Shown: positions 1 through 64,000 of the stretch, one piece after another | How the letters are laid out: every line of letters starts with the position of its first letter | Position numbering within the stretch: position 1 is the stretch's first letter | The notes under the pieces: model-generated | What the model was told of the DNA's origin: nothing | What the model saw: the letters and a program-made list of their open reading frames with translations, nothing else | The model's database searches: none | Virus record (IMG/VR): IMGVR_UViG_3300031951_000003 | Span: 257,140 to 321,139 of that record | Reading direction: 5' to 3' (one strand) | DNA length: 64,000 bases | Position numbers and translations under genes: made by a program

Positions 1-172
1 TGTATTACGTGAACATCTACCACATCAATACCATTGTTCTCAAGGTATTTTTTCATCGCAATAGCAGTAGTTACACCATCTAAATCTTGGTGGAAATATA
101 TTTCAGCCTTCGGGTATCTTTTTCTTAATGCGGAAATATCTCTTAAACCTGTCTCAGTTATTAGGTTCTTCA

Positions 173-544
173 TTAATATTTCAGAGTCAACAAGTATTTC
201 GATTTATTAATCAAACCTAACATTTCATCTCTTAGATTCAATAAATCTGTATCATATCTCGAGTCCAATTGGTCAGAGATTCCAACTAAAAATTCTGTGA
301 TTCCGTCCATGAAATTCTGAATACTTAACTTACTGATGTCTTGAAACATCAATCCAAACTCAGGTTCAAATTCAGGTCTACCATACTTTCCCATCATGGT
401 TTCAGTGAACTCATCAATGAGACCATCTAATCCCTCATAAATTGCACCGTAGGTTTTATGTTTTGCATCACCAAACGTCTGCCAGTGTAAAAATCTCCAT
501 TGAATTTGGATTTGGACTAATTTTTTTATCAATTCTTCTTTCAT
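173..544 (-). CDS. Dps/ferritin-like four-helix protein (DUF5856-type)
   Basis: LHWQT..HK..G..YE.L..LIDEF.E..MGKYGR and DLLNLRDEML..INK.KYLL resemble the Dps/ferritin-like helices seen in phages. Confidence 0.6.
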   Translation of the reverse strand: MKEELIKKLVQIQIQWRFLHWQTFGDAKHKTYGAIYEGLDGLIDEFTETMMGKYGRPEFEPEFGLMFQDISKLSIQNFMDGITEFLVGISDQLDSRYDTDLLNLRDEMLGLINKSKYLLTLKY

Positions 545-559
545 ATAATTTAAATATTA

Positions 560-1774
560 CTAAGGTAAAGGATTTAACGAACCCGAAAACATATTACTAA
601 ACATGTTTTGAACTGGATTATTTTCTTTCGGTTTTTCAGATGAACTTTGAGGTTTGTAAGCACCAGAACCAAAAAGAGGTTGAATTTGCCCATACCCTAC
701 TTTACCTGAACCACCATCTTGACCTGCATCAGCGTTTATTGCTTGGTTAAAGTCCGACTCAAAATTATTTTGAGCTTCTTCTGTTTTATTATAGTTTTCC
801 ATATTTTTCAGAAGTTCGTCTTCACCAATTTTAGCCGCCAATTCATCGGGTCCGACAAAATTTGCAATATTCATATAATCTAATAATCCCATCCACCATT
901 TTGTTTGTCTCATTAAACTTCTTACGGATGCATTTCTATTCAATAGTTGAGGCATTCCTCTGAAAACACTTTTCCAAGACAAAATTCCTTTGGTTGTTCT
1001 ATAACCTGAAAATAAACCTGGTGCTTCTTTAGCTAGTTTGGTAAGTTCTTCGAGTGCCGCTAGTTGTTTAGCTTTTGACCATACTCCAACAGATGTAGTT
1101 GCAGTTTTCAATCCTGTCATACCCCTCACTATTTCTTGACCTGTTTTTCTCAAAGGTGCTGTTGCTTTATTATAATTAGCGAATAAATCAAACCATTGTA
1201 AAACAGTTTTCTTTAACCCTCCCATCAATGGCATCGGAACTCTTTCGATATATCCTCTTAACTTACCAGCGATTTTACTGAAAGCTGAAACAAATCTTCC
1301 TGTCACACCACCCATCGCGGTTATATTATCAAGCATTTTAGCCGCTTCGGCTGTTTTTCCTGCTTCAACCAAGGCGGTAACTTTTCTCAAATTCTTCACG
1401 CCAGGACCACCAATTTTGAGGGCTGCCATCATAGGTTTGGCAACGATGTCTCCAGCATATGGTAAAGCTGAAATGATTGATAATAATCCGAATAATTTAT
1501 CTCCTTGTTTCAAATAAGAGATACCGTTTACTAAATCAACTACCCCTGTTGGGTCAAAAATTCCAACGATATCACCAAGGGTGTTATACCACTTTGCTTC
1601 GTTTACTAATTTACCCTTTGATGGATATAGAACACACAGTGTTTCGACGATTTGTTTTTTTTCCTCTTTGGAAAACTTTGACCAACTTTCTTCGGCAAGC
1701 CTATAATTGTCTTGCTTGAGAATTTCTAAATTCAAAAGTTGGAGTTGTTTTTCAGAAATTATAAATTCTGCCAT
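560..1774 (-). CDS. Putative virion (head/ejected) protein
   Basis: 404-aa ORF with N-terminal IISE motif and a late-type ATATTTATA upstream. Contains a PT-TG-like segment GIFDPTGVVDLVNGISY...LSIISALPYAGD. Confidence 0.5.
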   Translation of the reverse strand: MAEFIISEKQLQLLNLEILKQDNYRLAEESWSKFSKEEKKQIVETLCVLYPSKGKLVNEAKWYNTLGDIVGIFDPTGVVDLVNGISYLKQGDKLFGLLSIISALPYAGDIVAKPMMAALKIGGPGVKNLRKVTALVEAGKTAEAAKMLDNITAMGGVTGRFVSAFSKIAGKLRGYIERVPMPLMGGLKKTVLQWFDLFANYNKATAPLRKTGQEIVRGMTGLKTATTSVGVWSKAKQLAALEELTKLAKEAPGLFSGYRTTKGILSWKSVFRGMPQLLNRNASVRSLMRQTKWWMGLLDYMNIANFVGPDELAAKIGEDELLKNMENYNKTEEAQNNFESDFNQAINADAGQDGGSGKVGYGQIQPLFGSGAYKPQSSSEKPKENNPVQNMFSNMFSGSLNPLP

Positions 1775-1810
1775 GGATACTTTTTCTTATAAATATCCCT
1801 CGGATATAAA

Positions 1811-1833
1811 AAAAGGAGGTTAGACCTCCTTTT
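1811..1833 (-). terminator. Intrinsic terminator after the methyltransferase operon
   Basis: AAAAGGAGGT-TAG-ACCTCCTTTT hairpin followed by a T-run on the minus strand. Confidence 0.6.
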
Positions 1834-2683
1834 CAAAATCAAGTTCTGGTTGATTTTTTTTATCTATAAAATGTTGAACTCTTTTTCGAGCGACTTCCGC
1901 ATAATTAGGACTGAGTTCAATCCCTATCCACCTTCTATCTAATATCTCTGCCGCACATGCACTTGTTCCACTTCCCATGAATGGGTCAAGAACCAAATCG
2001 TTCTTATAGGTTAATATTTTTATGGCTTTCGCTGGAATATCCATTGAGAAGGTTGCCTTGGTAAGTTGTTTTGTATCAGCGAAATAGTCCCATTGACCAT
2101 ATACTAAATCCATAAACTCACGTTTTTGCTCCTCAGTATACATTGTCTTATTTCTTTTTTTTCCATCCTCACTCTCGATTTCCTCAACAACTCCAACCCA
2201 TTGCGGCTCCCCCTTAATCTTTTTGATTCTATCTTTTTTATATGCTAAAATCACACATTCTTTCGGATTGTAGATATAAGGAGAGGACGGTGACATCCAT
2301 GAGCCCCAAGCAGTGGTCTTACTTCTATGTGGTGAGTTTTCATTCAGGTCAACCAGTCCGTAAAACTTATAACCAATTTTTTGCATGATTGACCATAATT
2401 CCGAAACCATGAAAATTCTCCCACCTTTATCTTGTCTATTGATTTCATAAGGTATGTTCAGGGCAATTCTTCCGTCGTCTTTCAAAAGTCTGAAAGCTTG
2501 GGTCAACCATTTTTTTGAAAATTCCTTGTAATCTTCAAATTGAACGTCGTCGTCATGAACATCGTATTCGATTCCAACACCATACGGTGGTGATGTTACA
2601 ATTAAATCAATTGATTTCTCAGGTAGGGTCTTCATGACTTCAACACAATCTCCTTGAGTTATTTTTCTTATATAATTTTCCAT
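1820..2683 (-). CDS. DNA N4-cytosine/N6-adenine methyltransferase, beta class
   Basis: DLIVTSPPY catalytic motif precedes the VLDPFMGSGT SAM-binding motif. Confidence 0.9.
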   Translation of the reverse strand: MENYIRKITQGDCVEVMKTLPEKSIDLIVTSPPYGVGIEYDVHDDDVQFEDYKEFSKKWLTQAFRLLKDDGRIALNIPYEINRQDKGGRIFMVSELWSIMQKIGYKFYGLVDLNENSPHRSKTTAWGSWMSPSSPYIYNPKECVILAYKKDRIKKIKGEPQWVGVVEEIESEDGKKRNKTMYTEEQKREFMDLVYGQWDYFADTKQLTKATFSMDIPAKAIKILTYKNDLVLDPFMGSGTSACAAEILDRRWIGIELSPNYAEVARKRVQHFIDKKNQPELDFEKEV

Positions 2684-3084
2684 TACAACTTTCCCTCTTG
2701 TTTCATTTGTTCTCTAATCTTTGTTGCAGAGATATCATGAATGTCCTGAGGTGGAACATGTTCAATAATATCATAACCTACTCCTCTTCCAAAATTGACA
2801 GATTCAATATCGGGTATGACAATTACTTTTACCGTTTGGTCACTGAGCAATTGCCATAATTCTTTTTTTATGTTCGCCTCAACTTCTTGAGCGGAAAAAG
2901 GATTTTTTTCATCAGGGGCAATATCCCTAATACAAATCAAAACATTTTTACCTTCGTTGAGTCTTTGGTCAATCAACCATCTGTGTCCAGCATGCCACGG
3001 TTGCCATCTTCCGATAAACATGGAATACTGTTTTGCCCCCGTGTTTTTTAACTTAGGGTCACCCTCTACGTGAATTTTTTGCAT
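2683..3084 (-). CDS. HIGH-family nucleotidyltransferase (NMNAT/cytidylyltransferase-like)
   Basis: FIGRWQPWHAGH and C-terminal ISATKIRE motifs. Confidence 0.8.
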   Translation of the reverse strand: MQKIHVEGDPKLKNTGAKQYSMFIGRWQPWHAGHRWLIDQRLNEGKNVLICIRDIAPDEKNPFSAQEVEANIKKELWQLLSDQTVKVIVIPDIESVNFGRGVGYDIIEHVPPQDIHDISATKIREQMKQEGKL

Positions 3085-3508
3085 AGTCTAAAACTTTTTT
3101 TGCAGATACCTCAACACTTTCATTTGTGGTGTCGATACTAAGATATCTTTCGGTAGGTGCCTCATATTCTTTAACAAAGAAACTTTCTCTTCCTCTTACC
3201 TCTGTTGTATGAATATAAACCTCAACCATATTATCCCCCATCTTCTGTTTGAACTTGTCTCGTTGGTCTTTGTAAGGGGAAACCAACGATACTAATACAT
3301 CTTTACCTTTGTTGTGAAGGTATTGAGCGATTTGTTGTGCGAGTTCTATGTTCTTTCTTCTCCCTGTTTCAGAATAATCTTTATTATCGAATAAATCTCT
3401 TAGGTCATCACCGTCGATATGAAATATTCTATGGTCTCTAATGTCCAAGATTTCGTTACAGATTGTTGTTTTGCCAGCACCAGGCTGTCCTGTTAACCAG
3501 TATATCAT
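3059..3508 (-). CDS. cysC: Adenylylsulfate (APS) kinase-like protein
   Basis: IYWLTGQPGAGKTT P-loop, HIDGDDLR, DYSETGRRKNI, VSLVSPY, YEAP. Confidence 0.8.
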   Translation of the reverse strand: MIYWLTGQPGAGKTTICNEILDIRDHRIFHIDGDDLRDLFDNKDYSETGRRKNIELAQQIAQYLHNKGKDVLVSLVSPYKDQRDKFKQKMGDNMVEVYIHTTEVRGRESFFVKEYEAPTERYLSIDTTNESVEVSAKKVLDYAKNSRRG

Positions 3509-3687
3509 TTTTTGTCCTCCAATTGTTTTATTCTCAATTCATTAACGAATGATGAACCCATCCAAAGAAGTGTAATGAACTGCCAAGTAAAGTCTTTACC
3601 ATCAATAAAAGAAAGTATTATCGAACCTATCACACCAATAAAACCTAACAAGAAACAGGTCTTTGCTAGTAAACTCAATTTATTCAT
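3505..3687 (-). CDS. Small membrane protein
   Basis: Two hydrophobic segments; in operon with overlapping start/stop codons. Confidence 0.55.
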   Translation of the reverse strand: MNKLSLLAKTCFLLGFIGVIGSIILSFIDGKDFTWQFITLLWMGSSFVNELRIKQLEDKK

Positions 3688-3907
3688 TTTCTAAATTTTG
3701 TATTTTTCGGTTTAAGTAAAATGAAGCCTTTTTGAGGTCTTCTAATTCTTTTGAAGAATCTTTTTTACCGGCTCTTGCAACGTATTTGACTACATTGAAG
3801 AGATATGCATCTTTGTGTAACTCCCAAGCCTCACAAACTTTAATCACCTCGTAAGGATTTTCTTCTCCACCATAATGATTCGGGTGGTTTACCATTTCTT
3901 TACTCAT
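3680..3907 (-). CDS. DUF3310 family phage protein
   Basis: VNHPNHY...NVVKYVARAGKK...EDLKKA.FYL signature. Confidence 0.8.
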   Translation of the reverse strand: MSKEMVNHPNHYGGEENPYEVIKVCEAWELHKDAYLFNVVKYVARAGKKDSSKELEDLKKASFYLNRKIQNLENE

Positions 3908-4110
3908 TATCTAGCATTTAAAGTTGAATCTGAGATTTGACTGTGATTTGTGGGATATGAATCCAATTCTTTTTTTATGAACTCTTCTTGGATGTGATTT
4001 TGATTTTCATAGTTAACCAAATAAATTATAATTGTTACCCAAGAAGCTAACAAAATAGACAAGTATATTTTAAGTCCATCATCTAATTTGTTCATTTTTT
4101 TGAGCCCCAT
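3907..4110 (-). CDS. Small membrane protein
   Basis: One TM segment; coupled to its neighbour. Confidence 0.45.
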   Translation of the reverse strand: MGLKKMNKLDDGLKIYLSILLASWVTIIIYLVNYENQNHIQEEFIKKELDSYPTNHSQISDSTLNAR

Positions 4111-4222
4111 TTGTTTTCCATGTATTCAATATATCTATGAGTCTTATTTCCATTATACAACATCCATACAATGTAATAGTCAAACCACCAATCTATTTTT
4201 TTTAATATTTTTTTCAATGTAA

Positions 4223-4411
4223 TTAAATTTCTTCTACGTTTTGAACGTGAAAGTCTTCACCTCCTGATGTTTCTTTTTGCCAATGGTCGTCATTGTCATC
4301 AATCTCACCACTCTCAACCATTTCGATTGCCTCATCTTCAGTCTCGGCTTCAACGGTGTAGGTGACATATTCATCAATAGTTCTCACACCTACGATTGTG
4401 AATCTTTTCAT
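4223..4411 (-). CDS. Hypothetical acidic phage protein
   Basis: YTVEAETEDEAIEMV motif typical of small phage ORFs. Confidence 0.6.
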   Translation of the reverse strand: MKRFTIVGVRTIDEYVTYTVEAETEDEAIEMVESGEIDDNDDHWQKETSGGEDFHVQNVEEI

Positions 4412-4412
4412 A

Positions 4413-4628
4413 TTATAAAAAGTATTTTTGTAATGTTTCTAATTTATCATCGGCATCCACCAACATTTGGAGTGCTTCTTCAGCATTTTTATAGAAATCT
4501 CCTGTAGAGTGGTCTCCAATTCCTGATGCATGATTTGATAACAATTCCAAAGTAAGTAATGCTTTGGCTTTTTGTGCTTCAGCTTCTAAACGAAGCATTT
4601 CGATTAAATGATTCTTAACGTTTCCCAT
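4413..4628 (-). CDS. Hypothetical protein
   Basis: Tiled in operon; helical. Confidence 0.6.
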   Translation of the reverse strand: MGNVKNHLIEMLRLEAEAQKAKALLTLELLSNHASGIGDHSTGDFYKNAEEALQMLVDADDKLETLQKYFL

Positions 4629-4861
4629 TATTGTTTGTTTTTATGTTTTTCAGATTTTTGACCCTTCTTGTAGGGTTTCTTTTCTACTTGTTCGGTTACT
4701 TGCTCTGTAGTTTTAGTTTTACGGTTTACAAGTTTCCATTCTGATTTGGGAATATATGCCCACATACTCCCAACCATGTTGTAAGCGGTTTTGTCATCAA
4801 CTCTTTTGATGTCACCGACCTCAACGTCTTTCGATGCTTTTAAAGCTTTAATACACTTCAT
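4628..4861 (-). CDS. Hypothetical basic protein
   Basis: Tiled in operon. Confidence 0.6.
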   Translation of the reverse strand: MKCIKALKASKDVEVGDIKRVDDKTAYNMVGSMWAYIPKSEWKLVNRKTKTTEQVTEQVEKKPYKKGQKSEKHKNKQ

Positions 4862-5060
4862 TGGTTTTTTCCTCCATGTTTTTTATAGTTAATAGAATTT
4901 CTTTTTCGTTTTTTCCACTTTTGTAATATTCATAAACTTTTGAACTCAGTTCATCTTCAAAAATTAACATATCACTTTTTCCATAATAATCTTTAAGACT
5001 ATTGTTTTCAAGTGCTTTCAATGTGTATTCAGCTGAAATAATTCTTTTGTTGAATCCCAT
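4848..5060 (-). CDS. Hypothetical protein
   Basis: TATTTTTG promoter-like motif just upstream. Confidence 0.6.
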   Translation of the reverse strand: MGFNKRIISAEYTLKALENNSLKDYYGKSDMLIFEDELSSKVYEYYKSGKNEKEILLTIKNMEEKTNEVY

Positions 5061-5078
5061 AAAACAAAAATAATAATT

Positions 5079-5858
5079 TTATAGTTCAGAGTCAAAATTA
5101 TTTATTTTTTCTAAATTAACAATCTGAAAAACGTATGCCATTATTTTTCTTTTCATTATGGGTAAGAAAGTTTCCTCCATTGGGAAATCATTCGTGGACT
5201 TCAATTCAAAAATAGGTAAATCTTTAAAATGTTCTTCTTCATTCCAAGTTGAGAAGGTTTCTATAATTGAGTTCAACGTTACATCACTTGGTAATGTGTT
5301 GTATATGAGGTTTAAATAAATTTTACTATTGAAATTCTCGTTCTCGGGTTTTTTTATTTCATATTCCCAAATGAAAATTTCATTCAAGGATTTTTTGAAA
5401 TAGTAAACATACCCCTTCCCCGCGGCTAAATTATTTTTATTTCTTTTGAGACTGAGGTCCATGTGGTCGTAAGCCATGTTCCAAATTGACTTAGCCATAT
5501 TGAAGGCGTCAAATAATTTGTTACCAGAATATTTGATTGTCTTGTCAAGTTCATTGGATTCAGAATCACTTAATTGTCTTGGTTTTTTTTGAACCAATTC
5601 TTTAAGAAGAATCTCATCATCACATGACTCGAATGTCTTATTTGTAAGTAGTAACCTATTTTCTTTGACAAGTGATTGTATGTTAGCCAAATGAAGTGAA
5701 AGTTCTACAAAGTCAGGATAAATTTGTAGATTGTTGAAATTGTTTTCGCACTTCTGAAGGTAATCCAATAAAGTATATTTGTTGTATTCGAAGTCAACAG
5801 GTTTTTTCAACATCCAATCGGGCTTCAATCTGAACGGTTGTTTCTTTTGTCTAGCCAT
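5079..5858 (-). CDS. Hypothetical protein
   Basis: 259-aa ORF with no recognised motif. Confidence 0.65.
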   Translation of the reverse strand: MARQKKQPFRLKPDWMLKKPVDFEYNKYTLLDYLQKCENNFNNLQIYPDFVELSLHLANIQSLVKENRLLLTNKTFESCDDEILLKELVQKKPRQLSDSESNELDKTIKYSGNKLFDAFNMAKSIWNMAYDHMDLSLKRNKNNLAAGKGYVYYFKKSLNEIFIWEYEIKKPENENFNSKIYLNLIYNTLPSDVTLNSIIETFSTWNEEEHFKDLPIFELKSTNDFPMEETFLPIMKRKIMAYVFQIVNLEKINNFDSEL

Positions 5859-5884
5859 AACAAAAAGATAATTTATTATAACTA

Positions 5885-7648
5885 TTAATCAATTCTCATT
5901 ACGTAAAACCATTGGTCTTGAATTTTCACCTCATCAGCATTCCCATCGTAAGAATTAAGTGTTTGCCCAAATCCATCAGCATCTATCACCCCTTGTATAA
6001 ATTCATCTTTGTCTATAAATTGTTCCCAGTCAATCCCATGCTCATTTAAAAAACCTTCGGGGTCTCTCATAACATCATCAACTAATTCATCAACTTTTTC
6101 TTCAACCAAATCATCAGGGAATTCTCCATCAGGGTCGTTCTCAATATCATCGATTTCATCCTGATATTCTACTATCAATTCACTTAGTTCATCTATTTTA
6201 TCTTGAATCGAATCATCATCTCCCCCGTCCCCAATTAGTTCCTCAAATCTCTCAATTTCTACTTCGGTTCTTTTTATTCTCATTTTGAGAATTTCGATTT
6301 CTTCTTTTTGTTTGGAAGATAATTGTCTCTCACTTTCATCCAAATAAACCTCAGGATTTTGATATACATCGTCCCCTAAGTAGTCTCTTGCATAGTCCGC
6401 GACTTGTTCATCGTCAATGAAACCTCTCGCAAACCCACTACTGAAACCGCCATAACCAATATCGTCAATTAATGAATCCACCCTTTCCTCACAACTTGAT
6501 TGCATTTCACCCTCCGTTCCCACCGCATATTTTCTATCACTCAAACCTGCATCTATTACCTCAAATTCCGTGCAATCATAATACTCTCCTGTGGGTATTA
6601 TGTTGTATACATCAATTTTTTCCTCTAATTCATTCAACTCATCCTCTAAGTCACTGATTTCGTCTAAAATGTCTGTTTCTACTTCCTCACTATTATCGTA
6701 TTGGTTTTTAAGTCTCTCGATTTCATCTTTAAGTCTCTGAATTTCTATTCTGTCCTCATTTGTCAACGCTGAAACGTCACTTGTGTCAACCAACCAATCT
6801 AAAAGGGCGTGGGCTTTCAAACCCTCTTCAGGACAATCGGGACCAAGAGCCCATTCATTTTCCATCCTTCTCTCCTCAGCATCGTCTCTCATTTGCCTTA
6901 ATATTCTTGCTTGTCTTAGTGCTTCTTGTCTCTCTTTTTCTTTTTTCGCGGCTTCTTTGTCATTAAAAATCTTTATTTGTTCAGAATACTCTGAGTTCAT
7001 GTATTCAGTTATCTGATTAATTATCTCATTGTATTTAGCGGTGCCCACATGAGCAGGATATATATTTGTTTGTTGGTCTGTGGCCGTGAAAAAACTTTTG
7101 TTACCGTCAAATTTGTTGAGCAAGGCTACTTTGTAGAATGGGTCAGATGAATCAGCACTTCTATCTAAAATATAAAACAATTTACCCTCTGTGTTATAAT
7201 AATTGAATTGGTGGTCTGAACTTGCCACGGTGCACCACTTTGTTCCTTTACCGTAATAGCATGAAGCCTGATGTGTTTGAGGATTCACAACAAAAAATCT
7301 TCCATCATCGAAAACAACTTTACCACCCTCAACTTGTTTATAATCTCTTCTTGGTCTGTTCGCATATTTTTGTAATTCATCACTGAGTTCGGAAACACTT
7401 TTATATGAATTAATATCAGTTTTAGGTAGGTTTGATGAAATCTTATCAAATTCTCTAAGTTTTCTGACTAAGTCTTGAAAGTTAGATTCAAAGTTCATCA
7501 CCTCAAAGTTTTTGGCAACCCAATCCCAAAATTTTTGAGGAACGTTATCAATGATTTTTTTCAATTGCTCCTCAGAAAATTTCGTTCCATACTTAGCTTT
7601 GAGTTCTTCTGATTTGTTTTCTAATATTAATTCTAAAATTTTCATCAA
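5885..7648 (-). CDS. Putative virion protein with C.YG..T.WC domain and acidic C-terminus
   Basis: ILELILE N-terminus, ASCYYGKGTKWCT motif, D/E-rich C-terminal half. Confidence 0.6.
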   Translation of the reverse strand: MMKILELILENKSEELKAKYGTKFSEEQLKKIIDNVPQKFWDWVAKNFEVMNFESNFQDLVRKLREFDKISSNLPKTDINSYKSVSELSDELQKYANRPRRDYKQVEGGKVVFDDGRFFVVNPQTHQASCYYGKGTKWCTVASSDHQFNYYNTEGKLFYILDRSADSSDPFYKVALLNKFDGNKSFFTATDQQTNIYPAHVGTAKYNEIINQITEYMNSEYSEQIKIFNDKEAAKKEKERQEALRQARILRQMRDDAEERRMENEWALGPDCPEEGLKAHALLDWLVDTSDVSALTNEDRIEIQRLKDEIERLKNQYDNSEEVETDILDEISDLEDELNELEEKIDVYNIIPTGEYYDCTEFEVIDAGLSDRKYAVGTEGEMQSSCEERVDSLIDDIGYGGFSSGFARGFIDDEQVADYARDYLGDDVYQNPEVYLDESERQLSSKQKEEIEILKMRIKRTEVEIERFEELIGDGGDDDSIQDKIDELSELIVEYQDEIDDIENDPDGEFPDDLVEEKVDELVDDVMRDPEGFLNEHGIDWEQFIDKDEFIQGVIDADGFGQTLNSYDGNADEVKIQDQWFYVMRID

Positions 7649-7732
7649 GTTTTCTTTAATAAATATCTTTTTTTAATTATAATTGGTTGGAAGTAATATT
7701 TATATAAATAAAAACTAAAAAATCTTTTTACC

Positions 7733-7912
7733 ATGGGATGCGGATGTAAAAACAAACAGAATACCTCGCCTGAAGCTCAAAAGCTAGCTCAAGAGGCAGT
7801 TCAAAAAACAATTATGACCAAAAATCAAGAATTGAAAGAAACAGTTAAAAAAACTGTTGAAAAATATTATAACACCAACAAAGGACAAACTAACGGATAC
7901 ATTAGGGACTAA
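7733..7912 (+). CDS. Small MGCGCK protein (59 aa, not in the ORF track)
   Basis: Translated by hand: MGCGCKNKQNTSPEAQKLAQEAVQK...GYIRD*. Late-type motif upstream and terminator downstream. Confidence 0.65.
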   Translation: MGCGCKNKQNTSPEAQKLAQEAVQKTIMTKNQELKETVKKTVEKYYNTNKGQTNGYIRD

Positions 7913-7940
7913 TATGTCCACTTCACAAAAAAATAATTCA

Positions 7941-7965
7941 AGGGACAAAATTTGTCCCTTTTTTT
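7941..7965 (+). terminator. Intrinsic terminator
   Basis: AGGGACA-AAATT-TGTCCCT followed by a T-run. Confidence 0.6.
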
Positions 7966-7978
7966 GTATTTATATGAT

Positions 7979-8989
7979 ATGGAAAATGAATATTCTATAC
8001 GTGGTTTCTTGGAATCATTCAATAATAATGACTTGGATGTAAAAAAATATTTTGGTGATTATGAAACATGGTTCAATGTGTTGAAGAAAAGAGGTTTGAT
8101 GGGTGAAATCGACCCGAAGAATGCTGCGGGTTCCGAAGATTGGCAAAATGAATATCTTTTGTGGTTATACGATAATGATAGAGAAAAATATTACAAATGG
8201 ATGAATGAGATTTTATCTGATGTTGTAATAGAAGGTAAAGATGTTTATTGGCAAGGTGACAGAGTTGATTTAGCAATTTTATTTTGTGATGATAGAAGAG
8301 ACGGTCCGAGTAGAGATACAATTGAAAGTATTTTAGTTGGTGAGGATGTTTTCGAACCTTATTGGGACACAACCGATGATGTTTACAGAGATGTCATTGA
8401 AGAACTAACCAAAGAGAATTTAGAAATTTTTAAAGAAAGGATTGTTAAAGAATTATCAGGTCAACAGTTGAGTCCTGATACGGAAGAAATGGAGTTAATA
8501 GCCACTGAGCAAGGACATGAAAATTATTGGACTATAGATTCAGAAAATGTGACGAGAATAATCGACGATGAGGAGTCCATGAATAGTTTACTAAAAGATG
8601 AGCTTGCCGATGTAAAATCTGATTTATACTCTGTTCATTCTAATTCATATAATTCTGCTTACGAAAGTGAGGTATATAATAGCATTTTCAATAAATTGGA
8701 TGAATATTTCAACACCGAAAAAAAACAATGGATAAATGTTCCCCACCCATACAAAAAAGAAACTGTGGTTGAAAAATTCAAAATACCAATATATGATTTC
8801 GAAGGTATCGTGAATGATTTTTTACATTCTAACAAAGGTTATGGAAATTCAGGAACACTTGATTACCATGGAAGTTTTATAGAAATAATTAGGGAAGAAA
8901 AGGATTGTCTCAGATTGTGGTTTCCTGATTACCCTGACTCAAGATTGCTTGACAAAAACATAAATGAAATATTTTCTGATTATTTTTAA
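7979..8989 (+). CDS. Acidic hypothetical protein
   Basis: Start moved to MENEY, directly after GTATTTATA; D/E-rich. Confidence 0.65.
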   Translation: MENEYSIRGFLESFNNNDLDVKKYFGDYETWFNVLKKRGLMGEIDPKNAAGSEDWQNEYLLWLYDNDREKYYKWMNEILSDVVIEGKDVYWQGDRVDLAILFCDDRRDGPSRDTIESILVGEDVFEPYWDTTDDVYRDVIEELTKENLEIFKERIVKELSGQQLSPDTEEMELIATEQGHENYWTIDSENVTRIIDDEESMNSLLKDELADVKSDLYSVHSNSYNSAYESEVYNSIFNKLDEYFNTEKKQWINVPHPYKKETVVEKFKIPIYDFEGIVNDFLHSNKGYGNSGTLDYHGSFIEIIREEKDCLRLWFPDYPDSRLLDKNINEIFSDYF

Positions 8990-9771
8990 TGGCTTACGTA
9001 AAATACATATTAGTTGAACAAAGAGGCTTTACTCCAAGAAAAACTCCTCCACCAAACATCAAAAATATTTTATCCCAAATAGAACTTTTCGAGATGTATC
9101 CAAAGATTTTTGCTCTTGTCATCAAAGACGACAAATTAAGAGCAAGAGTTTTTATGAGGTATCAGGAGTTTTATGAGTCAGATTCCGAGACATTTAGAGG
9201 AAAAGGTTTCAAATGGTATGACTACGTGAAACATTACAAGAAAAAGACCAAGAAAGATTATTTCTCTTATCATGAAGATTGGGCAGGTTATAATATCCCT
9301 TGTAACTCAATTGAATCTTGTATGAAAGTTATTCCAGACGTAAATTTTTATGATTTGATAATGTTTAGTGTAATAGATACGATTAGAACGTTAGTAGGTG
9401 GAGAGGATTTCTATTTAATTGGTATTGACCAAAGTAATGGTGAAGACCCTTCACTTATTTTTCACGAAGTAGCACATGGTCTTTGGTTTTCATCTCCAAT
9501 TTATAAGAACAAACAAATGAAAAACATAGAAAGACTCGAGCCAAATGTAAGAGAATCGGTAGCAAGAAAAATAACTGGTATGGGATATGGAGAAAATGTG
9601 GTAGATGATGAGATTCAAGCCTATTTATCTACAGGGATAGGAGATAACATGACAAGAATCAAAAACATCAAACAAGCTCAATTACCTTTCAAACAAGTAT
9701 TTGATTCTTATACAGGTAAAATCAAACCTAATAAAATAAACATAGATTGGAGGACTGATTTGAATGCCTAA
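8989..9771 (+). CDS. Putative zincin metallopeptidase
   Basis: LIFHEVAHGL (HExxH) plus downstream DEIQAY. Confidence 0.55.
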   Translation: MAYVKYILVEQRGFTPRKTPPPNIKNILSQIELFEMYPKIFALVIKDDKLRARVFMRYQEFYESDSETFRGKGFKWYDYVKHYKKKTKKDYFSYHEDWAGYNIPCNSIESCMKVIPDVNFYDLIMFSVIDTIRTLVGGEDFYLIGIDQSNGEDPSLIFHEVAHGLWFSSPIYKNKQMKNIERLEPNVRESVARKITGMGYGENVVDDEIQAYLSTGIGDNMTRIKNIKQAQLPFKQVFDSYTGKIKPNKINIDWRTDLNA

Positions 9772-10615
9772 ATTCATCAACATATTATCCGATATTTTAT
9801 CTGAAGCTAAAAGATATAAATTCACACCTGAATTACTACAAAAAATTAATTCGGTCGTAGAAAACCTTTGGAATGACCGAAACAAAAATTACGGTAATAA
9901 GAAAGAGGTTGTTGATGTTATCCCCTTCAAAACTGCAAATGGTGTTGACGGTTTGGTAAAAGTGATTGTTAATCCAAGATTGAAATACTTGGGATTTATG
10001 GGAACTAAACCGAGTAAATCTTATGACCCCGCAGACATTTATATCGAGGTAAATCCAAAATATTACGAATCTAAGAAAAATCTTTATCTTACAATCTATC
10101 ATGAGATGATACACGCCAGTGACCCAACTCAAAGTAGTTCTTGGTCTCCAAAATATATGTTGAGCTATGATGAAAAGTCTGATGAAAAGTATTGGGGTCA
10201 TCCAATAGAATTCTTTGCGATATCAAATGAGTTCTTGGAAGGTCTTGTAAGAGAATTTGAAAGAAGAGCAAAAAGATTAAGAAAAATTGAAAACAAAGAG
10301 ATTTTGGATAAGTCTTTGAAAAATATTCTCAACTATTTTGCCAAGGGTGAGCCATTAAATAAGCTCAGTCAAGACATTCTTTTCAGAATCAATGACGAAC
10401 ACGTAGGACAAGATTCATTCAAAGTTCTTAAGAATCTGACCGCAGATATGCCCCATTTGGCGGACTTACTTCCTGAAAGAGGTGAGGAACCATATTATTT
10501 ACACTATGTCGAATTGATTAAGAAATTTAATCCTGAAATATGGAAAAAGTTCCTAAGTATGTTCTACAATACAACTTTCGAGATTAGAGACATTATCAAC
10601 AAAAACTATAAATAA
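9764..10615 (+). CDS. Putative zincin metallopeptidase
   Basis: TIYHEMIHASD (HExxH) plus downstream HPIEFFA; ILSE N-terminal motif. Confidence 0.55.
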   Translation: MPKFINILSDILSEAKRYKFTPELLQKINSVVENLWNDRNKNYGNKKEVVDVIPFKTANGVDGLVKVIVNPRLKYLGFMGTKPSKSYDPADIYIEVNPKYYESKKNLYLTIYHEMIHASDPTQSSSWSPKYMLSYDEKSDEKYWGHPIEFFAISNEFLEGLVREFERRAKRLRKIENKEILDKSLKNILNYFAKGEPLNKLSQDILFRINDEHVGQDSFKVLKNLTADMPHLADLLPERGEEPYYLHYVELIKKFNPEIWKKFLSMFYNTTFEIRDIINKNYK

Positions 10616-10644
10616 AAAAAAGGGATTTTTAAATCCCTTTTTTT
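10614..10644. terminator. Bidirectional intrinsic terminator between convergent operons
   Basis: A-run, AGGGATTT-TT-AAATCCCT, T-run. Confidence 0.75.
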
Positions 10645-12971
10645 CCGCTTGCTAACATTTCCAATTTTTCTAATTTCCTTTCATGGAAATCTAAAAGGGT
10701 GGATTGTTCTTTGATTGCCTCTAAACAAGCTGATATAATCGTTTCAAATCTTATTGATAACATTGTGGTTTCTGGGTCTTCATAAACGAGTTCAGGAAAT
10801 ACCAACTGCAACTCTTGTGCAATAAAACCTATCTGAAGTAACTCGGGTCTTTCATCATCTTTTATTAGATGGTAGGAAACACCTCTAGTCTTTAATATTT
10901 TGTCCAAACTATCTGTAATTGGTCTGATATTAGTTTTGAACCTTAAATCCGATGGTCCAGGTGCACCTGATGCACCTTGTGCCCCTGTTGGTCCTGTGCC
11001 ACCTTGTGGACCAGTTCCACCACCTCCACCTTGAGCACCTTGTGGACCTGTTCCTCCTGTTCCACCACCAGTCCCTTGAGCACCTTGATTACCCGTAGGA
11101 CCGGTTGGTCCTCCAGGACCTTGAGCACCTTGTGCACCTTGGTTTCCATTACCTTGTGATGGACCTTGGGCTCCTTGAGAACCAGTTCCACCTCCTCCAC
11201 CAGGAGGTCCTGTGTGACCTTGAGCTCCCTGTGGACCTCGGTTACCCGTTGGTCCGCCAGGACCCTGAGCACCTTGTGCTCCGCCAGGACCCTGAGCACC
11301 TTGTCCACCTTGAGAACCTTGAGCTCCTTGAGCTCCTGTTGCACCACCACCACCTTGAGAACCTTGTCCTCCCTGTGAACCTTGGGCTCCTTGGTTTCCA
11401 CCACTGCCTTGAGCTCCTTGCGCACCTTGTCCTCCTGCCGGTCCTTGTGCTCCTTGGTTACCTTTACCACCTTGAGCTCCTTGCGCACCTTGTCCTCCTG
11501 CCGGTCCTTGTGCTCCTTGGGCTCCTCCTGGGCCTTGAGCTCCTTGCGCACCTTGTCCTCCTGTTGGTCCCTGAGCTCCTTGGTTACCTTTACCACCTTG
11601 TGCTCCTTGAGCACCTTGTCCTCCTTGAGAACCTTGTGAACCTGTGGCACCTACAGGCCCCTGTGCTCCTTGTGCTCCCTGTCCACCTTGTGAACCTTGA
11701 CCACCTTTGGCACCTTGTGAACCTTGTCCTCCTTGAGCTCCTTGTCCACCTGTTGGTCCTTGTGCTCCTTGATTACCACCCGAACCTTGCGCTCCTTGAG
11801 CTCCTTGTCCACCTGTTGGTCCTGTAGCACCCTTACCACCTTGAGAACCTTGTCCTCCTTGAGCTCCTTGTCCACCTGTTGGTCCTTGAGCTCCTTGATT
11901 ACCACCCGAACCTTGCGCTCCTTGAGCTCCTTGTCCACCCTGTGAGCCTTGGGAACCTGTGGCACCCGCAGAACCTACTGGACCTTGTGCTCCTTGGCCT
12001 CCCTGCGAACCTTGTGAGCCCGTGGCCCCTTGTGCACCTACTGGCCCTTGAGCTCCCTGTCCACCTTGTGAACCTTGGGAACCTGTGGCTCCTGCTGAAC
12101 CAACGGGACCCTGAGCTCCCTGTCCACCTTGTGAACCTTGTGAACCTATGGCACCTTGTGAACCTTGTCCACCTTGAGCTCCTTGTCCTCCCTGTGAACC
12201 TTGGGAACCTGTAGCTCCTTGTGACCCAACTGGTCCTTGTGCTCCTTGACCTCCTTGTGACCCTTGGGAACCAACCGCTCCCTGAGAACCTGTGGCACCT
12301 TGAGCACCTTGACCTCCTTGTGAACCCTGAGAACCTGTAGCACCTTGTGACCCTACCGGCCCTTGAGCACCTTGTCCACCTTGTGAACCCTGAGAACCGA
12401 CCGCTCCCTGTGAACCTGTGGCACCTTGAGCACCTTGACCTCCTTGTGAACCCTGAGAACCAGTATCGCCTTGTGCACCTATTGCACCCTGAGCACCTTG
12501 ACCACCTTGTGCGCCTTGTGGACCTACAGCACCTTGGGAACCTTGTGAGCCAGTAATACCTTGAGCCCCTGTTGGACCTTGTGCTCCTTGACCCCCTTGT
12601 GAACCTTGAGCACCTTGACCACCTGTCACTCCCTGGGAACCTTGATTTCCTTGAGCACCTTGTCCCCCTTGAAAACCAATACTACCTTGAGCACCAGTTG
12701 GTTCTCTATTACCAACCCATCCTGTAGAGTTGATAAGTGTTCCTGCTGAATTTTTTAAACTAGTTGTTATCTTGAGGTTACTATTGTAAGTTACAAATGA
12801 AGGTTTATCACTTCTCCAAGCAAGATAAACAATATTACTATTATCTGTCCAATGCAAATGTAGTAGTGGTGAATCGTCTTCAAGCTTCAAATATGTTGAG
12901 GTTGAGCCAGAATCAACGAATTCGACCGTGGGAAACGCATAATCAGGATATATTATTATATTTTCAGACAC
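10629..12971 (-). CDS. Collagen-like fibre chain C with C-terminal peptidase S74 chaperone
   Basis: About 194 Gly-X-Y units (aa 93-673), then SDLRFKTNI...IGFIAQE...PELV. Confidence 0.9.
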
Positions 12972-15393
12972 TTAAATTATCTTTTAAAATTTTTATTCTC
13001 TCCATTATTGAGATTATTCTTTTCTGTTGTTCTTGAAGTGCACCAATACCCAAACTTACCATAAGACCATATTCAACTGATTTAAAGCCCTCCTCGTCTG
13101 TCCAAACAACTTCTGGGACGATATCTTCAATTTGCTGTGCAATAAAACCTATTGTTTCACCAGTAAATGCACTTGGAAGAGATATTGCACGGTTCATTGA
13201 TATTTTAGGATGGTCAACCCATTCGAATCTAACACCCTCAATACCTTTAACTTTTTCTAATACATTTGTTAAGGATTGAATATTATCTTTAAGTCTTTGG
13301 TCTGAAGGTGGACCCTGAGCTCCTTGAGCTCCTTGACCTCCTGTTGGACCAGTTCCACCCTGAGGACCTGTAGGTCCTACGTTACCTTGAGCACCTTGAC
13401 CACCTTGGCCCCCACCTGAACCTGTAGCACCTTGGGCACCTTGACCCCCTTGACCACCACCCGAGCCTTGAGCCCCTTGGGCTCCCGTAGCTCCTGGTCC
13501 TCCACCAGGCCCCACTGCTCCTTGGGCACCTTGTCCTCCTGTTCCTCCTGTAGGTCCTGTTGGTCCCTGTGCTCCTTGGAATCCTGTTGCACCTCCCCCT
13601 CCTGTTCCACCTTGAGCCCCAACAGGACCCTGAGCGCCTTGAGCTCCCTGAGCACCACCCTGTGCTCCTTGAGCACCTGTGGAACCACCTCCACCTTGGC
13701 TTCCTTGAGCACCTGTAGTTCCACCTTGAGCTCCTTGAGCACCTGTTGGTCCTTGAGCACCTTGGTTACCTTGTGCACCTTGGTTACCACCTTGAGCTCC
13801 TTGGGCTCCTTGTGAACCTTGGACACCAGGAGCACCTTGTGCACCCGTATTTCCTCCTTGGGCTCCTTGAGCTCCTTGTGAACCTTGGACACCAGGAGCA
13901 CCTTGTGCACCTGTTGAAGCTCCTTGAGCTCCCTGAGCCCCTTGAGAGCCCTGAACACCAGGAGCTCCCTGTGCTCCCGTTGAACCACCTTGAGCTCCTT
14001 GGGCTCCTTGGGCACCCTGATTACCTGTCGCACCTTGGGCACCTGTTGAACCACCTTGAGCACCCTGTGAACCTTGTGCCCCTTGTGCTCCAGTATTACC
14101 TTGAGCTCCTGTATTGGCTCCTTGTGCTCCTTGAGCACCTTGTGGTCCTTGTGCACCTTGGTTTCCTTGTGCACCTGTATTGGCTCCTTGTGCTCCTTGA
14201 GAGCCTTGAGCTCCTTGAGCACCTGTATTACCTTGAGCTCCTGTATTGGCTCCTTGTGCACCTTGAGCACCTTGTGGTCCTTGTGCACCTTGGTTTCCTT
14301 GTGCACCTGTTGAAGCACCCTGTGCACCTTGCGCTCCCTGTCCTCCTTGTGAGCCTTGACCACCTTGAGCACCTGTTGTTCCTCCTTGGGCTCCTTGTGC
14401 TCCTGTTCCACCTTGAGCTCCTTGACCTCCTTGTGCCCCCGTGGTTCCCCCTTGGGCTCCTTGAGCACCCTGTCCTCCTTGTGAACCTTGAGCTCCTTGG
14501 GCTCCTGTTGTTCCTCCTTGTGCTCCTTGAGAACCTTGTGCACCTTGTGCTCCAGTTGAACCCTGAGCACCTGTTGTTCCTCCTTGAGCTCCTTGAGCTC
14601 CTTGTCCTCCTTGTGCCCCCTGTGCACCCTGAGCACCTGTTGTTCCTCCTTGGGCTCCTTGTGCACCTTGTCCTCCTTGGGCTCCTTGTGCACCCTGAGC
14701 ACCTGTATTAGCTCCCTGAGCTCCTTGTGAACCCTGTCCTCCTTGTGCTCCTTGAGCTCCTTGAGCACCAATTGTTCCACCTTGAGCACCTTGAGCACCT
14801 TGTCCTCCTTGTGCACCTTGTGAACCCTGAGCACCTGTGTTAGCTCCTTGAGCACCTTGAGCTCCTTGACCACCTTGAGCTCCTTGACCACCTTGAGCTC
14901 CCGTATCCGCTCCTTGAGCTCCCTGTGCTCCCTGTCCACCCGTAGCACCTTGAGCTCCTTGAGGTCCTATCGAACCTTGTGAACCTTGAGCACCTACATT
15001 TCCTATTGCTCCCTTAGCACCTTGAGAACCTTGCGCTCCTTGAGCACCTATTGACCCCTGAGAGCCTGTAGTTCCTGAAGCACCTTGTGCTCCTTGAGCA
15101 CCGGTAAATCCAGATATACCCTCAGCAGGTCCTACCCATTCGCCAACTTCATTAATCATTTCTATACCACCCACATACAATCCATATATTCCTCCGGTGA
15201 CCTTTGCACCATCAACGAGTAATTCAGCTCCGATAGTTGCTATGTTACTTTTTGTTGTTGATGAAACTTGGATATTTCCAGAACCATTAACAGATAATTG
15301 TATTTTGTCCGCGGATGAAATCCCTTCAAATTCCATATGAGGGTTAGGGTTTCCACCACTTTTACCATTGGGATATATTATAACGTCAGACAT
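12964..15393 (-). CDS. Collagen-like fibre chain B with periodic insertions and S74 chaperone
   Basis: 195 Gly units (aa 92-696), including 20 four-residue units, then SDQRLKDNI...IGFIAQQ...PEVV. Confidence 0.9.
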
Positions 15394-18017
15394 TAATTAA
15401 GAAGGTTTTCAAGTTCATTTATTTGTTTTTCGATATCTGATATAAATACTTGTTGCTCTTTAATACCTTCAATCAAAACGGCGTTCATTCTATTATATTC
15501 AACAGTATAAAAACCATCAGAACCGATTTTAACTACTGTCGGGAAAAATTCTTTAACATTTTGAGCTATCAGACCAATCGAGTGAAGCTTGTTATTGTTT
15601 AATCTTTTAATGTAATCGCTTTTCGTCAACTTTTCATTCCAATCGTATTCTACGACTCTAAGTTCAAGAATTTTTTCAAGTGTATTATCAAGTGATTTAA
15701 CATTATATTTGACTCTTCTATCAGAGCAGCTGCCCCCGTATGTAAAATAACCATTGAAGTTAGTAGAACCATAATACAAATATGTAACACCAATCGTAAT
15801 TGAACCATAGGTCCACTGAAATGTTGAGTTTTGACAAGTTGTAACATCTGAAGCGAGTTGGATGCTAAAATTTGCTTGCCAGTTAATATCTTGGGAATAA
15901 ACTGTTCTGTTTTGACATGCCCCCGCGTTTACACAAATGGCGTAATAAGAATCACCACATAGATTCTGAACAAAACAAGAGGTGAACGAGCCAGGTCCTG
16001 TTGCACCTTGTGCACCTTGGGCTCCTTGTCCTCCCGTAGGACCCGTAGGACCCGTAGGACCACCCGACCCTTGTGCACCTTGGTTACCCGTAGGACCAGT
16101 AGGACCACCTGGTCCTTGTGCACCTTGGTTACCTTGAGGTCCTGTTACACCTGGTGCACCTTGAGCACCTTGACCTCCGTTTGGACCTTTCGGTCCAGCA
16201 GCTCCTTGCGCCCCTTGGCTACCCGTAGCACCCCCACCACCTTGAGGACCTTGAGCACCTTGAGCACCCTGACCTCCTGTTCCACCTTGTGGTCCTGGAG
16301 CACCTTGAGCACCTTGATTTCCTGTTGCTCCTTGTGCACCTGGATGACCTGTAGCACCCTTACCACCCTGTGAACCCTGAGCACCTGTTGCTCCCTGAGG
16401 ACCAATTGCACCTGTATTACCCCCTGCACCTTGTGCACCTTGTGGTCCTGTGGCACCTTGTGCTCCTGGATGTCCTGTTCCTCCACCAGAACCTGTTGGA
16501 CCTTGTGGTCCTGTGGCTCCCTGTGCTCCTGGATGTCCTGTTCCTCCACCTGAACCTTGAGGACCTTGTGGTCCTGTGGCTCCTTGTGCTCCTGGATGTC
16601 CTGTTCCTCCACCCGAACCTGTTGGACCTTGTGGTCCTGTGGCTCCTTGTGCTCCTGTATGACCAACGGCACCTTGAGCACCTTGAGGTCCTGTTGGTCC
16701 TGTTGCTCCTTGAGCTCCTGGATGTCCTGTGGCTCCTTGAGCACCCGTCGAACCTGCATTACCTGTAGCACCTTGAGCACCAGGGTGACCTGTGTTTCCT
16801 GTTGGCCCCTGTGCACCTTGTGGTCCTGTAGCACCTTGAGCACCCGCATGACCCGTCGCACCTTGTGCCCCAGTAGAACCAGCATTCCCCGTAGCACCTT
16901 GTGCACCTGGATGACCTGTATTTCCTGTTGGTCCCTGTGCTCCTTGTGGTCCTGTAGCACCCTGAGCACCAGCATGACCCGTCGCACCTTGTGGTCCTTG
17001 AGCCCCTTGAGGACCTGTAGCACCTTGAGGTCCTACTGCACCTGTAGAACCTGTAGGTCCTTGTGCACCTGTATTACCTGTGGCTCCTTGTGGGCCAACA
17101 TTTCCTTGTGCTCCTGTATTACCTTGTGCTCCTGTGTTACCTGTGGCTCCTTGTGGTCCTACGTTACCTGTAGCCCCGGTAGCTCCCTGAGCCCCTGTGT
17201 TACCTGTGGCCCCTTGTGGTCCAACATTTCCTTGTGCTCCTGTATTACCTTGTGCTCCTGTATTACCTGTGGCCCCTTGTGGACCAACATTTCCTTGTGC
17301 TCCTGTATTACCTTGTGCTCCTGTGTTACCTGTAGCTCCTTGAGCACCTGTATGACCCTGTGCACCTGTATTTCCTTGTGCTCCTGTATTACCTGTGGCC
17401 CCTTGTGGTCCAACATTTCCTTGAGCTCCCGTGTTACCTTGCGCTCCTGTGTTACCTGTGGCTCCTTGTGCACCTGTATTACCCTGTGCACCTGTATTTC
17501 CTTGTGCACCGGTATTTCCCGTGGCTCCTTGTGCACCTGTATTACCCTGTGCACCCTGGGTTGTGCCTTTAGCACCCTGTGCCCCTTGGGGTCCAACCTG
17601 ACCTTGTGCACCTGTATCACCTTGTGCACCTTGTATTCCTTGTAACCCTTGTGCACCCAAATTTCCCTGTGCACCCGTATCACCCTGTGCACCTGTATTG
17701 CCCTGCGCACCTTGGTGACCCTGAGCCCCTTGAGCTCCTGCAATACCTGTGGTTGGTCCAATCCAATCCAAAGTTCCATCAATTACTTGAACTGAGTCAA
17801 TAGCAAAATAATCAGAAACATTAAGCGTTACAACACCAATTGTTTGGCTAGAACGGTCAATAACTAATTGATTAGTAACTGATGCTGAGCTAAGATTAAT
17901 CTTACCCGTTGGCACAACTCTCCAAACACTTGTTCCACTGTTAACCCAATTTATATAAGGGACTCTGTCTGGTGTTCTAGAAATGGAATTACTCGGAACT
18001 ATTAAAATATCACCCAT
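15393..18017 (-). CDS. Collagen-like fibre chain A with Cys/aromatic tip domain and S74 chaperone
   Basis: 195 Gly units (aa 91-676), an 88-aa tip, then SDRRVKYNV...IGLIAQN...PTVV. Confidence 0.9.
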
Positions 18018-18117
18018 GAATGTTTTTTTCTATTTATATAAATACAAGTTGAATAGAATTTGTATTCATTTTTATTTTGGAAAATTTTATAATTGACACT
18101 ATTATAATTATTAATTT

Positions 18118-18831
18118 ATGACATTAAAAAAAATAGGTAGCAAATCTTACGTTGTAAACTTACTTTCAGACTACATTCTTTCTGAGATATCAACTGAAGA
18201 GAACTCAATAATAAAAGTAATCGACTGTGGTAATTTTTTTGTTATCAAAGGAAAAACCACTTCAAAAGAAGTTTTATTTTTACCAAACATAATTTCTAAA
18301 TTTAATGAGAGATTCGAAATACCCTCTAAACTCACCCATACAATTGACTTAATTGAATATGATTCTGATTTACCTGATGTAAAGTCAATTTCCCACACAT
18401 ACCACAGTAATACCTCCAACTGTTCATATAATCAAACCGAAATCGAAAAAAATGAGATTTCCGAAGAAACTGATGAATTAGTATACGTTTCTTCATTTCC
18501 CCACGGTTATTCCCTAACTCAGGGTAGATTACTTTATTATTATGGGAAAAAAATATTCTACAACATTCCATCCAATTACCTTGTCACGAGTTTGGAATTT
18601 CATCTAACAAATGAGAGAAATGATGAAAATGAATTTGGATTCAGCGTTTACGATGGATTTTACAAAACAAAGGATGAAGTGCTTCGTTCTGCGGTCTTAG
18701 ATATATTTGATTTCAATATGGAGCCAATCGCCAAAGAAATAAAAAAAGTGGATTGGAGTATCGAACTCACAGACCCACTTTACGAATATGATTTTTTGAA
18801 AGAAAAGGTTGAGGGATTTATTATTATATAA
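18118..18831 (+). CDS. Degenerate S-adenosylmethionine synthetase-like protein
   Basis: VNLLSDYIL...FVIKGKTTS resembles MetK CDQISDAIL...VVAGEITT; the canonical catalytic motifs are not seen. Confidence 0.35.
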   Translation: MTLKKIGSKSYVVNLLSDYILSEISTEENSIIKVIDCGNFFVIKGKTTSKEVLFLPNIISKFNERFEIPSKLTHTIDLIEYDSDLPDVKSISHTYHSNTSNCSYNQTEIEKNEISEETDELVYVSSFPHGYSLTQGRLLYYYGKKIFYNIPSNYLVTSLEFHLTNERNDENEFGFSVYDGFYKTKDEVLRSAVLDIFDFNMEPIAKEIKKVDWSIELTDPLYEYDFLKEKVEGFIII

Positions 18832-19123
18832 TACCTAATTTTTTTCTGTGTCCTTGTATAATTTGAATTGCCTCAGTTAATTCATTATAATTTCTTTCTG
18901 GAGCATATAAATGAGGTTCATAATCTTTATCGTCACCTTCGATAATCATCAAAGCTGGAACCATGTCATTTTCCGTCACTTCAGAATACATATTATATTC
19001 TTTGGAATACTCATCGATGTCTCGTTCAAAGAAGTCTATGTTTTCGGTTCTCAACATTTTTTTGAATTCATCACAATGAGGACATCCTTTCATTGTGTAT
19101 ACTATAACGTTTAAATTTTTCAT
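18824..19123 (-). CDS. Glutaredoxin
   Basis: VYTMKGCPHC and VPAL. Confidence 0.85.
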   Translation of the reverse strand: MKNLNVIVYTMKGCPHCDEFKKMLRTENIDFFERDIDEYSKEYNMYSEVTENDMVPALMIIEGDDKDYEPHLYAPERNYNELTEAIQIIQGHRKKLGII

Positions 19124-19124
19124 T

Positions 19125-19448
19125 TTAATCTAAAAGATTTAATACTTCGGGTGCAGTCATGACACCAGGTTTAGAAAACACCTCTTTACCTTCTTTAAAT
19201 ATTTTAATTGTTGGAACACTTCTGATTTGAAGTTCGTTTACGACATACTCTCTATCGGAATCAATATCCAACTTATAGATTGAATACTTGGGTGAACTTG
19301 TTGACTCACTAATCAGGGATTCGTTCACCTTTTCGAGATTGTATAACATTATTTTACAAGGTCCGCACCATGTTGCAAACAAATCCAATACAAAATTTTC
19401 TCCGTTGTTAATTTTTTGTTTAAGTTGTTCCGTTGTTATCTGTTCCAT
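19125..19448 (-). CDS. Thioredoxin
   Basis: FATWCGPCK and IRSVPT. Confidence 0.9.
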   Translation of the reverse strand: MEQITTEQLKQKINNGENFVLDLFATWCGPCKIMLYNLEKVNESLISESTSSPKYSIYKLDIDSDREYVVNELQIRSVPTIKIFKEGKEVFSKPGVMTAPEVLNLLD

Positions 19449-19779
19449 CTTTGAAGGGTTTTAAAAGTTGAGTTGTTAAAAAAACAAGTTCTTTAAATTG
19501 TTCAGGTTTATAATAAATAGTGAGTCCAAACTCATCTTCTCCATTTACGTTTATTGTATTAACTTGAAGATAGAACTTTTGAGCTGTTTCGTAAATGACT
19601 TCCTCCCATTTAGCTTTGCCTCGGTTGGAAACTACTCCTCTCTCATAAACTCTCTTAAGTTTTTTTTCATCCAAATACTTGATTAAATCATCTGGATATC
19701 TGTGAAAATCCAAAAGGGAAAAAATACCTTCTTTTTTTTCTAATTGATTAATAAAATCTGGTTTACCTAAAAATCCCAT
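19420..19779 (-). CDS. Hypothetical protein
   Basis: Tiled ORF in operon. Confidence 0.55.
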   Translation of the reverse strand: MGFLGKPDFINQLEKKEGIFSLLDFHRYPDDLIKYLDEKKLKRVYERGVVSNRGKAKWEEVIYETAQKFYLQVNTINVNGEDEFGLTIYYKPEQFKELVFLTTQLLKPFKDGTDNNGTT

Positions 19780-21380
19780 GTGTAATAATTGTTTGTTGTT
19801 TTTCTCTCAGTCCAAATCAAGTTTCCATCATCATCAAAATGAGAACCTGAGGAAAGTTTGATTCCGTTGTTACAAACTTTTTCTATCGAGACTGTTTCGA
19901 ATTTTTTATCCTCAAAGCAAGATAAGACAACTTCATCTAATTTCAATAGAACCTTACTCCAAGATGAATCAAGTTTTTGATTGAATTTTCCTAAAGTTTG
20001 AACTCTATCCACATGTATTTTGTCTATATTTTTCAGAAAAACAATTCTATATTCAATCGTTGCTCTTTCTGTGGAATCAATTGAATTTTTTCTAAGTGAA
20101 ATTATCATGGAACCCGCTTTACCAATATATCCTTTTACACAGTTGGATTGATTAAAACTTTCATGATTATATTCTTCACTAGTTTTCAATAAGACAGGAA
20201 AAAAATCATCTAAAGGTTTTTCGATTCTGTCATAAAAATACTCAGGATAAAGTCTTATGTAAGACCCTTTACGATAATGGTCCAATTTATCAGTCCAATC
20301 CAAGTGTTCTGCTTGGAATTTATTGTAATCATTACCATCAGTCGTCCACCTTGTTTCAGTCTCACCGAATTCTTTTAAGGAAGTGTAGGTTCTTACATGG
20401 TCATTAAATGTCCAATTGTTCATTGTGTCATTGAGAATCATTCCTTTAAAAACAGAATAAACTTTTTTCAATTCTTCGTTGGAAAGATAATTTTTGAAAT
20501 TATCAGGTATTGATATGGATTTCCCTTGAGAACTTAGAATTTCTTTGATGATATCACCATCTTGATTTAACCAATCCTCTCCGAATAATTTCTTAGCACA
20601 AGTATAAAGTTCAACATTGAGAAAATTTACTTCATGTAGATATTTTTTAAGTTTTTTTCCTTTAAAACTCCAAACTTGCATAAATGTATCAACAATTTTC
20701 TTGTCATTTTTTTTCAAGATTTTTCTGTAATCCTTACCCCACATGAAATTCACATAAATCCAAAAATTATTTGGATACTTGAAACCCTTTTTGTCCAAAT
20801 AGAATTTCATTAATTTTTCATCATTATCCAATTTATCCAAATTTAAATCTATTCTTTCGAAGAATTTATTAGCAACTTCGAAAATAACCTCAGATGAGTT
20901 GTCACAAAAATTGGAGAGATGATTTTTGATACTTGACAGTATAGAGGAAAAAGGGTTATTAGGAAAATAATTTCTTCGTATGGATTTAGTGAATTTTTTT
21001 TTCTTTTGGTAATTGTGCAAATATCCTCTATAAAAATCGCCCGTCTTTTTGTTTACGGTTAGAAATTCAACATTTTTAGAGACTTTGAACCATGGCTTCC
21101 CAACCCCTCTGGCCTTTCCACCATAGAAAAATTTCAAGGATAATTTATCATCTTTTTCTTCAATTACAATCATACTGTAATACCTGTTTACAGCATAGAT
21201 GGGGTTGGCAAAATTCTTTACGAATGTTTCCTCATCGTGAAATTTGTTTTCAATTACGAATAAAGGATGTCTCAAGTCCTCTGTTTCTCCAAAAACTATA
21301 TTCCTCTCATTCAAAGATGAGTGGTCTCTATATTTTTCAGAAATGAATTTTGTAAAATTTACTTTATAGATTTCAGTCAT
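19767..21380 (-). CDS. PcfJ-like domain protein
   Basis: C-terminal EYNHESFNQSNCVKGY...RATIEY...Q.LGKFN. Confidence 0.7.
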   Translation of the reverse strand: MTEIYKVNFTKFISEKYRDHSSLNERNIVFGETEDLRHPLFVIENKFHDEETFVKNFANPIYAVNRYYSMIVIEEKDDKLSLKFFYGGKARGVGKPWFKVSKNVEFLTVNKKTGDFYRGYLHNYQKKKKFTKSIRRNYFPNNPFSSILSSIKNHLSNFCDNSSEVIFEVANKFFERIDLNLDKLDNDEKLMKFYLDKKGFKYPNNFWIYVNFMWGKDYRKILKKNDKKIVDTFMQVWSFKGKKLKKYLHEVNFLNVELYTCAKKLFGEDWLNQDGDIIKEILSSQGKSISIPDNFKNYLSNEELKKVYSVFKGMILNDTMNNWTFNDHVRTYTSLKEFGETETRWTTDGNDYNKFQAEHLDWTDKLDHYRKGSYIRLYPEYFYDRIEKPLDDFFPVLLKTSEEYNHESFNQSNCVKGYIGKAGSMIISLRKNSIDSTERATIEYRIVFLKNIDKIHVDRVQTLGKFNQKLDSSWSKVLLKLDEVVLSCFEDKKFETVSIEKVCNNGIKLSSGSHFDDDGNLIWTERKTTNNYYTWDF

Positions 21381-21404
21381 TAGTATACAAATATAATAAA
21401 AAAA

Positions 21405-21424
21405 GAAGGGAGAAAACTCCCTTC
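21405..21424 (-). terminator. Intrinsic terminator after the DUF932 gene
   Basis: GAAGGGAG-AAAA-CTCCCTTC hairpin with a T-run on the minus strand. Confidence 0.7.
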
Positions 21425-21429
21425 AAAAA

Positions 21430-22185
21430 TTAACCACAATATGATTCAGCCAATTCCCAAAGACCGGTGTTGATTTTATTAATGGTTTGGAAGTTTTTCA
21501 ATTCCTTCATTGTAACCAAACGACCTCTCTTGGATTGATATTTAGTTCCACCACGGACAAATTTTTCTTGAATCACATTAAAGACTTTCCAAACAGAATT
21601 ACCGCTATCAGCATCTCTCTCGGGACGAAGTAATTCTTCAACGTTTATTGAGGTAGGAACTGAACCTTTTTCCCAACGAAGGAGGGATGCCTTATTCATC
21701 ATATCAATTGTTCTTTCTTCGTTGAGTTCTGTCGTTTCCATACGACCTACAGCTCTTTGGATAAGTGGGAGACGGTCAGCGAACTCATCAGTGATTTGAC
21801 GAACAACCCCCATGTCAACACGCATATGTTTAACAGAAATACTGTCAGCAACTGATGTTGGAACAGTAAGACCATTTGAGCAAACCAAACGGAAAAGACC
21901 GGCGCTCACTGAAAAGGTGCTCATGCCATTGTGTGAATTTCGAATCACTGCCTCAACCAATGAATCTCCGACTTGAGGTAATTCTCCATTTCTTAAACGT
22001 AGTTCGTGACTCGAAAAACGACCTTGACCTATTTGTTTTGCGGAATAGAGTCTCCAACCTTCACGGTCAAAATTTTCCAAAATTTCCATGGTTGGAACGA
22101 AGGTATACTTCTCAGACATTTTAGGGTCTGCACTTGTAGAGAAAACGGCGGGAACTGTGTTACGAATAGAATCGAGTGTAATCAT
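21430..22185 (-). CDS. DUF932 family protein
   Basis: PAVFS...SEKYTFVPT, RNSHNG...AGLFRLVCSNGL, NSVWKVFNVIQE. Confidence 0.8.
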   Translation of the reverse strand: MITLDSIRNTVPAVFSTSADPKMSEKYTFVPTMEILENFDREGWRLYSAKQIGQGRFSSHELRLRNGELPQVGDSLVEAVIRNSHNGMSTFSVSAGLFRLVCSNGLTVPTSVADSISVKHMRVDMGVVRQITDEFADRLPLIQRAVGRMETTELNEERTIDMMNKASLLRWEKGSVPTSINVEELLRPERDADSGNSVWKVFNVIQEKFVRGGTKYQSKRGRLVTMKELKNFQTINKINTGLWELAESYCG

Positions 22186-22203
22186 GTTTATTAATTTAGA
22201 TTA

Positions 22204-22211
22204 CAAAGATA
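22204..22211 (-). promoter_or_regulatory. Bacteroidota-type -7 promoter element TATCTTTG
   Basis: Matches TAnnTTTG, with a TTTG about 18 nt upstream. Confidence 0.6.
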
Positions 22212-22235
22212 CAGTATTAATTTGAATTACAAAAA

Positions 22236-22514
22236 TTAATTTAAACAAACTAGACCAAATTTAGTCTTGAAGAAAGGTGCAAATAATTCTTTAGTTTCGA
22301 TTGGTTTCTGATTAAGCTCTCTACACACGTCAATGAGTTGTTTCTGAGTTAAACTAACCTCTTTACCATTTTCGATATTATCAAAGGCTACCTCACGAAT
22401 CTTTACATAAAATTCTTCTTCCTTGTCTTTTGGAATAAGATTAAATAAGTCTTTTGGATTTTCCTTGAAAAACTTGACGATGTTATTCATATATATGTCA
22501 ACATCTACGCTCAT
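22236..22514 (-). CDS. Hypothetical protein
   Basis: Start moved to MSVDVDIY to avoid overlap with the upstream gene. Confidence 0.6.
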   Translation of the reverse strand: MSVDVDIYMNNIVKFFKENPKDLFNLIPKDKEEEFYVKIREVAFDNIENGKEVSLTQKQLIDVCRELNQKPIETKELFAPFFKTKFGLVCLN

Positions 22515-22524
22515 AGTGAAATGA

Positions 22525-23847
22525 TTATTCCTCACCTTCCAAATCCCACATATTGTTACCCATGTCACTACCTTTTCTTTTGATACATTCAGGAACTTGA
22601 CAATTGTCACTTCCTTTCAGATTAATAAAGAAAAGACTCGGCATGTTACACACACATTCAGGGATAGAAGTAAGTTGTTTGTTATTAATAAGTGCTAAGA
22701 ACTTCAACTTTGGTAATTCACAAATTGAATCGGGCACAGTTTCAACACAATTATCAAGTAATATCATTCTCAAGTCTTTGAATCTAGAAATCGATTCAGG
22801 AATGTTAATAATAATATTATTTTTGTCTCTATTTTGGATTTGAAATTCAGTCAAGGTAGATGGTAAGTTATCTATCAAATCGTCTAAACCATAAAGGGCA
22901 ATGAATTTTCCAATTGCACCATGAGAAAAACTATCAATAACAAGTTTTTCACCTCCAACAGTCAAACCTTTTGCAAATTCTGGTTTGAATAACGGTTTCA
23001 ATTCAGACATTCTTCCATTGAGTAGCCCAACTAAATCTTGTTGACGGTCATCCTTGTCCATAAATTGATTGGATGGGAAATGGAATTGAAATCTTTCAAC
23101 AGGTAAACCTGTTTCAGAGGCTTTGTTAGGGTCATTTGGATTGAACACAACATATAATGGACCGTCCTTAATATATCTATCAAACCAAGACAATCCAGGT
23201 GCAGAAGTGCACCATCTAGTCTCTCTATTATTTCCACCGTAAAAACATGCGGCTTCTTTTCCTGATAAACCCTTGTCTTCAATCTTAATCACTCTCCAAT
23301 CTTCACCGTCATACATGAGTTCAGCACCAGGGTGAACTTCGGCAGTTTTTCTTTCTGCTTTAGTTGTTGTTGCCATCGTAAGGTCGAAGTCTTTAACTTC
23401 GTCATACAATTGGTCAGGAGTCAACTTCATTATATCCCTTTTTTCCAAAGGAATACGTTTGTAAAATCTTCCGAATTTCTTCAAATCATCTGTAACCTTA
23501 TACAGGTCTTCCAAGAATGTTTCCTTTACTTGAGCAAGTTCTCTTTCATAACCCGTATCACCAGGTTGTCTTTCAGTCTTAACGTTCAAGAAACTTTTGA
23601 TGAGCCAGTTAACATACTTACCTGCCTTTATTTTTTCAAGTTCTTTGGAGTCTGCACTCTCAGGGTCAACGTTATTTAATTTAGTGGTAGGGTCTGCCTG
23701 CACCAATTTTAAAAATTCAGCCACGGTCATCTTGGGCTTTTGTTTTTTTCCCTTCTTGTCTTCAGTAGGTTTTGTTAAAGCATTTCTCAAAATCTCAAAT
23801 CTTGATTGCTCCAACAAAATATCTTTAAGTAATGATGTAAATTTCAT
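22525..23847 (-). CDS. Putative virion protein with C.YG..T.WC domain and C-terminal leucine-rich repeats
   Basis: ILLEQ N-terminus, AACFYGGNNRETRWCT, and LRR-like VPDSICELPKLKFLALINNKQLTSIPECVCNMPSL. Confidence 0.65.
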   Translation of the reverse strand: MKFTSLLKDILLEQSRFEILRNALTKPTEDKKGKKQKPKMTVAEFLKLVQADPTTKLNNVDPESADSKELEKIKAGKYVNWLIKSFLNVKTERQPGDTGYERELAQVKETFLEDLYKVTDDLKKFGRFYKRIPLEKRDIMKLTPDQLYDEVKDFDLTMATTTKAERKTAEVHPGAELMYDGEDWRVIKIEDKGLSGKEAACFYGGNNRETRWCTSAPGLSWFDRYIKDGPLYVVFNPNDPNKASETGLPVERFQFHFPSNQFMDKDDRQQDLVGLLNGRMSELKPLFKPEFAKGLTVGGEKLVIDSFSHGAIGKFIALYGLDDLIDNLPSTLTEFQIQNRDKNNIIINIPESISRFKDLRMILLDNCVETVPDSICELPKLKFLALINNKQLTSIPECVCNMPSLFFINLKGSDNCQVPECIKRKGSDMGNNMWDLEGEE

Positions 23848-23891
23848 CTACCACGAATTTATTAATAAATATATTGATTACACAAAAATAA

Positions 23892-24731
23892 CTAATAATT
23901 CAATATCAAGAGCTCTTCACCCATATTTTGTTTCGTCCCTTTTTTCGCAGCAGCTGCTTTAGCAAACTTCTTCTTTTCCCATCTGAATCTATCTGTTGAA
24001 TACCATTGACTTAAAAGGTCAAAATCGTAGTAAGATAAACTAAACTTACTTTGGACTGAATTCAACACATTTGCCAATCTTTCGTGGTCTGCTCTGTCGA
24101 AATCATGGTTGGAATAGTAATTTTCAGTTTTCCAATATGGTGGGTCCAAGTAAATATAAGTTGACGGGGAGTCGTATTTCTCTATAACCTTTTGGAAATC
24201 CATATTTTCAACATGAGTAATCTTATTAAAGTGTTCGACCCATTTTGGATTAGATAGTTTGTCTCTGAAAGACAAATATTTTGAACGATACTTTCCCTTC
24301 AAATCTATAAAGTTAGAAGTTTCAGGTTTACTTCCACTGAACACTTGAGTGACAATGTAAACGTATTTTGCAGCAACTTCGTAGTCAGGGTAATTTATAG
24401 TAAATCCCGATGAAAATAATTCAGTTTGATACTCTCTGAATCTATCCTTGTAACTTATGTCTGTAACTAATTTACCAAACTCTTGAACCGGTATGGTGTC
24501 CAAAACTCTTTGGAGTTCAGCAGGATTCTGAACACATTGAAATAGATTGTAGTTTAGTGGGTTGAAGTCATTGTAGACCACTCGTTTGAGGTTTGTGAAT
24601 TTTTCTAAATTCATGTTGAAATAACACCAAAACATTCCCCCGAATGTTTCGACATATGTTTCCATATCCTCAGGATAGTATTCGACTATCCATTTTCCAA
24701 TTTTTGATTTTCCTCCGATATAACTTAACAT
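23892..24731 (-). CDS. dam: Dam-family DNA adenine methyltransferase
   Basis: YIGGKSK, YVETFGG, VYNDFN, YLDPPY. Confidence 0.85.
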   Translation of the reverse strand: MLSYIGGKSKIGKWIVEYYPEDMETYVETFGGMFWCYFNMNLEKFTNLKRVVYNDFNPLNYNLFQCVQNPAELQRVLDTIPVQEFGKLVTDISYKDRFREYQTELFSSGFTINYPDYEVAAKYVYIVTQVFSGSKPETSNFIDLKGKYRSKYLSFRDKLSNPKWVEHFNKITHVENMDFQKVIEKYDSPSTYIYLDPPYWKTENYYSNHDFDRADHERLANVLNSVQSKFSLSYYDFDLLSQWYSTDRFRWEKKKFAKAAAAKKGTKQNMGEELLILNY

Positions 24732-24767
24732 ATAAGAAATATAATAAAAAAAATCAAAAAAGCAAAT

Positions 24768-24944
24768 TTAGTTATAACAATTTTTGTAAGGTCTACATGA
24801 AGCTTTCTGAGTAAATCCCATATCTGAGCATGATGTAGATTTACAATATGATTTACTATATTTCCTTGGTTTCTTAAATTTCTTTTGTTCTTTCTCGTCC
24901 AAATATTGGTAAAGAACTCTTTTAATAATTTGTTCCAAAATCAT
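24768..24944 (-). CDS. Small basic Cys-rich protein (58 aa, not in the ORF track)
   Basis: MILEQIIKRVLYQYLDEKEQKKFKKPRKYSKSYCKSTSCSDMGFTQKASCRPYKNCYN*, with ATATTTATA upstream. Confidence 0.65.
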   Translation of the reverse strand: MILEQIIKRVLYQYLDEKEQKKFKKPRKYSKSYCKSTSCSDMGFTQKASCRPYKNCYN

Positions 24945-24954
24945 AATTATAAAT

Positions 24955-25095
24955 ATGGCATGTAGTAGTTGTAAATCAAATCGTCCAATAAATAGAGTTA
25001 AATGGGGCGTGTTAATTTTAGGAAGTTATATTGTTTTCTCATCTGTTTACGGAACAATCGAAATATTCAAAATTATAATAGAATTTTTTAAATAG
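24955..25095 (+). CDS. Small MACSSCK membrane protein (46 aa, not in the ORF track)
   Basis: CxxC N-terminus followed by a TM helix. Confidence 0.5.
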   Translation: MACSSCKSNRPINRVKWGVLILGSYIVFSSVYGTIEIFKIIIEFFK

Positions 25096-26008
25096 GTCTC
25101 TCGAATTTCAAATTGAGTTTAACATAAAAATCACCACCTTTATATCCTTTTCCTCTTAATCTTAAAGGTTTAGATGTGTCTATTATTTTTGGTGCTTGTA
25201 AATTTAAATCACCATCTGGATGTGGAATTAAAAATTTATCATTTTGTATTTGTTCCAAATTCAGTGTCAAATTATAAACCAAATCTGAATTAATCTTTTC
25301 AAACCCATCTTTCGGGACCATTTCCACTTGAATTACCAAATCCCCCATACCTCCGTTTTTGAAATCACCCAAGTTTGGTAGTTTGAGAAACTGTCCACTA
25401 TCAATACCTTGTGGGACTTTGACCCTAATGCTATGAATGGTCTGACTTGTTCCTTTTCCACCACACAAATAACACCTTTCAACTAAAATGGTTCCTTGAC
25501 CATTGCAGTTCCCGCAAATTGTCCTTATTTGTTGAACCATGAATCCTGTCCCAAATGTTTTGATAAAGAAACCTTGACCACCGCAAGACCCACAGGTTTG
25601 ATGCTGGCCCCCGTTACCTTGACAAGAATTACACGGAATATCTCTACTATATTGAATTTCCTTTTCCCCACCCAAATAGGATTCAATTGGTGAAACTTGA
25701 AGTCTCACAACTTTGTCTGGTGCATGCCTCGGTCTTTGTCCTTGGAAATGAGGATTGCGACCAAACATGTTATCAAAGAAACTCTCAAAATTGGTTCCTT
25801 GATATGGGTTGGACTTTTGATTATTATACTGAGCTCTTTTTTCTCTGTCTCCCAAAACTTCGTAAGCTTCGTTTATCTCTTTAAATTTTTCAGCACCATC
25901 GGGATTGATGTCAGGATGAAATCTTTTTGAGAGGTTTCTGTAACTCTTTTTGATTTCATCTTCTGAGGCATTCTCTTCAACTTCTAGAATTTTGTAGTAA
26001 TTTTTCAT
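25088..26008 (-). CDS. dnaJ: DnaJ chaperone
   Basis: J-domain HPD, four CxxCxGxG repeats and the C-terminal domain. Confidence 0.92.
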   Translation of the reverse strand: MKNYYKILEVEENASEDEIKKSYRNLSKRFHPDINPDGAEKFKEINEAYEVLGDREKRAQYNNQKSNPYQGTNFESFFDNMFGRNPHFQGQRPRHAPDKVVRLQVSPIESYLGGEKEIQYSRDIPCNSCQGNGGQHQTCGSCGGQGFFIKTFGTGFMVQQIRTICGNCNGQGTILVERCYLCGGKGTSQTIHSIRVKVPQGIDSGQFLKLPNLGDFKNGGMGDLVIQVEMVPKDGFEKINSDLVYNLTLNLEQIQNDKFLIPHPDGDLNLQAPKIIDTSKPLRLRGKGYKGGDFYVKLNLKFERPI

Positions 26009-26010
26009 AT

Positions 26011-26655
26011 ATGGCTAATTACCTCGTGGTATTATTCAAGGATAAAAAAAAGAAAAGAATAATAAATAAGTTTATCACCCCTTCCAAGGCTAAGGATTTT
26101 TTCAACAAAAAAATGAAAGAATCCAGTGACGTAATTTTTGATGTAAAATATGAATCAGGAAAGGAAGTCGACTATGAAATGGGTATAATACATATGAGTT
26201 CAAAACAAGAAGTGCCAATCTATCTAACCGACGATTTGGGTAGAAATTTGAGAGTAAAACTTGATGAACCTGGTATGACATTGATTTTAATATCTCCATA
26301 CAAAAAGGAGGAAAAGGTTTTCGACATTCAAACGAAAAAGAAGATAGAAGTCCAAAGGTTGATAAAAACTTATTTGAAGGGCGAAGGTGTAAAAATGATA
26401 TCAATGTTGAATAATAAGGTTATCATTCAAGATGAGGAAAAAGTCTTTTTGTTCACTTTGAAAAATGAATCAGAAGCATCACGTTTTATTGATTGTCTAT
26501 CAAATTACTTTTGGAAAATCAAAAGGGGTGATTGTCTGTTTGTTAAGGACTTTTCTAAACCACAGAAAAAATACTTATATCAATTGTTGGAAAATAAAGG
26601 ATTTGATAAGTCCATCTTATACAGAAGATTTACTTCTCTTCCTCATCAAGAATAA
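26011..26655 (+). CDS. Hypothetical protein
   Basis: 214-aa ORF divergent from dnaJ. Confidence 0.6.
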   Translation: MANYLVVLFKDKKKKRIINKFITPSKAKDFFNKKMKESSDVIFDVKYESGKEVDYEMGIIHMSSKQEVPIYLTDDLGRNLRVKLDEPGMTLILISPYKKEEKVFDIQTKKKIEVQRLIKTYLKGEGVKMISMLNNKVIIQDEEKVFLFTLKNESEASRFIDCLSNYFWKIKRGDCLFVKDFSKPQKKYLYQLLENKGFDKSILYRRFTSLPHQE

Positions 26656-26860
26656 AGTGAAATTCAGTTCCTGAGATGTCTATTGAAAATTGTTTGTGAT
26701 GTCTTTCAATCTCTCTGAAATGATTAATGACTTTGGTATATTCTTCCTTTTTCAGCTCGAATATCATTGTTGCTTTTCCGACAAAAACGTTTTGACAAGC
26801 GTCGGCAATCAAAGCTAACTTTTCTAATTCCCCAAAATCAGTATTTTTATTTTCTGCCAT
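26630..26860 (-). CDS. Hypothetical protein
   Basis: Tiled ORF. Confidence 0.55.
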   Translation of the reverse strand: MAENKNTDFGELEKLALIADACQNVFVGKATMIFELKKEEYTKVINHFREIERHHKQFSIDISGTEFHFILDEEEK

Positions 26861-27012
26861 AAGGTTAGTTTTTTTGGTTTGGGAAATATGTCTTCTTTAT
26901 TCAACTTTTTTATTTGACGTATGAAGCTTTCTTTTTCCCTTTCCAATTCTTTTTTATCCTTCGCTTTCTCGCTGTTCAGCCATTGTAATATCTTCTCCTG
27001 TCTCTGACTCAT
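26824..27012 (-). CDS. Hypothetical basic protein
   Basis: Tiled ORF; start uncertain. Confidence 0.5.
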   Translation of the reverse strand: MSQRQEKILQWLNSEKAKDKKELEREKESFIRQIKKLNKEDIFPKPKKLTLWQKIKILILGN

Positions 27013-27403
27013 CGTTAATTTCTAATTCAGTTTGTTCTAATTCGAAATCGAAATATAATGTTTTAAGTTTATCTAAATCAGTCTTTTCGAAAGTTTCTTT
27101 CAACTGTTCTATTGTATGTTTGAAAAGTTTTTCTTTGATTTCTTTTTCTTTATTCAATTTAATTATTTTTGAAATCTTAGACAAGGTAGAAGAGGTGTTG
27201 GCCTCATCCAAGGGTGTAACGAACGAAATCCCTTTTTTATTGGAATCCTCTGTTTCGAAAGAAACTACTTGTCCTTCCTCAACCATACTCTTTGGAATTA
27301 CCCATTTAGAAGGAAACTCTATGTCGAAACTCAAATAGGTTTTGAGCTTCCTGATTGAACGTATGTATTCAATGAACGGGGCTATTTCTTTGTAAAAACT
27401 CAT
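26954..27403 (-). CDS. Hypothetical protein
   Basis: Tiled ORF. Confidence 0.6.
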   Translation of the reverse strand: MSFYKEIAPFIEYIRSIRKLKTYLSFDIEFPSKWVIPKSMVEEGQVVSFETEDSNKKGISFVTPLDEANTSSTLSKISKIIKLNKEKEIKEKLFKHTIEQLKETFEKTDLDKLKTLYFDFELEQTELEINDESETGEDITMAEQRESEG

Positions 27404-27621
27404 TTCGTAATAAGATATGTTATTATGTAACTCAACGATAAACCTAAGAAGATAAGTTCCCTGTTACTATAAACCATTGGTTTTGGTTCTTTTTGTAACA
27501 GGGCGCTTAAAAATTTTGTGACATTTTTTAATGTTACTAATATTGTGAAAACAAATATAAAAATATATATCGTTTCAATATTATGCATTATCCTCTGTCT
27601 TTTTGTGTTCAAGAATTTCAC
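27400..27621 (-). CDS. Small two-TM membrane protein
   Basis: Two hydrophobic segments. Confidence 0.5.
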   Translation of the reverse strand: MKFLNTKRQRIMHNIETIYIFIFVFTILVTLKNVTKFLSALLQKEPKPMVYSNRELIFLGLSLSYIITYLITK

Positions 27622-27763
27622 CTCTGAGTTTCTGTAAAAGAGCTTTCAATTCTTGTGCAGATTTTCTTGCTCTTGTTCCCGCACTCTTATTTCCTTTGAA
27701 AAACTTTGTTGTGTCAACTGAAAGTAGTTCGGTCAATTCTTTGATTTTTTCTAATGTTTCCAT
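27581..27763 (-). CDS. Histone H1-like (Hc1 family) protein
   Basis: KGNKSAGTRARKSAQEL matches the Hc1-family KGNKAAGTRARK motif common in Bacteroidota. Confidence 0.75.
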   Translation of the reverse strand: METLEKIKELTELLSVDTTKFFKGNKSAGTRARKSAQELKALLQKLRGEILEHKKTEDNA

Positions 27764-27843
27764 TTTTCTATGGTTATAGTTGTTTATTAATAGTTATAAT
27801 ATTAACTTTTTTACGTCTGGTGTAAATAGAATCAAGATTTTTT

Positions 27844-28311
27844 TCAAATCATATTTTTTTCCATTAACTTATATAGCTCGGTCAGTATGTCCAAGTCAGA
27901 CTTACTAAAATCTTTTTCGACATCAAAAACATCATTGAGGAATTTGGGTATTGACATTTTTACGTTATCTTGTTGTTGATTATAAAAACTGTCTGAAAAA
28001 AATTCTTTGAAATACTCTTTGTGGTCCCCTTCTCTGTTTATTTTAATATTTTCCGCTAGAAAATTCTCTAATAATTTATTCCAACACCACTCGAAATGTT
28101 TTTCTTTATCTTCTTGCGAAAGGTAAATCTTAGTTTCACCCTCGGTGTCTCCCATATAAGTGTTGATAATAATATGGTTTAAACTTTTGAATAGGTCACC
28201 ATATAGCTCAATCTTTTCATAACTCATGTTATGAGTATTGAACCAAATCAAAACTTCATCTTTAGGTATTGTCTTGGACATCCAATTAAAAAAATTCTCC
28301 ATAGAGTTCAT
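27844..28311 (-). CDS. Hypothetical protein
   Basis: 155-aa ORF. Confidence 0.6.
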   Translation of the reverse strand: MNSMENFFNWMSKTIPKDEVLIWFNTHNMSYEKIELYGDLFKSLNHIIINTYMGDTEGETKIYLSQEDKEKHFEWCWNKLLENFLAENIKINREGDHKEYFKEFFSDSFYNQQQDNVKMSIPKFLNDVFDVEKDFSKSDLDILTELYKLMEKNMI

Positions 28312-28350
28312 CTATGGAGAATATAATAAATTAAATTTCAATGTGAATTT

Positions 28351-30138
28351 TTACTGAGTCTTTCTGTCGTAACTAATAAGATTTTTCATCTTTTCCATTT
28401 CTTCAGAAATTATTTTTGATTTCTTGTCCTCAGTTGATTCTAATTGGTTGAATATTTTTGCAGATTTTTCAGTTGATGATTTTATTTTTTTGAGACTTCC
28501 AGTTGACTTGGTCTCACCTGCAACGTCTACAGGTTGAGGTTGTCTTTTATAAGATGCGTTTTGTTGTTCTGCACCGTATAGGTTGTCCTTATAATTTTTC
28601 ATGAACTTTTCACCTACCTCACTCGGGACCACGTTACCTAACGCTTTACCATCTTTGTCCTTGACAGCATTACCTGTTTTTGAATTTCCTTTCAAATACA
28701 TTTCGATTTTTTCATCTTCAGGTTTGATTTCATCATAAACAAGATTTGTCATACCAGGGTATGCGAATGCATCAATATATTCATCGACTGCTTCAGACGG
28801 ATGATACTTTTTTGTTTTTTCTTTCATACCTGAAAGGTCATAATTACTCTCTGGAAACGCCTCAGGGTTTTCACTAAATTCACCATTCGAACCTGATTTG
28901 AGATAATCCTTCATTTTTTTCACAACACTCTTAGCATAATCTTCATTTTCTTTTTTCGACGCGTTAAGAGCTTTCATTGTTTTTTTCAAACCTTCGGGTT
29001 CTTTCTTTGAGATGTTTGATTTTTCCTTTTTTTCTTTTTGCTCGATGACAATATTTTCAATCAAATCTATAAGTTCATTTTCAGTGAAAACGATTTTATT
29101 TTCATTTTCCTTTATTCCTTTGAGGGTCAGAACTAAATTAACTTGTTTCAAAGTTTTTAAGTCCGAAGAAGACAATTTTTTATCCCCTTCAGCTTTCTTC
29201 ATTAATTCTTTTTTCAATGATTTCAATTTTGATTGAGGAATTTTCTCATCATCTGGGACATTCAATTTCTTGTGAAGTGCACCTTTTTTAATATCAGTTT
29301 TTTGAATCCATTTTTTTTCAGATTCTTTAGTTTCTTTTTTGTGATTACATTTACAATTCATCATACCACACTTCGCACACTTCTTACCTTTAGATTCTTT
29401 AACATGATATTTTTTTCCATCTACTTCAAAAGAATCTCTTCCGTCTTTTTTAGCATCCGCTAAAGCCCCTGTAAAAGCATTTCCTTCTTCAGTCTCAGCT
29501 TCTTCTTCTAAACCTTTCATGATTCTAATTTTCATTGGACCATATTTGTCCTTATACATGTCGAAAAATTTCTTACCTTCTTCACCAGGTGCAAACCAAT
29601 TAGTTTTTTCACCAAATTTTTGGAACATAGGTTCGAACTCATCGTATTCTTCTTCATCAAAATCGAAATCAAAATCTCCTATATGAGCTCTATCTTTTTC
29701 ATCAAACCAACCATGTTCATCGCTAAATGAACCAAATATTTTGTTTTTGAGGTTAGCTTTCATTTTATTGTCTTCCAATCCTTTACCAACGTAAGTTGGT
29801 TCATTCTGAGACAATTCTTCTGCATCCTCTTCAGCCTCTTCATCACCTTCGTAATCACCATGTGTTGATTTATCTTTATCATAAAAAAACCATTCATCCA
29901 TTTCTTCGGTTTCTTTAGTCTCTTTCTTTTTACTTCTTAATTTTTTGAAGTCTGCAGCATCTAATTTACCCTTTGGCTCTGCAACATCTAATTTCTTTTG
30001 ACCTCCTTTGAGTCCTTCCTCAACTTCAATTTCCTGCCATTCACCTTTTTCTTCGGTAATTTGTTTAACCTTGCTCTCGATTTCCTCATTGAGGATTTTA
30101 GAAATAAGATTGTCAATATGTTTTTGAAACTTGTCCAT
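28351..30138 (-). CDS. Large highly charged putative head/internal protein
   Basis: ILNEE N-terminus, many internal KE/LE sites, late-type motif upstream. Confidence 0.55.
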   Translation of the reverse strand: MDKFQKHIDNLISKILNEEIESKVKQITEEKGEWQEIEVEEGLKGGQKKLDVAEPKGKLDAADFKKLRSKKKETKETEEMDEWFFYDKDKSTHGDYEGDEEAEEDAEELSQNEPTYVGKGLEDNKMKANLKNKIFGSFSDEHGWFDEKDRAHIGDFDFDFDEEEYDEFEPMFQKFGEKTNWFAPGEEGKKFFDMYKDKYGPMKIRIMKGLEEEAETEEGNAFTGALADAKKDGRDSFEVDGKKYHVKESKGKKCAKCGMMNCKCNHKKETKESEKKWIQKTDIKKGALHKKLNVPDDEKIPQSKLKSLKKELMKKAEGDKKLSSSDLKTLKQVNLVLTLKGIKENENKIVFTENELIDLIENIVIEQKEKKEKSNISKKEPEGLKKTMKALNASKKENEDYAKSVVKKMKDYLKSGSNGEFSENPEAFPESNYDLSGMKEKTKKYHPSEAVDEYIDAFAYPGMTNLVYDEIKPEDEKIEMYLKGNSKTGNAVKDKDGKALGNVVPSEVGEKFMKNYKDNLYGAEQQNASYKRQPQPVDVAGETKSTGSLKKIKSSTEKSAKIFNQLESTEDKKSKIISEEMEKMKNLISYDRKTQ

Positions 30139-30164
30139 TATGTGTGTTTTTAATATAAATATCT

Positions 30165-31370
30165 TTATTTTGGTCTTTTATTAATTTTCTCAAACTCGTG
30201 CTCCAATATTGTGATAATAACATTTTCACTGATTTTGAATTTTTTGGAAATTGATTTTATTGCTTCTTTTACAGACTCATTTTTCGTAATTTTCAAAGCA
30301 TTTATGTCACCCTGATTACAATATGGGAATTTCGTGCATTTCTTTTTTACTTTTACAAATGAACCACCAGGGACTTGGGTTTTCCTACTTGGCCCCCAAT
30401 CTTTTTTCTTTGTGGATTTAGCCCACATTGCAGGTGTTTCATAACCACCAACTGAACCCGAACCTGTCGCTTCTTTTGTTTCAGCCTTTTCAATACCATT
30501 GAGGCCCATTGCATTTACTGCAATACCCTCTTTAAGTTTTGGAGTTTCAGCAAAACTCTTTCTTAGAAAATCACTGTCTTTAAATGCAATAGGACCCGCA
30601 AATGCCCCTGATGAACCTGACCCTGTCGCCTCCTTATTTTCAATTTTTTTTCCCAACCCACACTTTTGAAAAAAGTCATCGTAATCAAACTTTACACCTT
30701 CTTTCTTAAATTTTTGAACCATGTTTTTAGCAACCTTCATCTTATTTCCTTTATCATTAATTTGATTCAGAATTTCAATGATTCCGTCCACCATATCTTT
30801 ATCATTACCTTTCAACTCCTTATCTACTTTTTCATTCGTTTTCTCTTTGCCAGGTCTACCCCACTTTCTTTTCTTGATGTAAGGGTCATCTTTCGTTACA
30901 TTGGGTAAACCGAAGTTAAACTCCTTATATCCTTGTTTGTATTTCGCTCTCTTCTTAAAATCGATATAGTCTTTATCGGCTTGTAAATCTGTCGCAAATT
31001 GTCTTTTTGCGGTAACTTTATCGTCCTCCTTAGTTTCTATTTTACTCAACTTAGAATAATATTTTGGGTCTTCATATAAGTGGTCCATAGCGATTTCTTT
31101 GGCCATGTTCTTATCCTTGGTGTGTTCAGTCTCAATTTTGACTCCTTTAAGAAATTCATGTGTAAGTTTTTTGACATCAACCTTGTGTTTGTGAGCAATG
31201 TCACCCAAACTCATTTTATCTGCCTTACCACCCTCTAGTTTCTCTTCTTTAAATGATTGTTTCAATCTAGTTGCATCTTTCATAGTTGAGGAATTCAACT
31301 TTACATTTGGTTGTGTTGTGAAAGCCTTGTCTATGGCTTTTTTGAATTGTTCTGCAGCATTAAATCCCAT
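30165..31370 (-). CDS. Putative head/internal protein containing a DUF5661-like motif
   Basis: KGVKIETEHT...EIAMDHLYEDPKYYSKL; duplicated KEATGSGS. Confidence 0.55.
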   Translation of the reverse strand: MGFNAAEQFKKAIDKAFTTQPNVKLNSSTMKDATRLKQSFKEEKLEGGKADKMSLGDIAHKHKVDVKKLTHEFLKGVKIETEHTKDKNMAKEIAMDHLYEDPKYYSKLSKIETKEDDKVTAKRQFATDLQADKDYIDFKKRAKYKQGYKEFNFGLPNVTKDDPYIKKRKWGRPGKEKTNEKVDKELKGNDKDMVDGIIEILNQINDKGNKMKVAKNMVQKFKKEGVKFDYDDFFQKCGLGKKIENKEATGSGSSGAFAGPIAFKDSDFLRKSFAETPKLKEGIAVNAMGLNGIEKAETKEATGSGSVGGYETPAMWAKSTKKKDWGPSRKTQVPGGSFVKVKKKCTKFPYCNQGDINALKITKNESVKEAIKSISKKFKISENVIITILEHEFEKINKRPK

Positions 31371-31371
31371 G

Positions 31372-31617
31372 TTAAGCGTTTTTCAATCTAGGTTCCCAAT
31401 AACCTCTGTTGGTCCACATGAACTGGTAAAATTCACGGAACATCCTAAGAGTTATATCTTTTATATCACCTTCGAGTTTTCCTTTTTTGATTTCTTTTCT
31501 TATTGTATCAAGAAGTTTATCCTCGAATTGTTTGACAGTATTATTCTGCATAAAGTTTCTAACCTCCTTGCGGACTAATGTTTCAATTTCTTTTATTTCT
31601 GAATTTGTAAATGCCAT
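31372..31617 (-). CDS. Hypothetical protein
   Basis: Tiled ORF. Confidence 0.6.
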   Translation of the reverse strand: MAFTNSEIKEIETLVRKEVRNFMQNNTVKQFEDKLLDTIRKEIKKGKLEGDIKDITLRMFREFYQFMWTNRGYWEPRLKNA

Positions 31618-32027
31618 TATTTGGTTATTAAAAAGAACGTTAATACAGCAATCAGACCTGTGCCAAGGATAGAATTGAATTTACTTTTTACTTTCTCTTT
31701 CTTCAAATCAAATTCTAATTTTTTTGAATATCTTTCCATGATATCAAACTTTTGTTTCTCAGAATCAATTATTGTGAGATAATTCGTTTCTTTTGCTCTA
31801 AGAATTGTAATAACGCTGTCCTTGAGTCCTACTTTTTTCTCGGTTTCAATAAGTTGGAATTCAGTGAGTTTCAATTGTGCCTTTGCAGAATCTCCACTTA
31901 TTAAGTCTTTCATTATTTGCTTAACCACAGGTAAGGGAAAACACTTTTCAGTCTTACTTGTATCTATCTGTGAAAAAGCTATCGACTTCACGAGAAGTAA
32001 GCTTATCAATATTGCTAATTTTTTCAT
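31617..32027 (-). CDS. Secreted coiled-coil protein with C-terminal TM (spanin candidate)
   Basis: Signal peptide MKKLAILISLLLVKSIAFS-Q, coiled coil, C-terminal hydrophobic tail. Confidence 0.45.
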   Translation of the reverse strand: MKKLAILISLLLVKSIAFSQIDTSKTEKCFPLPVVKQIMKDLISGDSAKAQLKLTEFQLIETEKKVGLKDSVITILRAKETNYLTIIDSEKQKFDIMERYSKKLEFDLKKEKVKSKFNSILGTGLIAVLTFFLITK

Positions 32028-32316
32028 GATAAATTTCTTTGACAATTGTTTTTTGATTTTTTATTTTGCCGATAGTTTGGTCTACTTTTTCAATTTCATT
32101 GTTGAAATCAGAAATCTTGTTTTCCAATTTCAAATTATCTTCGTGAAGTTGCTTAATAACAACATTGAGTGAATCAAGTTGTTGTTTTTGGTCGGCAGCC
32201 ATTTGGACCCTTGGTGTCAGGAAAAATATTAAATAATAAAGGATGAACAATCCGAAAATAACTTTAAGGATTGTTATGTAATGTTTCTTTAAGAAATTTA
32301 GAATTTTACTAATCAT
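31954..32316 (-). CDS. N-anchored coiled-coil protein (i-spanin candidate)
   Basis: N-terminal TM then heptad coiled coil; near the amidase. Confidence 0.5.
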   Translation of the reverse strand: MISKILNFLKKHYITILKVIFGLFILYYLIFFLTPRVQMAADQKQQLDSLNVVIKQLHEDNLKLENKISDFNNEIEKVDQTIGKIKNQKTIVKEIYHEKISNIDKLTSREVDSFFTDRYK

Positions 32317-32317
32317 A

Positions 32318-32899
32318 TTAAATTGGTGATTCTTTTGTTTTCTTTCTACTCGCCAAAACTTTACCCCATTTGGATTTGAATTTTTGGTAGAATTGTTGAA
32401 GTTTATTAATTAAATCCAGAAATTCTTGGTCAACCTTAACCATTTGTCCATTGATATAAATTCCACTATCTTCCCCAATTGTGAAGATAAATTCCAAGTC
32501 TTCATCAATTAATTTCCCAGACCATTCAACATTATTTTGATAAACATTCAAGACATTGAAATCTACAAGGTCAGAAACCTCTTCTACGAATTCATCCATG
32601 GTTTCTTGGAATGCAACTTTATCGTCTGTTGTAATATCCAATTCACTTCTGTCCTTACCATGAAGGGCTAAGATTCCACCTGAAATTCTATATTTCTGAG
32701 TTTTGTCTTCAGGTGTTGGTTTTTCACCTTTCTCTTCATCAGAAACCGCAGTATCATATTGATTGTCTCTTTCAATCCTTTTTTCAAGGTCTTTGGCGAC
32801 ATTGATTTGTGTCTCTTGTTCGAATATCAGTCTCGATTTTTTCAAAAGAGATTTGATTTCATCGTATCTTTCTTCGTTAAGCATATTGTTCATTTTCAA
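32318..32899 (-). CDS. Hypothetical virion protein
   Basis: MLNEE/IFEQE N-terminal motifs. Confidence 0.55.
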   Translation of the reverse strand: MKMNNMLNEERYDEIKSLLKKSRLIFEQETQINVAKDLEKRIERDNQYDTAVSDEEKGEKPTPEDKTQKYRISGGILALHGKDRSELDITTDDKVAFQETMDEFVEEVSDLVDFNVLNVYQNNVEWSGKLIDEDLEFIFTIGEDSGIYINGQMVKVDQEFLDLINKLQQFYQKFKSKWGKVLASRKKTKESPI

Positions 32900-33482
32900 A
32901 ATATTTTTGTAAGGTCTCGAATTGAAATGAAGGATTTAGGTCCGTATACATTGTGTCGATATTACTCCTTGAAATTATTCCCTCCCAATCAGTAATCCCA
33001 TCGATTTTTGTGTTATGACCTATTGACCTCAGTTTTATGTTAAGCGACTCTCCTAGCATTTTACACAGTTCAGCTGTTGATTCCATTTGAATGTCAGTGT
33101 AAGGTTGCCAAAAAAAGTAGTCTCTCCATTTTTTTTCATAAACCTTGTCATTATAAATACTTCCAATCCAGTTAATATAATGATTGGTTAATGGTTTCTT
33201 TTCCAACCATCCAAGGTTCTCAAGACATATTATGACTGAGTTCTTATTGATTTGTTCCTTAGGAAATATGTTCGAATGACCTAACTCTGGTAGAAGTTGT
33301 AAAACCTCACCCTTTCTTGTTACAACGTAGTTTGGGATTTTATCATATTGTCCATTATATCTAAATTTAAGGGAGACCAGGAATTCCCCGACCTCCCTTG
33401 AAGTATGACATAATATTATTTGATTTTTTTTCTTTTGTTTCCCAATCGGTTTGAAGTTTCCGTATTTTTGGATTTTAAGCAT
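32877..33482 (-). CDS. N-acetylmuramoyl-L-alanine amidase (Amidase_2) endolysin
   Basis: IILCHT, NYVV.RKGEV.QL, NSVIICLEN, PYTDIQ, GHN. Confidence 0.75.
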   Translation of the reverse strand: MLKIQKYGNFKPIGKQKKKNQIILCHTSREVGEFLVSLKFRYNGQYDKIPNYVVTRKGEVLQLLPELGHSNIFPKEQINKNSVIICLENLGWLEKKPLTNHYINWIGSIYNDKVYEKKWRDYFFWQPYTDIQMESTAELCKMLGESLNIKLRSIGHNTKIDGITDWEGIISRSNIDTMYTDLNPSFQFETLQKYFENEQYA

Positions 33483-34194
33483 CTCTTCTCAAATAACTCA
33501 ATACCTTTTTATTATTAGTTTCTTTAACTGAGGGTGTTTCATCATAAACAATTGGTTCTTGTAGGTTTCCAAACTTTTGTTCATTTAGTTTCCTCAGTTC
33601 TTCTTCAAGTTTTTTTAATTCATCTTCAGTTGGAGTGAATTTTTCTTTTTCGATTTCGGCCTCTTTCAGTCCAGCTTGTTTACTCAATTCTTCTATATCC
33701 AAGTCGAAATTATTGACCGGTAGTTTTCTTTTTTCTTCCTCTTCGAATTTCACAAGCATGTGTAGGAACGATAAGGATATCAATGGTAACATACCACCTG
33801 CGAACAAAGCCAAGAATCTTTTGTGTCCAACGAGGTCACCAGATTCTACACCTAAAAATGAAACGATGGGGTCAACCATATCAACCCAATCTTTGAAAGA
33901 TTCGCTGTTTATATCAATATATTGATATGCAAAAAATATGTTTCCAATGAATTGTATCAACGTAACAATGATGAATGGGAAATATACTTTTTTACCCATT
34001 TGAGCCGCAATTGCGGCTAACGCTGATAAAGCAGCGATTTCAATCCCTATTGAAAGATATATCGACCAACTCAATGGATTAGAAATACCATACCAAGTTG
34101 TTACGTGAGAAATGGAAACAATAGCAACCGTAATAATCGGAACCAAGAAGGCAACGTATATTAGGGTTTTAAAGTTTTTTTGTATCCAGTTCAT
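33475..34194 (-). CDS. Multi-TM membrane protein (holin candidate)
   Basis: About four TM helices plus a charged tail; adjacent to the endolysin. Confidence 0.45.
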   Translation of the reverse strand: MNWIQKNFKTLIYVAFLVPIITVAIVSISHVTTWYGISNPLSWSIYLSIGIEIAALSALAAIAAQMGKKVYFPFIIVTLIQFIGNIFFAYQYIDINSESFKDWVDMVDPIVSFLGVESGDLVGHKRFLALFAGGMLPLISLSFLHMLVKFEEEEKRKLPVNNFDLDIEELSKQAGLKEAEIEKEKFTPTEDELKKLEEELRKLNEQKFGNLQEPIVYDETPSVKETNNKKVLSYLRRDA

Positions 34195-34475
34195 TATTTT
34201 TTATTTAATTTTTTTATTTCTTCTTCGATTTCAGTTTGTCTTCTTACATCAAGAAGTTTTCTATCTGTCGCTTGAATCATTCTTTTTTCAGCCTCAAGAC
34301 CTGAAATCTTAAGTTCCTTATTCAACTCGGTTTTAGTATAAGTTGAATCTTTTATTGCTCTTATTTCTGATTTAATCCTACTTAAATCTCTTGAATCTCC
34401 ACATCCCTTAAAAAAGGTTAATACCGCAATTACCAATACGATAACTGTGAAATTGTTTTGAATAAATTTTTTCAT
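34194..34475 (-). CDS. Membrane-anchored small protein
   Basis: N-terminal TM ending in FKGCG (possible lipobox-like Cys). Confidence 0.5.
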   Translation of the reverse strand: MKKFIQNNFTVIVLVIAVLTFFKGCGDSRDLSRIKSEIRAIKDSTYTKTELNKELKISGLEAEKRMIQATDRKLLDVRRQTEIEEEIKKLNKK

Positions 34476-34533
34476 AATTTTATAATTTTAATACAACTTA
34501 GATTTATAATTTTAATATCATAAAAATATAAAA

Positions 34534-34554
34534 GGTGTATCTAATAAATACACC
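34534..34554 (-). terminator. Probable terminator after the sigma gene
   Basis: GGTGTAT-loop-ATACACC hairpin followed by Ts on the minus strand. Confidence 0.5.
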
Positions 34555-34566
34555 CTTTACCTTTAA

Positions 34567-35364
34567 TTACATGTAGTCGAACAAACTACCCGTTTCATTC
34601 CTAAGTTTTCTGAGGGCTTTTTCTTTGATTTGTCTAACCCTTTCCTTAGTTAAATCAAAGTCATTACCAATATCTTCTAATGTTCTTGTTGAGCCAGATA
34701 ACCCGAAATAATCTTGGATGATTACCTTTTCTCTTTCATCGAGAACATCGAGAAGTGAAAGTAATTTATCTTTAAGTGTTTGCTCTGAAGAAAGTCCTGA
34801 GTCCGCACTTTCAGCATTTGGATTTGGAACAACATCCAAAAGCGTATCTCCCTCTTCGTTAAGTGGGCTATCCAAGTTCACAATAGATGGTAGGTTGAGA
34901 AACTTCTCAGGAAGTTCAGTCCCCACCTTGTCAAGTTCTTTTTTCGCCTTATGTAGTTCTTGAACCACATTTACTGGTAGTCGAATTGTTCTAGCATTTT
35001 CATTCAAGGATTGAAGTATGGATTGTCTAATCCACCACACAGCGTATGATATGAATCTAAGATTTTTTGACCAATCAAAATTCTCAATCGCTTTCATAAG
35101 ACCATAATTACCTTCAGCGATAAGGTCAGGTAAATCTAACCCTTGGTTTTGATATTGTTTGGAAACAGTAATCACAAACCTTAAGTTACCCTCGAGAATT
35201 TCTTTTTTTATTTCTTCCTTCTCTTGGATTGAGATTCTACCTGATAACATTTTTCTAGAAAGTTCTCTTTCTCTCTCTACCGTCATTACCTTAAGTTTTC
35301 TTACTTCTTTAAGGTAGGCGTTAATTTCTTCCTGATTAATTGGGATTACACTTTTTTCCTTCAT
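34567..35364 (-). CDS. Phage-encoded sigma-70 factor (RpoD/RpoS-like, no region 1.1)
   Basis: NLRFVITVSKQYQNQGLDLPDLIAEGN, RFISYAVWWIRQ, LTKERVRQIKEKAL. Confidence 0.92.
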   Translation of the reverse strand: MKEKSVIPINQEEINAYLKEVRKLKVMTVERERELSRKMLSGRISIQEKEEIKKEILEGNLRFVITVSKQYQNQGLDLPDLIAEGNYGLMKAIENFDWSKNLRFISYAVWWIRQSILQSLNENARTIRLPVNVVQELHKAKKELDKVGTELPEKFLNLPSIVNLDSPLNEEGDTLLDVVPNPNAESADSGLSSEQTLKDKLLSLLDVLDEREKVIIQDYFGLSGSTRTLEDIGNDFDLTKERVRQIKEKALRKLRNETGSLFDYM

Positions 35365-35367
35365 AGA

Positions 35368-35886
35368 TTAATTTTTACTATAACTCTTTAATATATCTTT
35401 TTCGAACTCTGTAAGATTTTCAAACCCTTTGTCAATCATCTTGTCCAAAATTTGGTCTAAGGATGGTTTAGGAAACAGGTTATTCTTTTCACCCAAAAGT
35501 AATGCCACAAAATCGTCATCTTCCTCTTCGTCCATGAAATCTAAATTCCTTTTAATTCTATTAAGGTCGATATTCATCTCAACGTCATCACTTGAATTTT
35601 CTAAGTCTAAAAGATGACTTTCTATTTCTTTCGGCATAGACAATGTCATATTGTCATGTAATTCTGTCAGAATAAATGCTTCGGTTATACCATAGAGAAT
35701 TCCACGGATGTATTCAAATATTTCACTTTTTTCAACCTCAGAGGCAAAATGGAATATCAAAATACCGTTTGTGTGTTGGAATTTCATGTGAGGTGAGTCA
35801 ACAATAGGGGTTAATGATAGTGCTAACTCTTGACACATCTTCTCGTTTTCGAATTTACCAATTACTGATAAAATGTATTTTTTCAT
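35368..35886 (-). CDS. Hypothetical protein
   Basis: TATATTTG upstream; co-transcribed with sigma. Confidence 0.6.
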   Translation of the reverse strand: MKKYILSVIGKFENEKMCQELALSLTPIVDSPHMKFQHTNGILIFHFASEVEKSEIFEYIRGILYGITEAFILTELHDNMTLSMPKEIESHLLDLENSSDDVEMNIDLNRIKRNLDFMDEEEDDDFVALLLGEKNNLFPKPSLDQILDKMIDKGFENLTEFEKDILKSYSKN

Positions 35887-35900
35887 AAAGCAAATATAGG

Positions 35901-36440
35901 TTAAACTCTCTTGGATAATCCAACTATTTGATAAAAATCTTTTTTTCCTTCACAATACTCTTTTACCAAAGTAAGTAGCCCGCGAAACATAAAAGCATCA
36001 TCTGATTGTTTTTCACACTTTGAAAAAAGTTCAACAAATGCTGTAATTGTTTCAACTGTATAATACCCATGACCCCTAAGTTGAGAGTGTTTATTACCCA
36101 TAACTTGTGGGTGTTTCAAATCGTATGTATTTCTTTCTTGAATAGATGAGAACTTTTCGGACTCATCGTAGATTTTTATGAGGTCATTAACAAAACTATA
36201 TAGATAGTTCATTTTGAAAACTGAACTATGAGACCCTTTAACCAATAAGTCAACTATCCAATGTGTGTGAGATGGGGTTCTCAACCTTTTTCCCTCTTCT
36301 TTATACTTAACCACAAAATCAAGCTCGGGGTTTTGACCTCGTTCGCCTTGATAAATAGCAACTTCTGTAACTAAGTCAGTTTTCCAAACTTTGATTGGGT
36401 GATGTTCAACCCCTATTTTCTTGAATGTTAAATGTTTCAT
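35901..36440 (-). CDS. Hypothetical protein
   Basis: 179-aa ORF with RTPSHTHWIVDL motif; not assignable. Confidence 0.55.
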   Translation of the reverse strand: MKHLTFKKIGVEHHPIKVWKTDLVTEVAIYQGERGQNPELDFVVKYKEEGKRLRTPSHTHWIVDLLVKGSHSSVFKMNYLYSFVNDLIKIYDESEKFSSIQERNTYDLKHPQVMGNKHSQLRGHGYYTVETITAFVELFSKCEKQSDDAFMFRGLLTLVKEYCEGKKDFYQIVGLSKRV

Positions 36441-36913
36441 AGATATACTCTTCCTTTTTTTCCTGAATGTTGTTCATACCATTTACCTTCATTATCCAAC
36501 CATACGTAAGGGTCTGAAGGGTCTTCGGACCACCCATATTTTTGATAAAATTCAGGTTCTTTTTTCAAAAGATTGGCACGGTGAGATGAATGAAATCTTT
36601 CGTTTCCAATGAATGGTGGTATAATAACATCATTCTCAATGTATTGTTCAAAACTCATCGTATTCTTGAATCCTCGACAAATCCATTCTGCAATTGAATA
36701 ATTCATATACAATTTCAACGCAGGGACATAGTCTCTCCACATAACCGTGCAAGGATGGTTTAACCAACCTTTGTATGGTGTTCCATCTAACTTAGGCCTA
36801 CGGGTGATTGCTGATATTATTTGATAAGTTTCAACTCTTTGTTTACCGAGACGTTTGTTGTCGAGGGATTTAAGAGATTTTCTCATATCGGAATATGGTA
36901 AGAAAATTTGCAT
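36437..36913 (-). CDS. Pyrimidine-dimer DNA glycosylase (DenV/MSMEG_6728-like)
   Basis: MQIFLPY...LDNKRLGKQRVE...GWLNHPCTVMW...HSSHRANLLKK; start moved to MQIF. Confidence 0.85.
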   Translation of the reverse strand: MQIFLPYSDMRKSLKSLDNKRLGKQRVETYQIISAITRRPKLDGTPYKGWLNHPCTVMWRDYVPALKLYMNYSIAEWICRGFKNTMSFEQYIENDVIIPPFIGNERFHSSHRANLLKKEPEFYQKYGWSEDPSDPYVWLDNEGKWYEQHSGKKGRVYL

Positions 36914-36941
36914 GCTGCAATGATACTGAATATTTTTACAA

Positions 36942-37712
36942 TTACAAAATTTGGTCCAACTTAATAATAAGTTCATTTTTGGGTATACTTCTTGGACCTG
37001 TAGTATCACCTGAACTAAATTGAATTTGTGATATTAAACGTTGAGCTGTTTGAGGGTCTTCGACTCTAAGAAAATAATGTGAAGTAATTGATACATCTGT
37101 ATCAGTGAAAACATCTCCAGCATTGATACCAACTCTTCTGATTGCTAAATTCGCATGTTGTTTTGTGGTGAAAGTAAATTTTGTGGGAGAAAGTTTTATT
37201 TCTTTCTCTCTAAGAACTTCGGTTTTTTTCAAGATAACCCAAACACATGGGACCATGAAATCTTTTCCTTCGAACGTAAAAATATCCTCAGTTAAATCCT
37301 GAATTAATGAAACCTCAAAGTTGAGAGGAATCTTGTCAATCATTGACCTTTTTTTGAAACCTTTGGGTAATATGAATGCGATTGTGTCTGCGTGAAGACA
37401 ACACTTTTTTATAAATTTTAATGCAAGACTTGAATTTCTCCCAAATGGAGGATTACCAAAGAAAAGCACTTTACGATTCCCCAAGAAACTTAAATCCTTA
37501 GTCAAAAAATTACATTGTTCTATATCATCAGACTTAGGTTCAATGTCGTAGGCTATTTTGTCTTGGTGTTCCGCCAAATGAAAAAAAACACCCTCTCCTG
37601 CCGATGGCTCTATGATTGTATCATAATCAGTTAGATTCAGAGTCTCTAAACACCTTCGAGCGACCTCAGATTTTGTATAAAATTGGTCTAAACCATACTT
37701 ACTTTTTGACAT
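36942..37712 (-). CDS. DNA N6-adenine methyltransferase, gamma class
   Basis: DQFYT, IIEPSAGEGVF, GNPPFG. Confidence 0.85.
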   Translation of the reverse strand: MSKSKYGLDQFYTKSEVARRCLETLNLTDYDTIIEPSAGEGVFFHLAEHQDKIAYDIEPKSDDIEQCNFLTKDLSFLGNRKVLFFGNPPFGRNSSLALKFIKKCCLHADTIAFILPKGFKKRSMIDKIPLNFEVSLIQDLTEDIFTFEGKDFMVPCVWVILKKTEVLREKEIKLSPTKFTFTTKQHANLAIRRVGINAGDVFTDTDVSITSHYFLRVEDPQTAQRLISQIQFSSGDTTGPRSIPKNELIIKLDQIL

Positions 37713-38217
37713 AATCTAAAAAAGTTTCCAAGTTTTTGTAAGAAACCGCAGATTGTATTCTACGTTGGGTTTTATGGTCTCTTTTGAATCTAGGTTGAAC
37801 GATTCTTTCTTCACCCCACTTTTCTTTCCACTCTTTTACTTCAGACTTCCAAGTGGTATCGTAGTCATAACTATTGGAAACAACATTTTTAATCCAATGT
37901 TTAAGTTCTTCGAAGTGTTCCCAAGTGAATAACTCTTTCCATTTTTCAACGTCTACTAATATAACTTTTTCTTCAACAATGTTTGATTTTTTACCTTTCC
38001 AAACACCATACATTAAATAGAAGTCTTTATCTCTCGATACATTATTGAATATATCGGCCAAGGGAATTTCCGAATTTTGTTTGAAGGTTTTAACTACACA
38101 TGGGGTTCCATCTTGACGATAGGCATCCCAAATACCCGTGTAGTTATCATCTGAAGATAGGTTATATCTTTCACAGAGTTGTCTTTGGTAATCAAAACCG
38201 TGACCTTGTCTTTCCAT
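37699..38217 (-). CDS. Putative PD-(D/E)xK restriction endonuclease
   Basis: ERQ.HGF.YQ...WDA...VVKT; overlaps the MTase start. Confidence 0.45.
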   Translation of the reverse strand: MERQGHGFDYQRQLCERYNLSSDDNYTGIWDAYRQDGTPCVVKTFKQNSEIPLADIFNNVSRDKDFYLMYGVWKGKKSNIVEEKVILVDVEKWKELFTWEHFEELKHWIKNVVSNSYDYDTTWKSEVKEWKEKWGEERIVQPRFKRDHKTQRRIQSAVSYKNLETFLDYVKK

Positions 38218-38235
38218 ATCGCAAATGTATGGCTT

Positions 38236-40614
38236 TTATTGAGAAACTTTAGAAATATTTTCCGTTTTTGAAATTCTAACCACATTATTAGCCCAATTGT
38301 TTACCAAAGGATTGTGCGTGATAACAAAAATCTTCTCGAAGTATTCTCTCATCTTAGAAAAAAACTCCCCTACCATTTCTAAGTTTTCGTTTGAAATCTT
38401 ACCAAAAACTTCGTCCCATACAATAATGTTTGGTTTTGGTAATGAACACACTTTTGACAACACGGCTCTTAGTGCCATAGCAGCTATCGTTCTTTCATAA
38501 CCAGACCCTGATGTCATTGGTTTTTCGATTCCAGTTGAATTATCAATCATCATGAATTCTACCTCATTTTTATCGTTAATTCTTATTTCAAGATTGAAAT
38601 AACAAGAATCCATGAGGAGTCTTTGAAGTTCTTGATTGATTAACGGCATCATCGTCTTCATTATAATTTTCGAGATACCATTTTTACCAAATACCTCCAA
38701 ATATATCTTATATATTTTTTCCCTTTCAAACTCCTCGGTAATTGTTTGAATCATTTCGAGATTCTTATCGATTTGTTGTTTGAGGTTTTTTATTTGAAGT
38801 TGGTTAGATGTTATAGTTCTTTCGTAATCTCTCTTCTCATTAATTAAATCGTCTATCCTCATTCCCGCCTTCACTAACTGAGCATCAATATCATTGTTCT
38901 TTTTAATCTTATCTTGAACTTCTTCATATCTTGTCAGTTTGTCTTGAGCTTGCTCGAGTTTAAGTTTCGTAGACTCCAAAGACAATTCATACTTTTCTTT
39001 TATGAGTTTGTTTCTTTCATACTCATCAAAGTCTTTTTTCAGTTGGGTGAAAGACTGTTCTTTTTTTTCTAAATCTCCGATTTCTTTTCTGAATTCCCTG
39101 ACAAGTTTTTTATATCCTTCTAACTGTTCTATTTTTTTCTTTGTTAGGGATGCCTCCATTAATTTGATTCCGCAGTGCTCGCACTGGATTCCATCCCCAT
39201 ACTTTTCTATCAATTCTTGTATTTCTTCAACTTTATTTTCTGCTAACACCAACTCACCATTTCTCGATTTGATTACATCTTTCACCGCGTCGTGTTGGTC
39301 TTCATGATAGAACTCTTTGGGCTCAATAATCTTAACTTCGTTTATTTGAGTTTGAATCGACTTAGATGAATTTTTGAAGTTTTCTATTTCTGTCTTGAGA
39401 GTATTTGGATTTAGTCTAACAAGTTCTTGGTCTATGTCGTTATGCTTGGATTTAAGAAGATTTTCTTTATAATCTTGACCCTTTTGAAGCCTGTTATCAA
39501 CATCTTTCATTTTTTCCTGAGAATCGATAATTTGACTGTCGAGAACTTTTATTTCTTCATTTGACTCTGAATTGTTTTGCTTCAAAGTTTCAGTATTATA
39601 TACATTGGACAACATACCTTTAGAAAAGTCAGAATAAATTTCTTTACCTGTTTCTTCTTTTTTCTTCAGGAATTCGAGCCCCAAAAATCTACTCAACACT
39701 TGTCCACGTGCTGTTGGCTTTGCCTCCAATAAATCCTCTAAATTCGAAGCGGTAGTCACAATGGTCATCAAAAAGTCATCGATATTACCTATCGATTTTT
39801 TGATGAAGTCCTCAGTCTCTCTCCTTTGTTCACCAGTGAAGTTTTGAAGTTGTCCATCAGCGAGTTTTTTGAAAAACTCCAATTCAGTTTTAACATTCCA
39901 TTCTCCTGACTTAGCCTTTTTTCTTTCAATTTGTCTTGCAATAACATATTCCTCACCATCAATAACAATTTCACCTCTAACGGTTACTTTGTTTTTGTCA
40001 GAAAAACGGTTAAAGATTTCCTCTGCTTTCTGTGTTTTGGTTGTTGAGTTAAAGAATAAGAACAATAATAAATCTACCGTCAATACAGTTTTTCCTCCAA
40101 AGTTTGGTGGGTCAGATTCAACTACTGTGATACCATTACACTTGTCAAAATCAATTACTTGATTTTCCCCGTAAGAAAGAAAGTTACTAAACTCTATCTT
40201 TTTGATATACCATCTCTTGAAGGGGGTTACTTCGACCTCATTTATCAACATTCTATTTTCAACCGCTAAGTCGATATTCATGACTTGGTCAAAATACTGA
40301 TGTTGGTTTTTAGATTCCAAGAAATTTCTGACCAACTCTCTGAGATAGTTTTGGTCCATGATATTCATGGTAACATCTATAGTTTGCTGGGTATCGTCTG
40401 TTGTTTTTACTTTGGTAATTACATTTACGTTTGTTGAGGCATACTTCTTCATGAAGTATTGCTTAACAGACTTGATTCTTTCTTGTGTAAAATTTTCAGA
40501 AGAGTCTTCCCAAATCACTTGAATGTAAGGGTTATCCAAAGCTGAAGTATCGAGTTTGTGTGACATCTCTTTGTAGTTAAATTCTGGTTTTGGATTGAAC
40601 AAATCCCATTTCAT
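38236..40614 (-). CDS. SbcC/Rad50/gp46-like ATPase with N-terminal extension
   Basis: IEFSNFLSYG, variant Walker A NFGGKT, coiled coil, CEHC hook, SGSGYE, IVWDEVFG. Confidence 0.88.
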   Translation of the reverse strand: MKWDLFNPKPEFNYKEMSHKLDTSALDNPYIQVIWEDSSENFTQERIKSVKQYFMKKYASTNVNVITKVKTTDDTQQTIDVTMNIMDQNYLRELVRNFLESKNQHQYFDQVMNIDLAVENRMLINEVEVTPFKRWYIKKIEFSNFLSYGENQVIDFDKCNGITVVESDPPNFGGKTVLTVDLLLFLFFNSTTKTQKAEEIFNRFSDKNKVTVRGEIVIDGEEYVIARQIERKKAKSGEWNVKTELEFFKKLADGQLQNFTGEQRRETEDFIKKSIGNIDDFLMTIVTTASNLEDLLEAKPTARGQVLSRFLGLEFLKKKEETGKEIYSDFSKGMLSNVYNTETLKQNNSESNEEIKVLDSQIIDSQEKMKDVDNRLQKGQDYKENLLKSKHNDIDQELVRLNPNTLKTEIENFKNSSKSIQTQINEVKIIEPKEFYHEDQHDAVKDVIKSRNGELVLAENKVEEIQELIEKYGDGIQCEHCGIKLMEASLTKKKIEQLEGYKKLVREFRKEIGDLEKKEQSFTQLKKDFDEYERNKLIKEKYELSLESTKLKLEQAQDKLTRYEEVQDKIKKNNDIDAQLVKAGMRIDDLINEKRDYERTITSNQLQIKNLKQQIDKNLEMIQTITEEFEREKIYKIYLEVFGKNGISKIIMKTMMPLINQELQRLLMDSCYFNLEIRINDKNEVEFMMIDNSTGIEKPMTSGSGYERTIAAMALRAVLSKVCSLPKPNIIVWDEVFGKISNENLEMVGEFFSKMREYFEKIFVITHNPLVNNWANNVVRISKTENISKVSQ

Positions 40615-40616
40615 TA

Positions 40617-40802
40617 TTATTGAGGTGTTGTTGTTAGACCTGATGTTTGAGCATCTTTCTTCTTCATTTCCTCTATCTGTAGTTTCATTTGTTCCTCAAA
40701 CAATTTTTGCATAACATTTTTTTGTGCATTGATTTGAGTGTTTCTTGATTGAACTCTTTTTCTGTGAGCCTTTGCTCCACCTCTTTTTTTTGACGTTCCC
40801 AT
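40617..40802 (-). CDS. Small basic protein
   Basis: Tiled ORF. Confidence 0.6.
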   Translation of the reverse strand: MGTSKKRGGAKAHRKRVQSRNTQINAQKNVMQKLFEEQMKLQIEEMKKKDAQTSGLTTTPQ

Positions 40803-40805
40803 TTT

Positions 40806-41159
40806 TTAATTGTTTTGTTGTGGTCTATTTTGTTCAAACCACTCGATTATTGAATTAATTGCCCATACAGAACCAGAAGCCAACATCCCATCAAAAAACC
40901 ACGATACAAATGGTGATACTTCAAGTATAGTATGAACTGGTGAATATAAGAAAATTCCGAAGAAAAATCCAACCCAAGTTGGTGTGCACATCATACATTT
41001 CAACATATCGGATAAGAAAACCCAAAATCCATTGAATAGTGTATGCTCGCTTGCCGCCAATTTGTTTATTTTATTTCTCGGTCCGTTGAAAATGCTCCCA
41101 TAAACCAAGATGTTGCTTATTCCATAAGTCATTATCATCCATAAAATTAATTGTGTCAT
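40806..41159 (-). CDS. DUF1360-like membrane protein
   Basis: TM helices and a CMMCTPTWVG motif. Confidence 0.55.
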   Translation of the reverse strand: MTQLILWMIMTYGISNILVYGSIFNGPRNKINKLAASEHTLFNGFWVFLSDMLKCMMCTPTWVGFFFGIFLYSPVHTILEVSPFVSWFFDGMLASGSVWAINSIIEWFEQNRPQQNN

Positions 41160-41165
41160 AAAATA

Positions 41166-41981
41166 TTATTTATAAAGATTATCATCAAGATTCGAGCCCC
41201 TCAAGAACATTGCTTTTTTATCTTCTTGGAACTTTTGAATATCTTGAATTGTTTTTTCGTATTCTTTTATTTTTTTGTCTTTTTCTATGTTGTCTTGTTT
41301 TAGTTTCTGAACTGTATTCTGTAAAGCATCCAGTTTAGGTTGTAAATCCCCTCCTGTGACTTTTTCAATCACCACTTCTTTGATGACCTCAATTGGAATT
41401 TCTTTAGTAACCTCCACTATTTTTTCCTGTATCACAACTTTGTCAACAGGGATTTCTTTTACAACTTCAACAATCTTTGGTGGTTGATTTTCCAACTGTT
41501 GTATTTTGAACAACAACTCATTTATTTGAGTATCGTCTGAAACTTTTACGATTTTTTCAATCACTTTTTCAACAGGCACCTCTTTTACTATTTCTTTGAC
41601 CACAACTTTTTCAACAGGGATTTCTTTGATTACCTCGACCACATTTTCAACTACCTTTTCAATTGGAATTTCTTTTATGACCTCAACAATTTTTTCTACA
41701 ATAACCTCTTTGATAACTTCGACTGGTTTTTCAATCTCCACATATTCAATTTTGACAACTTCTTTTTCAATTTCCACCGGTATCTCAACTCTCTTTACAA
41801 CTTCTTTGATGACTTCTTTTTCGGTCACTTTTGGTCCAGCATTTAACAAACCATATCTTTCAATGTTGAATCCAGTTGTAAAGGATTCCTTGACAACTGA
41901 GCTTATAAGTAAATCGTTGAGATTACAATAAGAAACCAATTCTTTAAGTTCATCTTTGGAAAGATTAAGTTTAACTTCCAT
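41166..41981 (-). CDS. Val/Glu/Lys/Ile-Pro repeat protein (articulin/alveolin-like)
   Basis: Many EKIVEVIKEIPV repeats plus a C-terminal coiled coil. Confidence 0.7.
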   Translation of the reverse strand: MEVKLNLSKDELKELVSYCNLNDLLISSVVKESFTTGFNIERYGLLNAGPKVTEKEVIKEVVKRVEIPVEIEKEVVKIEYVEIEKPVEVIKEVIVEKIVEVIKEIPIEKVVENVVEVIKEIPVEKVVVKEIVKEVPVEKVIEKIVKVSDDTQINELLFKIQQLENQPPKIVEVVKEIPVDKVVIQEKIVEVTKEIPIEVIKEVVIEKVTGGDLQPKLDALQNTVQKLKQDNIEKDKKIKEYEKTIQDIQKFQEDKKAMFLRGSNLDDNLYK

Positions 41982-41982
41982 C

Positions 41983-42762
41983 TTAATAATTAACTAACTT
42001 TTCAGTTCCCTTCTCTAAATTATCAATTGAATTAATATAGAATGAAAGGAAAGGTTTAGGGTTAGGTAAATCAATGAAAGTGTATTCGTCTTTTTCGATT
42101 TCGTATACTCCGTATCCGTGTTTCCTTACTGTTTCACCAAAGTTTTGTTGTATAGTGGAACCAATCATATAAGCTTTCTTACCACCAGGTATGTCAAATA
42201 TCTGCCTTTTGTGAATATCGCCACATAGAACTAAATCACACCCTTTGAATTTGTTCGAATCGAAACCATCCTCAAACTTATAACCAATATCAGTGTATAA
42301 TCCTTGAACGGGTCCATGAAATAAACCTATATTAATTCTTTCTGACTTTTTTATTTCAGGTGGAATGTTATGCTCCATGAGAGAGAACACACACCAATTA
42401 ATATTATCATCCTCATAAACACCTCTGTTTTTGAAATAAGAAATGTTTTCGTTTTTGAGTGAGTCTATTATCGGTGTCAATGCATCGAGACGAGTGTTGT
42501 TGTTTTCCAAAAAATCATGATTACCGATAATTACAATTGTTTTTGTTATTTCAGCACATTGAGCCAAAACCCAAGCAACAAATTCAACCAATTCAGGTGT
42601 CATTTGATTTTTGGAGTGAACCAAGTCACCTGTGAATACAATTCTATCAGGCGCAAGAGCTTTCCACTCGCTAAGTGCTTGCATCAAAATCCCACGATAA
42701 AGTTCGTGGTCTTTGAACAACCTAATATGAAGGTCAGAAAAATGGACTAATTTTTTAATCAT
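41983..42762 (-). CDS. SbcD/Mre11/gp47-like metallophosphoesterase (catalytic domain only)
   Basis: HFSDLH, TGDLVH, IGNHD, FHG, GDIH. Confidence 0.85.
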   Translation of the reverse strand: MIKKLVHFSDLHIRLFKDHELYRGILMQALSEWKALAPDRIVFTGDLVHSKNQMTPELVEFVAWVLAQCAEITKTIVIIGNHDFLENNNTRLDALTPIIDSLKNENISYFKNRGVYEDDNINWCVFSLMEHNIPPEIKKSERINIGLFHGPVQGLYTDIGYKFEDGFDSNKFKGCDLVLCGDIHKRQIFDIPGGKKAYMIGSTIQQNFGETVRKHGYGVYEIEKDEYTFIDLPNPKPFLSFYINSIDNLEKGTEKLVNY

Positions 42763-42991
42763 TAATTAATGATTTTGTTTCTTCTTCAAATGGATTAAAT
42801 CCTTTATTAACATGTCCACAACTATCACACTTTGTTACTGAGAAGGGAACATTTGTGTCTTCTCGGGAACCTGTCATCAGTGCAGGAACTCTTTTTAGAA
42901 GTAATACTTCACGGAAAAAAATCCCACCACAGTTCTCACACTTGACGTTGTCACATTGTCTCAAATCAATTTTTGGGGTTAAATCTTGCAT
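42755..42991 (-). CDS. Zinc-ribbon protein
   Basis: CENC...CDSC. Confidence 0.65.
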   Translation of the reverse strand: MQDLTPKIDLRQCDNVKCENCGGIFFREVLLLKRVPALMTGSREDTNVPFSVTKCDSCGHVNKGFNPFEEETKSLIND

Positions 42992-43022
42992 ACAGTTTTT
43001 ATTTAAAATATAGTAAAAATTA

Positions 43023-43865
43023 TTATTTATTCAAATATTTTTTGATGTCCATACCCATCACAGTTTCGATTACTTTTTTTGGAACTCTGAACTCTTCAAA
43101 TTGTGTATCTTCTCTGAGATGTGCAATAATACAACCATAAACTTTGATATTTTCATATTTGGAACCCTTTAACATTTTCAATAAGAGTTTTCCATAAAGA
43201 GGTAATTGAACAAAATAATGTCCCAAGGCATTATTCGGTAATTCCTCGAAAGGTTCATACATTCTTTCTGTGTAATCATTTTCAAGGAAGTTTTTTGGTT
43301 TATTTGTTTTCCAATCTGTAATTAACAATCCGAAGTCATTTTTATTAACATTATGGGTTAACCATACTTTATCAGGTTGACCCGTATAACCAAGTTCAGG
43401 GTCTCCGAGAACCATCTCGGTATCTAACAATACAACTTCTCTTTGTTCCAATAAATCCAAATATCTTTTACCCGCAACTATCATTTTATCACTTTTCATG
43501 AGTTGGGTTAAATCGCATTCGAAAACAGGTTTTCTAACCTCTTTATAGGAACCATATCTCTTAATGGCTTCTTCTTCCAAAACGAAGTGCACTCTACTTC
43601 CCAAATTCGTGGAATAAGAACCAGCTGCCGCCCATTCCTCGATAAGTTGTTGTTGTTTTTCAGGGTCACCACCAGCTTTATTATACGCAGCTTCCTCGGT
43701 GGGAAATGGCTTATAAAAATGTTTCAAGACTTTCGAAACTGATGGCCAACTTGTCTTACCATCCATTGTGTATATATGTTTTTCTTCTTGGAAAGTAAGA
43801 CCTAATTCGTCTTGTCTTCGGGAAATTATTTCCCTTAATTCATTGGCTACGTTACTTAATTTCAT
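43023..43865 (-). CDS. PD-(D/E)xK exonuclease
   Basis: PSVSKVL, LGSRVH..LE, GQPD, ITDWKT, YFVQLPLY. Confidence 0.8.
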   Translation of the reverse strand: MKLSNVANELREIISRRQDELGLTFQEEKHIYTMDGKTSWPSVSKVLKHFYKPFPTEEAAYNKAGGDPEKQQQLIEEWAAAGSYSTNLGSRVHFVLEEEAIKRYGSYKEVRKPVFECDLTQLMKSDKMIVAGKRYLDLLEQREVVLLDTEMVLGDPELGYTGQPDKVWLTHNVNKNDFGLLITDWKTNKPKNFLENDYTERMYEPFEELPNNALGHYFVQLPLYGKLLLKMLKGSKYENIKVYGCIIAHLREDTQFEEFRVPKKVIETVMGMDIKKYLNK

Positions 43866-44769
43866 AATAGAATTCTTCGATGTTACCTTTCAAATCACAA
43901 ACGTCTTTGTCTTTAGGTAATTTAACAATTTTTATTTTATTATACAAACGACCTCCATTCAGTTCGTGATACATTTTGAGACCGTCATCCCAAGCATCAC
44001 CATCGACACATATTGTAATATTTCCATTTGCCCTTGTATAAAGGGTTTCGAAAATGAGTTTACTCATTTTTTTACCAAGCATCACTAACGGGTTTGGAAG
44101 AAAGAATGAGTCAAAGGCACCTTCTACGAGGTATATTTCCTTATCCCAATCAATTAGTTTTTCATTGAATATGATTTCGTCTTTAGGGACTGAAGCAGGA
44201 TTTTTGTATTTCATCTTTTTATTAACCCATGCTCTACCAACAAAATAATTCAAGACACCTTCTTTGTCAAAAGACGGTATAATTACTCTATATGCAAAAT
44301 CTCCTTGAACCGTATATCCAATCTTATATTTTTCAATCATTTCATCTGATATACCACGAGATTGAAGGTATTTGTAAGCTTCAATATGAGGAATGAATCT
44401 AGGATTTGAATCTTTAAATAAAGTGAACCCTTCAGGTAGTCTTAATCTGAGTCTTTTTTTATCCTCCTGTTTGAACTCTTCGGGTTTGATAAGATTGTAA
44501 ACTTTCTTTTGTTGTTTTGTTGCATGTCCATCGAAAAGTTTACCCAAGGGTCCGTGTGTTCCGTGAGTTTCACCACAAGCCCAACATTTGTAAACGTGTC
44601 GGATATAGTTAATCTCAAGGTTTCCTTTACCGTCTCCTTTATCCAAACCTTTTTCATCCGCACAGACAGGGCAGTCAAAAGATATTTGCCCCTTTGATTC
44701 ATAGTGCTGATTAGGTTCACCTAAAAAATCACTAAGGAGTTCAACTAAAACCTCTATTTCATCACTCAT
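43852..44769 (-). CDS. DNA primase (Zn finger + TOPRIM)
   Basis: CPVC...CWAC, YLQSRGI, LVEGAFD, DGD, DVCD. Confidence 0.85.
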   Translation of the reverse strand: MSDEIEVLVELLSDFLGEPNQHYESKGQISFDCPVCADEKGLDKGDGKGNLEINYIRHVYKCWACGETHGTHGPLGKLFDGHATKQQKKVYNLIKPEEFKQEDKKRLRLRLPEGFTLFKDSNPRFIPHIEAYKYLQSRGISDEMIEKYKIGYTVQGDFAYRVIIPSFDKEGVLNYFVGRAWVNKKMKYKNPASVPKDEIIFNEKLIDWDKEIYLVEGAFDSFFLPNPLVMLGKKMSKLIFETLYTRANGNITICVDGDAWDDGLKMYHELNGGRLYNKIKIVKLPKDKDVCDLKGNIEEFYYEIK

Positions 44770-44927
44770 ATGTCGATATCTTTAGGTGCTTCTGCCACAA
44801 CGTGTTTTCTCCACCATTTTTTTACCGGATGATTTTCATCAAAATTTTTTTCTATGAAACCAGCAAAAATGAAGAAAACGACCGTTATAATAAGAAGCGT
44901 GACCCAAATGTAAAAAAATATTATCAT
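44766..44927 (-). CDS. Small membrane protein (53 aa, not in the ORF track)
   Basis: MIIFFYIWVTLLIITVVFFIFAGFIEK...; ATGA overlaps at both ends. Confidence 0.55.
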   Translation of the reverse strand: MIIFFYIWVTLLIITVVFFIFAGFIEKNFDENHPVKKWWRKHVVAEAPKDIDI

Positions 44928-45292
44928 TTCCAAATAATTTTCTTAATCAAATCATAATAGGGTATTTCAATATCGAAATACTTTAAGTAAGTTTTAACAT
45001 CAAAAAAAATGTTTCGTCTTATGAATCGATTGACTTTAATTTTTGAAACTCTTCCCCCATTTGGAAAAACGTCAGTCATGACTGAAGAACTATACCAATC
45101 TTTTTTCCTATTATAGTGAACGAAAATTTGCCCTTCGAATATTATATCTACTTCTTCGAGGTGAGAGTATGAACGGTAGTTTTTGATTGTAAAAGTTCCT
45201 TTGAGTTGTGAGTTGGATATGGGTATCTTGTTACCAAATTTTTTTACAACTTTGGAAATTGACTTTGTGTGTGGTGTTCTCAACATGTGCAT
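44924..45292 (-). CDS. Hypothetical protein
   Basis: TATCTTTG promoter motif upstream. Confidence 0.55.
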   Translation of the reverse strand: MHMLRTPHTKSISKVVKKFGNKIPISNSQLKGTFTIKNYRSYSHLEEVDIIFEGQIFVHYNRKKDWYSSSVMTDVFPNGGRVSKIKVNRFIRRNIFFDVKTYLKYFDIEIPYYDLIKKIIWK

Positions 45293-45320
45293 ACCACAAA
45301 GATATGCTTTGTTCTTTAAA

Positions 45321-45923
45321 TCACCAAATTTCTTTCATCTTCATGTAACCTAGTGCTGCACAGTAAGCGTCTGTTTGGTCGAAGTTTTCTTTTTTAAGGG
45401 TGTTGTTTTTTGTGTATAACCAAGTAATTTGTGGTTCTCTTTTCGCAATCAACTCCCATATGATAACTTTTTTATCTATGTCTTTAGGAAAACCCCCGAA
45501 CAATACAAATTTACCTTTATCATTTTTCTGAACTAAGTGTGGGAATGCAAATTTTCTTGAGTTGTAAGTAGACATAAATTCAGGAACTACTCCTAAGATA
45601 TCATACACTTCTTTACAAATCAAAGTGTTGAACCTCATAAGAGTTCCAACCGTATACACGTTGTTTGAATTAAGTAGTGGTTCCTCGATAATGACATTTT
45701 GGATTCCTAATCCTACATATTCAGAAAGTTTGTTCCTAAAAATGCCCGATTTGAGAATGAGTTCCTCGATTTTATTTTCACTTTTTGGTTTTGGGACCGG
45801 TGAAATATGTGTAAGTTCTAATAAATTTTTTGATTCAATATCAAACAAAGCCCATCCAATAGTTTTGGTGGACACATCCAATCCTAAAATCTTAGGGGAG
45901 TCTTTAACAATATTTTTAGCCAT
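45321..45923 (-). CDS. RuvC-like Holliday junction resolvase
   Basis: ILGLDVSTKTIGWA, IIEEP, DQTDAYC. Confidence 0.8.
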   Translation of the reverse strand: MAKNIVKDSPKILGLDVSTKTIGWALFDIESKNLLELTHISPVPKPKSENKIEELILKSGIFRNKLSEYVGLGIQNVIIEEPLLNSNNVYTVGTLMRFNTLICKEVYDILGVVPEFMSTYNSRKFAFPHLVQKNDKGKFVLFGGFPKDIDKKVIIWELIAKREPQITWLYTKNNTLKKENFDQTDAYCAALGYMKMKEIW

Positions 45924-45924
45924 A

Positions 45925-48168
45925 TTAAAAATCTAATTTCACTACGTATTGTTGAATACCTTGTCTCAATTCGGGAGACTGTAGCTTAGATATAACAATA
46001 AGGTCTTTATTGGAATCGTAAAGACCAATTTCGGTAACATATGAAGTAGTTCCACTTGTCCATGTTGGGTTAGAAGTGTTAGTGAATTGATTTCTTCCCA
46101 AATTTATCAAGTATCTCATCTCATATATTGTTGCCGAAATATCTGTTGTGAAATTACCATAGAAGTAATACTCATCACCAAAATTCAAATAATCTGTTTG
46201 ATTGTTTGTTGGAATGTCTATGTAAGAGGCGAGGTTATATATATCACTGTTTGTAACTGCACTTTGATACGTTGCCAAATCTATTTGGAATGTTGTGCCT
46301 GTCAATCCTGACATTGTAATATATCCATTAACCGATGAACCAGATATTTGGTCTGTAACATCAATGTATTTCCAATCAGTTGGACTTGGTCTAGTGTCAC
46401 CTGAAACCATTTGACAAAGAATCATCAATGAGTTTGCACAATATCCTGTCAGATTAATAGCCGTAGAAGAAGGTGAAGGTTGATTCAAAAATTGAAACTC
46501 TGGTCCGAATCTGACAGCAACATTTTGACTTGTGTCTGTGCAACCTGTTGAAGGTCCAACAATTTTCGAATAATAATTACAGTGTAATGAATCAGTAAAT
46601 CCTGTATTGTTGAATCTATAGGTTACCCAAAGTGTTTGTGTATCAGCAGTAAGTAAACCTGTGGCGGTTGAGTTGTTCGTGAAACAAGTATTAGGTGCCA
46701 AATAAGAAAGTTTAGGTGCTGATAGAGTCCAGTTTCTATTAGCCTTATAAGACATAGCCGCTATTACCTCCTCATCGTCAATTACAATGGTCTGTGAATC
46801 AGGGAAAACCTTGCCAATTCTATTCAAATTACCATTACTATCAGGATTTGTATCCCAAAGATGATAATAACGAATACCAGGGTCGTTCATATCAATGTTT
46901 TTGGTTGATTTGATATAGTATGGTTTACATAAATCATAACCTGGTGGGTCGATAAAGAATGTTTGACCAATTGTGTTTCCTGTCGACTTATGCCACATCA
47001 AAGTAGGTATTGTAACCTTAAGGTGTCTCGCTAAACCTGTTTGATTCGAAGGGTTCTGTGGGTCATAAGGAATAGTTGAAAACTTCTCGCCATAAACATG
47101 GTCAATATCTTGATTAGTGTAGTGTATGATTGCAATTGCTTTTTGGTCTTGGGGTCTAACAACTACTTTCTCATCAAACGAATTGTAATAAAAAACTTGA
47201 CTTGTATCGGTTTGACCTGAAGGCTCTTGATATCCCAAATATTCTTTAGTCCCGATGTAAGTTACTGAACCGTATTTTGTATAATCTTCATAAGCGTTAC
47301 TGAAAAGACCAGCAGGACTTTCTGACCAAGGAATATTCATGTTCCAAATTAAAGTATTTTCACGGTTTGAAACATCACATGGTGATTCAAAATTAATAGT
47401 GTCAGTCTGCCAATAAGGTGCTGGTGTTATGAAATCATAAAGAACAGTCATACCTGAAGGATATATCAGAACTCTTGCATATTCTCCTGATAATGAAAAA
47501 GAACTTAAATCTGGAACACTTCTATCTAAGGTAAGTGTCCATGGAGTTGTTCCAGAGGTTCCTGTTGAAGGGCTTATGTTTTGAATTTTATATGTGAAAA
47601 CAGGATAGTTACCTACAAAACCTGTAAGTCCTACTCCGAGTATTAATGTAACAAAATCACCTATTGAGGGTGTTCCTGATGATGGCTCGAGTGTAAGTGG
47701 GTTTGTATCTAATTCGATGTCTATCGTTGTTTGACCTGTGAGCGTATCTTGTGCAACCCAATAGTTAGAAGTTATTGTATATGCAGATGAAGTTTGTGCC
47801 GTCCAACTACCTTGAGTTCCTCCCGTCATGAAAAATCCTTTTTCACCAGCAGAATTATAAACTTCTTGAAATGTAGAATCCATGTAAGGTATTCCGTATG
47901 TGTTACCGATACCACCCTGAACATAGTAAGGATATTTCACATTTTCTTTGTTGGACTGAGGGGAACCTGTGTCATTTTGAGCATTGAAATCAGGCATCAA
48001 AATGTTATTATTAGTTTGATTATAGTTAGGAACGGCCTGATAATTAACTTCACTATCCCCTATTTGGAAATAAGAAATGTTGAAATTCCCTTGTGATATC
48101 TTTCTACGACCAACGTCAGTTAATCTTGTGTTAATTAGACCCGAAGTATTTTTAATTATATAAGCCAT
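45925..48168 (-). CDS. Putative baseplate/tail structural protein
   Basis: N-terminal TRLTDVGRRKI..G...YFQIGDSE and C-terminal VTEIGLYD...LIVISKL resemble baseplate/fibre-attachment proteins. Confidence 0.55.
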   Translation of the reverse strand: MAYIIKNTSGLINTRLTDVGRRKISQGNFNISYFQIGDSEVNYQAVPNYNQTNNNILMPDFNAQNDTGSPQSNKENVKYPYYVQGGIGNTYGIPYMDSTFQEVYNSAGEKGFFMTGGTQGSWTAQTSSAYTITSNYWVAQDTLTGQTTIDIELDTNPLTLEPSSGTPSIGDFVTLILGVGLTGFVGNYPVFTYKIQNISPSTGTSGTTPWTLTLDRSVPDLSSFSLSGEYARVLIYPSGMTVLYDFITPAPYWQTDTINFESPCDVSNRENTLIWNMNIPWSESPAGLFSNAYEDYTKYGSVTYIGTKEYLGYQEPSGQTDTSQVFYYNSFDEKVVVRPQDQKAIAIIHYTNQDIDHVYGEKFSTIPYDPQNPSNQTGLARHLKVTIPTLMWHKSTGNTIGQTFFIDPPGYDLCKPYYIKSTKNIDMNDPGIRYYHLWDTNPDSNGNLNRIGKVFPDSQTIVIDDEEVIAAMSYKANRNWTLSAPKLSYLAPNTCFTNNSTATGLLTADTQTLWVTYRFNNTGFTDSLHCNYYSKIVGPSTGCTDTSQNVAVRFGPEFQFLNQPSPSSTAINLTGYCANSLMILCQMVSGDTRPSPTDWKYIDVTDQISGSSVNGYITMSGLTGTTFQIDLATYQSAVTNSDIYNLASYIDIPTNNQTDYLNFGDEYYFYGNFTTDISATIYEMRYLINLGRNQFTNTSNPTWTSGTTSYVTEIGLYDSNKDLIVISKLQSPELRQGIQQYVVKLDF

Positions 48169-48198
48169 TACGAATAAATATTTGTCATCCTTTTTTTA

Positions 48199-51048
48199 TT
48201 AATCCTGTGCACATTTACAGCTCGCGTTTGAACATTGTTTTGATGAACAAGAGATAAGAGAATTATCTACGCTGTCAATACAATAAGCAACTATTGTTGG
48301 GTCAGGTCCTGGACTTCCTGAAACGTTGTCTATCATATTACCCGAAGAATTTCCACTTGTTATTGTTACGGTTTTATAAAATACCCCATAGTTACTCGTC
48401 TCAATCTGAATCGAAAAACTAGTATCAATTGTCACAATGTTTTGCGTAGTAATTACTATGTCCACTGCGGGTTCACCCAAATTAGTAGTTGGTGTCACAA
48501 TCAAACTTGTCACAGGATTACAAACAATACTTCCACCATCACTATTATAAACCATCTTGAACACATCACCTGCAACAAGATTAATCGGGTTATACATAAC
48601 AACACTAACACTTTCATTTATTCCCGCAGAACAGAATCCGTTGAAAATACCCGAGCCAACTTCAACGTCATTCAGCATTGCTTTAACCTCAACATAATAA
48701 TTGTCGCTTGTTGGTGTTTGGAAGTTTGCCTGCATGTATTGAACATTATTATTTGGGGATATACCACACGGATATGTGGATAGTCCTGAATCAATTGTAA
48801 GAACACCACCAGTAGGGCTATATCTGAAATTTTGGAAACAACCCACCTTATTTGGTCCTGAACAAATTAATCCTCCAACTAATTGATTCATGTTGAGATA
48901 AATGTTACCACTTTGAATAACACCTTGACATGTTACACATTCAGGTGTATCAACCTGACCTTGATAGGTGATTGAGTTGTTATTCACCTGTGTTTTTTCT
49001 GTATCACCTACCGCTGAACAACAAGTGCATCCTTTGATGACTACATCAGAAACTTGAAAAGAAATTGTCTGTTGTAGATTAGTTGTGCAGTTGGACTGAG
49101 CTCCAACTTGACCATCGGTTATTGTTAATATCGAAGTAGTAGAACCTGAAACAGTGCTAAAATTTGAGAGTTCCAACGAATATTGGTCAGTCTCAGTATC
49201 AATTCTTTGTGTCTCGGGATTACAGTTTGGTCTACTTCCAATAACAGTATCTATGTCTGTGGAGAAAGGTGTCTTTGTTGAACCATTTTGTAGAATAGTA
49301 AAGTTGTCTACACAAGTTCCTGTTCCTGGTCCATTGAATGTCTTGATAGATGATGTTGTCAAATTGAAATTAACCACAACTCCATTAGGTATAGGCGGAA
49401 CCGAAGTAACATAAAAATATGTTGTTTTCGTTGAAATATTATTTGAAGATACCTCAGTGTTTAATTGTGGTTGTGTTATAATATTAATTTGATATGTTTG
49501 TGGACTTCCCACTGAACTTATTTGAACCGATTGATTAACTATATTATTCGCGGCATCTATAACTCTAATATTGTATGTGTTCGGGCAAAGATTTGTAAAA
49601 ATATTTGAGGTTTGATATGATACCCCGTTATTAATCGAATATTGATATGGTGCTAATCCAAATCTCGCACTAACCGTTATTGAACCATCACAGTTCGTTT
49701 GGTTGTTGCAAGACGCATCTTGTTTTGTTGTTGTCACTTGAAGTGGTATTATTGTAGGACAAGAACCTAAAGTTACATTTATAGTATAAGTTTGTGTTCC
49801 ACCAAGTAAACTCCAACCACCTAAAGGTGGTAATGAAGTGGTTGAGGACGCAAAAATACCTCCCCCCACAGGGTTTATTGGTGTTATCAAATCTGAACCA
49901 ACAAGTTCCCATCTTGTTCCTTTCCACACAATGTTCTGTGAATTACTACTTGTCCATCTTGGTTTACCATTAGACGTTCCATTTTGACTGAACGTTGTTG
50001 GTCCTACAACGTTAGAATTGTTGTATGCCAAGAAACAAATGTTGGCGTAAACTGGTGGAGGTGTTGTGGATGGCGTTACAGTTGGGGATGGAGTTGGACT
50101 TGCTGTCGGTAAAAGTATGGAGCAAACTGTGTTTGCAGTATAGTCACCGTAATAATCAACAACGGTAACAGGATAATAACCAGGTCCTATGTTAGTTAAA
50201 GTTCTTGTTCTTTGACCATTTGCCCAATAAATTGAATACGGACTTGTTCCTCCTGTGATGTTCAAAGTGAGAATCCCATCATATGATTCTGAGTTTGAAG
50301 GCATTTTGAGAAGATTACAATTCACACCCAAATCGAAAAGGGTAAACGGTTCACAATTGTTTTTCGGACGATAAACTGGTGTTGGGTTAGGTGTTGGTGT
50401 TTGACTTGGTGTTACATTTGGTGTCAGACTTGGCGTTTGAGTAGGGGTCGGTGTAGTTGTGAGAGTAGTTGTTGGTGAGGCTGTTTGTGTTGGTGTTGGG
50501 GTCAGGCACGCTGTGGTTGCAGGCTCGTTCAATAAAACTACACCACTATAAACTTGAGTATAATCTAACGAAACAAGGACTTCAAAACTTTCACCTTTTT
50601 GGAAATTACCACAACAATCTGTATACCAAAATATTCCAGTTGTATAAGCACTTCCACACACTATTGGGGTGGATGATGGGGTCTGCGTTGGTGTAGGGGT
50701 ATTAGTGGGAGTTTTGGTAGGGGTCGGTGTTTGGGTTGGAGTTTTAGTTTGCGTAATAGTTTGTGTTGGTGTTGGTGGTGGGGTTTGAGATTGGGTTGGC
50801 GGGGGGGTTTGAGTCGGTGTTTGTGTAGGGGTTTGGCTCGAAGAAGGAATAGGGGGCGTGGGACAAGCACCGAGAACTGTGAGTATTATGAACTCACCTG
50901 GAGCTTGACCTGGCACAGTATAGGAACAAACAGTTATTGTGCCGCTCGGTGGAATTGTAGGAATAGGATTCAATTCACAGTCAAACCCTATAGGAGTTGC
51001 AGGTAAAATTGCGGACCCATTTGTTATTTGATAGTTAATACAAGCCAT
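48199..51048 (-). CDS. Pro/Thr-repeat, Cys-rich virion protein with SprB repeats
   Basis: TPTQTP linkers, and two SprB-like units (DGILTLNITGGTSPY...TVVD; DGSITVSA..G.APYQYS...VID). Confidence 0.7.
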   Translation of the reverse strand: MACINYQITNGSAILPATPIGFDCELNPIPTIPPSGTITVCSYTVPGQAPGEFIILTVLGACPTPPIPSSSQTPTQTPTQTPPPTQSQTPPPTPTQTITQTKTPTQTPTPTKTPTNTPTPTQTPSSTPIVCGSAYTTGIFWYTDCCGNFQKGESFEVLVSLDYTQVYSGVVLLNEPATTACLTPTPTQTASPTTTLTTTPTPTQTPSLTPNVTPSQTPTPNPTPVYRPKNNCEPFTLFDLGVNCNLLKMPSNSESYDGILTLNITGGTSPYSIYWANGQRTRTLTNIGPGYYPVTVVDYYGDYTANTVCSILLPTASPTPSPTVTPSTTPPPVYANICFLAYNNSNVVGPTTFSQNGTSNGKPRWTSSNSQNIVWKGTRWELVGSDLITPINPVGGGIFASSTTSLPPLGGWSLLGGTQTYTINVTLGSCPTIIPLQVTTTKQDASCNNQTNCDGSITVSARFGLAPYQYSINNGVSYQTSNIFTNLCPNTYNIRVIDAANNIVNQSVQISSVGSPQTYQINIITQPQLNTEVSSNNISTKTTYFYVTSVPPIPNGVVVNFNLTTSSIKTFNGPGTGTCVDNFTILQNGSTKTPFSTDIDTVIGSRPNCNPETQRIDTETDQYSLELSNFSTVSGSTTSILTITDGQVGAQSNCTTNLQQTISFQVSDVVIKGCTCCSAVGDTEKTQVNNNSITYQGQVDTPECVTCQGVIQSGNIYLNMNQLVGGLICSGPNKVGCFQNFRYSPTGGVLTIDSGLSTYPCGISPNNNVQYMQANFQTPTSDNYYVEVKAMLNDVEVGSGIFNGFCSAGINESVSVVMYNPINLVAGDVFKMVYNSDGGSIVCNPVTSLIVTPTTNLGEPAVDIVITTQNIVTIDTSFSIQIETSNYGVFYKTVTITSGNSSGNMIDNVSGSPGPDPTIVAYCIDSVDNSLISCSSKQCSNASCKCAQD

Positions 51049-51079
51049 TAATTTATAATTATCTTTTCCATTTTTTTAT

Positions 51080-52420
51080 TTATGAACATCCACCACAATC
51101 TACGCTATCAGTGCAAATAGTTACACTACTACAAGGTTGAATTGATGTAACCCCACCTGAAAAATCACCCGACCCAGCTCGGATGCACCTTTCGACTTTT
51201 GAACCTGCAGAAAGTGGTTCACCAACTACTGAACCATCACATAAAGTATATTGTATTGTTGAACCCACAACATCTTGATTTTCAAAGTAATAACACAAAC
51301 ATGGACAAACATAAGTTCCACAAGAGCTTATATCATCGAAATTAGTTATTGCCACTACAACACCATTTAAGATTTCCATAACATAAAGTGGTGGTGACGA
51401 TATATCAGGATTTGCTGGATACGTAGATGGTCCGTATACATATTTTCCTGTAAGAGTTGTGTTTACAAAAAATATTCCAAAAAGATTATAATATAATTGA
51501 CTGCCAGGTCCTAAAGTAGTTGAAGAATTGTAATAATACCCTGCGTTTCCATCTACCTCAACTAATGGGTCGAAAGCTTCTATAAAATCACATTTCACTT
51601 CTTCTTTTGTTTTTGATGTCCAATTTATTTCTGACCCACATATAGTTGCCCCATATGATAAAAGAAACTCAACAAATGAAGGTGTAACCGTTGGCGTTTG
51701 TGAAGGGGTTTCTGTTTGGGTAGGAGTTTGAGGAGGTGTTTCAGATTGGGTAGGAGTTTGGGTTTGGGATGGAGTTTGAGTTTGTGTTGGTGTCGATGGA
51801 ACACAAAGTGAAAAAGATACTATTTTACCTTGGGAATCAATTACCACTTGATATAATGTTCCTCCGAAAGAAATGATATATGTGTTCCCACCCCCATTCA
51901 AAGGGTTATATAATACCCCGTTTAGAAGTGTTTGGTAAATTGTGGCACCTACAACAGGGACTAAATTTGCCTCTGAAATGTATGTATAATAACCTGTTAG
52001 ATTGAGTGGTGATGAACAACTATCAGCTGTCGGGTGAAAAACAACAAGAGGTGTTGCGGTTGGTGTTGATGATATAGTTGCTGTATTCGAGGTAGTGGGT
52101 GAATTTGTTGGTGTCATGGATGGCGTTTGGGTTGGTGACAAGGTAGGTGAATACGACGGGGTTGGTGTCATGGTTGGGGTTTTAGTGACATTTGGTGTTG
52201 GTGTGGGAGTTATATCTATAGGAATCTCATCAATACAACCTTGGGTATCTTCAATTTTAATAACAATTGTTGATTCACTATATGGTGATGGGACATAGAA
52301 TGAGAATGGAAATGTTGCAACCGACGCAACAAATTGACAGTCGCCACCACCCGAGTTACAATAATATATGTCAACTGGTGTATTTGCAGTTACAGATTGG
52401 ATAGTTACAAATTGACTCAT
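51080..52420 (-). CDS. Pro/Thr-repeat Cys-rich virion protein
   Basis: Start moved to MSQFVTIQ; PT linkers between Cys-containing domains. Confidence 0.7.
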   Translation of the reverse strand: MSQFVTIQSVTANTPVDIYYCNSGGGDCQFVASVATFPFSFYVPSPYSESTIVIKIEDTQGCIDEIPIDITPTPTPNVTKTPTMTPTPSYSPTLSPTQTPSMTPTNSPTTSNTATISSTPTATPLVVFHPTADSCSSPLNLTGYYTYISEANLVPVVGATIYQTLLNGVLYNPLNGGGNTYIISFGGTLYQVVIDSQGKIVSFSLCVPSTPTQTQTPSQTQTPTQSETPPQTPTQTETPSQTPTVTPSFVEFLLSYGATICGSEINWTSKTKEEVKCDFIEAFDPLVEVDGNAGYYYNSSTTLGPGSQLYYNLFGIFFVNTTLTGKYVYGPSTYPANPDISSPPLYVMEILNGVVVAITNFDDISSCGTYVCPCLCYYFENQDVVGSTIQYTLCDGSVVGEPLSAGSKVERCIRAGSGDFSGGVTSIQPCSSVTICTDSVDCGGCS

Positions 52421-52635
52421 GCTACATAAGTTACTCCTGAGATTATGCAATTCTGCGAATCAATTACTTTCAACATGTAAGCCAGTCCAGTATCATATGG
52501 TTGTGGTATATCAAAATCATATGGAAGAGTTGTTATAGTATTAATATAAAAGCAACCACTACCGTTTGGTTGACAGATATAAATGTCAAATGGTGATTGT
52601 CCTGTTATACCATTTATTGTAACTTGAACTGCCAT
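52417..52635 (-). CDS. Small paralog of the N-terminal domain of 51080-52420
   Basis: P.DIY.C...G..C......T.P..F..P.PY......IK..D...CI is shared. Confidence 0.7.
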   Translation of the reverse strand: MAVQVTINGITGQSPFDIYICQPNGSGCFYINTITTLPYDFDIPQPYDTGLAYMLKVIDSQNCIISGVTYVA

Positions 52636-52636
52636 C

Positions 52637-55600
52637 TTATGTTGTTCGTTTTATAAAAATTTTATACAAAGTTCCTGTCACTGATGGGAAAACAATTGTG
52701 TAACATCCTACAAGAGGTTTGTAATTGAATGGTGGATTTGTAAGTTGAACTGAATTCAACACGAAACCGCCATACTTGTTACATTCAACAACTTTTGTTG
52801 TTTGTGAGTTACCTGAAAGGAGATACCAAGTTCCACTGACATCAACAAACCCACATTGTGCACCGTAACGAATGTATTGTCCGAATTCATTACCAATATC
52901 AAACGGAAGGGTGGTTAGGTTAATTTCATCAGGTGTGCTAGATAAGACGAAGTTCATATTATAAGTTCCGTCTCCATTATTTTCCAAACTTACATTCAAA
53001 TAAACCTCAACTTCATCAACACTACTCAAACACGTATCACAACTCAAATAGGTTTTATCAGGTGCTGAAGCAAAGTAATCTCCATCGAATCTTTGTGAGG
53101 TTGCAATTTTGATAGGTGCAAAATAATTACAATCAAATTCACCCTCATAGGTCCAACAATTTCCATCAGCATCTTTAAATTGTCTTCCAACTGTAGTCTG
53201 TATTGGTGATTGTTGTGTTTGAATCATATATGTTCTGACTGTATTTGGACTAATTGGAATACAACTTGAATAAACATATACCAAACAAGGGGTTTCACTT
53301 GGCGTTGGGGTCATCGTTGAAGTAGGACTATAAGACGGTGTTTGTGATGGAGTCTGAGTTTGGGTTGGCGTTGATGAATAACTTGGCCTTGGTGTTGCTG
53401 TTGGTGTAAGACCAGGAGTTGTTGTCTGTGTTGGAGTTGGCGTGAATGTAGGAGTCGAGGACGAAGTTTGTGTCGGCGTAATTGTCATCGTTGGTGTTGA
53501 TGTAGGTGTTGATGTTATCGTCGTTGAAGGTGATGGTGAAGGGACTGTTGAACATTTCGAACAATCGTTTCCAAAAATATCAATTATCGAGTCTACGTTC
53601 GTGTTAGATGATAAGTTTGAATCATCCCTCAAATACTTCAAGCAAAGAATTGTTTCATTAATAACCGCCGAGAATACCATCTCAGTTTGGATTGGAATTT
53701 CCTCAAACACAAGTGGGTCAGAAGTGTAGAAATAATTTTCAGTTCCACATTGATTCAATACCTTAACCGAAACACAACTGAATGTTTCTTCAAATATATT
53801 GAAGGTAACTTGTCCATCCGCAGGAACTGTTCTTGTCAGTGTTATCGTTGGTGTGTTTGAAGGGGTTGGGGTTGAATCAGGAACATAATTAATCTCAAAG
53901 TCGACACTTTTCCCAAGACATATCAATCCTGTTGGTGATGGAGTTGGCGTTACACCTATGGAAGTGAAAATGAAATTCACATCGTCACAAGGAACTGACG
54001 GACTTGGTGTTGGGACTGGTTCCCAATCACAGTCAAAGTATGCATTGAAATCGAAGGTGTCACAATTTATTGGCGTTGGAGTTGGAGTTGGACAAACTCC
54101 TGGTTCAAAAGAACCGAAAGATATATCAGGACACGCAGAGTAACATGGAGACGAGCCCTTCAATAAACAAGTCCCACCGAGAGAGGTGCTCAGACACCAA
54201 TAACTCTCAGTAACTGATGTAAAATAATAAATGTAACCCAAGCTGACGCTTCCACCAGAATAGGAGATTCTACCATTATAAGTTGCACCTGAAACGTAAA
54301 GTCCATTGTAATTCAACAAAGAAGGTAGGGTTGTAGTAAAGCAAAATTCACCCGAATCACAAGCCGCTGGTGTCGAAGATACTGTCGGAGTGTTTGTTGG
54401 TGTTGAATACGGGGTTGGCGTTGGTGTGTTCAATAGACAAGCTCTACAACTACCCCAATCAGGTGCACCCAAATCAGGTCCACCAGGACCTGAAAACTCT
54501 TCGAATCTATAACATCTATTGTTATATTCATAAACCGCTCCTTGATAAGCGGTATCTTCATCAACATTGGCATAAAATATTTCTTCAGTGGAACAGTCAA
54601 TCAATAATGCAGCAACACTCGCAACTCTTGGACAAAGTGTAGAACCGCAACCTGTTACATTTGTAAATGTAACCGATGTTCCATCATATATTGGACCACT
54701 TCCCGAATCAACAACTGTCGCACATCCTTCATATTCTGTAGAACCTGTGATAAGATAGACATCGTCAACCACAACTGCAACTGGTAAATCCTCAAATCTG
54801 AATAAAGTCCCTGAAACACAATCACGGAACCCTATTAGGTTTTGTGTCGGTGTTTGAGTGTTAGTTGGGGTATTAGATGGCGTTTGAGTTGGGTCTGGAG
54901 TTACAGAAGGTGTCTGTGTCGGAGTTTCGGTTTGAGTTTGGGTTGGTGTTACATCAGGGGTTGGTGATAGAGTCTGTGAAGGCGTCTGAGTTGGAGTTTC
55001 TGAAGGTGTTTGTGTAGGAGTCTCAGTTGCTGTAGGGGATGAACCAATAGTTGATGTAGGGGTCTGAGTTGGGGTTTCGGATGGTGTTTGTGTAGGAGTT
55101 TCTGAAGGCGTTTGAGTAATAGTCTCAGTTGGTGTTTGTGTGGGAGTTTCGGTTATTGTAGGAGTCTGAGTTGGGGTTTCAGAAGGTGTTTGAGTAGGGG
55201 TTTCAGATGGTGTTTGTGTAGGTGTTTCTGTTGCTGTAGGTGACGAACCTATAGTTGCGGTTGTTGTTGGTGTAGGCGTTTCGGTTGGAGTTTCAGTTGG
55301 AGTTTCAGTTGTTGTCGGTGTAGGTGTTGGAGTACCACAACAATCTACAAATGTATCCGTAGCATAAGACGATACTGGAAAGTAAGCGACATTGTTTTTA
55401 TAATAATAAGTCGACTGAACGTAATTTGCACAAAATGAATCGTCGAAAGTTCCTGCGTCAGCAAAACTTGCCGTGGTCAGTATATTATAACAATTGTAAT
55501 AGTCTACGAATATAGTGTTGTTTAGTGACGAAGGTGTATTACCCGTGGCATCATCCAAGTCAGGTTGTGCAATTGTAACATCAAAATATGTACAATTACA

Positions 55601-56938
55601 AGGAGTTGAAGGGGTTGGAGTTTGTGTTTGAGTTGGCGTAGGAGAAGGGACTACACCACAATCTCCATCAACCACACAAGTTCCTCCCAAAGATGTCCAA
55701 GTATATAAAGGCTCAGGTCCTCCTGCACAGGTAGTTCCCGATGAAACAAGTTTTAATCCTTGTGTTCCACCCGATATACAAATATATCTACTTGATGTCA
55801 CATCAACTTGAACACATTCCTCATTTCCATTACACGCGTAGTATCTGATTGAAATATCTACAATATCATTGTTAGTGATTTCCCAACATTCGCAATCACC
55901 AGGTGGTGTTAGGGTAGGTGTTGGGGTAGGTGTTGTAGTTGGCGTCTCAGTAAGAGTTGGTGTCGGTGTTTGTGATGGGCTTACAAAACAAGGACCAACA
56001 ACGGTCAAAATTGCAGATGGACCGCTTATAACGGTTCCAGCCAGTGCACAAAAAACATCAGTATTACCGTTGGTTATTGTGGCGTTTTGGGGTACAGAAT
56101 CACAATCAGTGTAAGAATAAGGTTCTGAAATAGGCCCTGAAAAACCTAAATATAATGAATATTGAACACAACCTGTCTGTGGTGTTGGGGTAGGTGTTTG
56201 TGTTTGTGTTTGCGAGATTGCTGGAGCTGGAGGGTCTGGGTCCGTTGGAGTAGGGGTTGGAGTTTCTGTTGGCGTTTCTGTTACAGTTGGAGTTGGTGTA
56301 GGGGTAGGAGTTTCGGTCGGAGTTTCTGTTGGAGTTGAAGAAACTACAGGCCCTACTGAACAAAGTTCTTGATTGTTTAGAATCCCATTACTTCCACTTA
56401 TTTCCCAAGAATAGATTCCGTTAGAATAATATCCGTCAGGCGCAAATGTTGTAAGACCTGAGTCAGAATATAAAGTACTACCACTCCAAAGTCCTTCTAC
56501 TGATGAGGTGTAATAACCTGTACCACCTGTAGATGCAAAATCAGAACAAGCAGACGGACCACTTATGACTGAGTATGAAACCAAAAAGGTGTTTGCACCT
56601 AATGGACCACAAAAATTGTCGTATATTGATATTCCTATTTCAGTAATCCCGTCGTAAATTACGTTGGGAAAAGATTGAGTTGCCGAGCCGCCAGCACCCG
56701 CATCAAAATTTTGTTTTCTACCAGTACTATCTGTAACCTCGATACAACCATTCAACAACCCATTACTCCAATATACAGTAAGAGTGTACTCACCAACTTG
56801 TGTAGTGGTGAATGCACAAGTACTCGAACTTGGCGTACAAGGACATCCCACATCACAAGTTGCTGTAACACCGTTAAAGTCAATTTGACTTATAGTAATT
56901 GTGGGTGGTGACTGATTATAAACAAATATGTTAGACAT
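52637..56938 (-). CDS. Very large Pro/Thr-repeat Cys-rich virion protein
   Basis: 1433 aa with mucin-like TETPTQTPS tracts separating small Cys-rich domains. Confidence 0.75.
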   Translation of the reverse strand: MSNIFVYNQSPPTITISQIDFNGVTATCDVGCPCTPSSSTCAFTTTQVGEYTLTVYWSNGLLNGCIEVTDSTGRKQNFDAGAGGSATQSFPNVIYDGITEIGISIYDNFCGPLGANTFLVSYSVISGPSACSDFASTGGTGYYTSSVEGLWSGSTLYSDSGLTTFAPDGYYSNGIYSWEISGSNGILNNQELCSVGPVVSSTPTETPTETPTPTPTPTVTETPTETPTPTPTDPDPPAPAISQTQTQTPTPTPQTGCVQYSLYLGFSGPISEPYSYTDCDSVPQNATITNGNTDVFCALAGTVISGPSAILTVVGPCFVSPSQTPTPTLTETPTTTPTPTPTLTPPGDCECWEITNNDIVDISIRYYACNGNEECVQVDVTSSRYICISGGTQGLKLVSSGTTCAGGPEPLYTWTSLGGTCVVDGDCGVVPSPTPTQTQTPTPSTPCNCTYFDVTIAQPDLDDATGNTPSSLNNTIFVDYYNCYNILTTASFADAGTFDDSFCANYVQSTYYYKNNVAYFPVSSYATDTFVDCCGTPTPTPTTTETPTETPTETPTPTTTATIGSSPTATETPTQTPSETPTQTPSETPTQTPTITETPTQTPTETITQTPSETPTQTPSETPTQTPTSTIGSSPTATETPTQTPSETPTQTPSQTLSPTPDVTPTQTQTETPTQTPSVTPDPTQTPSNTPTNTQTPTQNLIGFRDCVSGTLFRFEDLPVAVVVDDVYLITGSTEYEGCATVVDSGSGPIYDGTSVTFTNVTGCGSTLCPRVASVAALLIDCSTEEIFYANVDEDTAYQGAVYEYNNRCYRFEEFSGPGGPDLGAPDWGSCRACLLNTPTPTPYSTPTNTPTVSSTPAACDSGEFCFTTTLPSLLNYNGLYVSGATYNGRISYSGGSVSLGYIYYFTSVTESYWCLSTSLGGTCLLKGSSPCYSACPDISFGSFEPGVCPTPTPTPINCDTFDFNAYFDCDWEPVPTPSPSVPCDDVNFIFTSIGVTPTPSPTGLICLGKSVDFEINYVPDSTPTPSNTPTITLTRTVPADGQVTFNIFEETFSCVSVKVLNQCGTENYFYTSDPLVFEEIPIQTEMVFSAVINETILCLKYLRDDSNLSSNTNVDSIIDIFGNDCSKCSTVPSPSPSTTITSTPTSTPTMTITPTQTSSSTPTFTPTPTQTTTPGLTPTATPRPSYSSTPTQTQTPSQTPSYSPTSTMTPTPSETPCLVYVYSSCIPISPNTVRTYMIQTQQSPIQTTVGRQFKDADGNCWTYEGEFDCNYFAPIKIATSQRFDGDYFASAPDKTYLSCDTCLSSVDEVEVYLNVSLENNGDGTYNMNFVLSSTPDEINLTTLPFDIGNEFGQYIRYGAQCGFVDVSGTWYLLSGNSQTTKVVECNKYGGFVLNSVQLTNPPFNYKPLVGCYTIVFPSVTGTLYKIFIKRTT

Positions 56939-57047
56939 GAATTACTTACTTACCTTATAAATAACTTGAACTTTATTTTTTTCACATTCAAAATATAGTT
57001 TGACTAAAAACAATATAAAGGCACGCTCAGCCTATATTTATGATTAT

Positions 57048-57230
57048 ATGAAACTTCTTAAAACGATAAAGAAGATTATTCAAGAGGCTGAAGAACAGTA
57101 TAATACTGCAAGTGAGACTAACACACCACTTGAAGAATTAGATAGACTCGAAAAACACTATCAAGACTCTCTGAAATTGTTACGCTTATACAATTCCAAA
57201 CAGGAAAAACTAAAATCCAAGAAAAAATAA
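57048..57230 (+). CDS. Small helical protein
   Basis: Start moved to MKLLKTIKKIIQEAEE, directly after ATATTTATG. Confidence 0.55.
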   Translation: MKLLKTIKKIIQEAEEQYNTASETNTPLEELDRLEKHYQDSLKLLRLYNSKQEKLKSKKK

Positions 57231-57282
57231 TTACATCTTAAGTCAATAGATTTTCTTAAAGTTCTTTCTTATATTTCATCAC

Positions 57283-58221
57283 ATGAAAGAACCTCTATTA
57301 GACTTACATCTGAGTCATGGATTAGGTGACACTATTTGTGCAACACCTTCTTTAAGGAAACTATATTTTGCTTATGGAAAAAAAATATCAGTATTAACTG
57401 ACCATCCACTAATATTCAAACATAACAAATATGTTGATAAAATCTTTGATACCAAGAACACAAATAGAGATGATTTAGAATCTCAATACGAATTACTCGT
57501 AAGTTTTGCACCAAATTTAGAAAACCGATACGGTTTAGGATTACGTCATAATGTTATGGACATAAGACAATTCCATGCGGCGGGGTTGGGTTTCCAATTA
57601 TTACCCGAGGAATGTGATATGGATTACGTTCCTGATGAGTGGGAGCCAATTGATGGTTTACCTGAAAAGTTTGTTTTGATACATCCCGTAACCTCTTGGG
57701 CTTCGAGAACTTGGCCCGCAGAGAAATGGCAGTTATTAACACGAATGTTAAACGATTACGGTATTCCTGTTGTTTCGATGGGGAAGGCATCGAGTGAGGT
57801 AGGTTTTCACATGGTAGACAAACCTGTTTTCGATTTCCCTATCAAACTTGGTTTGAATTTAATGAATAAAGCAAATGTCCCCCAAACTTGGTGGTTAATG
57901 CAAAAAAGTATTTGCACGGTCACCATGGACTCAGGTATGTTACACTTAGCAGGAACCACAGATGCAAACATCATTCAATTAGGTAGTTCTGTTCATTGGA
58001 AGTTAAGAGCCCCTTTTCGAAACGGTTCTCAAGAATATAAATTTCATTATATTGATGGGGATTGTAAGATAGCATGTGCATCTGACATGAGATATGGTGT
58101 CAAAGAATGGGGTTCAATAAGAGGAATCCCACCTTTAGTTGGATGTTTAGAAGGAAAATCCGAATTTGTTTGTCATCCTAGCGTTCTACAAATTTTCAAT
58201 AAAATATTAACCCTATTATGA
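57283..58221 (+). CDS. GT9-family (ADP-heptose-type) glycosyltransferase
   Basis: HGLGDTICATP, LIHP, KTWP-like RTWP, TMDSGMLHLA, Cys cluster near the C-terminus. Confidence 0.75.
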   Translation: MKEPLLDLHLSHGLGDTICATPSLRKLYFAYGKKISVLTDHPLIFKHNKYVDKIFDTKNTNRDDLESQYELLVSFAPNLENRYGLGLRHNVMDIRQFHAAGLGFQLLPEECDMDYVPDEWEPIDGLPEKFVLIHPVTSWASRTWPAEKWQLLTRMLNDYGIPVVSMGKASSEVGFHMVDKPVFDFPIKLGLNLMNKANVPQTWWLMQKSICTVTMDSGMLHLAGTTDANIIQLGSSVHWKLRAPFRNGSQEYKFHYIDGDCKIACASDMRYGVKEWGSIRGIPPLVGCLEGKSEFVCHPSVLQIFNKILTLL

Positions 58222-61200
58222 GTATAAGATACAACTTTATAGAGGTCGGAACATCAGACTTCATGACTCTAATTCAATCTGCTGATGACCAAACTGTCGG
58301 ACTCAGTATCGAACCCATTTCAGAATATCTCGATAGATTACCTAATAAACCCAAAGTTCAAAAAGTCAATGCGGCTCTTTCTGATACAGACGATACTATT
58401 GAAATATATCATATAGAATCTAAAGATTTAGAAAAATACAATCTTCCCTATTGGATTAGAGGATGTAACTCTGTTAATGGTCCTCATGAATTTACAAAGA
58501 AAAAAATTGGTGATGAAACATATAACAAGTTGGTAAAAATTGATAAAGTCCCAACTATATCTTGGAAAACTTTAATAGAAAAATACAATATAGGTTCAAT
58601 TGATTATTTAAAAATTGACACTGAAGGTCATGAACATATAATTTTAAAAGGGTATCTCGAACAATGTAGACTGAATCATAATCTTTTCGCATCTAAAATT
58701 GAATTCGAATACAATGAAACATCAAATAAAATTGAATTAGATAAAATTATAAATCAATTATCAAATTATAATGTAACTTATTTGGAGGAAGACGTTATAT
58801 TGAACATCAAAACAGAGTCTGAATTTGACAAATCTTATGTCTTATATTCAACCGAAAATTACTTTGATATTGTAACTGAATGTGCAAAATCAATAAGACA
58901 ATTTAGTAAACTACCAATATTGGTTTATTTAATAAATTCAAACAGAACTGTTGAAGTAGAAAATACCAAGACTTTAAATTGGTCTATAGATATCGAACCT
59001 ACTTCAAATAACATGTATATTAAGGAAAGGGACAACTTTTACATAGATAGAAAAAATCCAATAATTTATAAAATTTTATCTCAAAGACCTCTGATTATCA
59101 AAGATGCTTTAGAAAAATATTCAAATATTGTTTGTTATGTTGACAGCGATTCAATCGCAACCCCTAACGTTGATACTATATTTTCATATTATGATGAAAA
59201 TTCATCTCACCCATATTTTGTTGAAGGGATATACGATTTTTTGAAATACGATGGTAGAGGTGGAGGAGGAGGATTCGGAGGTGGAATGGAAACAACTTTG
59301 GAACACGATACCTGTGTCTTGTTTGGTGTTGACCAATCGGTCAGAAAAAACTATAGACAAACAGGATATTTCGTTTCAGGTCAAAATACCATCGAGTTTT
59401 TGGAGGAATGGTATTGGATGTGCTCACACCCAAAAGTCCTGAAAAATGTTAGTCATTATGCTCCGTATAATGAGGAGACTATTTGTAACGTTCTATTATG
59501 GAAATACAATATAGATAAGGGTCTTCCCTATGTCTATGTCAATGGGAGATTAGAAACGGTTGAGAAAATGTATACCCAAGTAGAATATAAAGGAAAGGGT
59601 ATCAGAAACCACATCGGTGAATGGTTAAGAGTTCCTGAAGAAAAAAATCATCTCCTGTTTTTTCATGGTGAAAAAAATCCAAACATGATGAGAGAGATGG
59701 TAGATGAAATCAAAAAATATAACAAGGAAAAACTTAGAATTTTATACTTAGCACCTCACCTTTCAACTGGTGGTATGCCAGCTTACTTATTGAAAAGAAT
59801 CGAAACCCTACAAGAATATTACCCTGAGGTAGAATTATATGTTGTTGAGTATTGTCTTTACTCAACTTGGTATGTGGTTCAAAAAGAAAAAATAAAACAA
59901 ATTATACCCGATAACAGATATTGGACATTAAACACTTTGGGAAATCATAATGATGAAAATTCTCTGAAGTTAATTCAAATTATAAAAGATAATTCAATTG
60001 ATATTGTTCATGTTGACGAAATACTTGAGGGGTTTGATAGTTTCAATCGAGTATCAATAAATGTCTTAAATGCACTTTTTGATAACAACAGAACTTGGAA
60101 AATTGTCGAGACCTGTCATAATATTCATTTTAATCCTGAGAATAGACATTTTCATCCCGACGCTTACGCCTTCTGTTCTCCCCATCATCCGAAGGTTCAA
60201 TTCAAAAATGAAAATTCTTATTATGAATTTTTTGAATACCCTATTGACCGAAAATTTGTTACCGAAGAACAAAAAGAACACGCAAGGTTAAAACTTGGTT
60301 TAGACCTTAATAAAACCCATGTGATAAACGTTGGACTTTGGACTCAAGGAAAAAATCAAGGAGAGGGCATCGAAATCGCAAGATATCTACAAGGTGAAGA
60401 TATAGAGTTTCATTTCATAGGAAATCAAGCATCAAATTTCGAAAGTTATTGGAAACCTCTGATGATGAATTTACCATCAAATGTAAAAATTTGGGGTGAA
60501 AGGAGTGATGTGGATTTGTTTATGAAAGCATCAGACATATTTTTATTTAACTCCACAATTGAATGTAATCCCCTTGTTCTTAGGGAAGCCGCTTCTTATG
60601 GTTTAAAAATTCTTTCTAGAAATCTTACACAATATTATGATATGTTTACACCATACATCACACCAATTGATGATGATTGTGAGAAAACGTCAAACATAAT
60701 TCGTGAGTTAAAATACAATGGAATCTCAAGAGACTATGAAGTTAGTCATGACCAATCTCAGAACTTTGCTTTATCTCATAAAAAGTTTTATGAGAAGTTA
60801 AAAACTATGGATATAAAGATTCAAAAATCATCAAAGAATAATATACAAATTACTCAATATTTTATAAGACAACCTTTTTTAGAAATTAAAGGGGATTCAA
60901 GTTCTAAGTTTTTGGTTCAATTCATTGATGATAAAGGGGTAATTCATTATGAAAATAAAATAGATTCCAACTGTTGGGTAAAACTTAACAGACAATATTT
61001 TACAAATTGGAGAACTAAGGTTTACGAAGAAGAAACACTAATATATGACTCGAAATTAGATTTGAAAGACAAAAGAGTGTTTATAAATTTTGATAGTAAA
61101 TCTTTAGGTGACAACATTGCTTGGGTGCCTTATGTTTTGGAGTTTCAAAAGAAACATAATTGTAAAATTATTCTTTCCACATTTTGGAATAAGTTATTCA

Positions 61201-61907
61201 AAGAAGTTTACCCTGAGATAGAATTCATAGAACCAGGGAATGTTGTAAAAGACATTCATGCACAATACTCCATTGGTTGGTTTTATAATGAAAATATGGA
61301 ACCAGTAATCCCGAATACAATTCCTCTCCAAAAAGCAGCAACAAACATCTTAGGTTTGGAATTTGAAGAAATAAAACCACGAATTAATTTTAACGTTTAT
61401 CGAAGACCTTTTGATGAAAAATATATAAGTATCGCAACCAATTCCACCTCAGGTTTAAAATTTTGGAAAAAAGAATATTGGCAAGAACTAATTGATTACT
61501 TAGTAGATTTAGGTTTCAAAGTAATAAACGTATCAAAAGAAAAAAATGAGTTCAGAAATGTTACACAAATTTCAGATAGTTCAATTGGTAATACCATGAA
61601 TGTAATACATCATAGTGAATTTTTCATAGGTTTATCAAGTGGACTTTCTTGGTTGTCTTGGGCAATGGGTAAACACGTTGTGATGATTAGTAATTTTACT
61701 GAACCCGACCACGAATTTACCACAAACTGCACCCGAATTATAAACAAATCAGTCTGTAATGGATGTTGGAATAACCCCAACTTCAAGTTCGATAAAGGTG
61801 ATTGGGATTGGTGTCCAATTCACAAAGGAACACCAAGACAATTTGAGTGTCACACTTCAATAACACCAAGTATGGTAATAAATCAAATTCAAAATTTATT
61901 GAAATGA
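58218..61907 (+). CDS. Multidomain FkbM methyltransferase / GT-A-like / GT4 / autotransporter-type protein O-heptosyltransferase
   Basis: IEVGT..LKIDTEG (FkbM); YVDSD (DxD); APHLSTGGMP...ECNPLVLREA (GT4); SKSLGDNIAWVPY...CNGCW...WCP...QFEC (TibC/AAH-like). Confidence 0.75.
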   Translation: MSIRYNFIEVGTSDFMTLIQSADDQTVGLSIEPISEYLDRLPNKPKVQKVNAALSDTDDTIEIYHIESKDLEKYNLPYWIRGCNSVNGPHEFTKKKIGDETYNKLVKIDKVPTISWKTLIEKYNIGSIDYLKIDTEGHEHIILKGYLEQCRLNHNLFASKIEFEYNETSNKIELDKIINQLSNYNVTYLEEDVILNIKTESEFDKSYVLYSTENYFDIVTECAKSIRQFSKLPILVYLINSNRTVEVENTKTLNWSIDIEPTSNNMYIKERDNFYIDRKNPIIYKILSQRPLIIKDALEKYSNIVCYVDSDSIATPNVDTIFSYYDENSSHPYFVEGIYDFLKYDGRGGGGGFGGGMETTLEHDTCVLFGVDQSVRKNYRQTGYFVSGQNTIEFLEEWYWMCSHPKVLKNVSHYAPYNEETICNVLLWKYNIDKGLPYVYVNGRLETVEKMYTQVEYKGKGIRNHIGEWLRVPEEKNHLLFFHGEKNPNMMREMVDEIKKYNKEKLRILYLAPHLSTGGMPAYLLKRIETLQEYYPEVELYVVEYCLYSTWYVVQKEKIKQIIPDNRYWTLNTLGNHNDENSLKLIQIIKDNSIDIVHVDEILEGFDSFNRVSINVLNALFDNNRTWKIVETCHNIHFNPENRHFHPDAYAFCSPHHPKVQFKNENSYYEFFEYPIDRKFVTEEQKEHARLKLGLDLNKTHVINVGLWTQGKNQGEGIEIARYLQGEDIEFHFIGNQASNFESYWKPLMMNLPSNVKIWGERSDVDLFMKASDIFLFNSTIECNPLVLREAASYGLKILSRNLTQYYDMFTPYITPIDDDCEKTSNIIRELKYNGISRDYEVSHDQSQNFALSHKKFYEKLKTMDIKIQKSSKNNIQITQYFIRQPFLEIKGDSSSKFLVQFIDDKGVIHYENKIDSNCWVKLNRQYFTNWRTKVYEEETLIYDSKLDLKDKRVFINFDSKSLGDNIAWVPYVLEFQKKHNCKIILSTFWNKLFKEVYPEIEFIEPGNVVKDIHAQYSIGWFYNENMEPVIPNTIPLQKAATNILGLEFEEIKPRINFNVYRRPFDEKYISIATNSTSGLKFWKKEYWQELIDYLVDLGFKVINVSKEKNEFRNVTQISDSSIGNTMNVIHHSEFFIGLSSGLSWLSWAMGKHVVMISNFTEPDHEFTTNCTRIINKSVCNGCWNNPNFKFDKGDWDWCPIHKGTPRQFECHTSITPSMVINQIQNLLK

Positions 61908-62578
61908 GTATAGAAAATTTTATATGGGAACCTAAATGTTACGATGGTTTTAGAGAAACTGTGGAACAAGAAATATTTGTTGACAGGATTTACGAAAGAT
62001 TTTTTGAGGTTGAAGAGGGCGATATTGTTTTCGATATTGGGGCTAGTTTAGGTCCTTTCACATATTCAATATTATCAAAGAATCCTTCTCACGTATTTGC
62101 TTTTGAGCCTAGTTTTGAAGAATTCAAAACTTTGTTATTAAATACAAGACACGGAAATGTAACCGCAATAAATAAAGGTATTTCGAGTTCAATAGGTGAA
62201 TTTAATTTCACTGATGTTTTTGATTTGACTGGTGGTTATAAACTATATTCAACAACATTCTCAAAGGTAATTGAGGATTATAATATTAAAAAAATTGACT
62301 TTCTTAAAACTGATTGTGAATCAGGCGAATATGATATATTCACAATTGAAAATTTGTTTTGGATAAAAAATAATGTCAGAAAAATTGTTGGTGAGTGGCA
62401 CCTTGGCCAGCCTTGGATGAAAGAAAAATTCAGAATTTTTAGAGATGTGTATTTGAGGGTTTTTCCTAACTTTAAAGTAATTTCTTTTGATGGAATTGAT
62501 ATAACTTGGCAAATATGGAATGATAATTTTATCCCTTATTATAACGAAGTAATGATTTATATTGACAATAGTAAATAA
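61904..62578 (+). CDS. FkbM family methyltransferase
   Basis: VFDIGASLG, AFEP, LKTDCESGE; start moved to MSIEN. Confidence 0.85.
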   Translation: MSIENFIWEPKCYDGFRETVEQEIFVDRIYERFFEVEEGDIVFDIGASLGPFTYSILSKNPSHVFAFEPSFEEFKTLLLNTRHGNVTAINKGISSSIGEFNFTDVFDLTGGYKLYSTTFSKVIEDYNIKKIDFLKTDCESGEYDIFTIENLFWIKNNVRKIVGEWHLGQPWMKEKFRIFRDVYLRVFPNFKVISFDGIDITWQIWNDNFIPYYNEVMIYIDNSK

Positions 62579-62620
62579 AAAAAACGCACCCATTTTATTG
62601 AGTGCGTTTTTGTATTTTTT
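62577..62620. terminator. Bidirectional terminator between convergent genes
   Basis: AAAAACGCAC...GTGCGTTTTT flanked by A- and T-runs. Confidence 0.7.
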
Positions 62621-62626
62621 TATTCC

Positions 62627-64000
62627 TTATACTATTGGACGATACTCGAGTAATACTTTTTCTACGTCTTTTCTCTCAGCATTTATCATAAAGAACGCGT
62701 CGATATGAGAACTTTGAGAGTCTATGAAGACTTTATTATCTTCAATTTTGACAACAAAGTGTGTATTAGAAACACCAATTGGTGTTAATGATACCGAAAT
62801 CGATTCCTCTTTTACTAATCCTATCCAATAATGAGGTAATTCTATTACGTTTCCTTGAACTCTACCTCTGAAATAAACACCATGTTCAGGACCCTCCAAC
62901 ACACCATATCTTAATCTCCAACCTTCTTTTGTAGGGTGAGGAATATCGAATGATTTAGAAGCCGCTGTTAATGCTCCTGTTATATTAGTGTCACCAGTCA
63001 CTTTGAGTGTTGAACCATCAAACTGAAGGTTTTGTTCACCATTGATTGTTCCTGCGGTTCCTGTCGCAGTAAGGACATAGTCATTAACGTTGTTGTTGAT
63101 TGTCCCGAGTCCAGAAGAACCTGATGTTCCACTTGTGCCAGAGGAACCTGATGTTCCACTAGTTCCCGAAGAACCTGATGTTCCGCTAGTTCCCGAAGAA
63201 CCTGATGTTCCACTAGTTCCCGAGGAACCTGATGTTCCACTAGTTCCCGAAGAACCTGATGTTCCGCTAGTTCCCGAAGAACCTGATGTTCCACTAGTTC
63301 CCGAAGAACCTGATGTTCCGCTAGTTCCCGAAGAACCTGATGTTCCACTAGTTCCCGAAGAACCTGATGAGCCTGATGTTCCACTTGTTCCAGATGAACC
63401 TGATGTTCCGCTCGAACCTGACGTTCCACTTGTTCCAGAAGAACCTGATGTTCCGCTAGTTCCAGATGAACCTGAACTTCCAGATGAACCTGATGTTCCA
63501 GATGTTCCATTTGTTCCAGAAGTTCCTGACGAACCACTTGAACCAGATGAGCCAGATGTTCCACTTGTTCCAGATGAGCCAGATGTTCCACTTGTTCCAG
63601 ATGAACCTGAACTTCCAGATGAACCTGATGTTCCGCTTGTTCCAGATGTTCCATTTGTTCCAGAAGTTCCTGACGAACCACTTGAACCAGATGAGCCAGA
63701 TGTTCCACTTGTTCCAGATGAGCCAGATGTTCCACTTGTTCCAGATGAACCTGAACTTCCAGATGAACCTGATGTTCCGCTTGTTCCAGATGTTCCATTA
63801 GTTCCAGAAGTTCCTGACGAACCACTTGAACCAGATGAGCCAGATGTTCCACTTGTTCCAGATGAGCCAGATGTTCCACTTGTTCCAGATGAACCTGAAC
63901 TTCCAGATGAACCTGATGTTCCGCTTGTTCCAGATGTTCCATTAGTTCCAGAAGTTCCTGACGAACCACTTGAACCAGATGAGCCAGATGTTCCACTTGT
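62627..64000 (-). CDS. Tail-fibre-like protein with Gly-Thr-Ser/Gly-Ser-Ser repeats (5-prime truncated by the window)
   Basis: Open frame from the window end: (GTS/GSS/GTN)n, then GLGTINNNVNDYVLTATG...KSFDIPHP...LEGPEHGVYFRG. Confidence 0.75.
   Translation of the reverse strand, partial: TSGTSGSSGSSGSSGTSGTNGTSGTSGTSGSSGSSGSSGTSGTSGSSGTSGTSGSSGSSGSSGTSGTNGTSGTSGTSGSSGSSGSSGTSGTSGSSGTSGTSGSSGSSGSSGTSGTNGTSGTSGTSGSSGSSGSSGTSGTSGSSGTSGTSGSSGSSGSSGTSGTNGTSGTSGSSGSSGSSGTSGTSGSSGTSGTSGSSGTSGSSGTSGTSGSSGSSGTSGTSGSSGTSGTSGSSGTSGTSGSSGTSGTSGSSGTSGTSGSSGTSGTSGSSGTSGTSGSSGTSGTSGSSGTSGTSGSSGLGTINNNVNDYVLTATGTAGTINGEQNLQFDGSTLKVTGDTNITGALTAASKSFDIPHPTKEGWRLRYGVLEGPEHGVYFRGRVQGNVIELPHYWIGLVKEESISVSLTPIGVSNTHFVVKIEDNKVFIDSQSSHIDAFFMINAERKDVEKVLLEYRPIV
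63110..64000 (-). repeat. Coding 9-nt-period Gly-X-Ser repeat with higher-order duplications
   Basis: gaacctgatgttcc / gatgttccacttgttcca units repeated. Confidence 0.85.

What the first reader, a model, noticed from the sequence alone, without database searches (positions are those of the whole stretch)
15393..15990. Only one of three fibre chains has a tip domain; S74 may act like a procollagen C-propeptide
In chains B and C the S74 cleavage Ser follows the last Gly-Pro directly ([17 protein letters not shown]), so autocleavage would leave bare collagen ends. Chain A has an 88-aa Cys/Tyr-rich domain (5-6 Cys, SFTSCF...YGGSC) before SDRRVK. Homotrimers of B or C would have no receptor-binding tip. 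The layout fits one asymmetric tip per heterotrimer, with three different S74 domains selecting chains, nucleating folding and then being cleaved.
Basis: partly seen in the sequence, partly recalled or inferred. Interest (0 to 1): 0.6.

Follow-up and report, generated by a model that had tools for sequence, protein, structure and literature searches.

The report
Three-chain collagen fibre of jumbo phage
Three neighbouring genes of an uncultured freshwater jumbo phage most likely build one collagen-like fibre from three different chains, which would be the first natural mixed-chain collagen known outside animals.

Summary
Three adjacent minus-strand genes (A 15393-18017, B 12964-15393, C 10629-12971) each encode a ~90-aa N-domain, ~195 Gly-X-Y triplets and a C-terminal Peptidase_S74 domain. 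Only A carries an 88-aa, 6-Cys tip.

- Nineteen related viral contigs carry the trio, each with exactly one A-, one B- and one C-type S74.
- Helix length ranges from 98 to 314 triplets between genomes. It is matched within a genome, often exactly (195/195/194, 118/118/117, 269/269/270), in 16 of 19.
- The collagen DNAs of A, B and C are only ~65% alike, so gene conversion does not explain the match.
- A and C share a 21-residue period. B has 22, one extra residue per seven triplets.
- The S74 C-terminal helix forms the central coiled coil in solved relatives. It is acidic in A (-3.6), basic in B (+2.8) and near neutral in C, against +0.1 ± 1.1 in 133 other S74 domains.
- The genes overlap (TAATG; 8 nt), which suggests coupled translation.
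- The tip is hypervariable.

Nothing was tested physically. Three genomes have mismatched lengths, and one trio has no tip. Confidence is about 0.7.

The parts
15393..18017 (-). Chain A gene (874 aa): N-domain, collagen, tip, S74. Its TAA stop overlaps the ATG of chain B by one base (TAATG).
17748..18017 (-). Chain A N-terminal domain (aa 1-90), all-beta. It is paralogous to the N-domains of B and C (..I[IL]I.P ... W[IV]G motif) and is the presumed virion anchor.
15990..17747 (-). Chain A collagen region (aa 91-676): 195 triplets, one +1 interruption, 21-residue (63/126-nt) repeat period.
15726..15989 (-). Chain A tip (aa 677-764): 88 aa, 6 Cys, 9 Tyr. It is hypervariable among orthologues, with three invariant Cys (first, middle, last). 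It has no homologue or fold match outside this family.
15396..15725 (-). Chain A S74 intramolecular-chaperone domain (aa 765-874), SDRRVK cleavage motif, acidic C-terminal helix (net -3).
12964..15393 (-). Chain B gene (809 aa): N-domain, collagen, S74, no tip. Its last 8 nt overlap the GTG start of chain C.
13306..15120 (-). Chain B collagen region (aa 92-696): 195 triplets plus 20 single-residue insertions (G-x-x-T type), 19 of them spaced exactly 22 residues apart (66-nt repeat).
12967..13305 (-). Chain B S74 domain (aa 697-809), GPP|SDQRLK junction, basic C-terminal helix (net +3).
10629..12971 (-). Chain C gene (780 aa, GTG start): N-domain, collagen, S74, no tip.
10953..12695 (-). Chain C collagen region (aa 93-673): about 194 triplets, one in-frame break, 21-residue (63-nt) repeat period.
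10632..10952 (-). Chain C S74 domain (aa 674-780), GP|SDLRFK junction, near-neutral C-terminal helix (net +1).

Best explanation
Chains A, B and C are the three different strands of one collagen-like fibre (an A:B:C heterotrimer, about 167 nm long in this phage) of an uncultured 321-kb freshwater jumbo phage.

Proposed mechanism:
1. The three overlapping genes are translated together in roughly equal amounts (inferred).
2. The three paralogous S74 domains associate through their C-terminal helices into one mixed coiled coil. An acidic A helix, a basic B helix and a near-neutral C helix favour the mixed trimer and disfavour A3 and B3 (pattern shown, effect inferred).
3. This sets chain choice and register at the C-terminal end. 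The triple helix then zips towards the N-terminus, as in procollagen (inferred from the families).
4. Both ends are held by three-chain globular parts, the three paralogous N-domains and the S74 trimer. The three helices must therefore hold the same number of triplets, and this is what the genomes show.
5. Chain B carries one extra residue about every seven triplets, which must bulge out of the helix (shown in sequence, structure inferred).
6. Each S74 domain cuts itself off at the conserved Ser (Ser-Lys dyad present, cleavage inferred). This leaves B and C with bare collagen ends and A with a single small, disulfide-rich, hypervariable tip, the likely host-binding part (inferred).
For: Conserved, complete trio. 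Nineteen distinct contigs (window plus L004, L011-L022, L085, L087, L088, L167, L179) each carry exactly one A-, one B- and one C-type S74. The types form three clean clades. Incomplete sets were seen only at contig ends.

Length co-variation.
- Register-corrected triplet counts A/B/C include 98/98/98, 118/118/117, 161/161/160, 195/195/194 (window), 221/222/219, 269/269/270, 304/302/304 and 314/314/316.
- Pearson r is 0.991-0.997 over 18 genomes. The mean within-genome range is 8.6 triplets against 115 when shuffled, and none of 100,000 shuffles reached the observed value.
- Close relatives L011 and L012 differ by about 30-40 triplets in all three chains together.
- This is not gene conversion. 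The collagen DNAs of A, B and C are 64-66% alike, their longest shared word is 24 nt, and each has its own repeat unit.

Period co-variation. A and C have a 21-residue period and B a 22-residue period in most genomes. In L087 the periods are 39/41/39.

S74 helix charge. A is -3.6 ± 1.05 (n = 16), B is +2.8 ± 0.98 (n = 20) and C is +0.6 ± 1.2 (n = 22). In 133 other S74 domains it is +0.14 ± 1.14 (Mann-Whitney p about 1e-11 for A and for B). The per-genome sum is near 0. This helix is the central parallel coiled coil and the main trimerisation force in solved relatives (PMC8326128, PMC4690869).

Complex prediction of the three S74 domains. ipSAE is 0.80 against a best control of 0.16. The mark was reached by 58 of 80 solved complexes and 2 of 110 mismatched pairs. 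The runs agree in at least 95% of contacts and the partner pLDDT is at least 83. The lowest-error contacts lie in the C-terminal helices.

Other points.
- The genes overlap: TAATG and 8 nt.
- In L013 the N-domain types are permuted relative to collagen plus S74, yet the full set and the length match are kept.
- Globular insertions occur in one chain type only.
- Tip hypervariability: pairs with 86-87% S74 identity have 28-33% tip identity.
- Chain-specific interruptions are known in natural heterotrimeric collagens (PMC11923368).
Against: - No physical measurement exists.
- Every solved S74 relative is a homotrimer (PMC4690869, PMC8326128), and a review describes prokaryotic collagen-like proteins as homotrimers (PMC8968730).
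- The complex prediction would probably also pass for homotrimers, since paralogues of a family with solved trimers can score from memory.
- Three of 19 genomes are mismatched by 14-70 triplets: L004 122/150/148, L016 131/160/145, L179 at least 316/345/274. This may reflect collapsed repeats in short-read assemblies, but that was not shown.
- Twenty single-residue bulges in one strand of a triple helix have no solved precedent.
- Pro content is low (3-8%) and the sequences are nearly uncharged, so helix stability is unproven.
- The trio of L021 has no tip at all.
Confidence: 0.7

Rival explanations
1. Three separate homotrimeric fibres (A3 with a trimeric tip; B3 and C3 as tipless whiskers). 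They are paralogues kept at equal length because they work side by side, for example as a tripod or a uniform brush, or because they share a binding partner at both ends.
For: All solved S74 domains and all characterised prokaryotic collagens are homotrimers (PMC4690869, PMC8326128, PMC8968730). Single collagen-S74 genes exist in other viral contigs, for example L047 and L051. B's periodic interruptions are easiest to accommodate when all three strands carry them at the same level. Three genomes show unequal lengths.
Against: - It does not explain why triplet counts agree to within 0-2 units over a 98-314 range.
- It does not explain why the match holds for triplets rather than residues. B is longer by exactly its number of insertions.
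- It does not explain why the sequence periods co-vary.
- A3 would stack helices of net charge about -4 and B3 helices of about +3, values outside the range of 133 other S74 domains.
- No genome has lost or duplicated a single member.
Confidence: 0.18
2. Another mixed assembly: a different stoichiometry (such as A with two of another chain), or three homotrimers bundled laterally into a nine-chain rope. B and C ends might be capped by a separate tip protein encoded elsewhere.
For: The neighbour gene at 7952-8989 is conserved next to the trio in all 16 relatives checked and has no known function. The tipless trio L021 shows that binding need not reside in the A tip.
Against: Helix charges sum to about zero only for A+B+C. 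The overlapping genes suggest equal amounts. There is no positive evidence for a cap protein.
Confidence: 0.1

Closest known systems
Phage and virus fibre or spike proteins with a C-terminal Peptidase_S74 intramolecular chaperone (K1F endosialidase, T5 pb1, GA-1 neck appendage, S16 gp37; also collagen-plus-S74 fusions in polinton-like viruses and phages)
   Same: The domain is the same (Pfam above cut-off). The S-x4-K dyad is at the junction, and the C-terminal helix is modelled as a central coiled coil. The domain sits at the far C-terminus of a trimeric fibre and is expected to be cut off. Collagen directly fused to S74 is already on record (PMC12220804).
   Different: All described cases are homotrimers of one gene product. 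Here three diverged paralogues with complementary helix charges are always inherited together and appear to form one mixed trimer.
Procollagen C-propeptide and other non-collagenous trimerisation domains of animal collagens (e.g. NC2 of collagen IX)
   Same: It works alike. A C-terminal globular domain selects chains, sets the register, starts C-to-N zipping, and (for the C-propeptide) is then removed.
   Different: There is no sequence relationship (no Pfam hit other than S74). Removal is autocatalytic rather than by a separate protease. The helix has no hydroxyproline and almost no charged residues.
Complement C1q (A, B, C chains from three clustered genes)
   Same: Three paralogous clustered genes give one heterotrimeric collagen stalk. 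Interruptions are chain-specific (from general knowledge of C1q; natural heterotrimers with unequal interruptions are described in PMC11923368).
   Different: In C1q every chain has a globular gC1q head and there is one kink. Here only one chain has a tip, one chain has 10-45 periodic one-residue insertions, and there is no gC1q domain.
Heterotrimeric tail fibre of virophage DSLV2 (three consecutive gp37-like genes; PMC12724248)
   Same: Three consecutive paralogous genes form one 1:1:1 fibre. This is a precedent that viral fibres can be heterotrimers.
   Different: That fibre is a short (about 16 nm) gp37-like beta structure with no collagen and no S74 domain.

Membership tests
Peptidase_S74 / intramolecular chaperone auto-cleavage domain (PF13884) | Sequence match to the family profile above the curated cut-off | tested here: met
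   A 52.3, B 48.8 and C 60 bits against a cut-off of 22. A profile of the six domains finds the solved relatives 6f45, 7dc3, 8jov and 3gud.
Peptidase_S74 / intramolecular chaperone auto-cleavage domain (PF13884) | Ser-Lys catalytic dyad (Ser at the cleavage site, Lys five residues later) | tested here: met
   The S, D, R and K of S-D-x-R-x-K are invariant within each of the three 14-sequence alignments of A-, B- and C-type domains. The dyad is as described in PMC8326128.
Peptidase_S74 / intramolecular chaperone auto-cleavage domain (PF13884) | C-terminal helix forming the central three-stranded coiled coil | tested here: met
   The lowest-error contacts of the predicted A:B:C complex lie between the C-terminal helices (A 84-98, B 83-104, C 73-94). 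This is a prediction only.
Peptidase_S74 / intramolecular chaperone auto-cleavage domain (PF13884) | Assembly as a homotrimer, as in every solved member | tested here: inconclusive
   Helix charges, the always-complete trio and the length matching point to a mixed trimer instead. No physical test was possible.
Peptidase_S74 / intramolecular chaperone auto-cleavage domain (PF13884) | Autocatalytic release after folding | not testable with these tools
   This needs expression with Ser-to-Ala controls.
Collagen triple-helix repeat (PF01391) | Long uninterrupted Gly-X-Y runs matching the family profile | tested here: met
   A 243, B 115 and C 136 bits against a cut-off of 27.2. There are 195/195/193 triplets.
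Collagen triple-helix repeat (PF01391) | Formation of a triple helix | not testable with these tools
   This needs circular dichroism, melting or trypsin resistance of expressed protein. Pro is only 3-8% of residues.
Fibrillar collagen C-propeptide (functional analogue only) | Homology to the animal C-propeptide domain | tested here: not met
   Pfam finds only Collagen and Peptidase_S74 in the three proteins. The resemblance is functional, not one of descent.
C1q family | Globular gC1q head after the collagen region | tested here: not met
   The tip has no Pfam hit, and neither structure search returned a significant match of any kind (best Z 4.3). B and C have no head at all.

The most novel reading that the evidence does not exclude
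This is a natural, hydroxyproline-free A:B:C heterotrimeric collagen. Its chain choice and register are set by a self-removing heterotrimer of S74 chaperone domains with acid, base and neutral helices. One strand carries an extra residue once per seven triplets, which is one turn of the collagen superhelix in the 7/2 model. That would place a row of bulges along one face of a fibre 80-270 nm long. It would be the first mixed-chain collagen outside animals and the first heteromeric S74 domain.
Probability: 0.6. Interest if true: 0.85.

Novelty: new variant of a known kind. Interest (0 to 1): 0.8.

Why it matters
Prokaryotic and viral collagens are treated as homotrimers (PMC8968730). Making register-defined heterotrimeric collagen in bacteria is a recognised difficulty for both collagen research and biomaterials (same review). 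A natural three-gene cassette that encodes chain selection, register and a leaving group in about 110 residues per chain would give that field a ready-made tool.

It would also extend the S74 chaperone family from homo- to hetero-oligomers. In addition it would show how a phage can place a single, asymmetric, fast-evolving binding tip on a three-stranded fibre. The length and period co-variation offers a sequence-only way to detect heterotrimeric collagens in metagenomes. The phage is widespread in lake metagenomes (at least 15 studies), so the fibre is ecologically relevant.

Tried and rejected
- Initial objection. I first took B's 20 one-residue insertions, absent from A and C, as evidence against a shared helix. 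I dropped this when the relatives showed that B's length minus its insertions equals that of A and C, and because natural heterotrimers with unequal interruptions are on record (PMC11923368).
- Gene conversion as the cause of equal lengths: rejected.
- Cultured relatives: megablast of the region and tblastn of a conserved neighbour against 50,697 phage records found nothing. The best S74 hits there are generic cyanophage tail fibres at 41% identity or less.
- Tip homologues: an exhaustive search of 1.84 billion representatives gave only two repetitive adhesin-like proteins, whose scores are sums of many short weak matches. They are not homologues.
- Fold searches: the tip (pLDDT 74) and the N-domain (pLDDT 81) gave nothing significant. 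Foldseek E-values were 0.68 or worse and the best VIA Z was 4.3. The N-domain was folded as a monomer, which may be meaningless for an intertwined trimer.
- Family scans: Pfam and PHROGs on neighbours, insertions and domains gave nothing informative.
- Complex prediction: it passed but cannot separate hetero- from homotrimers. Only one job was allowed, so A3, B3 and C3 were not run.
- Reads: Logan contigs of four lake runs break inside the repeats, so repeat number could not be checked. Only the unique stretch 14872-16460 was confirmed identical.
- Alignment of interruptions or insertions between chains, and a one-residue stagger at the collagen-S74 junctions, showed no consistent pattern.
Full report
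What is there. The window is the right-hand 64 kb of a 321,139-bp viral record. It has about 33% G+C, against 46-54% in the three collagen genes. Three adjacent minus-strand genes encode A (15393-18017, 874 aa), B (12964-15393, 809 aa) and C (10629-12971, 780 aa). Each has an N-terminal domain of about 90 aa, a Gly-X-Y region and a C-terminal Peptidase_S74 domain, all above Pfam's cut-offs. These are the only three S74 domains in the genome. The stop of A and the start of B overlap as TAATG. The GTG start of C lies 8 nt inside B.

A has an 88-aa tip with 6 Cys and 9 Tyr between its last triplet and SDRRVK. In B and C the collagen runs straight into the S74 serine.

Anatomy of the helices. A has 195 triplets and one +1 interruption, and C has about 194 triplets. 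B has 195 triplets plus 20 single extra residues (G-x-x-T type), 19 of them exactly 22 residues apart. The DNA repeat units are 63/126 nt in A, 66 nt in B and 63 nt in C. I first read B's insertions as an argument against a shared helix. The relatives reversed that view.

Relatives. A word search with the tip plus S74 of A found an 881-aa protein on a 6.8-kb metagenome contig (L004). That contig carries the same three genes in the same order with the same overlaps. Three scans of IMG/VR with the A-, B- and C-type S74 alignments raised the total to 19 distinct contigs with the trio. S74 domains fall into three clean clades, and every contig that reaches far enough has exactly one of each. Partial sets occur only at contig ends. 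The flanking genes are syntenic, so these are members of one group of jumbo phages. No cultured relative is in the phage collection. The phage itself is found at 89% or more of sampled words in lake and freshwater metagenomes of at least 15 studies.

Length co-variation. Between genomes the helix ranges from 98 to 314 triplets. Within a genome the three chains match. Counted in triplets, with every register shift discounted, the A/B/C values are:
- 98/98/97.7
- 118/118/116.7
- 142/140/136.7
- 153/154/151
- 153/154/148
- 161/161/159.7
- 166.7/167/166
- 174/170/176.7
- 195/195/193.7 (window)
- 214/216/214.7
- 221/222/218.7
- 269/269/269.7
- 304/296/300.7
- 304/302/304
- 305/300/300.7
- 314/314/315.7

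On the simpler regex counts, correlations are 0.991-0.997 and no shuffle out of 100,000 reaches the observed within-genome agreement. Related genomes are not independent, but about ten distinct length classes are represented. The close relatives L011 and L012 differ by 30-40 triplets in all three chains at once.

The match holds for triplets rather than residues, because B is longer than A and C by its number of insertions. Gene conversion does not explain it. The three collagen DNAs are 64-66% identical and their longest shared word is 24 nt. Six independent IMG/VR records of this phage are identical over 18.3 kb including the trio, so the window's own repeat numbers are reproducible. Three genomes do not fit: L004 at 122/150/148, L016 at 131/160/145 and L179 at 316 or more/345/274. 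Collapsed repeats in short-read assembly are a plausible cause, but I could not test this.

Period co-variation. In most genomes A and C have a 21-residue sequence period and B a 22-residue period. In L087 all three change together to 39/41/39. Seven triplets is one turn of each strand's superhelix in the 7/2 collagen model (general knowledge). On that model B's extra residues would line up along one face of the rod. This last point is inference only.

The S74 domains. In solved relatives the C-terminal helix forms the central parallel coiled coil. It is the main trimerisation force in MyRF (PMC8326128) and the proposed starting point of folding in T5 pb1, where inter-helix salt bridges fix the register (PMC4690869). 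In the trio this helix has the following net charges:
- A-type: -3.6 ± 1.05 (n = 16)
- B-type: +2.8 ± 0.98 (n = 20)
- C-type: +0.6 ± 1.2 (n = 22)
- 133 other S74 domains from the same set of loci: +0.14 ± 1.14, range -2 to +4

The per-genome sum is near zero. An acidic, a basic and a neutral helix is the classical design of a heterospecific coiled coil. A3 or B3 would pile up like charges.

The A:B:C complex of the three domains was predicted with ipSAE 0.80 against a best control of 0.16. The mark was reached by 58 of 80 solved complexes and 2 of 110 mismatched pairs. The runs agree in at least 95% of contacts and the partner pLDDT is at least 83. The best-defined contacts are in the C-terminal helices. 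Because homotrimers of this family are solved, the pass shows likeness to them. It does not show that the mixed form is preferred.

Other pointers. In L013 the N-domain types are permuted relative to collagen plus S74 (A-type N on the B-type chain, C-type N on the A-type chain, B-type N on the C-type chain). Even so, one of each N-type and one of each S74-type remain, and lengths still match at 221/222/219. Large globular insertions (221 aa; a second of about 105 aa in L011) occur only in the chain that bears the A-type N-domain. A single-copy side domain fits a three-different-chain fibre more easily than a break in all three strands at one level.

The tip. AlphaFold2 folds it as a compact alpha/beta domain (pLDDT 74). 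There is no significant fold match, no Pfam family and no true homologue among 1.84 billion representatives. Across 17 orthologues only three Cys are invariant: the first, directly after the collagen, one in the middle, and the last, directly before the S74 serine. A bridge between the first and last Cys would bring the tip's ends together, as needed for a domain inserted between one strand's collagen end and its S74. This is inference. The tip is far more variable than the adjoining S74. Mean pairwise identity is 20% against 56%, and pairs with 86-87% S74 identity have only 28-33% tip identity. That is the behaviour of a receptor-binding part. Within this phage's population the tip is invariant in four lake runs from four different studies. 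The trio of L021 has no tip on any chain, so the fibre can function without one.

Mechanism proposed. Coupled translation gives equal amounts of the three chains. The S74 helices select one of each chain and set the register. The helix zips C-to-N, as described for collagens in PMC11923368. The three N-domains close the other end, which is why triplet numbers must match. The S74 domains cut themselves off. The mature fibre is a rod of about 167 nm with periodic bulges from B and one tip on A. The following are shown: the gene layout, the domain content, the conservation, the length and period co-variation, the charge pattern and the tip variability. The following are inferred: the assembly state, the folding direction, the cleavage, the disulfides, the attachment site and host binding.

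Comparison and novelty. Collagen fused to S74 is known (PMC12220804), and S74 as a folding and leaving domain is well known. A heterotrimeric viral fibre from three consecutive paralogues has one recent precedent without collagen or S74 (PMC12724248). Prokaryotic collagens are described as homotrimers (PMC8968730). A mixed-chain collagen with a mixed S74 trimer is therefore a new variant of a known kind, supported so far only by sequence evidence.

I put the heterotrimer at about 0.7. Three equal-length homotrimers stand at about 0.18, and other mixed or bundled assemblies at about 0.1.

Noticed in passing
window 62627-64000 (-) together with G000:C1:1-5420: A fourth, very large collagen-like gene runs across the ends of the record. 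It is made of (Gly-Thr-Ser / Gly-Ser-Ser)n, with an open frame of 1806 aa plus the 457 aa seen in the window. It ends in a C-terminal domain of about 150 aa that is not S74 and has no Pfam match. The record's 344-bp 'direct terminal repeat' lies inside these repeats, so it may be an assembly overlap rather than a true genome end.
   Followed up: partly
window 18824-19448 (-): A glutaredoxin-like gene (CPHC) and a thioredoxin gene (WCGPC) lie on the same strand upstream of chain A, separated from it only by the small plus-strand gene 18118-18831. They are conserved there in 13 of 16 relatives, including the tipless L021. A role in handling the Cys-rich tip is possible but untested.
   Followed up: partly
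window 7952-10615 (+): Two proteins with HExxH metalloprotease-like motifs (8989-9771, 9764-10615) converge on chain C in 5-6 relatives. The gene 7952-8989 is conserved next to the trio in all 16 relatives and has no Pfam or PHROG match. It is a candidate partner or assembly factor of the fibre.
   Followed up: partly
window 57283-61907 (+): There is a glycosyltransferase family 9-like gene and a 1229-aa fusion of an FkbM methyltransferase with GT1 and GT9 domains. They might glycosylate the Thr-rich collagen, including the extra Thr of chain B. This was not tested.
   Followed up: no
L004:107-2752, L011:6262-9330, L013:3108-6512: In these relatives a globular domain of about 221 aa with no Pfam match is inserted after 5-8 triplets, only in the chain that bears the A-type N-domain. 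L011 has a second insert of about 105 aa further along.
   Followed up: partly
L013:3108-11917: The N-domain types are cyclically permuted relative to the collagen-plus-S74 parts. This implies recombination at the conserved W[IV]G junction between the three genes.
   Followed up: yes
window 45925-56938 (-): A run of very large genes (747, 949, 456 and 1433 aa) is mostly without family matches. One has SprB repeats, which hints at a Bacteroidota host. Two share phrog_15511.
   Followed up: no
window 10900-17800, both strands: Many long ORFs in other frames overlap the three collagen genes, up to 523 aa. They are by-products of the repetitive, G+C-rich Gly-X-Y coding and are not genes.
   Followed up: yes
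window 12964-18017: The phage is held at 89% or more of sampled words in lake and freshwater metagenomes of at least 15 studies (2017-2025), and also in runs labelled 'fungus metagenome'. No RNA run holds it.
   Followed up: partly

Follow-up and report, generated by a model that had tools for sequence, protein, structure and literature searches.

Three phage genes encode a putative collagen fibre, heterotrimeric by inference, with a periodic lattice of one-residue interruptions

Three adjacent collagen genes of a large phage (here referred to as A, B, and C) probably encode the chains of one fibre, a 1:1:1 ABC heterotrimer, in which chain B carries one extra residue at every seventh Gly-started unit, 20 times at strictly regular spacing. 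A single ABC helix with a 7-unit lattice of one-residue mismatches appears to be the best explanation overall for the lengths, periods, and interruptions of the three chains in this phage and its relatives, and we favour it, with somewhat less assurance than the heterotrimer itself.

Genomic setting of the collagen operon

The source genome is a 321-kb contractile-tailed jumbo phage from freshwater. The window analysed here, which is the final 64 kb of a 321,139-bp IMG/VR record with direct terminal repeats (rated complete), has a GC content of approximately 33% outside the collagen region vs 46-54% within it. The genome encodes a T4-type tail-sheath homologue, whose nearest database relatives show less than 30% identity, and the A-B-C operon is located far from this gene. 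Megablast and tblastn searches against cultured phages revealed no close relative and only S74 and sheath matches with identities below 45%, and Pfam and PHROG scans of the neighbouring genes were mostly blank. The B gene was detected in metagenomes of lake and freshwater origin that stem from a dozen or more studies, and identical A-B-C genes were present in seven independent IMG/VR assemblies derived from different metagenomes.

Coordinates of the genes, their domains, and the flanking elements are listed in Table 1. The stop codon of A overlaps the start codon of B by 1 nt, the GTG start of C lies within the end of B with an overlap of 8 nt, and the gene beyond the spacer upstream of A (18118-18831) is divergently oriented. 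A, B, and C form one predicted operon, and the terminator-like hairpin marks its putative end. Promoter scanning of the spacer returned consensus matches alone and established no specific promoter. A 262-nt metatranscriptome contig crosses the A/B junction with zero differences, which lends weak support to co-transcription, as DNA carry-over is possible.

Table 1. Predicted genes, domains, and flanking elements of the collagen operon (positions within the 64-kb window)
Feature	Position	Strand	Details
Spacer upstream of A	18018-18117	minus	AT-rich, 100 nt; presumed operon promoter region
Gene A	15393-18017	minus	874 aa; Cys-rich tip between collagen and S74 domains
A, N-domain	17748-18017	minus	
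A, collagen domain	15990-17747	minus	195 units
A, Cys-rich tip domain	15726-15989	minus	
A, S74 domain	15393-15725	minus	SDRRVK
Gene B	12964-15393	minus	809 aa
B, N-domain	15121-15393	minus	
B, collagen domain	13306-15120	minus	195 units; 605 aa, residues 92-696
B, lattice	13648-14913	minus	20 G-x-x-T/Q units at units 24, 31, ... 157
B, S74 domain	12964-13305	minus	SDQRLK
Gene C	10629-12971	minus	780 aa; GTG start
C, N-domain	12696-12971	minus	
C, collagen domain	10950-12695	minus	194 units
C, S74 domain	10629-10952	minus	SDLRFK
Terminator-like hairpin	10614-10645	minus	14-bp stem, then T run; overlaps C stop codon

Domain organization of the three chains

The three chains share a common plan, namely an N-terminal domain of about 90 aa, a collagen domain parsed into 193-195 Gly-started units, and a C-terminal Peptidase_S74 domain. 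The Pfam collagen profile (PF01391) matches A, B, and C with 243, 115, and 136 bits, respectively (curated cut-off 27.2), and the Peptidase_S74 profile (PF13884) with 52.3, 48.8, and 60.0 bits (curated cut-off 22); the genome carries just these three copies of the latter domain. The S-D-x-R-x-K self-cleavage motif is present in all three chains and kept in their orthologues. By sequence, the S74 domain matches PDB 6f45, the long-tail-fibre tip of phage S16, and is detectably related to it. Pairwise identities among the three proteins are only 24-27% for the N-domains and 31-34% for the C-domains, which marks A, B, and C as old paralogues. Pro accounts for 2.8-7.7% of their collagen chains, which are thus imino-poor, and charged residues are almost absent (2-6 per ~600). 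Pfam scans of the three proteins detected no C1q domain. An AF2 model of the B N-domain (pLDDT 71) had no significant fold match in PDB, and a word-indexed protein search returned 0 matches for this domain and two weak matches for the S74 region of B.

Chain A alone has an additional Cys-rich and hypervariable tip (residues 677-764, 88 aa). In 17 relatives, this tip comprises 78-94 aa, its Cys count is always even (6-14), and the first and the last Cys are conserved without exception, all of which would fit a single looped-out, disulfide-closed distal domain. AF2 yielded one good model out of five (pLDDT 80), for which a fold search found no significant PDB match. The tip is probably the receptor-binding end of the fibre; with regard to its place on the virion, head fibres or whiskers are equally possible as a receptor-binding tail fibre.

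A periodic lattice of four-residue units in chain B

Translation and parsing of the collagen domain of chain B resolved 175 triplets and 20 four-residue units (GADT, five GANT, GGTI, six GGTT, two GAST, two GGST, GGNT, GGNQ, and GGAQ). These units start at residues 161, 183, and so on up to 579 (array 161-582), and all 19 gaps between them are exactly 22 aa, which confirms the spacing that the original prediction had read from the sequence; of the span it gave (13420-14913), the upper end is correct and the lower end runs about 75 residues past the last unit. Its further statement that the partner chains keep a 21-aa period also holds, as the DNA period is 63 bp (21 aa) in A and C vs 66 bp in B, where TRF reports an array of 19.3 copies. 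There are few exceptions: chain A has one four-residue unit, GTTQ at residue 151, outside the array, and chain C has one irregular GPSQGN close to its C-terminus, both chains being otherwise uninterrupted.

The 20 units of B have mean identities of 72% at the nucleotide and 77% at the amino acid level, and they differ at 51% of third codon positions and at 15-17% of first and second positions; two of the 66-bp units are 98% identical. With third positions near saturation and perfect spacing, the array is old rather than a recent or trivial expansion, and its spacing has been maintained. Across the family, the four-residue unit can be written as G-[AG]-[NVTS]-[TQ], with T (53%) or Q (38%) as the last residue, and it is embedded in highly conserved flanks (GAQ-GAQ-[4-mer]-GAQ). 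The extra residue had been taken to be mostly Thr, and Thr does end 17 of the 20 units here. However, the last residue resembles an ordinary Y-position residue, and it is therefore more likely that the third residue (N/V/T/S) is the extra one.

When the chains are aligned by unit index from the N-terminus, a 7-unit period runs in phase through A, B, and C from unit 25 to unit 157. In chain A, the unit that follows each lattice unit is GAT in all 19 rows, and chain C has GGQ-GAQ at phases 5-6 of the 7-unit rows in 18-19 of 19. Nucleotide identities between rows follow a similar pattern in all three genes, as their identity matrices are correlated (Mantel r = 0.40, 0.30, and 0.63; p <= 0.001). 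In addition, each gene carries the same recent duplication of 14 units (rows 88 and 102), with identities of 90% in A and 98% in both B and C. This shared duplicate cannot stem from the ancestral gene and indicates parallel, selected length changes in the three genes.

Co-variation of chain lengths among related phages

Relatives were identified by two routes. A degenerate DNA pattern for GAQGAQG--TGAQG retrieved 44 stretches from IMG/VR, many of which show matches spaced at multiples of 66 bp, and a profile of the B N-domain retrieved 24 loci with 10-kb flanks, which constitute a sample independent of the insertions. The A-B-C order and the flanking synteny are common to all 15 loci compared for context. 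The operon was detected in 18 distinct related contigs, which represent one clade of large phages and are not fully independent of each other; each of them has one gene per type, and typing by N- and C-domains recovers the A, B, and C orthogroups consistently.

Each collagen domain was parsed independently under the same rules: a 3-mer counts as one unit, a 4-mer as one unit plus one residue, a 5-mer as two units minus one residue, and a 7-mer as a triplet followed by a Gly-less 4-mer. In the 18 trios, collagen domains span 98 to 346 units, and the unit counts of A and B are almost perfectly correlated (r = 0.999) and differ by at most one unit in 15 of 18 trios, a match reached in none of 100,000 permutations. 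Chain B is nevertheless always 7-59 residues longer than chain A, and the fact that units match while residues differ implies that the extra residues of B have no bearing on the register. Globular inserts of 92-241 aa interrupt the collagen domain of the chain with the A-type N-domain in four lineages, and the summed units still match (e.g., 139/140/139 in L076). Exceptions to the length rule are chain A of L077 (15 units short) and chain C of L078 (74 units short), which may be assembly collapses or real. In L066, N-domain types are cyclically permuted across the chains and every type is still present once, which would fit a heterotrimer with pseudo-threefold symmetry.

Complementary interruptions in chains B and C

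Chain B is interrupted every 7 units in every orthologue (every 14 over stretches of L062 and L077), and orthologous B chains fill 309 of 366 lattice points; thus, the insertions are neither randomly spaced nor absent in orthologues, either of which, according to the original prediction, would refute a curvature programme. The lattice begins at unit 24 in seven lineages, including this genome, and persists in orthologues whose N-domains are just 28-55% identical. Where the spacing is 6 or 8, the cause is a 7-mer (e.g., GAQ-SSVQ) spanning a lattice point.

Vacant B points are matched in chain C by a 5-mer, G-x-S-P-x, which lies at the identical unit index and counts as two units less one residue. 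With L066 excluded, 18 C interruptions fall on vacant B points compared with 1.74 expected (p < 5e-5). Such swaps occur at units 45, 59, 73, 87, 101, and 115 in L062, at seven points from 52 to 136 in L077, at 66 and 94 in L076, at 234 and 241 in L070, and at 88 in L026; L066 has three B/C points with a constant offset of 3. The two chains also have characteristic polarities, as 330 of 340 B interruptions add one residue (+1) and 30 of 50 C interruptions remove one (-1). The resulting net residue excess ranges from +8 to +43 in B, from -1 to +4 in A, and from -9 to +4 in C, where most values are zero or negative.

An exhaustive HMMER search with full-length B against 1.8 billion representatives, whose matches were dominated by generic collagen, served as a negative control. 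None of its 150 best matches has four-residue units with a dominant spacing of 7 units, and repeat periods are scattered among these unrelated collagen-like proteins. Within the family, detected periods are 7, 14, or 21 only, apart from two periods of 13 in chain C that stem from the counting of 5-mers.

Assembly model and possible shape of the fibre

The heterotrimer, with the insertion in B alone as originally predicted, is well supported, if indirectly, by the co-variation of unit counts, the complementarity of the B and C lattices, and the co-located recent duplications. In the assembly that we propose, the beta-rich N-terminal domains (~90 aa) would anchor the fibre, and the S74 domains would form a trimer, initiate folding at the C-terminus, and finally cleave themselves off at the S-D-x-R-x-K motif. 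The ~195 Gly-started units would give a helix of about 168 nm, if helical, whose register would be secured by heterotrimeric domains at the N- and the C-terminus. Along this helix, one chain would be off by one residue at each point of a 7-unit (~6 nm) lattice, and the out-of-step chain would always be B (+1 residue) in this phage and C (-1) instead at some points in certain relatives. As the other two chains would continue uninterrupted through each lattice point, the mismatch would have to be absorbed locally as a bulge or kink, that is, as an incommensurate interruption.

The true repeat of the 7/2 collagen helix is seven triplets, or ~6 nm (PMC3933592). With a lattice period that would match one such supercoil repeat and a constant polarity, successive mismatches could build up to a bend, an arc, or a shallow coil. 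A directional bend is favoured by this polarity, with B long, C short, and A neutral. The summing of mismatches or kinks to a net curvature, as raised in the original prediction, is plausible but tentative. A more specific version, which is rather doubtful, is a "shape code" in which the ABC heterotrimer has one mismatch per supercoil turn and the 170-nm helix is bent into an arc or spring, with B (long) as the outer and C (short) as the inner chain. Rough, unverified geometry gives a bend of 0 to ~28 degrees per lattice site, so the fibre could be anywhere from straight to coiled. The extra residue might also loop out without any bend, and the mismatches may at least act as direction-dependent hinges instead of adding up to a net bend. 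Imino-poor peptide models lean to 10/3 over 7/2 symmetry (PMC3933592), and with 10/3 symmetry a 7-unit spacing would leave the bulges without azimuthal alignment. The period of 7 throughout the family is a hint of 7/2 symmetry.

Alternative explanations

It is also conceivable, but in our view unlikely, that the operon encodes three homotrimers (A3, B3, and C3) that form fibres of matched length, maybe in a side-by-side bundle, of which B3 would be jointed and flexible because of its commensurate breaks (G3G). Characterised S74 fibres are typically homotrimers (PMC12220804), prokaryotic collagens are stated to be homotrimeric (PMC8968730), and S74 and N-domains with identities of just 24-34% would be expected of diverged independent fibres. 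However, homotrimers would leave unexplained why the chains agree in units and not in residues, why C has a one-residue deletion at the lattice points that B skips, why A chains split by inserts still equal B and C in units, and why all 18 trios contain one gene of each type. Moreover, the breaks in B3 would be separated by no more than six triplets of imino-poor, uncharged helix, which would presumably be marginally stable, and B3 and C3 fibres would have no distal domain after S74 cleavage.

Purposes other than shape were also considered for the lattice. It is improbable that it serves mainly as an assembly or register device, in which mismatches and conserved flanks would prevent mis-registered or wrongly composed chains of (GAQ)n from zipping up. 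Such a device might suit these almost uncharged chains, which have no salt-bridge "clamps" of the type proposed to guide collagen folding (PMC11923368), and the conservation of the GAQ-GAQ-[4-mer]-GAQ flanks in B and of invariant triplets at fixed phases in A and C is consistent with it. Nevertheless, a strictly periodic mark could not exclude slips by 7 units, a bulge should slow C-to-N zipping instead of guiding it, and the fixed polarity (B long and C short) is not required by this model.

Still less probable is the idea, raised in the original prediction and weakened by the present data, that the inserted positions form a one-face row of modification sites, such as O-glycosylated Thr. The prevalence of Thr at the end of the B units in this genome would agree with it, some Hyp-free collagens are stabilised by Thr glycosylation (PMC11923368), and glycosyltransferase and methyltransferase genes are present within the window (57283-61907). 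On the other hand, Gln replaces Thr in many relatives (L070, L075, and L066 have mostly Q), C-type lattice points (G-x-S-P-x) have no such Thr, Y-position Thr is common all along chain A, and the glycosyltransferase genes are 40 kb distant and outside the conserved synteny. A row of Thr modifications is therefore unlikely as the core function. Finally, it is hardly credible that the exact spacing is a frozen by-product of 66-bp tandem duplication with no function of its own, because, although the TRF array and the pair of nearly identical units point to ongoing duplication, the spacing is perfect with third codon positions near saturation, the lattice is kept in distant orthologues, and lost B points are replaced in C.

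Two further ideas were rejected. Pure inheritance from before the gene triplication does not fully explain the shared 7-unit phase, as chain lengths, duplicates, and B/C swaps postdate the triplication. Register-swapping of the chains in place of bulging was discarded on geometrical grounds, as a lone +1 shift would put two Gly rows level.

Novelty and implications

Literature searches found no description of a three-gene phage collagen module with a periodic lattice, and a putatively heterotrimeric phage collagen fibre with a periodic incommensurate lattice would be new. If the ABC heterotrimer is true, it would be the first mixed-chain collagen outside animals. Prokaryotic and viral collagens are treated as homotrimers, which restricts how far they can stand in, as models or materials, for the heterotrimeric collagens of humans (PMC8968730); a phage operon in which small terminal domains direct the formation of an ABC helix would offer a simple natural system for studying chain selection and register control. 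The structural effect of incommensurate interruptions is an acknowledged open question, and such interruptions, of which no structure has been solved, are thought to give kinks or flexibility (PMC11923368). The 20 identical copies of the interruption expected per fibre molecule would suit averaging by EM. In addition, nearly Pro-free and charge-free chains challenge ideas on how long triple helices are stabilised and guided, and if the "shape code" holds true, the period of 7 would indicate 7/2 symmetry in an imino-poor, uncharged triple helix. Within the family, fibre length appears to be tuned from ~85 to 300 nm in steps of 7 or 14 triplets, in three genes in parallel.

Comparison with known systems

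Fibre proteins that combine collagen repeats with an S74 domain are widespread among phages and other viruses (PMC12220804, PMC3368898). EPclA of E. coli O157 prophages (PMC3368898) and PLV fibres (PMC12220804) resemble A, B, and C in having an N-terminal domain, a collagen repeat, and S74, and in their presumed role as virion fibres. However, they are single genes described as homotrimers (PMC12220804, PMC3368898), and a three-gene module, length co-variation, and a periodic single-chain interruption have not been reported there. The bacterial collagen-like proteins Scl1/2 and BclA have Hyp-free triple helices, as predicted for the phage fibre, and BclA is also Thr-rich, but they are homotrimers (PMC8968730), far shorter, and without a periodic break. 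The heterotrimeric type IV and FACIT collagens of animals share with the proposed phage fibre interruptions of unequal length ("incommensurate") among the chains of one helix, whereas their interruptions are irregularly spaced and of many lengths, Pro/Hyp and salt bridges abound in their chains, and NC1/NC2 domains select the chains.

The closest analogue by function is C1q, which is similar to the phage module in having three paralogous chains, three adjacent genes, and, as predicted for the phage, an ABC collagen helix. At its interruption, one C1q chain is a residue longer than the others. A kink has been proposed to arise where the chains of C1q differ in their interruption (the model of Kilchherr et al. 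1985, as cited in PMC11923368). In contrast to the 20 mismatches on a strict 7-triplet lattice in the phage fibre, C1q has one kink per stalk; it trimerises via gC1q domains, in whose place the phage fibre has S74 chaperone domains, and its chains are charged and hydroxylated, whereas imino-poor, uncharged chains make up the phage fibre. C1q is a proven heterotrimer, and the phage fibre is inferred to be one. The phage fibre is not a member of the C1q family and would be C1q-like in principle.

Domain rearrangements and length variation in related phages

Several relatives of this phage (L076, L075, and L078, each with its own A-B-C trio of collagen chains) carry globular domains of 92-221 aa each inside the chain A collagen domain. 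These inserts had no match in Pfam, and the summed count of Gly-started collagen units in such A chains still equals that of chains B and C. In one relative, L066, the three N-domain types are cyclically permuted among the chains: N_A precedes the collagen and C-terminal parts of the B-type, N_C those of the A-type, and N_B those of the C-type. Its B-type chain contains a 241-aa globular insert placed after four triplets. In L072, the collagen of chain A passes directly into the Peptidase_S74 (S74) domain without the Cys-rich tip; therefore, no chain of this trio carries a domain at its distal end.

Length matching is broken in two of the 18 trios, namely L077, whose chain A is 15 units short, and L078, whose chain C is 74 units short, which may reflect either collapse of the repeats during assembly or a real mismatch. 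Within gene C, the array is shorter by exactly 126 bp (14 units) in one Logan contig (2017 freshwater run), whose depth is equal to that of the rest of the phage. Such a skip could represent either a length variant in the population or graph collapse.

Features in the window and in related loci
Feature	Location	Strand	Remark
Collagen domains of chains A, B, and C	window 10950-17747		
Array segment absent from Logan contig	window 12286-12411		gene C
Genes for thioredoxin-like (107 aa) and glutaredoxin-like (99 aa) proteins	window 18824-19448	minus	directly upstream of A-B-C operon
Very large genes (747, 949, 456, and 1,433 aa)	window 45925-56938	minus	
GT9-like glycosyltransferase gene, then 1,229-aa fusion gene	window 57283-61907	plus	
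Fourth collagen-like gene	window 62998-64000		continues across genome ends (G000:C1:3-5420)
Permuted N-domains	L066 3780-12589		one relative
Globular domains inside chain A collagen	L076 6927-9998; L075 2253-6485; L078 5479-9987		
Chain A without Cys-rich tip	L072 7867-10005		

Other genes of the window

The thioredoxin-like and glutaredoxin-like genes (clusters 4 and 5) are syntenic with the A-B-C operon in nearly all relatives. It is possible that they are connected with the disulfide-rich tip of chain A; equally possibly, they serve nucleotide metabolism. The GT9-like gene and the fusion gene, whose product combines FkbM methyltransferase, GT1, and GT9 domains, show no synteny with the fibre operon; their products are candidates for modifying glycans of the virion or the host. 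The very large genes, which form a run, have almost no family matches; one of them contains an SprB repeat, a possible sign of a host surface of the Bacteroidota type.

A fourth collagen-like gene, very unlike those of chains A, B, and C, lies at the genome ends. Its open reading frame, longer than 1,806 aa, traverses the 344-bp direct terminal repeat and consists almost entirely of GTS/GSS triplets, interrupted by two short globular islands and lacking an S74 domain.

Composition of the collagen domains

Charged residues number only 2-6 per ~600 in the collagen domains of chains A, B, and C, and Pro makes up 2.8-7.7%. Their helices would have neither of the two kinds of stabilisation, by imino acids and by salt bridges, that are considered general for collagens.

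What the first reader, a model, noticed from the sequence alone, without database searches (positions are those of the whole stretch)
57283..62578. Phage-encoded protein O-glycosylation assembly line with a TibC/AAH-like heptosyltransferase
The 1229-aa protein joins an FkbM methyltransferase, a DxD GT-A-like domain, a GT4 domain and a C-terminal domain with SLGD.IAW.PY and the CxxC...C...C iron-finger pattern of autotransporter heptosyltransferases. Those enzymes glycosylate Ser on repetitive proteins. It is flanked by a GT9 and a second FkbM. The cluster lies between the Pro/Thr-rich virion genes and the Gly-Thr-Ser fibre gene, which are obvious Ser/Thr-rich substrates. This suggests methylated glycan decoration of the virion itself rather than host LPS modification.
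Basis: partly seen in the sequence, partly recalled or inferred. Interest (0 to 1): 0.7.

Follow-up and report, generated by a model that had tools for sequence, protein, structure and literature searches.

The report
Phage fibre-glycosylation cassette with BAHT domain
A 321-kb T4-type jumbo phage carries a three-gene, soluble sugar-adding cassette whose key enzyme domain belongs to a previously unrecognised branch of the autotransporter heptosyltransferase family that, in phages and bacteria alike, always sits beside Gly-Thr-Ser collagen-like repeat proteins, so it most likely coats the phage's own 2244-residue fibre with methylated sugars.

Summary
Window 57283-62578 holds three translationally coupled + strand genes. 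They are a GT9 (312 aa), a 1229-aa fusion of FkbM, a GT-A domain with a DSD motif, GT4 and BAHT, and a second FkbM. The BAHT domain scores 293.6 bits against TIGR04414 (cut-off 200) and E 7.6e-54 against TibC. It keeps Asp110, Thr226, Lys230, Trp305 and all four iron-finger cysteines.

A tree of 124 BAHT domains splits into two clades. The classical clade (AAH, TibC-like) pairs with autotransporters. The clade holding the window, all phage relatives and some bacteria pairs with (Gly-Thr-Ser)n collagen-like proteins: 51 loci have such a neighbour and 7 with adequate flanks do not. Conversely, 19 of 48 viral records chosen only for a GTS repeat encode a BAHT.

Here the partner is a 2244-aa fibre whose stop codon lies 49 bp beyond the cassette. 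This supports the fibre as substrate, but only by inference.

Heptose is not established. The adenine-contact Arg286 is Thr, the dodecamer thumb is shortened, and the phage has no ADP-heptose genes. Pro/Thr-rich neighbours are conserved only in close relatives.

Verdict: a new variant of a known kind, of high interest, with no biochemical proof.

The parts
57000..57230 (+). Small 76-aa ORF upstream of the cassette. Function unknown and membership uncertain.
   Evidence: ORF seen. ORFs of 56-76 aa stand at the same place in relatives. Their sequences were not compared.
57283..58221 (+). GT9-family glycosyltransferase, 312 aa. It has no beta-barrel and no BAHT signature. Inferred to extend the glycan.
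   Evidence: PF01075 at 46.1 bits (cut-off 22). LPS heptosyltransferase equivalogs score far below their cut-offs (32 vs 185 bits). It is 23% identical to the BAHT domain over 164 residues. No hydrophobic segment. Present only in close relatives.
58218..61907 (+). 1229-aa four-domain enzyme: FkbM methyltransferase, GT-A, GT4, BAHT.
   Evidence: More than 2139 homologues of 1037-1914 aa exist, with variable N-terminal modules and a constant GT4+BAHT core.
58278..58766 (+). FkbM-type methyltransferase domain (residues 21-183).
   Evidence: PF05050 at 50.2 bits, cut-off 22.7.
58824..59732 (+). GT-A fold glycosyltransferase domain with an invariant DSD motif (residues about 203-505).
   Evidence: AF2 model at pLDDT 88.3. 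Foldseek finds 324 PDB matches at E <= 1e-3 to GT6 and GT24 GT-A enzymes. D126 and D128 are invariant in alignment A3. Atlas feature search points to GT8 / nucleotide-diphospho-sugar transferase clusters.
59745..60857 (+). GT4 (GT-B) glycosyltransferase domain (residues about 510-880; the Pfam hit covers 687-810).
   Evidence: PF00534 at 34.2 bits (cut-off 26.4) and PF13692 at 27.3 bits.
60906..61895 (+). BAHT-type protein O-glycosyltransferase domain (residues 897-1226). It has the catalytic Asp in SLGD and a four-Cys iron finger.
   Evidence: TIGR04414 at 293.6 bits (cut-off 200). TibC 4rb4 at E 7.6e-54. Residue mapping. Placed in the GTS-linked clade.
61904..62578 (+). Second FkbM methyltransferase. 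It is 224 aa from ATG 61904; the open frame starts at GTG 61847.
   Evidence: TIGR01444 at 50.4 bits (cut-off 37.7). ATGA overlap with the stop of the upstream gene. The product in relative L003 is 224 aa.
62580..62611 (.). 13-bp-stem hairpin with an A-run on one side and a T-run on the other, between the convergent cassette and fibre genes. It looks like a two-way terminator.
   Evidence: This is a consensus scan only.
62627..64000 (-). C-terminal 457 residues of the 2244-aa (Gly-Thr/Ser-Ser)n collagen-like fibre. The gene continues across the record's 56-bp terminal repeat into the start of the genome. Proposed acceptor.
   Evidence: Pfam Collagen at 145.5 bits. Full ORF and sequence. Triplets have X = T/S and Y = S. 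The C-terminal 120 aa are 40-52% identical to ends of fibre-like proteins of T4-like cyanophages and Flavobacterium phage immuto. PHROG tail-fibre families match.
52637..56938 (-). 1433-aa Cys-rich modular protein with (T/S-P)n and ETPTQTPS linkers, divergent from the cassette. Possible secondary acceptor.
   Evidence: Only phrog_15511 of unknown function matches. Conserved only in close relatives.
51080..52450 (-). 456-aa Thr/Ser/Pro-rich protein of the same family (phrog_15511).
48199..51048 (-). 949-aa Thr/Ser/Pro-rich protein with one SprB repeat.

Best explanation
The three genes form a soluble, cytoplasmic protein O-glycosylation operon of a T4-type jumbo phage.

Proposed mechanism:
- The C-terminal BAHT-type domain of the 1229-aa enzyme starts the glycan. 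It transfers a sugar from a host-made nucleotide sugar onto Ser/Thr of the (Gly-Thr/Ser-Ser)n collagen-like region of the 2244-aa fibre encoded next door. ADP-heptose is the donor by homology, but this is unproven.
- The fused GT4 and GT-A domains and the separate GT9 extend the glycan.
- The two FkbM methyltransferases O-methylate it.
- The product would be a densely glycosylated, mucin-like fibre built into the virion. The sugars may be needed to fold or stiffen a proline-free triple helix and would set its surface chemistry.

Shown: the domain identities, conservation of the catalytic residues, the absence of membrane segments, and the conserved gene linkage to GTS-repeat proteins.

Inferred: the acceptor, the order of steps, the sugars, and the presence of the fibre in the virion.
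For: 1. BAHT membership by profile and by TibC alignment. Asp110, Thr226, Lys230, Trp305 and the four Cys are conserved.

2. The tree of 124 non-redundant BAHT domains has a 100* split.
- Clade A (AAH beside AIDA-I, TibC-like, Burkholderia, Bradyrhizobium) has 18 autotransporter-like neighbours and 0 GTS neighbours.
- Clade B (window, viral loci, Mel-JY01, several bacterial MAGs) has 51 GTS neighbours within 5 kb and 7 none with adequate flanks.
- The GTS-versus-AT label needs only 2 changes on the tree.

3. In 34 of 39 assessable non-redundant viral loci the GTS gene is convergent. The median gap is 813 bp and the median length 1194 aa. The BAHT proteins are only 50-60% identical and gene order elsewhere differs.

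4. In bacterial chromosomes the partner is a small signal-peptide or lipobox protein with a (GTS)n tail. It sits in other orientations, so the linkage survived rearrangement.

5. Reciprocal test: 19 of 48 viral records chosen only by a GTS codon pattern hold a TIGR04414 match. Among records at least 60% complete it is 5 of 7. The base rate in the phage database is 4 of 50,697 records.

6. Specificity within this genome: the three other collagen-like fibres are Gly-Ala-Gln type and lie 45 kb away. Only the GTS type abuts the cassette.

7. The cassette proteins have no hydrophobic segment and the genome has no polytopic membrane protein.

8. The fibre's C-terminal domain is shared with fibre-like proteins in structural clusters of cultured myophages.

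9. Precedent: the glycosyltransferase gene sgtA lies next to its collagen-like (GPT)n substrate BclA3 (PMC7157674). Mycobacteriophage virions are glycosylated (Freeman 2023, cited in PMC11256854).
Against: - There is no direct evidence of any glycan.
- Known BAHT acceptors are Ser in beta-helical autotransporter passengers, not collagen-like repeats (PMC4358343).
- Arg286, the adenine contact whose mutation abolished or largely diminished TibC activity, is Thr here. The thumb that builds the dodecamer is shortened.
- No GmhA or HldE homologue was found in the phage.
- The linkage is not obligatory. Five assessable viral loci lack a GTS gene within 5 kb. One 98%-complete GTS-bearing record lacks a BAHT.
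- The GTS/AT partition is essentially one deep split, so the many loci are not independent events.
- Adjacency could reflect a shared late-gene module rather than enzyme and substrate.
- A structure-based docking test gave no answer.
Confidence: 0.6

Rival explanations
1. The cassette remodels a host envelope glycan (LPS core, O-antigen or capsule) during infection, for example to block superinfection. The neighbouring fibre gene is a coincidence of genome layout.
For: - GT9 is best known from LPS core synthesis.
- Relatives' cassettes carry pyruvyl transferase, sulfotransferase, DegT and PglD-like genes that resemble O-antigen or capsule loci.
- The genome has a second island with GDP-fucose synthesis genes and fucosyltransferases.
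Against: - The genome has no lipid-carrier transferase, flippase, polymerase or ligase candidate, and no polytopic membrane protein.
- The GT9 scores far below every LPS heptosyltransferase cut-off.
- Every characterised member of the BAHT family is a protein O-glycosyltransferase (PMC4358343).
- The GTS linkage also holds in bacterial chromosomes.
Confidence: 0.1
2. The main acceptors are the Pro/Thr-rich modular proteins (1433, 456, 949 and 495 aa) that flank the cassette and the fibre. Their TP/SP linkers are glycosylated as in secreted bacterial enzymes. The GTS fibre is not modified or is a minor target.
For: - These proteins flank the cassette on both sides.
- The second glycan island of the genome (C1:82-90 kb) also lies about 5 kb from Thr/Pro-rich giants at C1:69.8-76.7 kb.
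Against: PT-rich neighbours are seen only in the closest relatives (L012-L022). The GT4+BAHT core is linked to GTS fibres across all viral and bacterial members.
Confidence: 0.12
3. The phage enzyme targets host GTS-repeat surface proteins or lipoproteins, the natural substrates of bacterial clade-B BAHTs, to change the host surface rather than its own particle.
For: Bacterial members of the same clade sit beside secreted or lipobox GTS proteins.
Against: The phage carries its own, much larger GTS protein directly adjacent. This holds in 34 of 39 assessable viral loci. The host is unknown, so host GTS proteins cannot be checked.
Confidence: 0.06
4. The BAHT domain is catalytically dead or purely structural, for example a fibre chaperone or assembly factor. 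Only the other glycosyltransferase domains are active, on an unknown acceptor.
For: Arg286 is lost and the thumb is shortened. A truncated BAHT-like paralogue without the GD motif exists elsewhere in the genome.
Against: Asp110, Lys230 and Trp305 are invariant or nearly so across 76 clade members at 37-70% identity. That is the signature of a maintained active site.
Confidence: 0.07

Closest known systems
TibC / AAH bacterial autotransporter heptosyltransferases (BAHT; PDB 4RAP/4RB4; TIGR04414)
   Same: The fold family is the same by profile (293.6 bits) and by pairwise alignment (E 7.6e-54). The catalytic Asp110, the phosphate and sugar contacts Thr226, Lys230 and Trp305, and the four-Cys iron finger are all kept. 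Both are soluble cytoplasmic enzymes encoded next to a long repetitive Ser-rich substrate gene.
   Different: - It falls in a separate clade with 100* support.
- Arg286 (adenine contact) is Thr.
- The thumb region is 19 residues rather than 29.
- It is fused behind FkbM, GT-A and GT4 domains instead of standing alone at about 400 aa.
- Its partner is a (Gly-Thr-Ser)n collagen-like protein, never an autotransporter.
- It is encoded by phages.
SgtA-BclA3 of Clostridioides difficile and BclA of Bacillus anthracis (glycosylated collagen-like exosporium filaments)
   Same: A glycosyltransferase gene lies next to a collagen-like Gly-X-Thr repeat protein whose Thr (Ser is also accepted) is O-glycosylated. 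This gives a glycosylated surface filament (PMC7157674, PMC8968730).
   Different: SgtA is a GT-A/TPR O-GlcNAc transferase, not a BAHT. Its repeats are GPT with proline, whereas here they are GTS/GSS without proline. The context is spores, not phage particles.
Mycobacteriophage virion glycosylation (Che8, Rita; Freeman et al. 2023)
   Same: Phage-encoded glycosyltransferases decorate the phage's own structural proteins in the host cytoplasm (cited in PMC11256854).
   Different: The targets there are capsid and tail-tube proteins, and the enzymes are small separate glycosyltransferases. There is no BAHT domain, no collagen-like acceptor and no methyltransferase fusion.
Autonomous glycosylation of giant viruses (chloroviruses, Mimivirus fibrils)
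   Same: A large viral genome encodes many soluble glycosyltransferases, sugar methyltransferases and nucleotide-sugar enzymes. Here that includes a second island with GMD-like, GDP-fucose-synthase-like, GT10 and GT11 genes, and the target is virion surface proteins (PMC4691112, seen by title and abstract only).
   Different: Those are eukaryotic viruses with unrelated enzymes. This is a T4-type tailed phage (Gp23 capsid at 206 bits).
Microcystis phage Mel-JY01 protein WWT39291 (annotated 'methyltransferase FkbM')
   Same: This is the only cultured phage in the database with the same kind of enzyme: 1226 aa with a C-terminal BAHT at 317 bits. It falls in clade B, with an 805-aa GTS ORF 1.7 kb away.
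   Different: The BAHT domain is only 41% identical. The domain order differs, with GT4 at the N-terminus. The record itself mis-annotates the GTS gene. No publication was found.

Membership tests
BAHT (TIGR04414, autotransporter strand-loop-strand O-heptosyltransferase) | Profile score above the curated equivalog cut-off | tested here: met
   293.6 bits against a cut-off of 200, residues 897-1226, profile positions 28-373 of 374.
BAHT | Catalytic base Asp110 (TibC numbering) | tested here: met
   SLGD aligns with GTLGD. Asp is present in 75 of 76 clade-B and 48 of 48 clade-A domains.
BAHT | Donor contacts Thr226, Lys230 (beta-phosphate) and Trp305 (heptose O4) | tested here: met
   All three are conserved in the window. 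Lys and Trp are invariant in both clades.
BAHT | Arg286, the contact to adenine N1 that gives ADP specificity | tested here: not met
   It is Thr in the window. In clade B it is Thr in 51 and Arg in 10 of 76 domains. In clade A it is Arg in 46 of 48 (role from PMC4358343).
BAHT | Four-cysteine iron finger (Cys339/342/358/370) | tested here: met
   CNGC-x15-C-x11-C aligns column for column. Iron binding itself cannot be tested here.
   The region is 19 residues in the window and in clade B (median) against 29 in clade A. The position of Val266 is deleted in 63 of 76 clade-B domains. The oligomeric state was not tested.
BAHT | Gene pairing with an autotransporter substrate | tested here: not met
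   Clade B has no real autotransporter-like neighbour, against 18 of 48 in clade A. The neighbour is a GTS collagen-like protein instead.
BAHT | Transfer of heptose from ADP-heptose to Ser of a protein | not testable with these tools
   This needs an enzyme assay. The phage has no GmhA (PF13580) or HldE domain II (TIGR02199).
GT9 LPS heptosyltransferases (WaaC/WaaF/WaaQ) | Score above the equivalog cut-offs for heptosyltransferase I, II or III | tested here: not met
   ORF1 scores 32.0 against 185.3, 23.7 against 134.6 and 18.7 against 170.2 bits. Only the broad Pfam family PF01075 is met, at 46.1 against 22.
FkbM methyltransferases | Profile score above the cut-off | tested here: met
   PF05050 at 50.2 against 22.7 for residues 21-183 of the fusion protein. 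TIGR01444 at 50.4 against 37.7 for the third gene. The substrate is untested.
GT-A fold glycosyltransferases with a DxD motif | GT-A fold and a conserved acidic motif after the fourth strand | tested here: met
   Model at pLDDT 88.3 with 324 PDB hits at E <= 1e-3, all GT-A (GT6, GT24), TM 0.45-0.55. The DSD Asp residues are invariant. No CAZy family could be assigned by sequence.
GT4 (Glycos_transf_1) | Profile score above the cut-off | tested here: met
   PF00534 at 34.2 against 26.4 and PF13692 at 27.3 against 27.
Collagen-like triple-helix proteins | Long uninterrupted Gly-X-Y repeats | tested here: met
   PF01391 at 145.5 bits. About 1900 of 2244 residues lie in G-[TS]-S triplets.
Collagen-like triple-helix proteins | Formation of a triple helix | not testable with these tools
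   The repeats have no proline and no charged pairs, so stability without modification is doubtful. This is an inference.

The most novel reading that the evidence does not exclude
Gly-Thr-Ser collagen-like repeats are a previously unrecognised, widespread acceptor class for a distinct branch of the BAHT family. Bacteria use stand-alone enzymes on secreted or lipoprotein GTS tails. Many aquatic tailed phages use multi-domain 'megaenzymes' with swappable tailoring modules (methyl, pyruvyl, extra glycosyltransferases; sulfotransferase and amino-sugar genes alongside in relatives' cassettes) to turn kilobase-long proline-free collagen-like fibres into hypervariable, mucin-like glycan brushes. The sugars may be required for the triple helix to fold at all.
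Probability: 0.45. Interest if true: 0.85.

Novelty: new variant of a known kind. Interest (0 to 1): 0.72.

Why it matters
- Glycosylation of phage particles was reported only recently and for one host group (mycobacteriophages). This finding would extend it to a large, environmentally common set of phages. One search found more than 2139 related proteins, and 122 viral contigs encode a relative.
- It would assign a function to proline-free (GTS)n 'collagen' genes, which are common in viral contigs: 60 of the 80 listed loci from a capped pattern scan held one.
- It would redefine the BAHT family, now named for autotransporters, as having a second and possibly larger branch with another acceptor.
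- The modular enzymes suggest a glycan-level arms race at the phage surface, for example in adsorption, shielding or sticking to mucus or particles.
- The hypothesis can be tested directly, because a cultured phage (Mel-JY01) carries the system and the enzyme-substrate pair can be co-expressed in E. coli.

Tried and rejected
- Complex prediction of the BAHT domain with 60 residues of GTS repeat gave 'no answer' (score 0.00, partner pLDDT 26). It is no evidence either way.
- The first AF2 run of the middle domain, with 6 close homologues, was unusable (pLDDT 52). It was replaced by a 24-sequence alignment.
- Sequence searches of the GT-A and GT4 parts against PDB chains found nothing useful. 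Pfam at E up to 5 found nothing for the GT-A part.
- megablast of the cassette against the phage database gave no match.
- The search for ADP-heptose synthesis genes in the phage (PF13580, TIGR02199) and for NTP_transferase (PF00483) was negative.
- The neighbours of the Mel-JY01 enzyme, including its 'cytidylyltransferase like protein', gave no NCBIfam match, so no heptose pathway could be read there.
- Literature searches found nothing that links these elements. The searches covered phage + TibC/heptosyltransferase, collagen-like + heptosyltransferase, Gly-Thr-Ser + collagen, and Mel-JY01.
- The idea that the Pro/Thr-rich neighbours are the conserved partner was rejected, because they occur only in close relatives.
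- The host could not be identified. The only hints are an SprB repeat, one mis-binned 'Bacteroidetes' MAG fragment and 33% GC.

Full report
**Where the window lies.** The window is the last 64 kb of a 321,139-bp IMG/VR virus record whose ends share 56 bp, so the record is effectively circular or complete. The genome encodes a T4-type major capsid protein (Pfam Gp23, 206.6 bits). It also encodes a large terminase about 30% identical to that of Microcystis phage Mel-JY01, and a weak sheath-like match. It is therefore a jumbo tailed phage, not a giant eukaryotic virus. The host is unknown.

**Check of the observation.** Three + strand genes form a lone island among - strand genes: 57283-58221, 58218-61907 and 61847/61904-62578. 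The genes are joined by ATGA start/stop overlaps at 58218 and 61904. A 13-bp-stem hairpin flanked by A- and T-runs follows at 62580-62611. It faces the stop codon of the convergent fibre gene at 62627.

- Gene 1 is a GT9-family protein (PF01075, 46.1 bits). It falls far below every LPS heptosyltransferase equivalog cut-off.
- Gene 2 (1229 aa) has an FkbM domain at residues 21-183 and a GT4 hit at 687-810. Its residues 897-1226 score 293.6 bits on TIGR04414 (cut-off 200) and E 7.6e-54 on TibC.
- The 'DxD GT-A-like' part of gene 2 has no Pfam or PDB sequence match.
- With a 24-sequence alignment that part folds at pLDDT 88.3. It matches 324 GT-A structures at E <= 1e-3 (GT6 blood-group transferases, alpha-1,3-GalT, the UGGT catalytic domain). 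The DSD aspartates are invariant.
- Gene 3 is a second FkbM.

**BAHT features.** The residue roles come from Yao et al. 2014 (PMC4358343). The window keeps the catalytic Asp110 (in SLGD), Thr226, Lys230, Trp305 and Cys339/342/358/370. Two features differ. Arg286, which contacts adenine N1 and whose mutation abolished or largely diminished TibC activity, is Thr. The stretch that forms the beta-hairpin thumb of the dodecamer is 19 residues instead of 29. The position that sets D,D- versus L,D-heptose preference (Pro300 in TibC, Ser294 in AAH) is Ser.

**Relatives.** A word-indexed search found more than 2139 homologues of the whole protein. Many are 56-81% identical and 1037-1914 aa long, on contigs up to 325 kb.

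- The GT4+BAHT core is constant.
- The N-terminal modules vary: FkbM, class I methyltransferases, pyruvyl transferase PF04230, and the DXD transferases PF04488 and GT25.
- In one relative the cassette also has GT2, DegT and PglD-like genes. A sulfotransferase and five 2OG-Fe(II) oxygenases lie beside it.
- An exhaustive HMMER search with the BAHT domain alone found 762 clusters at E <= 1e-30, mostly inside multi-domain proteins.
- In the curated phage database only 4 of 50,697 records have it: three metagenomic huge phages and the cultured Microcystis phage Mel-JY01.

**The conserved partner.** I fetched 80 viral loci with relatives of the GT4+BAHT core and called ORFs on them. In most loci the enzyme gene is followed, convergently and within 0-4.5 kb, by a very large collagen-like ORF. 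Its triplets are Gly-Thr-Ser, with X = Thr in 55-78% and Y = Ser in 60-90% of triplets. The Pro/Thr-rich neighbours of the window recur only in the closest relatives.

In the window's own genome the downstream gene crosses the record ends. It encodes 2244 residues, about 1900 of them in G-[TS]-S triplets. The genome's three other collagen-like fibres are Gly-Ala-Gln type with Peptidase_S74 chaperone ends, and they lie 45 kb away.

A scan of one genome per prokaryotic species with a BAHT alignment gave 80 loci.

- The closest cellular homologues (37-50% identity) come from Gammaproteobacteria, including an Arenicellales chromosome. Others come from Methylococcales, a Pseudobdellovibrionaceae MAG, an Ignavibacteriaceae MAG and some phage-like 'Bacteroides' MAG contigs.
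- These sit beside GTS or GSS-repeat proteins. In the proteobacteria the partners are small proteins with a signal peptide or lipobox and a (GTS)n tail.
- More distant homologues (33-38% identity; Burkholderia, Paraburkholderia, Bradyrhizobium) are followed on the same strand by ORFs of 800-2600 aa. That is the classical autotransporter arrangement.
- It is also seen for AAH/AIDA-I and a TibC-like pair on E. coli plasmids.

**Tree and counts.** The tree holds 124 non-redundant BAHT domains and was built with IQ-TREE in quick mode. It has one long, fully supported split (100*, length 0.68).

| Group | Rows | GTS neighbour | No GTS, flanks >= 3 kb | Flanks too short | Autotransporter-like neighbour |
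|---|---|---|---|---|---|
| Clade A | 48 | 0 | 14 | 16 | 18 |
| Clade B | 76 | 51 | 7 | 17 | 1 (a tandem BAHT, not an autotransporter) |

- The GTS-versus-AT label needs 2 changes on the tree.
- Among viral rows of clade B, 34 of 39 assessable loci have the GTS gene. It is always on the opposite strand, with a median gap of 813 bp and a median length of 1194 aa.
- Among cellular rows of clade B, 15 have a GTS neighbour and 2 do not.
- Because the labels follow one deep split, these counts are not independent events. What carries weight is that the linkage persists across 37-70% identity, across phage and cellular genomes, and through changes of orientation and gene order.

**Reciprocal test.** Of the 80 loci listed, 60 hold a clear GTS-type collagen ORF. 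Of the 48 whole records of these that could be searched, 19 have a TIGR04414 match and 18 score above the cut-off. Most of these records are fragments. Among those at least 60% complete the figure is 5 of 7. One 98%-complete record has a GTS protein but no BAHT, so the pairing is frequent but not obligatory.

**Soluble, not membrane-linked.** None of the three cassette proteins has a hydrophobic segment. The whole genome has no polytopic membrane protein that could serve as a lipid-carrier transferase, flippase, polymerase or ligase. This fits cytoplasmic protein glycosylation, where phage particles are assembled. It argues against LPS or capsule remodelling.

**Is the fibre a virion part?** There is only indirect evidence.

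- PHROG tail-fibre families match, largely through the repeats.
- The non-repetitive C-terminal 120 residues are 40-52% identical to the ends of proteins of many T4-like cyanophages.
- They also match the 'putative tail fiber-like protein' of Flavobacterium phage immuto, which lies among genes annotated as structural.

**Sugar identity.** Heptose is a homology-based guess. The phage lacks GmhA and HldE homologues and NTP_transferase genes. The Arg286 change is clade-wide. Elsewhere the genome has a second glycan island at C1:82.1-89.9 kb. It holds GMD-like and GDP-fucose-synthase-like genes, GT10, GT11, GT2, a GT2_5+GT4 fusion, FkbM and a TylF-like methyltransferase. The phage therefore invests heavily in methylated, probably fucosylated glycans.

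**Comparison with what is known.**

- The enzyme works like TibC/AAH and passes the profile test. However, it fails three family features: Arg286, the thumb, and the autotransporter partner. I file it as a new branch of the family, not as an autotransporter heptosyltransferase.
- The closest functional analogue is SgtA-BclA3. There a glycosyltransferase gene lies next to a collagen-like (GPT)n protein whose Thr, and also Ser in peptides, it O-glycosylates (PMC7157674).
- Glycosylation is thought to help hydration of bacterial collagen-like helices (PMC8968730).
- Glycosylation of phage particles by phage enzymes is known from mycobacteriophages (Freeman et al. 2023, cited in PMC11256854).
- I found no paper that links BAHT enzymes with collagen-like or GTS repeats or with phages.

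**Verdict.** The fibre-glycosylation idea is now backed by strong comparative evidence. Heptose, the Pro/Thr-rich substrates and the virion location remain inferences. Confidence in the main model is about 0.6.

Noticed in passing
own genome C1:82113-89908 (outside the window; locus L296:2113-9908): A second glycan island lies on one strand. It holds a GT2_5+GT4 fusion (542 aa), GT2, FkbM, GT11, a TylF-like O-methyltransferase, an unknown gene, GT10, a GDP-fucose-synthase-like epimerase and a GMD-like dehydratase. PhoH follows. Thr/Pro-rich giant ORFs lie about 5 kb upstream (C1:69804-76717).
   Followed up: partly
window 10629-18017, - strand: Three tandem collagen-like fibre genes (780, 809 and 874 aa) are of Gly-Ala-Gln type with Peptidase_S74 intramolecular-chaperone ends. 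The region has 46-54% GC in a genome of about 33% GC.
   Followed up: partly
L011:635-3052 (+), Microcystis phage Mel-JY01 PP395634.1: An 805-aa open frame with 149 GTS-type triplets spans a stretch that the GenBank record annotates differently. The record has a minus-strand hypothetical CDS (739-2298) plus a short plus-strand CDS (2519-3052). The fibre gene is probably mis-annotated there.
   Followed up: partly
own genome C1:146701-147351 (L002:1492-2142), with neighbours: A 216-aa protein matches only the N-terminal half of the BAHT profile (35.6 bits) and has NLDE in place of SLGD. It is probably a non-catalytic paralogue. It lies between a 450-aa ORF that was not analysed and a 225-aa ORF that looks like a ClpP protease by eye (not tested).
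   Followed up: no
L099, L101, L111, L116, L104 (bacterial loci): Bacterial clade-B BAHT genes sit beside small signal-peptide or lipobox proteins. In L099 and L101 these end in (GTS/GSS)n followed by a poly-Asp tail. In two gammaproteobacterial loci a DUF6502 gene directly precedes the BAHT gene.
   Followed up: partly
L005:15416-21335 (relative carrying P0058): Next to a related cassette lie a sulfotransferase and five tandem 2OG-Fe(II) oxygenase genes (prolyl-hydroxylase-like families). The window's own genome has three PF13640 genes elsewhere (C1:28772, 152970, 162023). These may hydroxylate structural proteins.
   Followed up: no
window 63945-64000 and genome start: The record's 56-bp terminal repeat lies inside the fibre gene. 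The gene is therefore split by the linear representation of the genome and would be missed or truncated by annotation of the record as it stands.
   Followed up: yes
window 48199-51048, - strand: The 949-aa Thr/Ser/Pro-rich protein carries one SprB repeat (33 bits), a repeat typical of Bacteroidota gliding adhesins. One fragment of a related enzyme is deposited under a 'Bacteroidetes bacterium' MAG. These are weak hints to a Bacteroidota host.
   Followed up: no
L294 (LR756501.1, 735-kb uncultured huge phage): A 738-aa BAHT-containing protein has a 695-aa protein with 35 Thr/Ser-Ser triplets 3.7 kb upstream. A second huge phage (LR756504.1) has a stand-alone 389-aa BAHT with no GTS gene within 12 kb.
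   Followed up: partly
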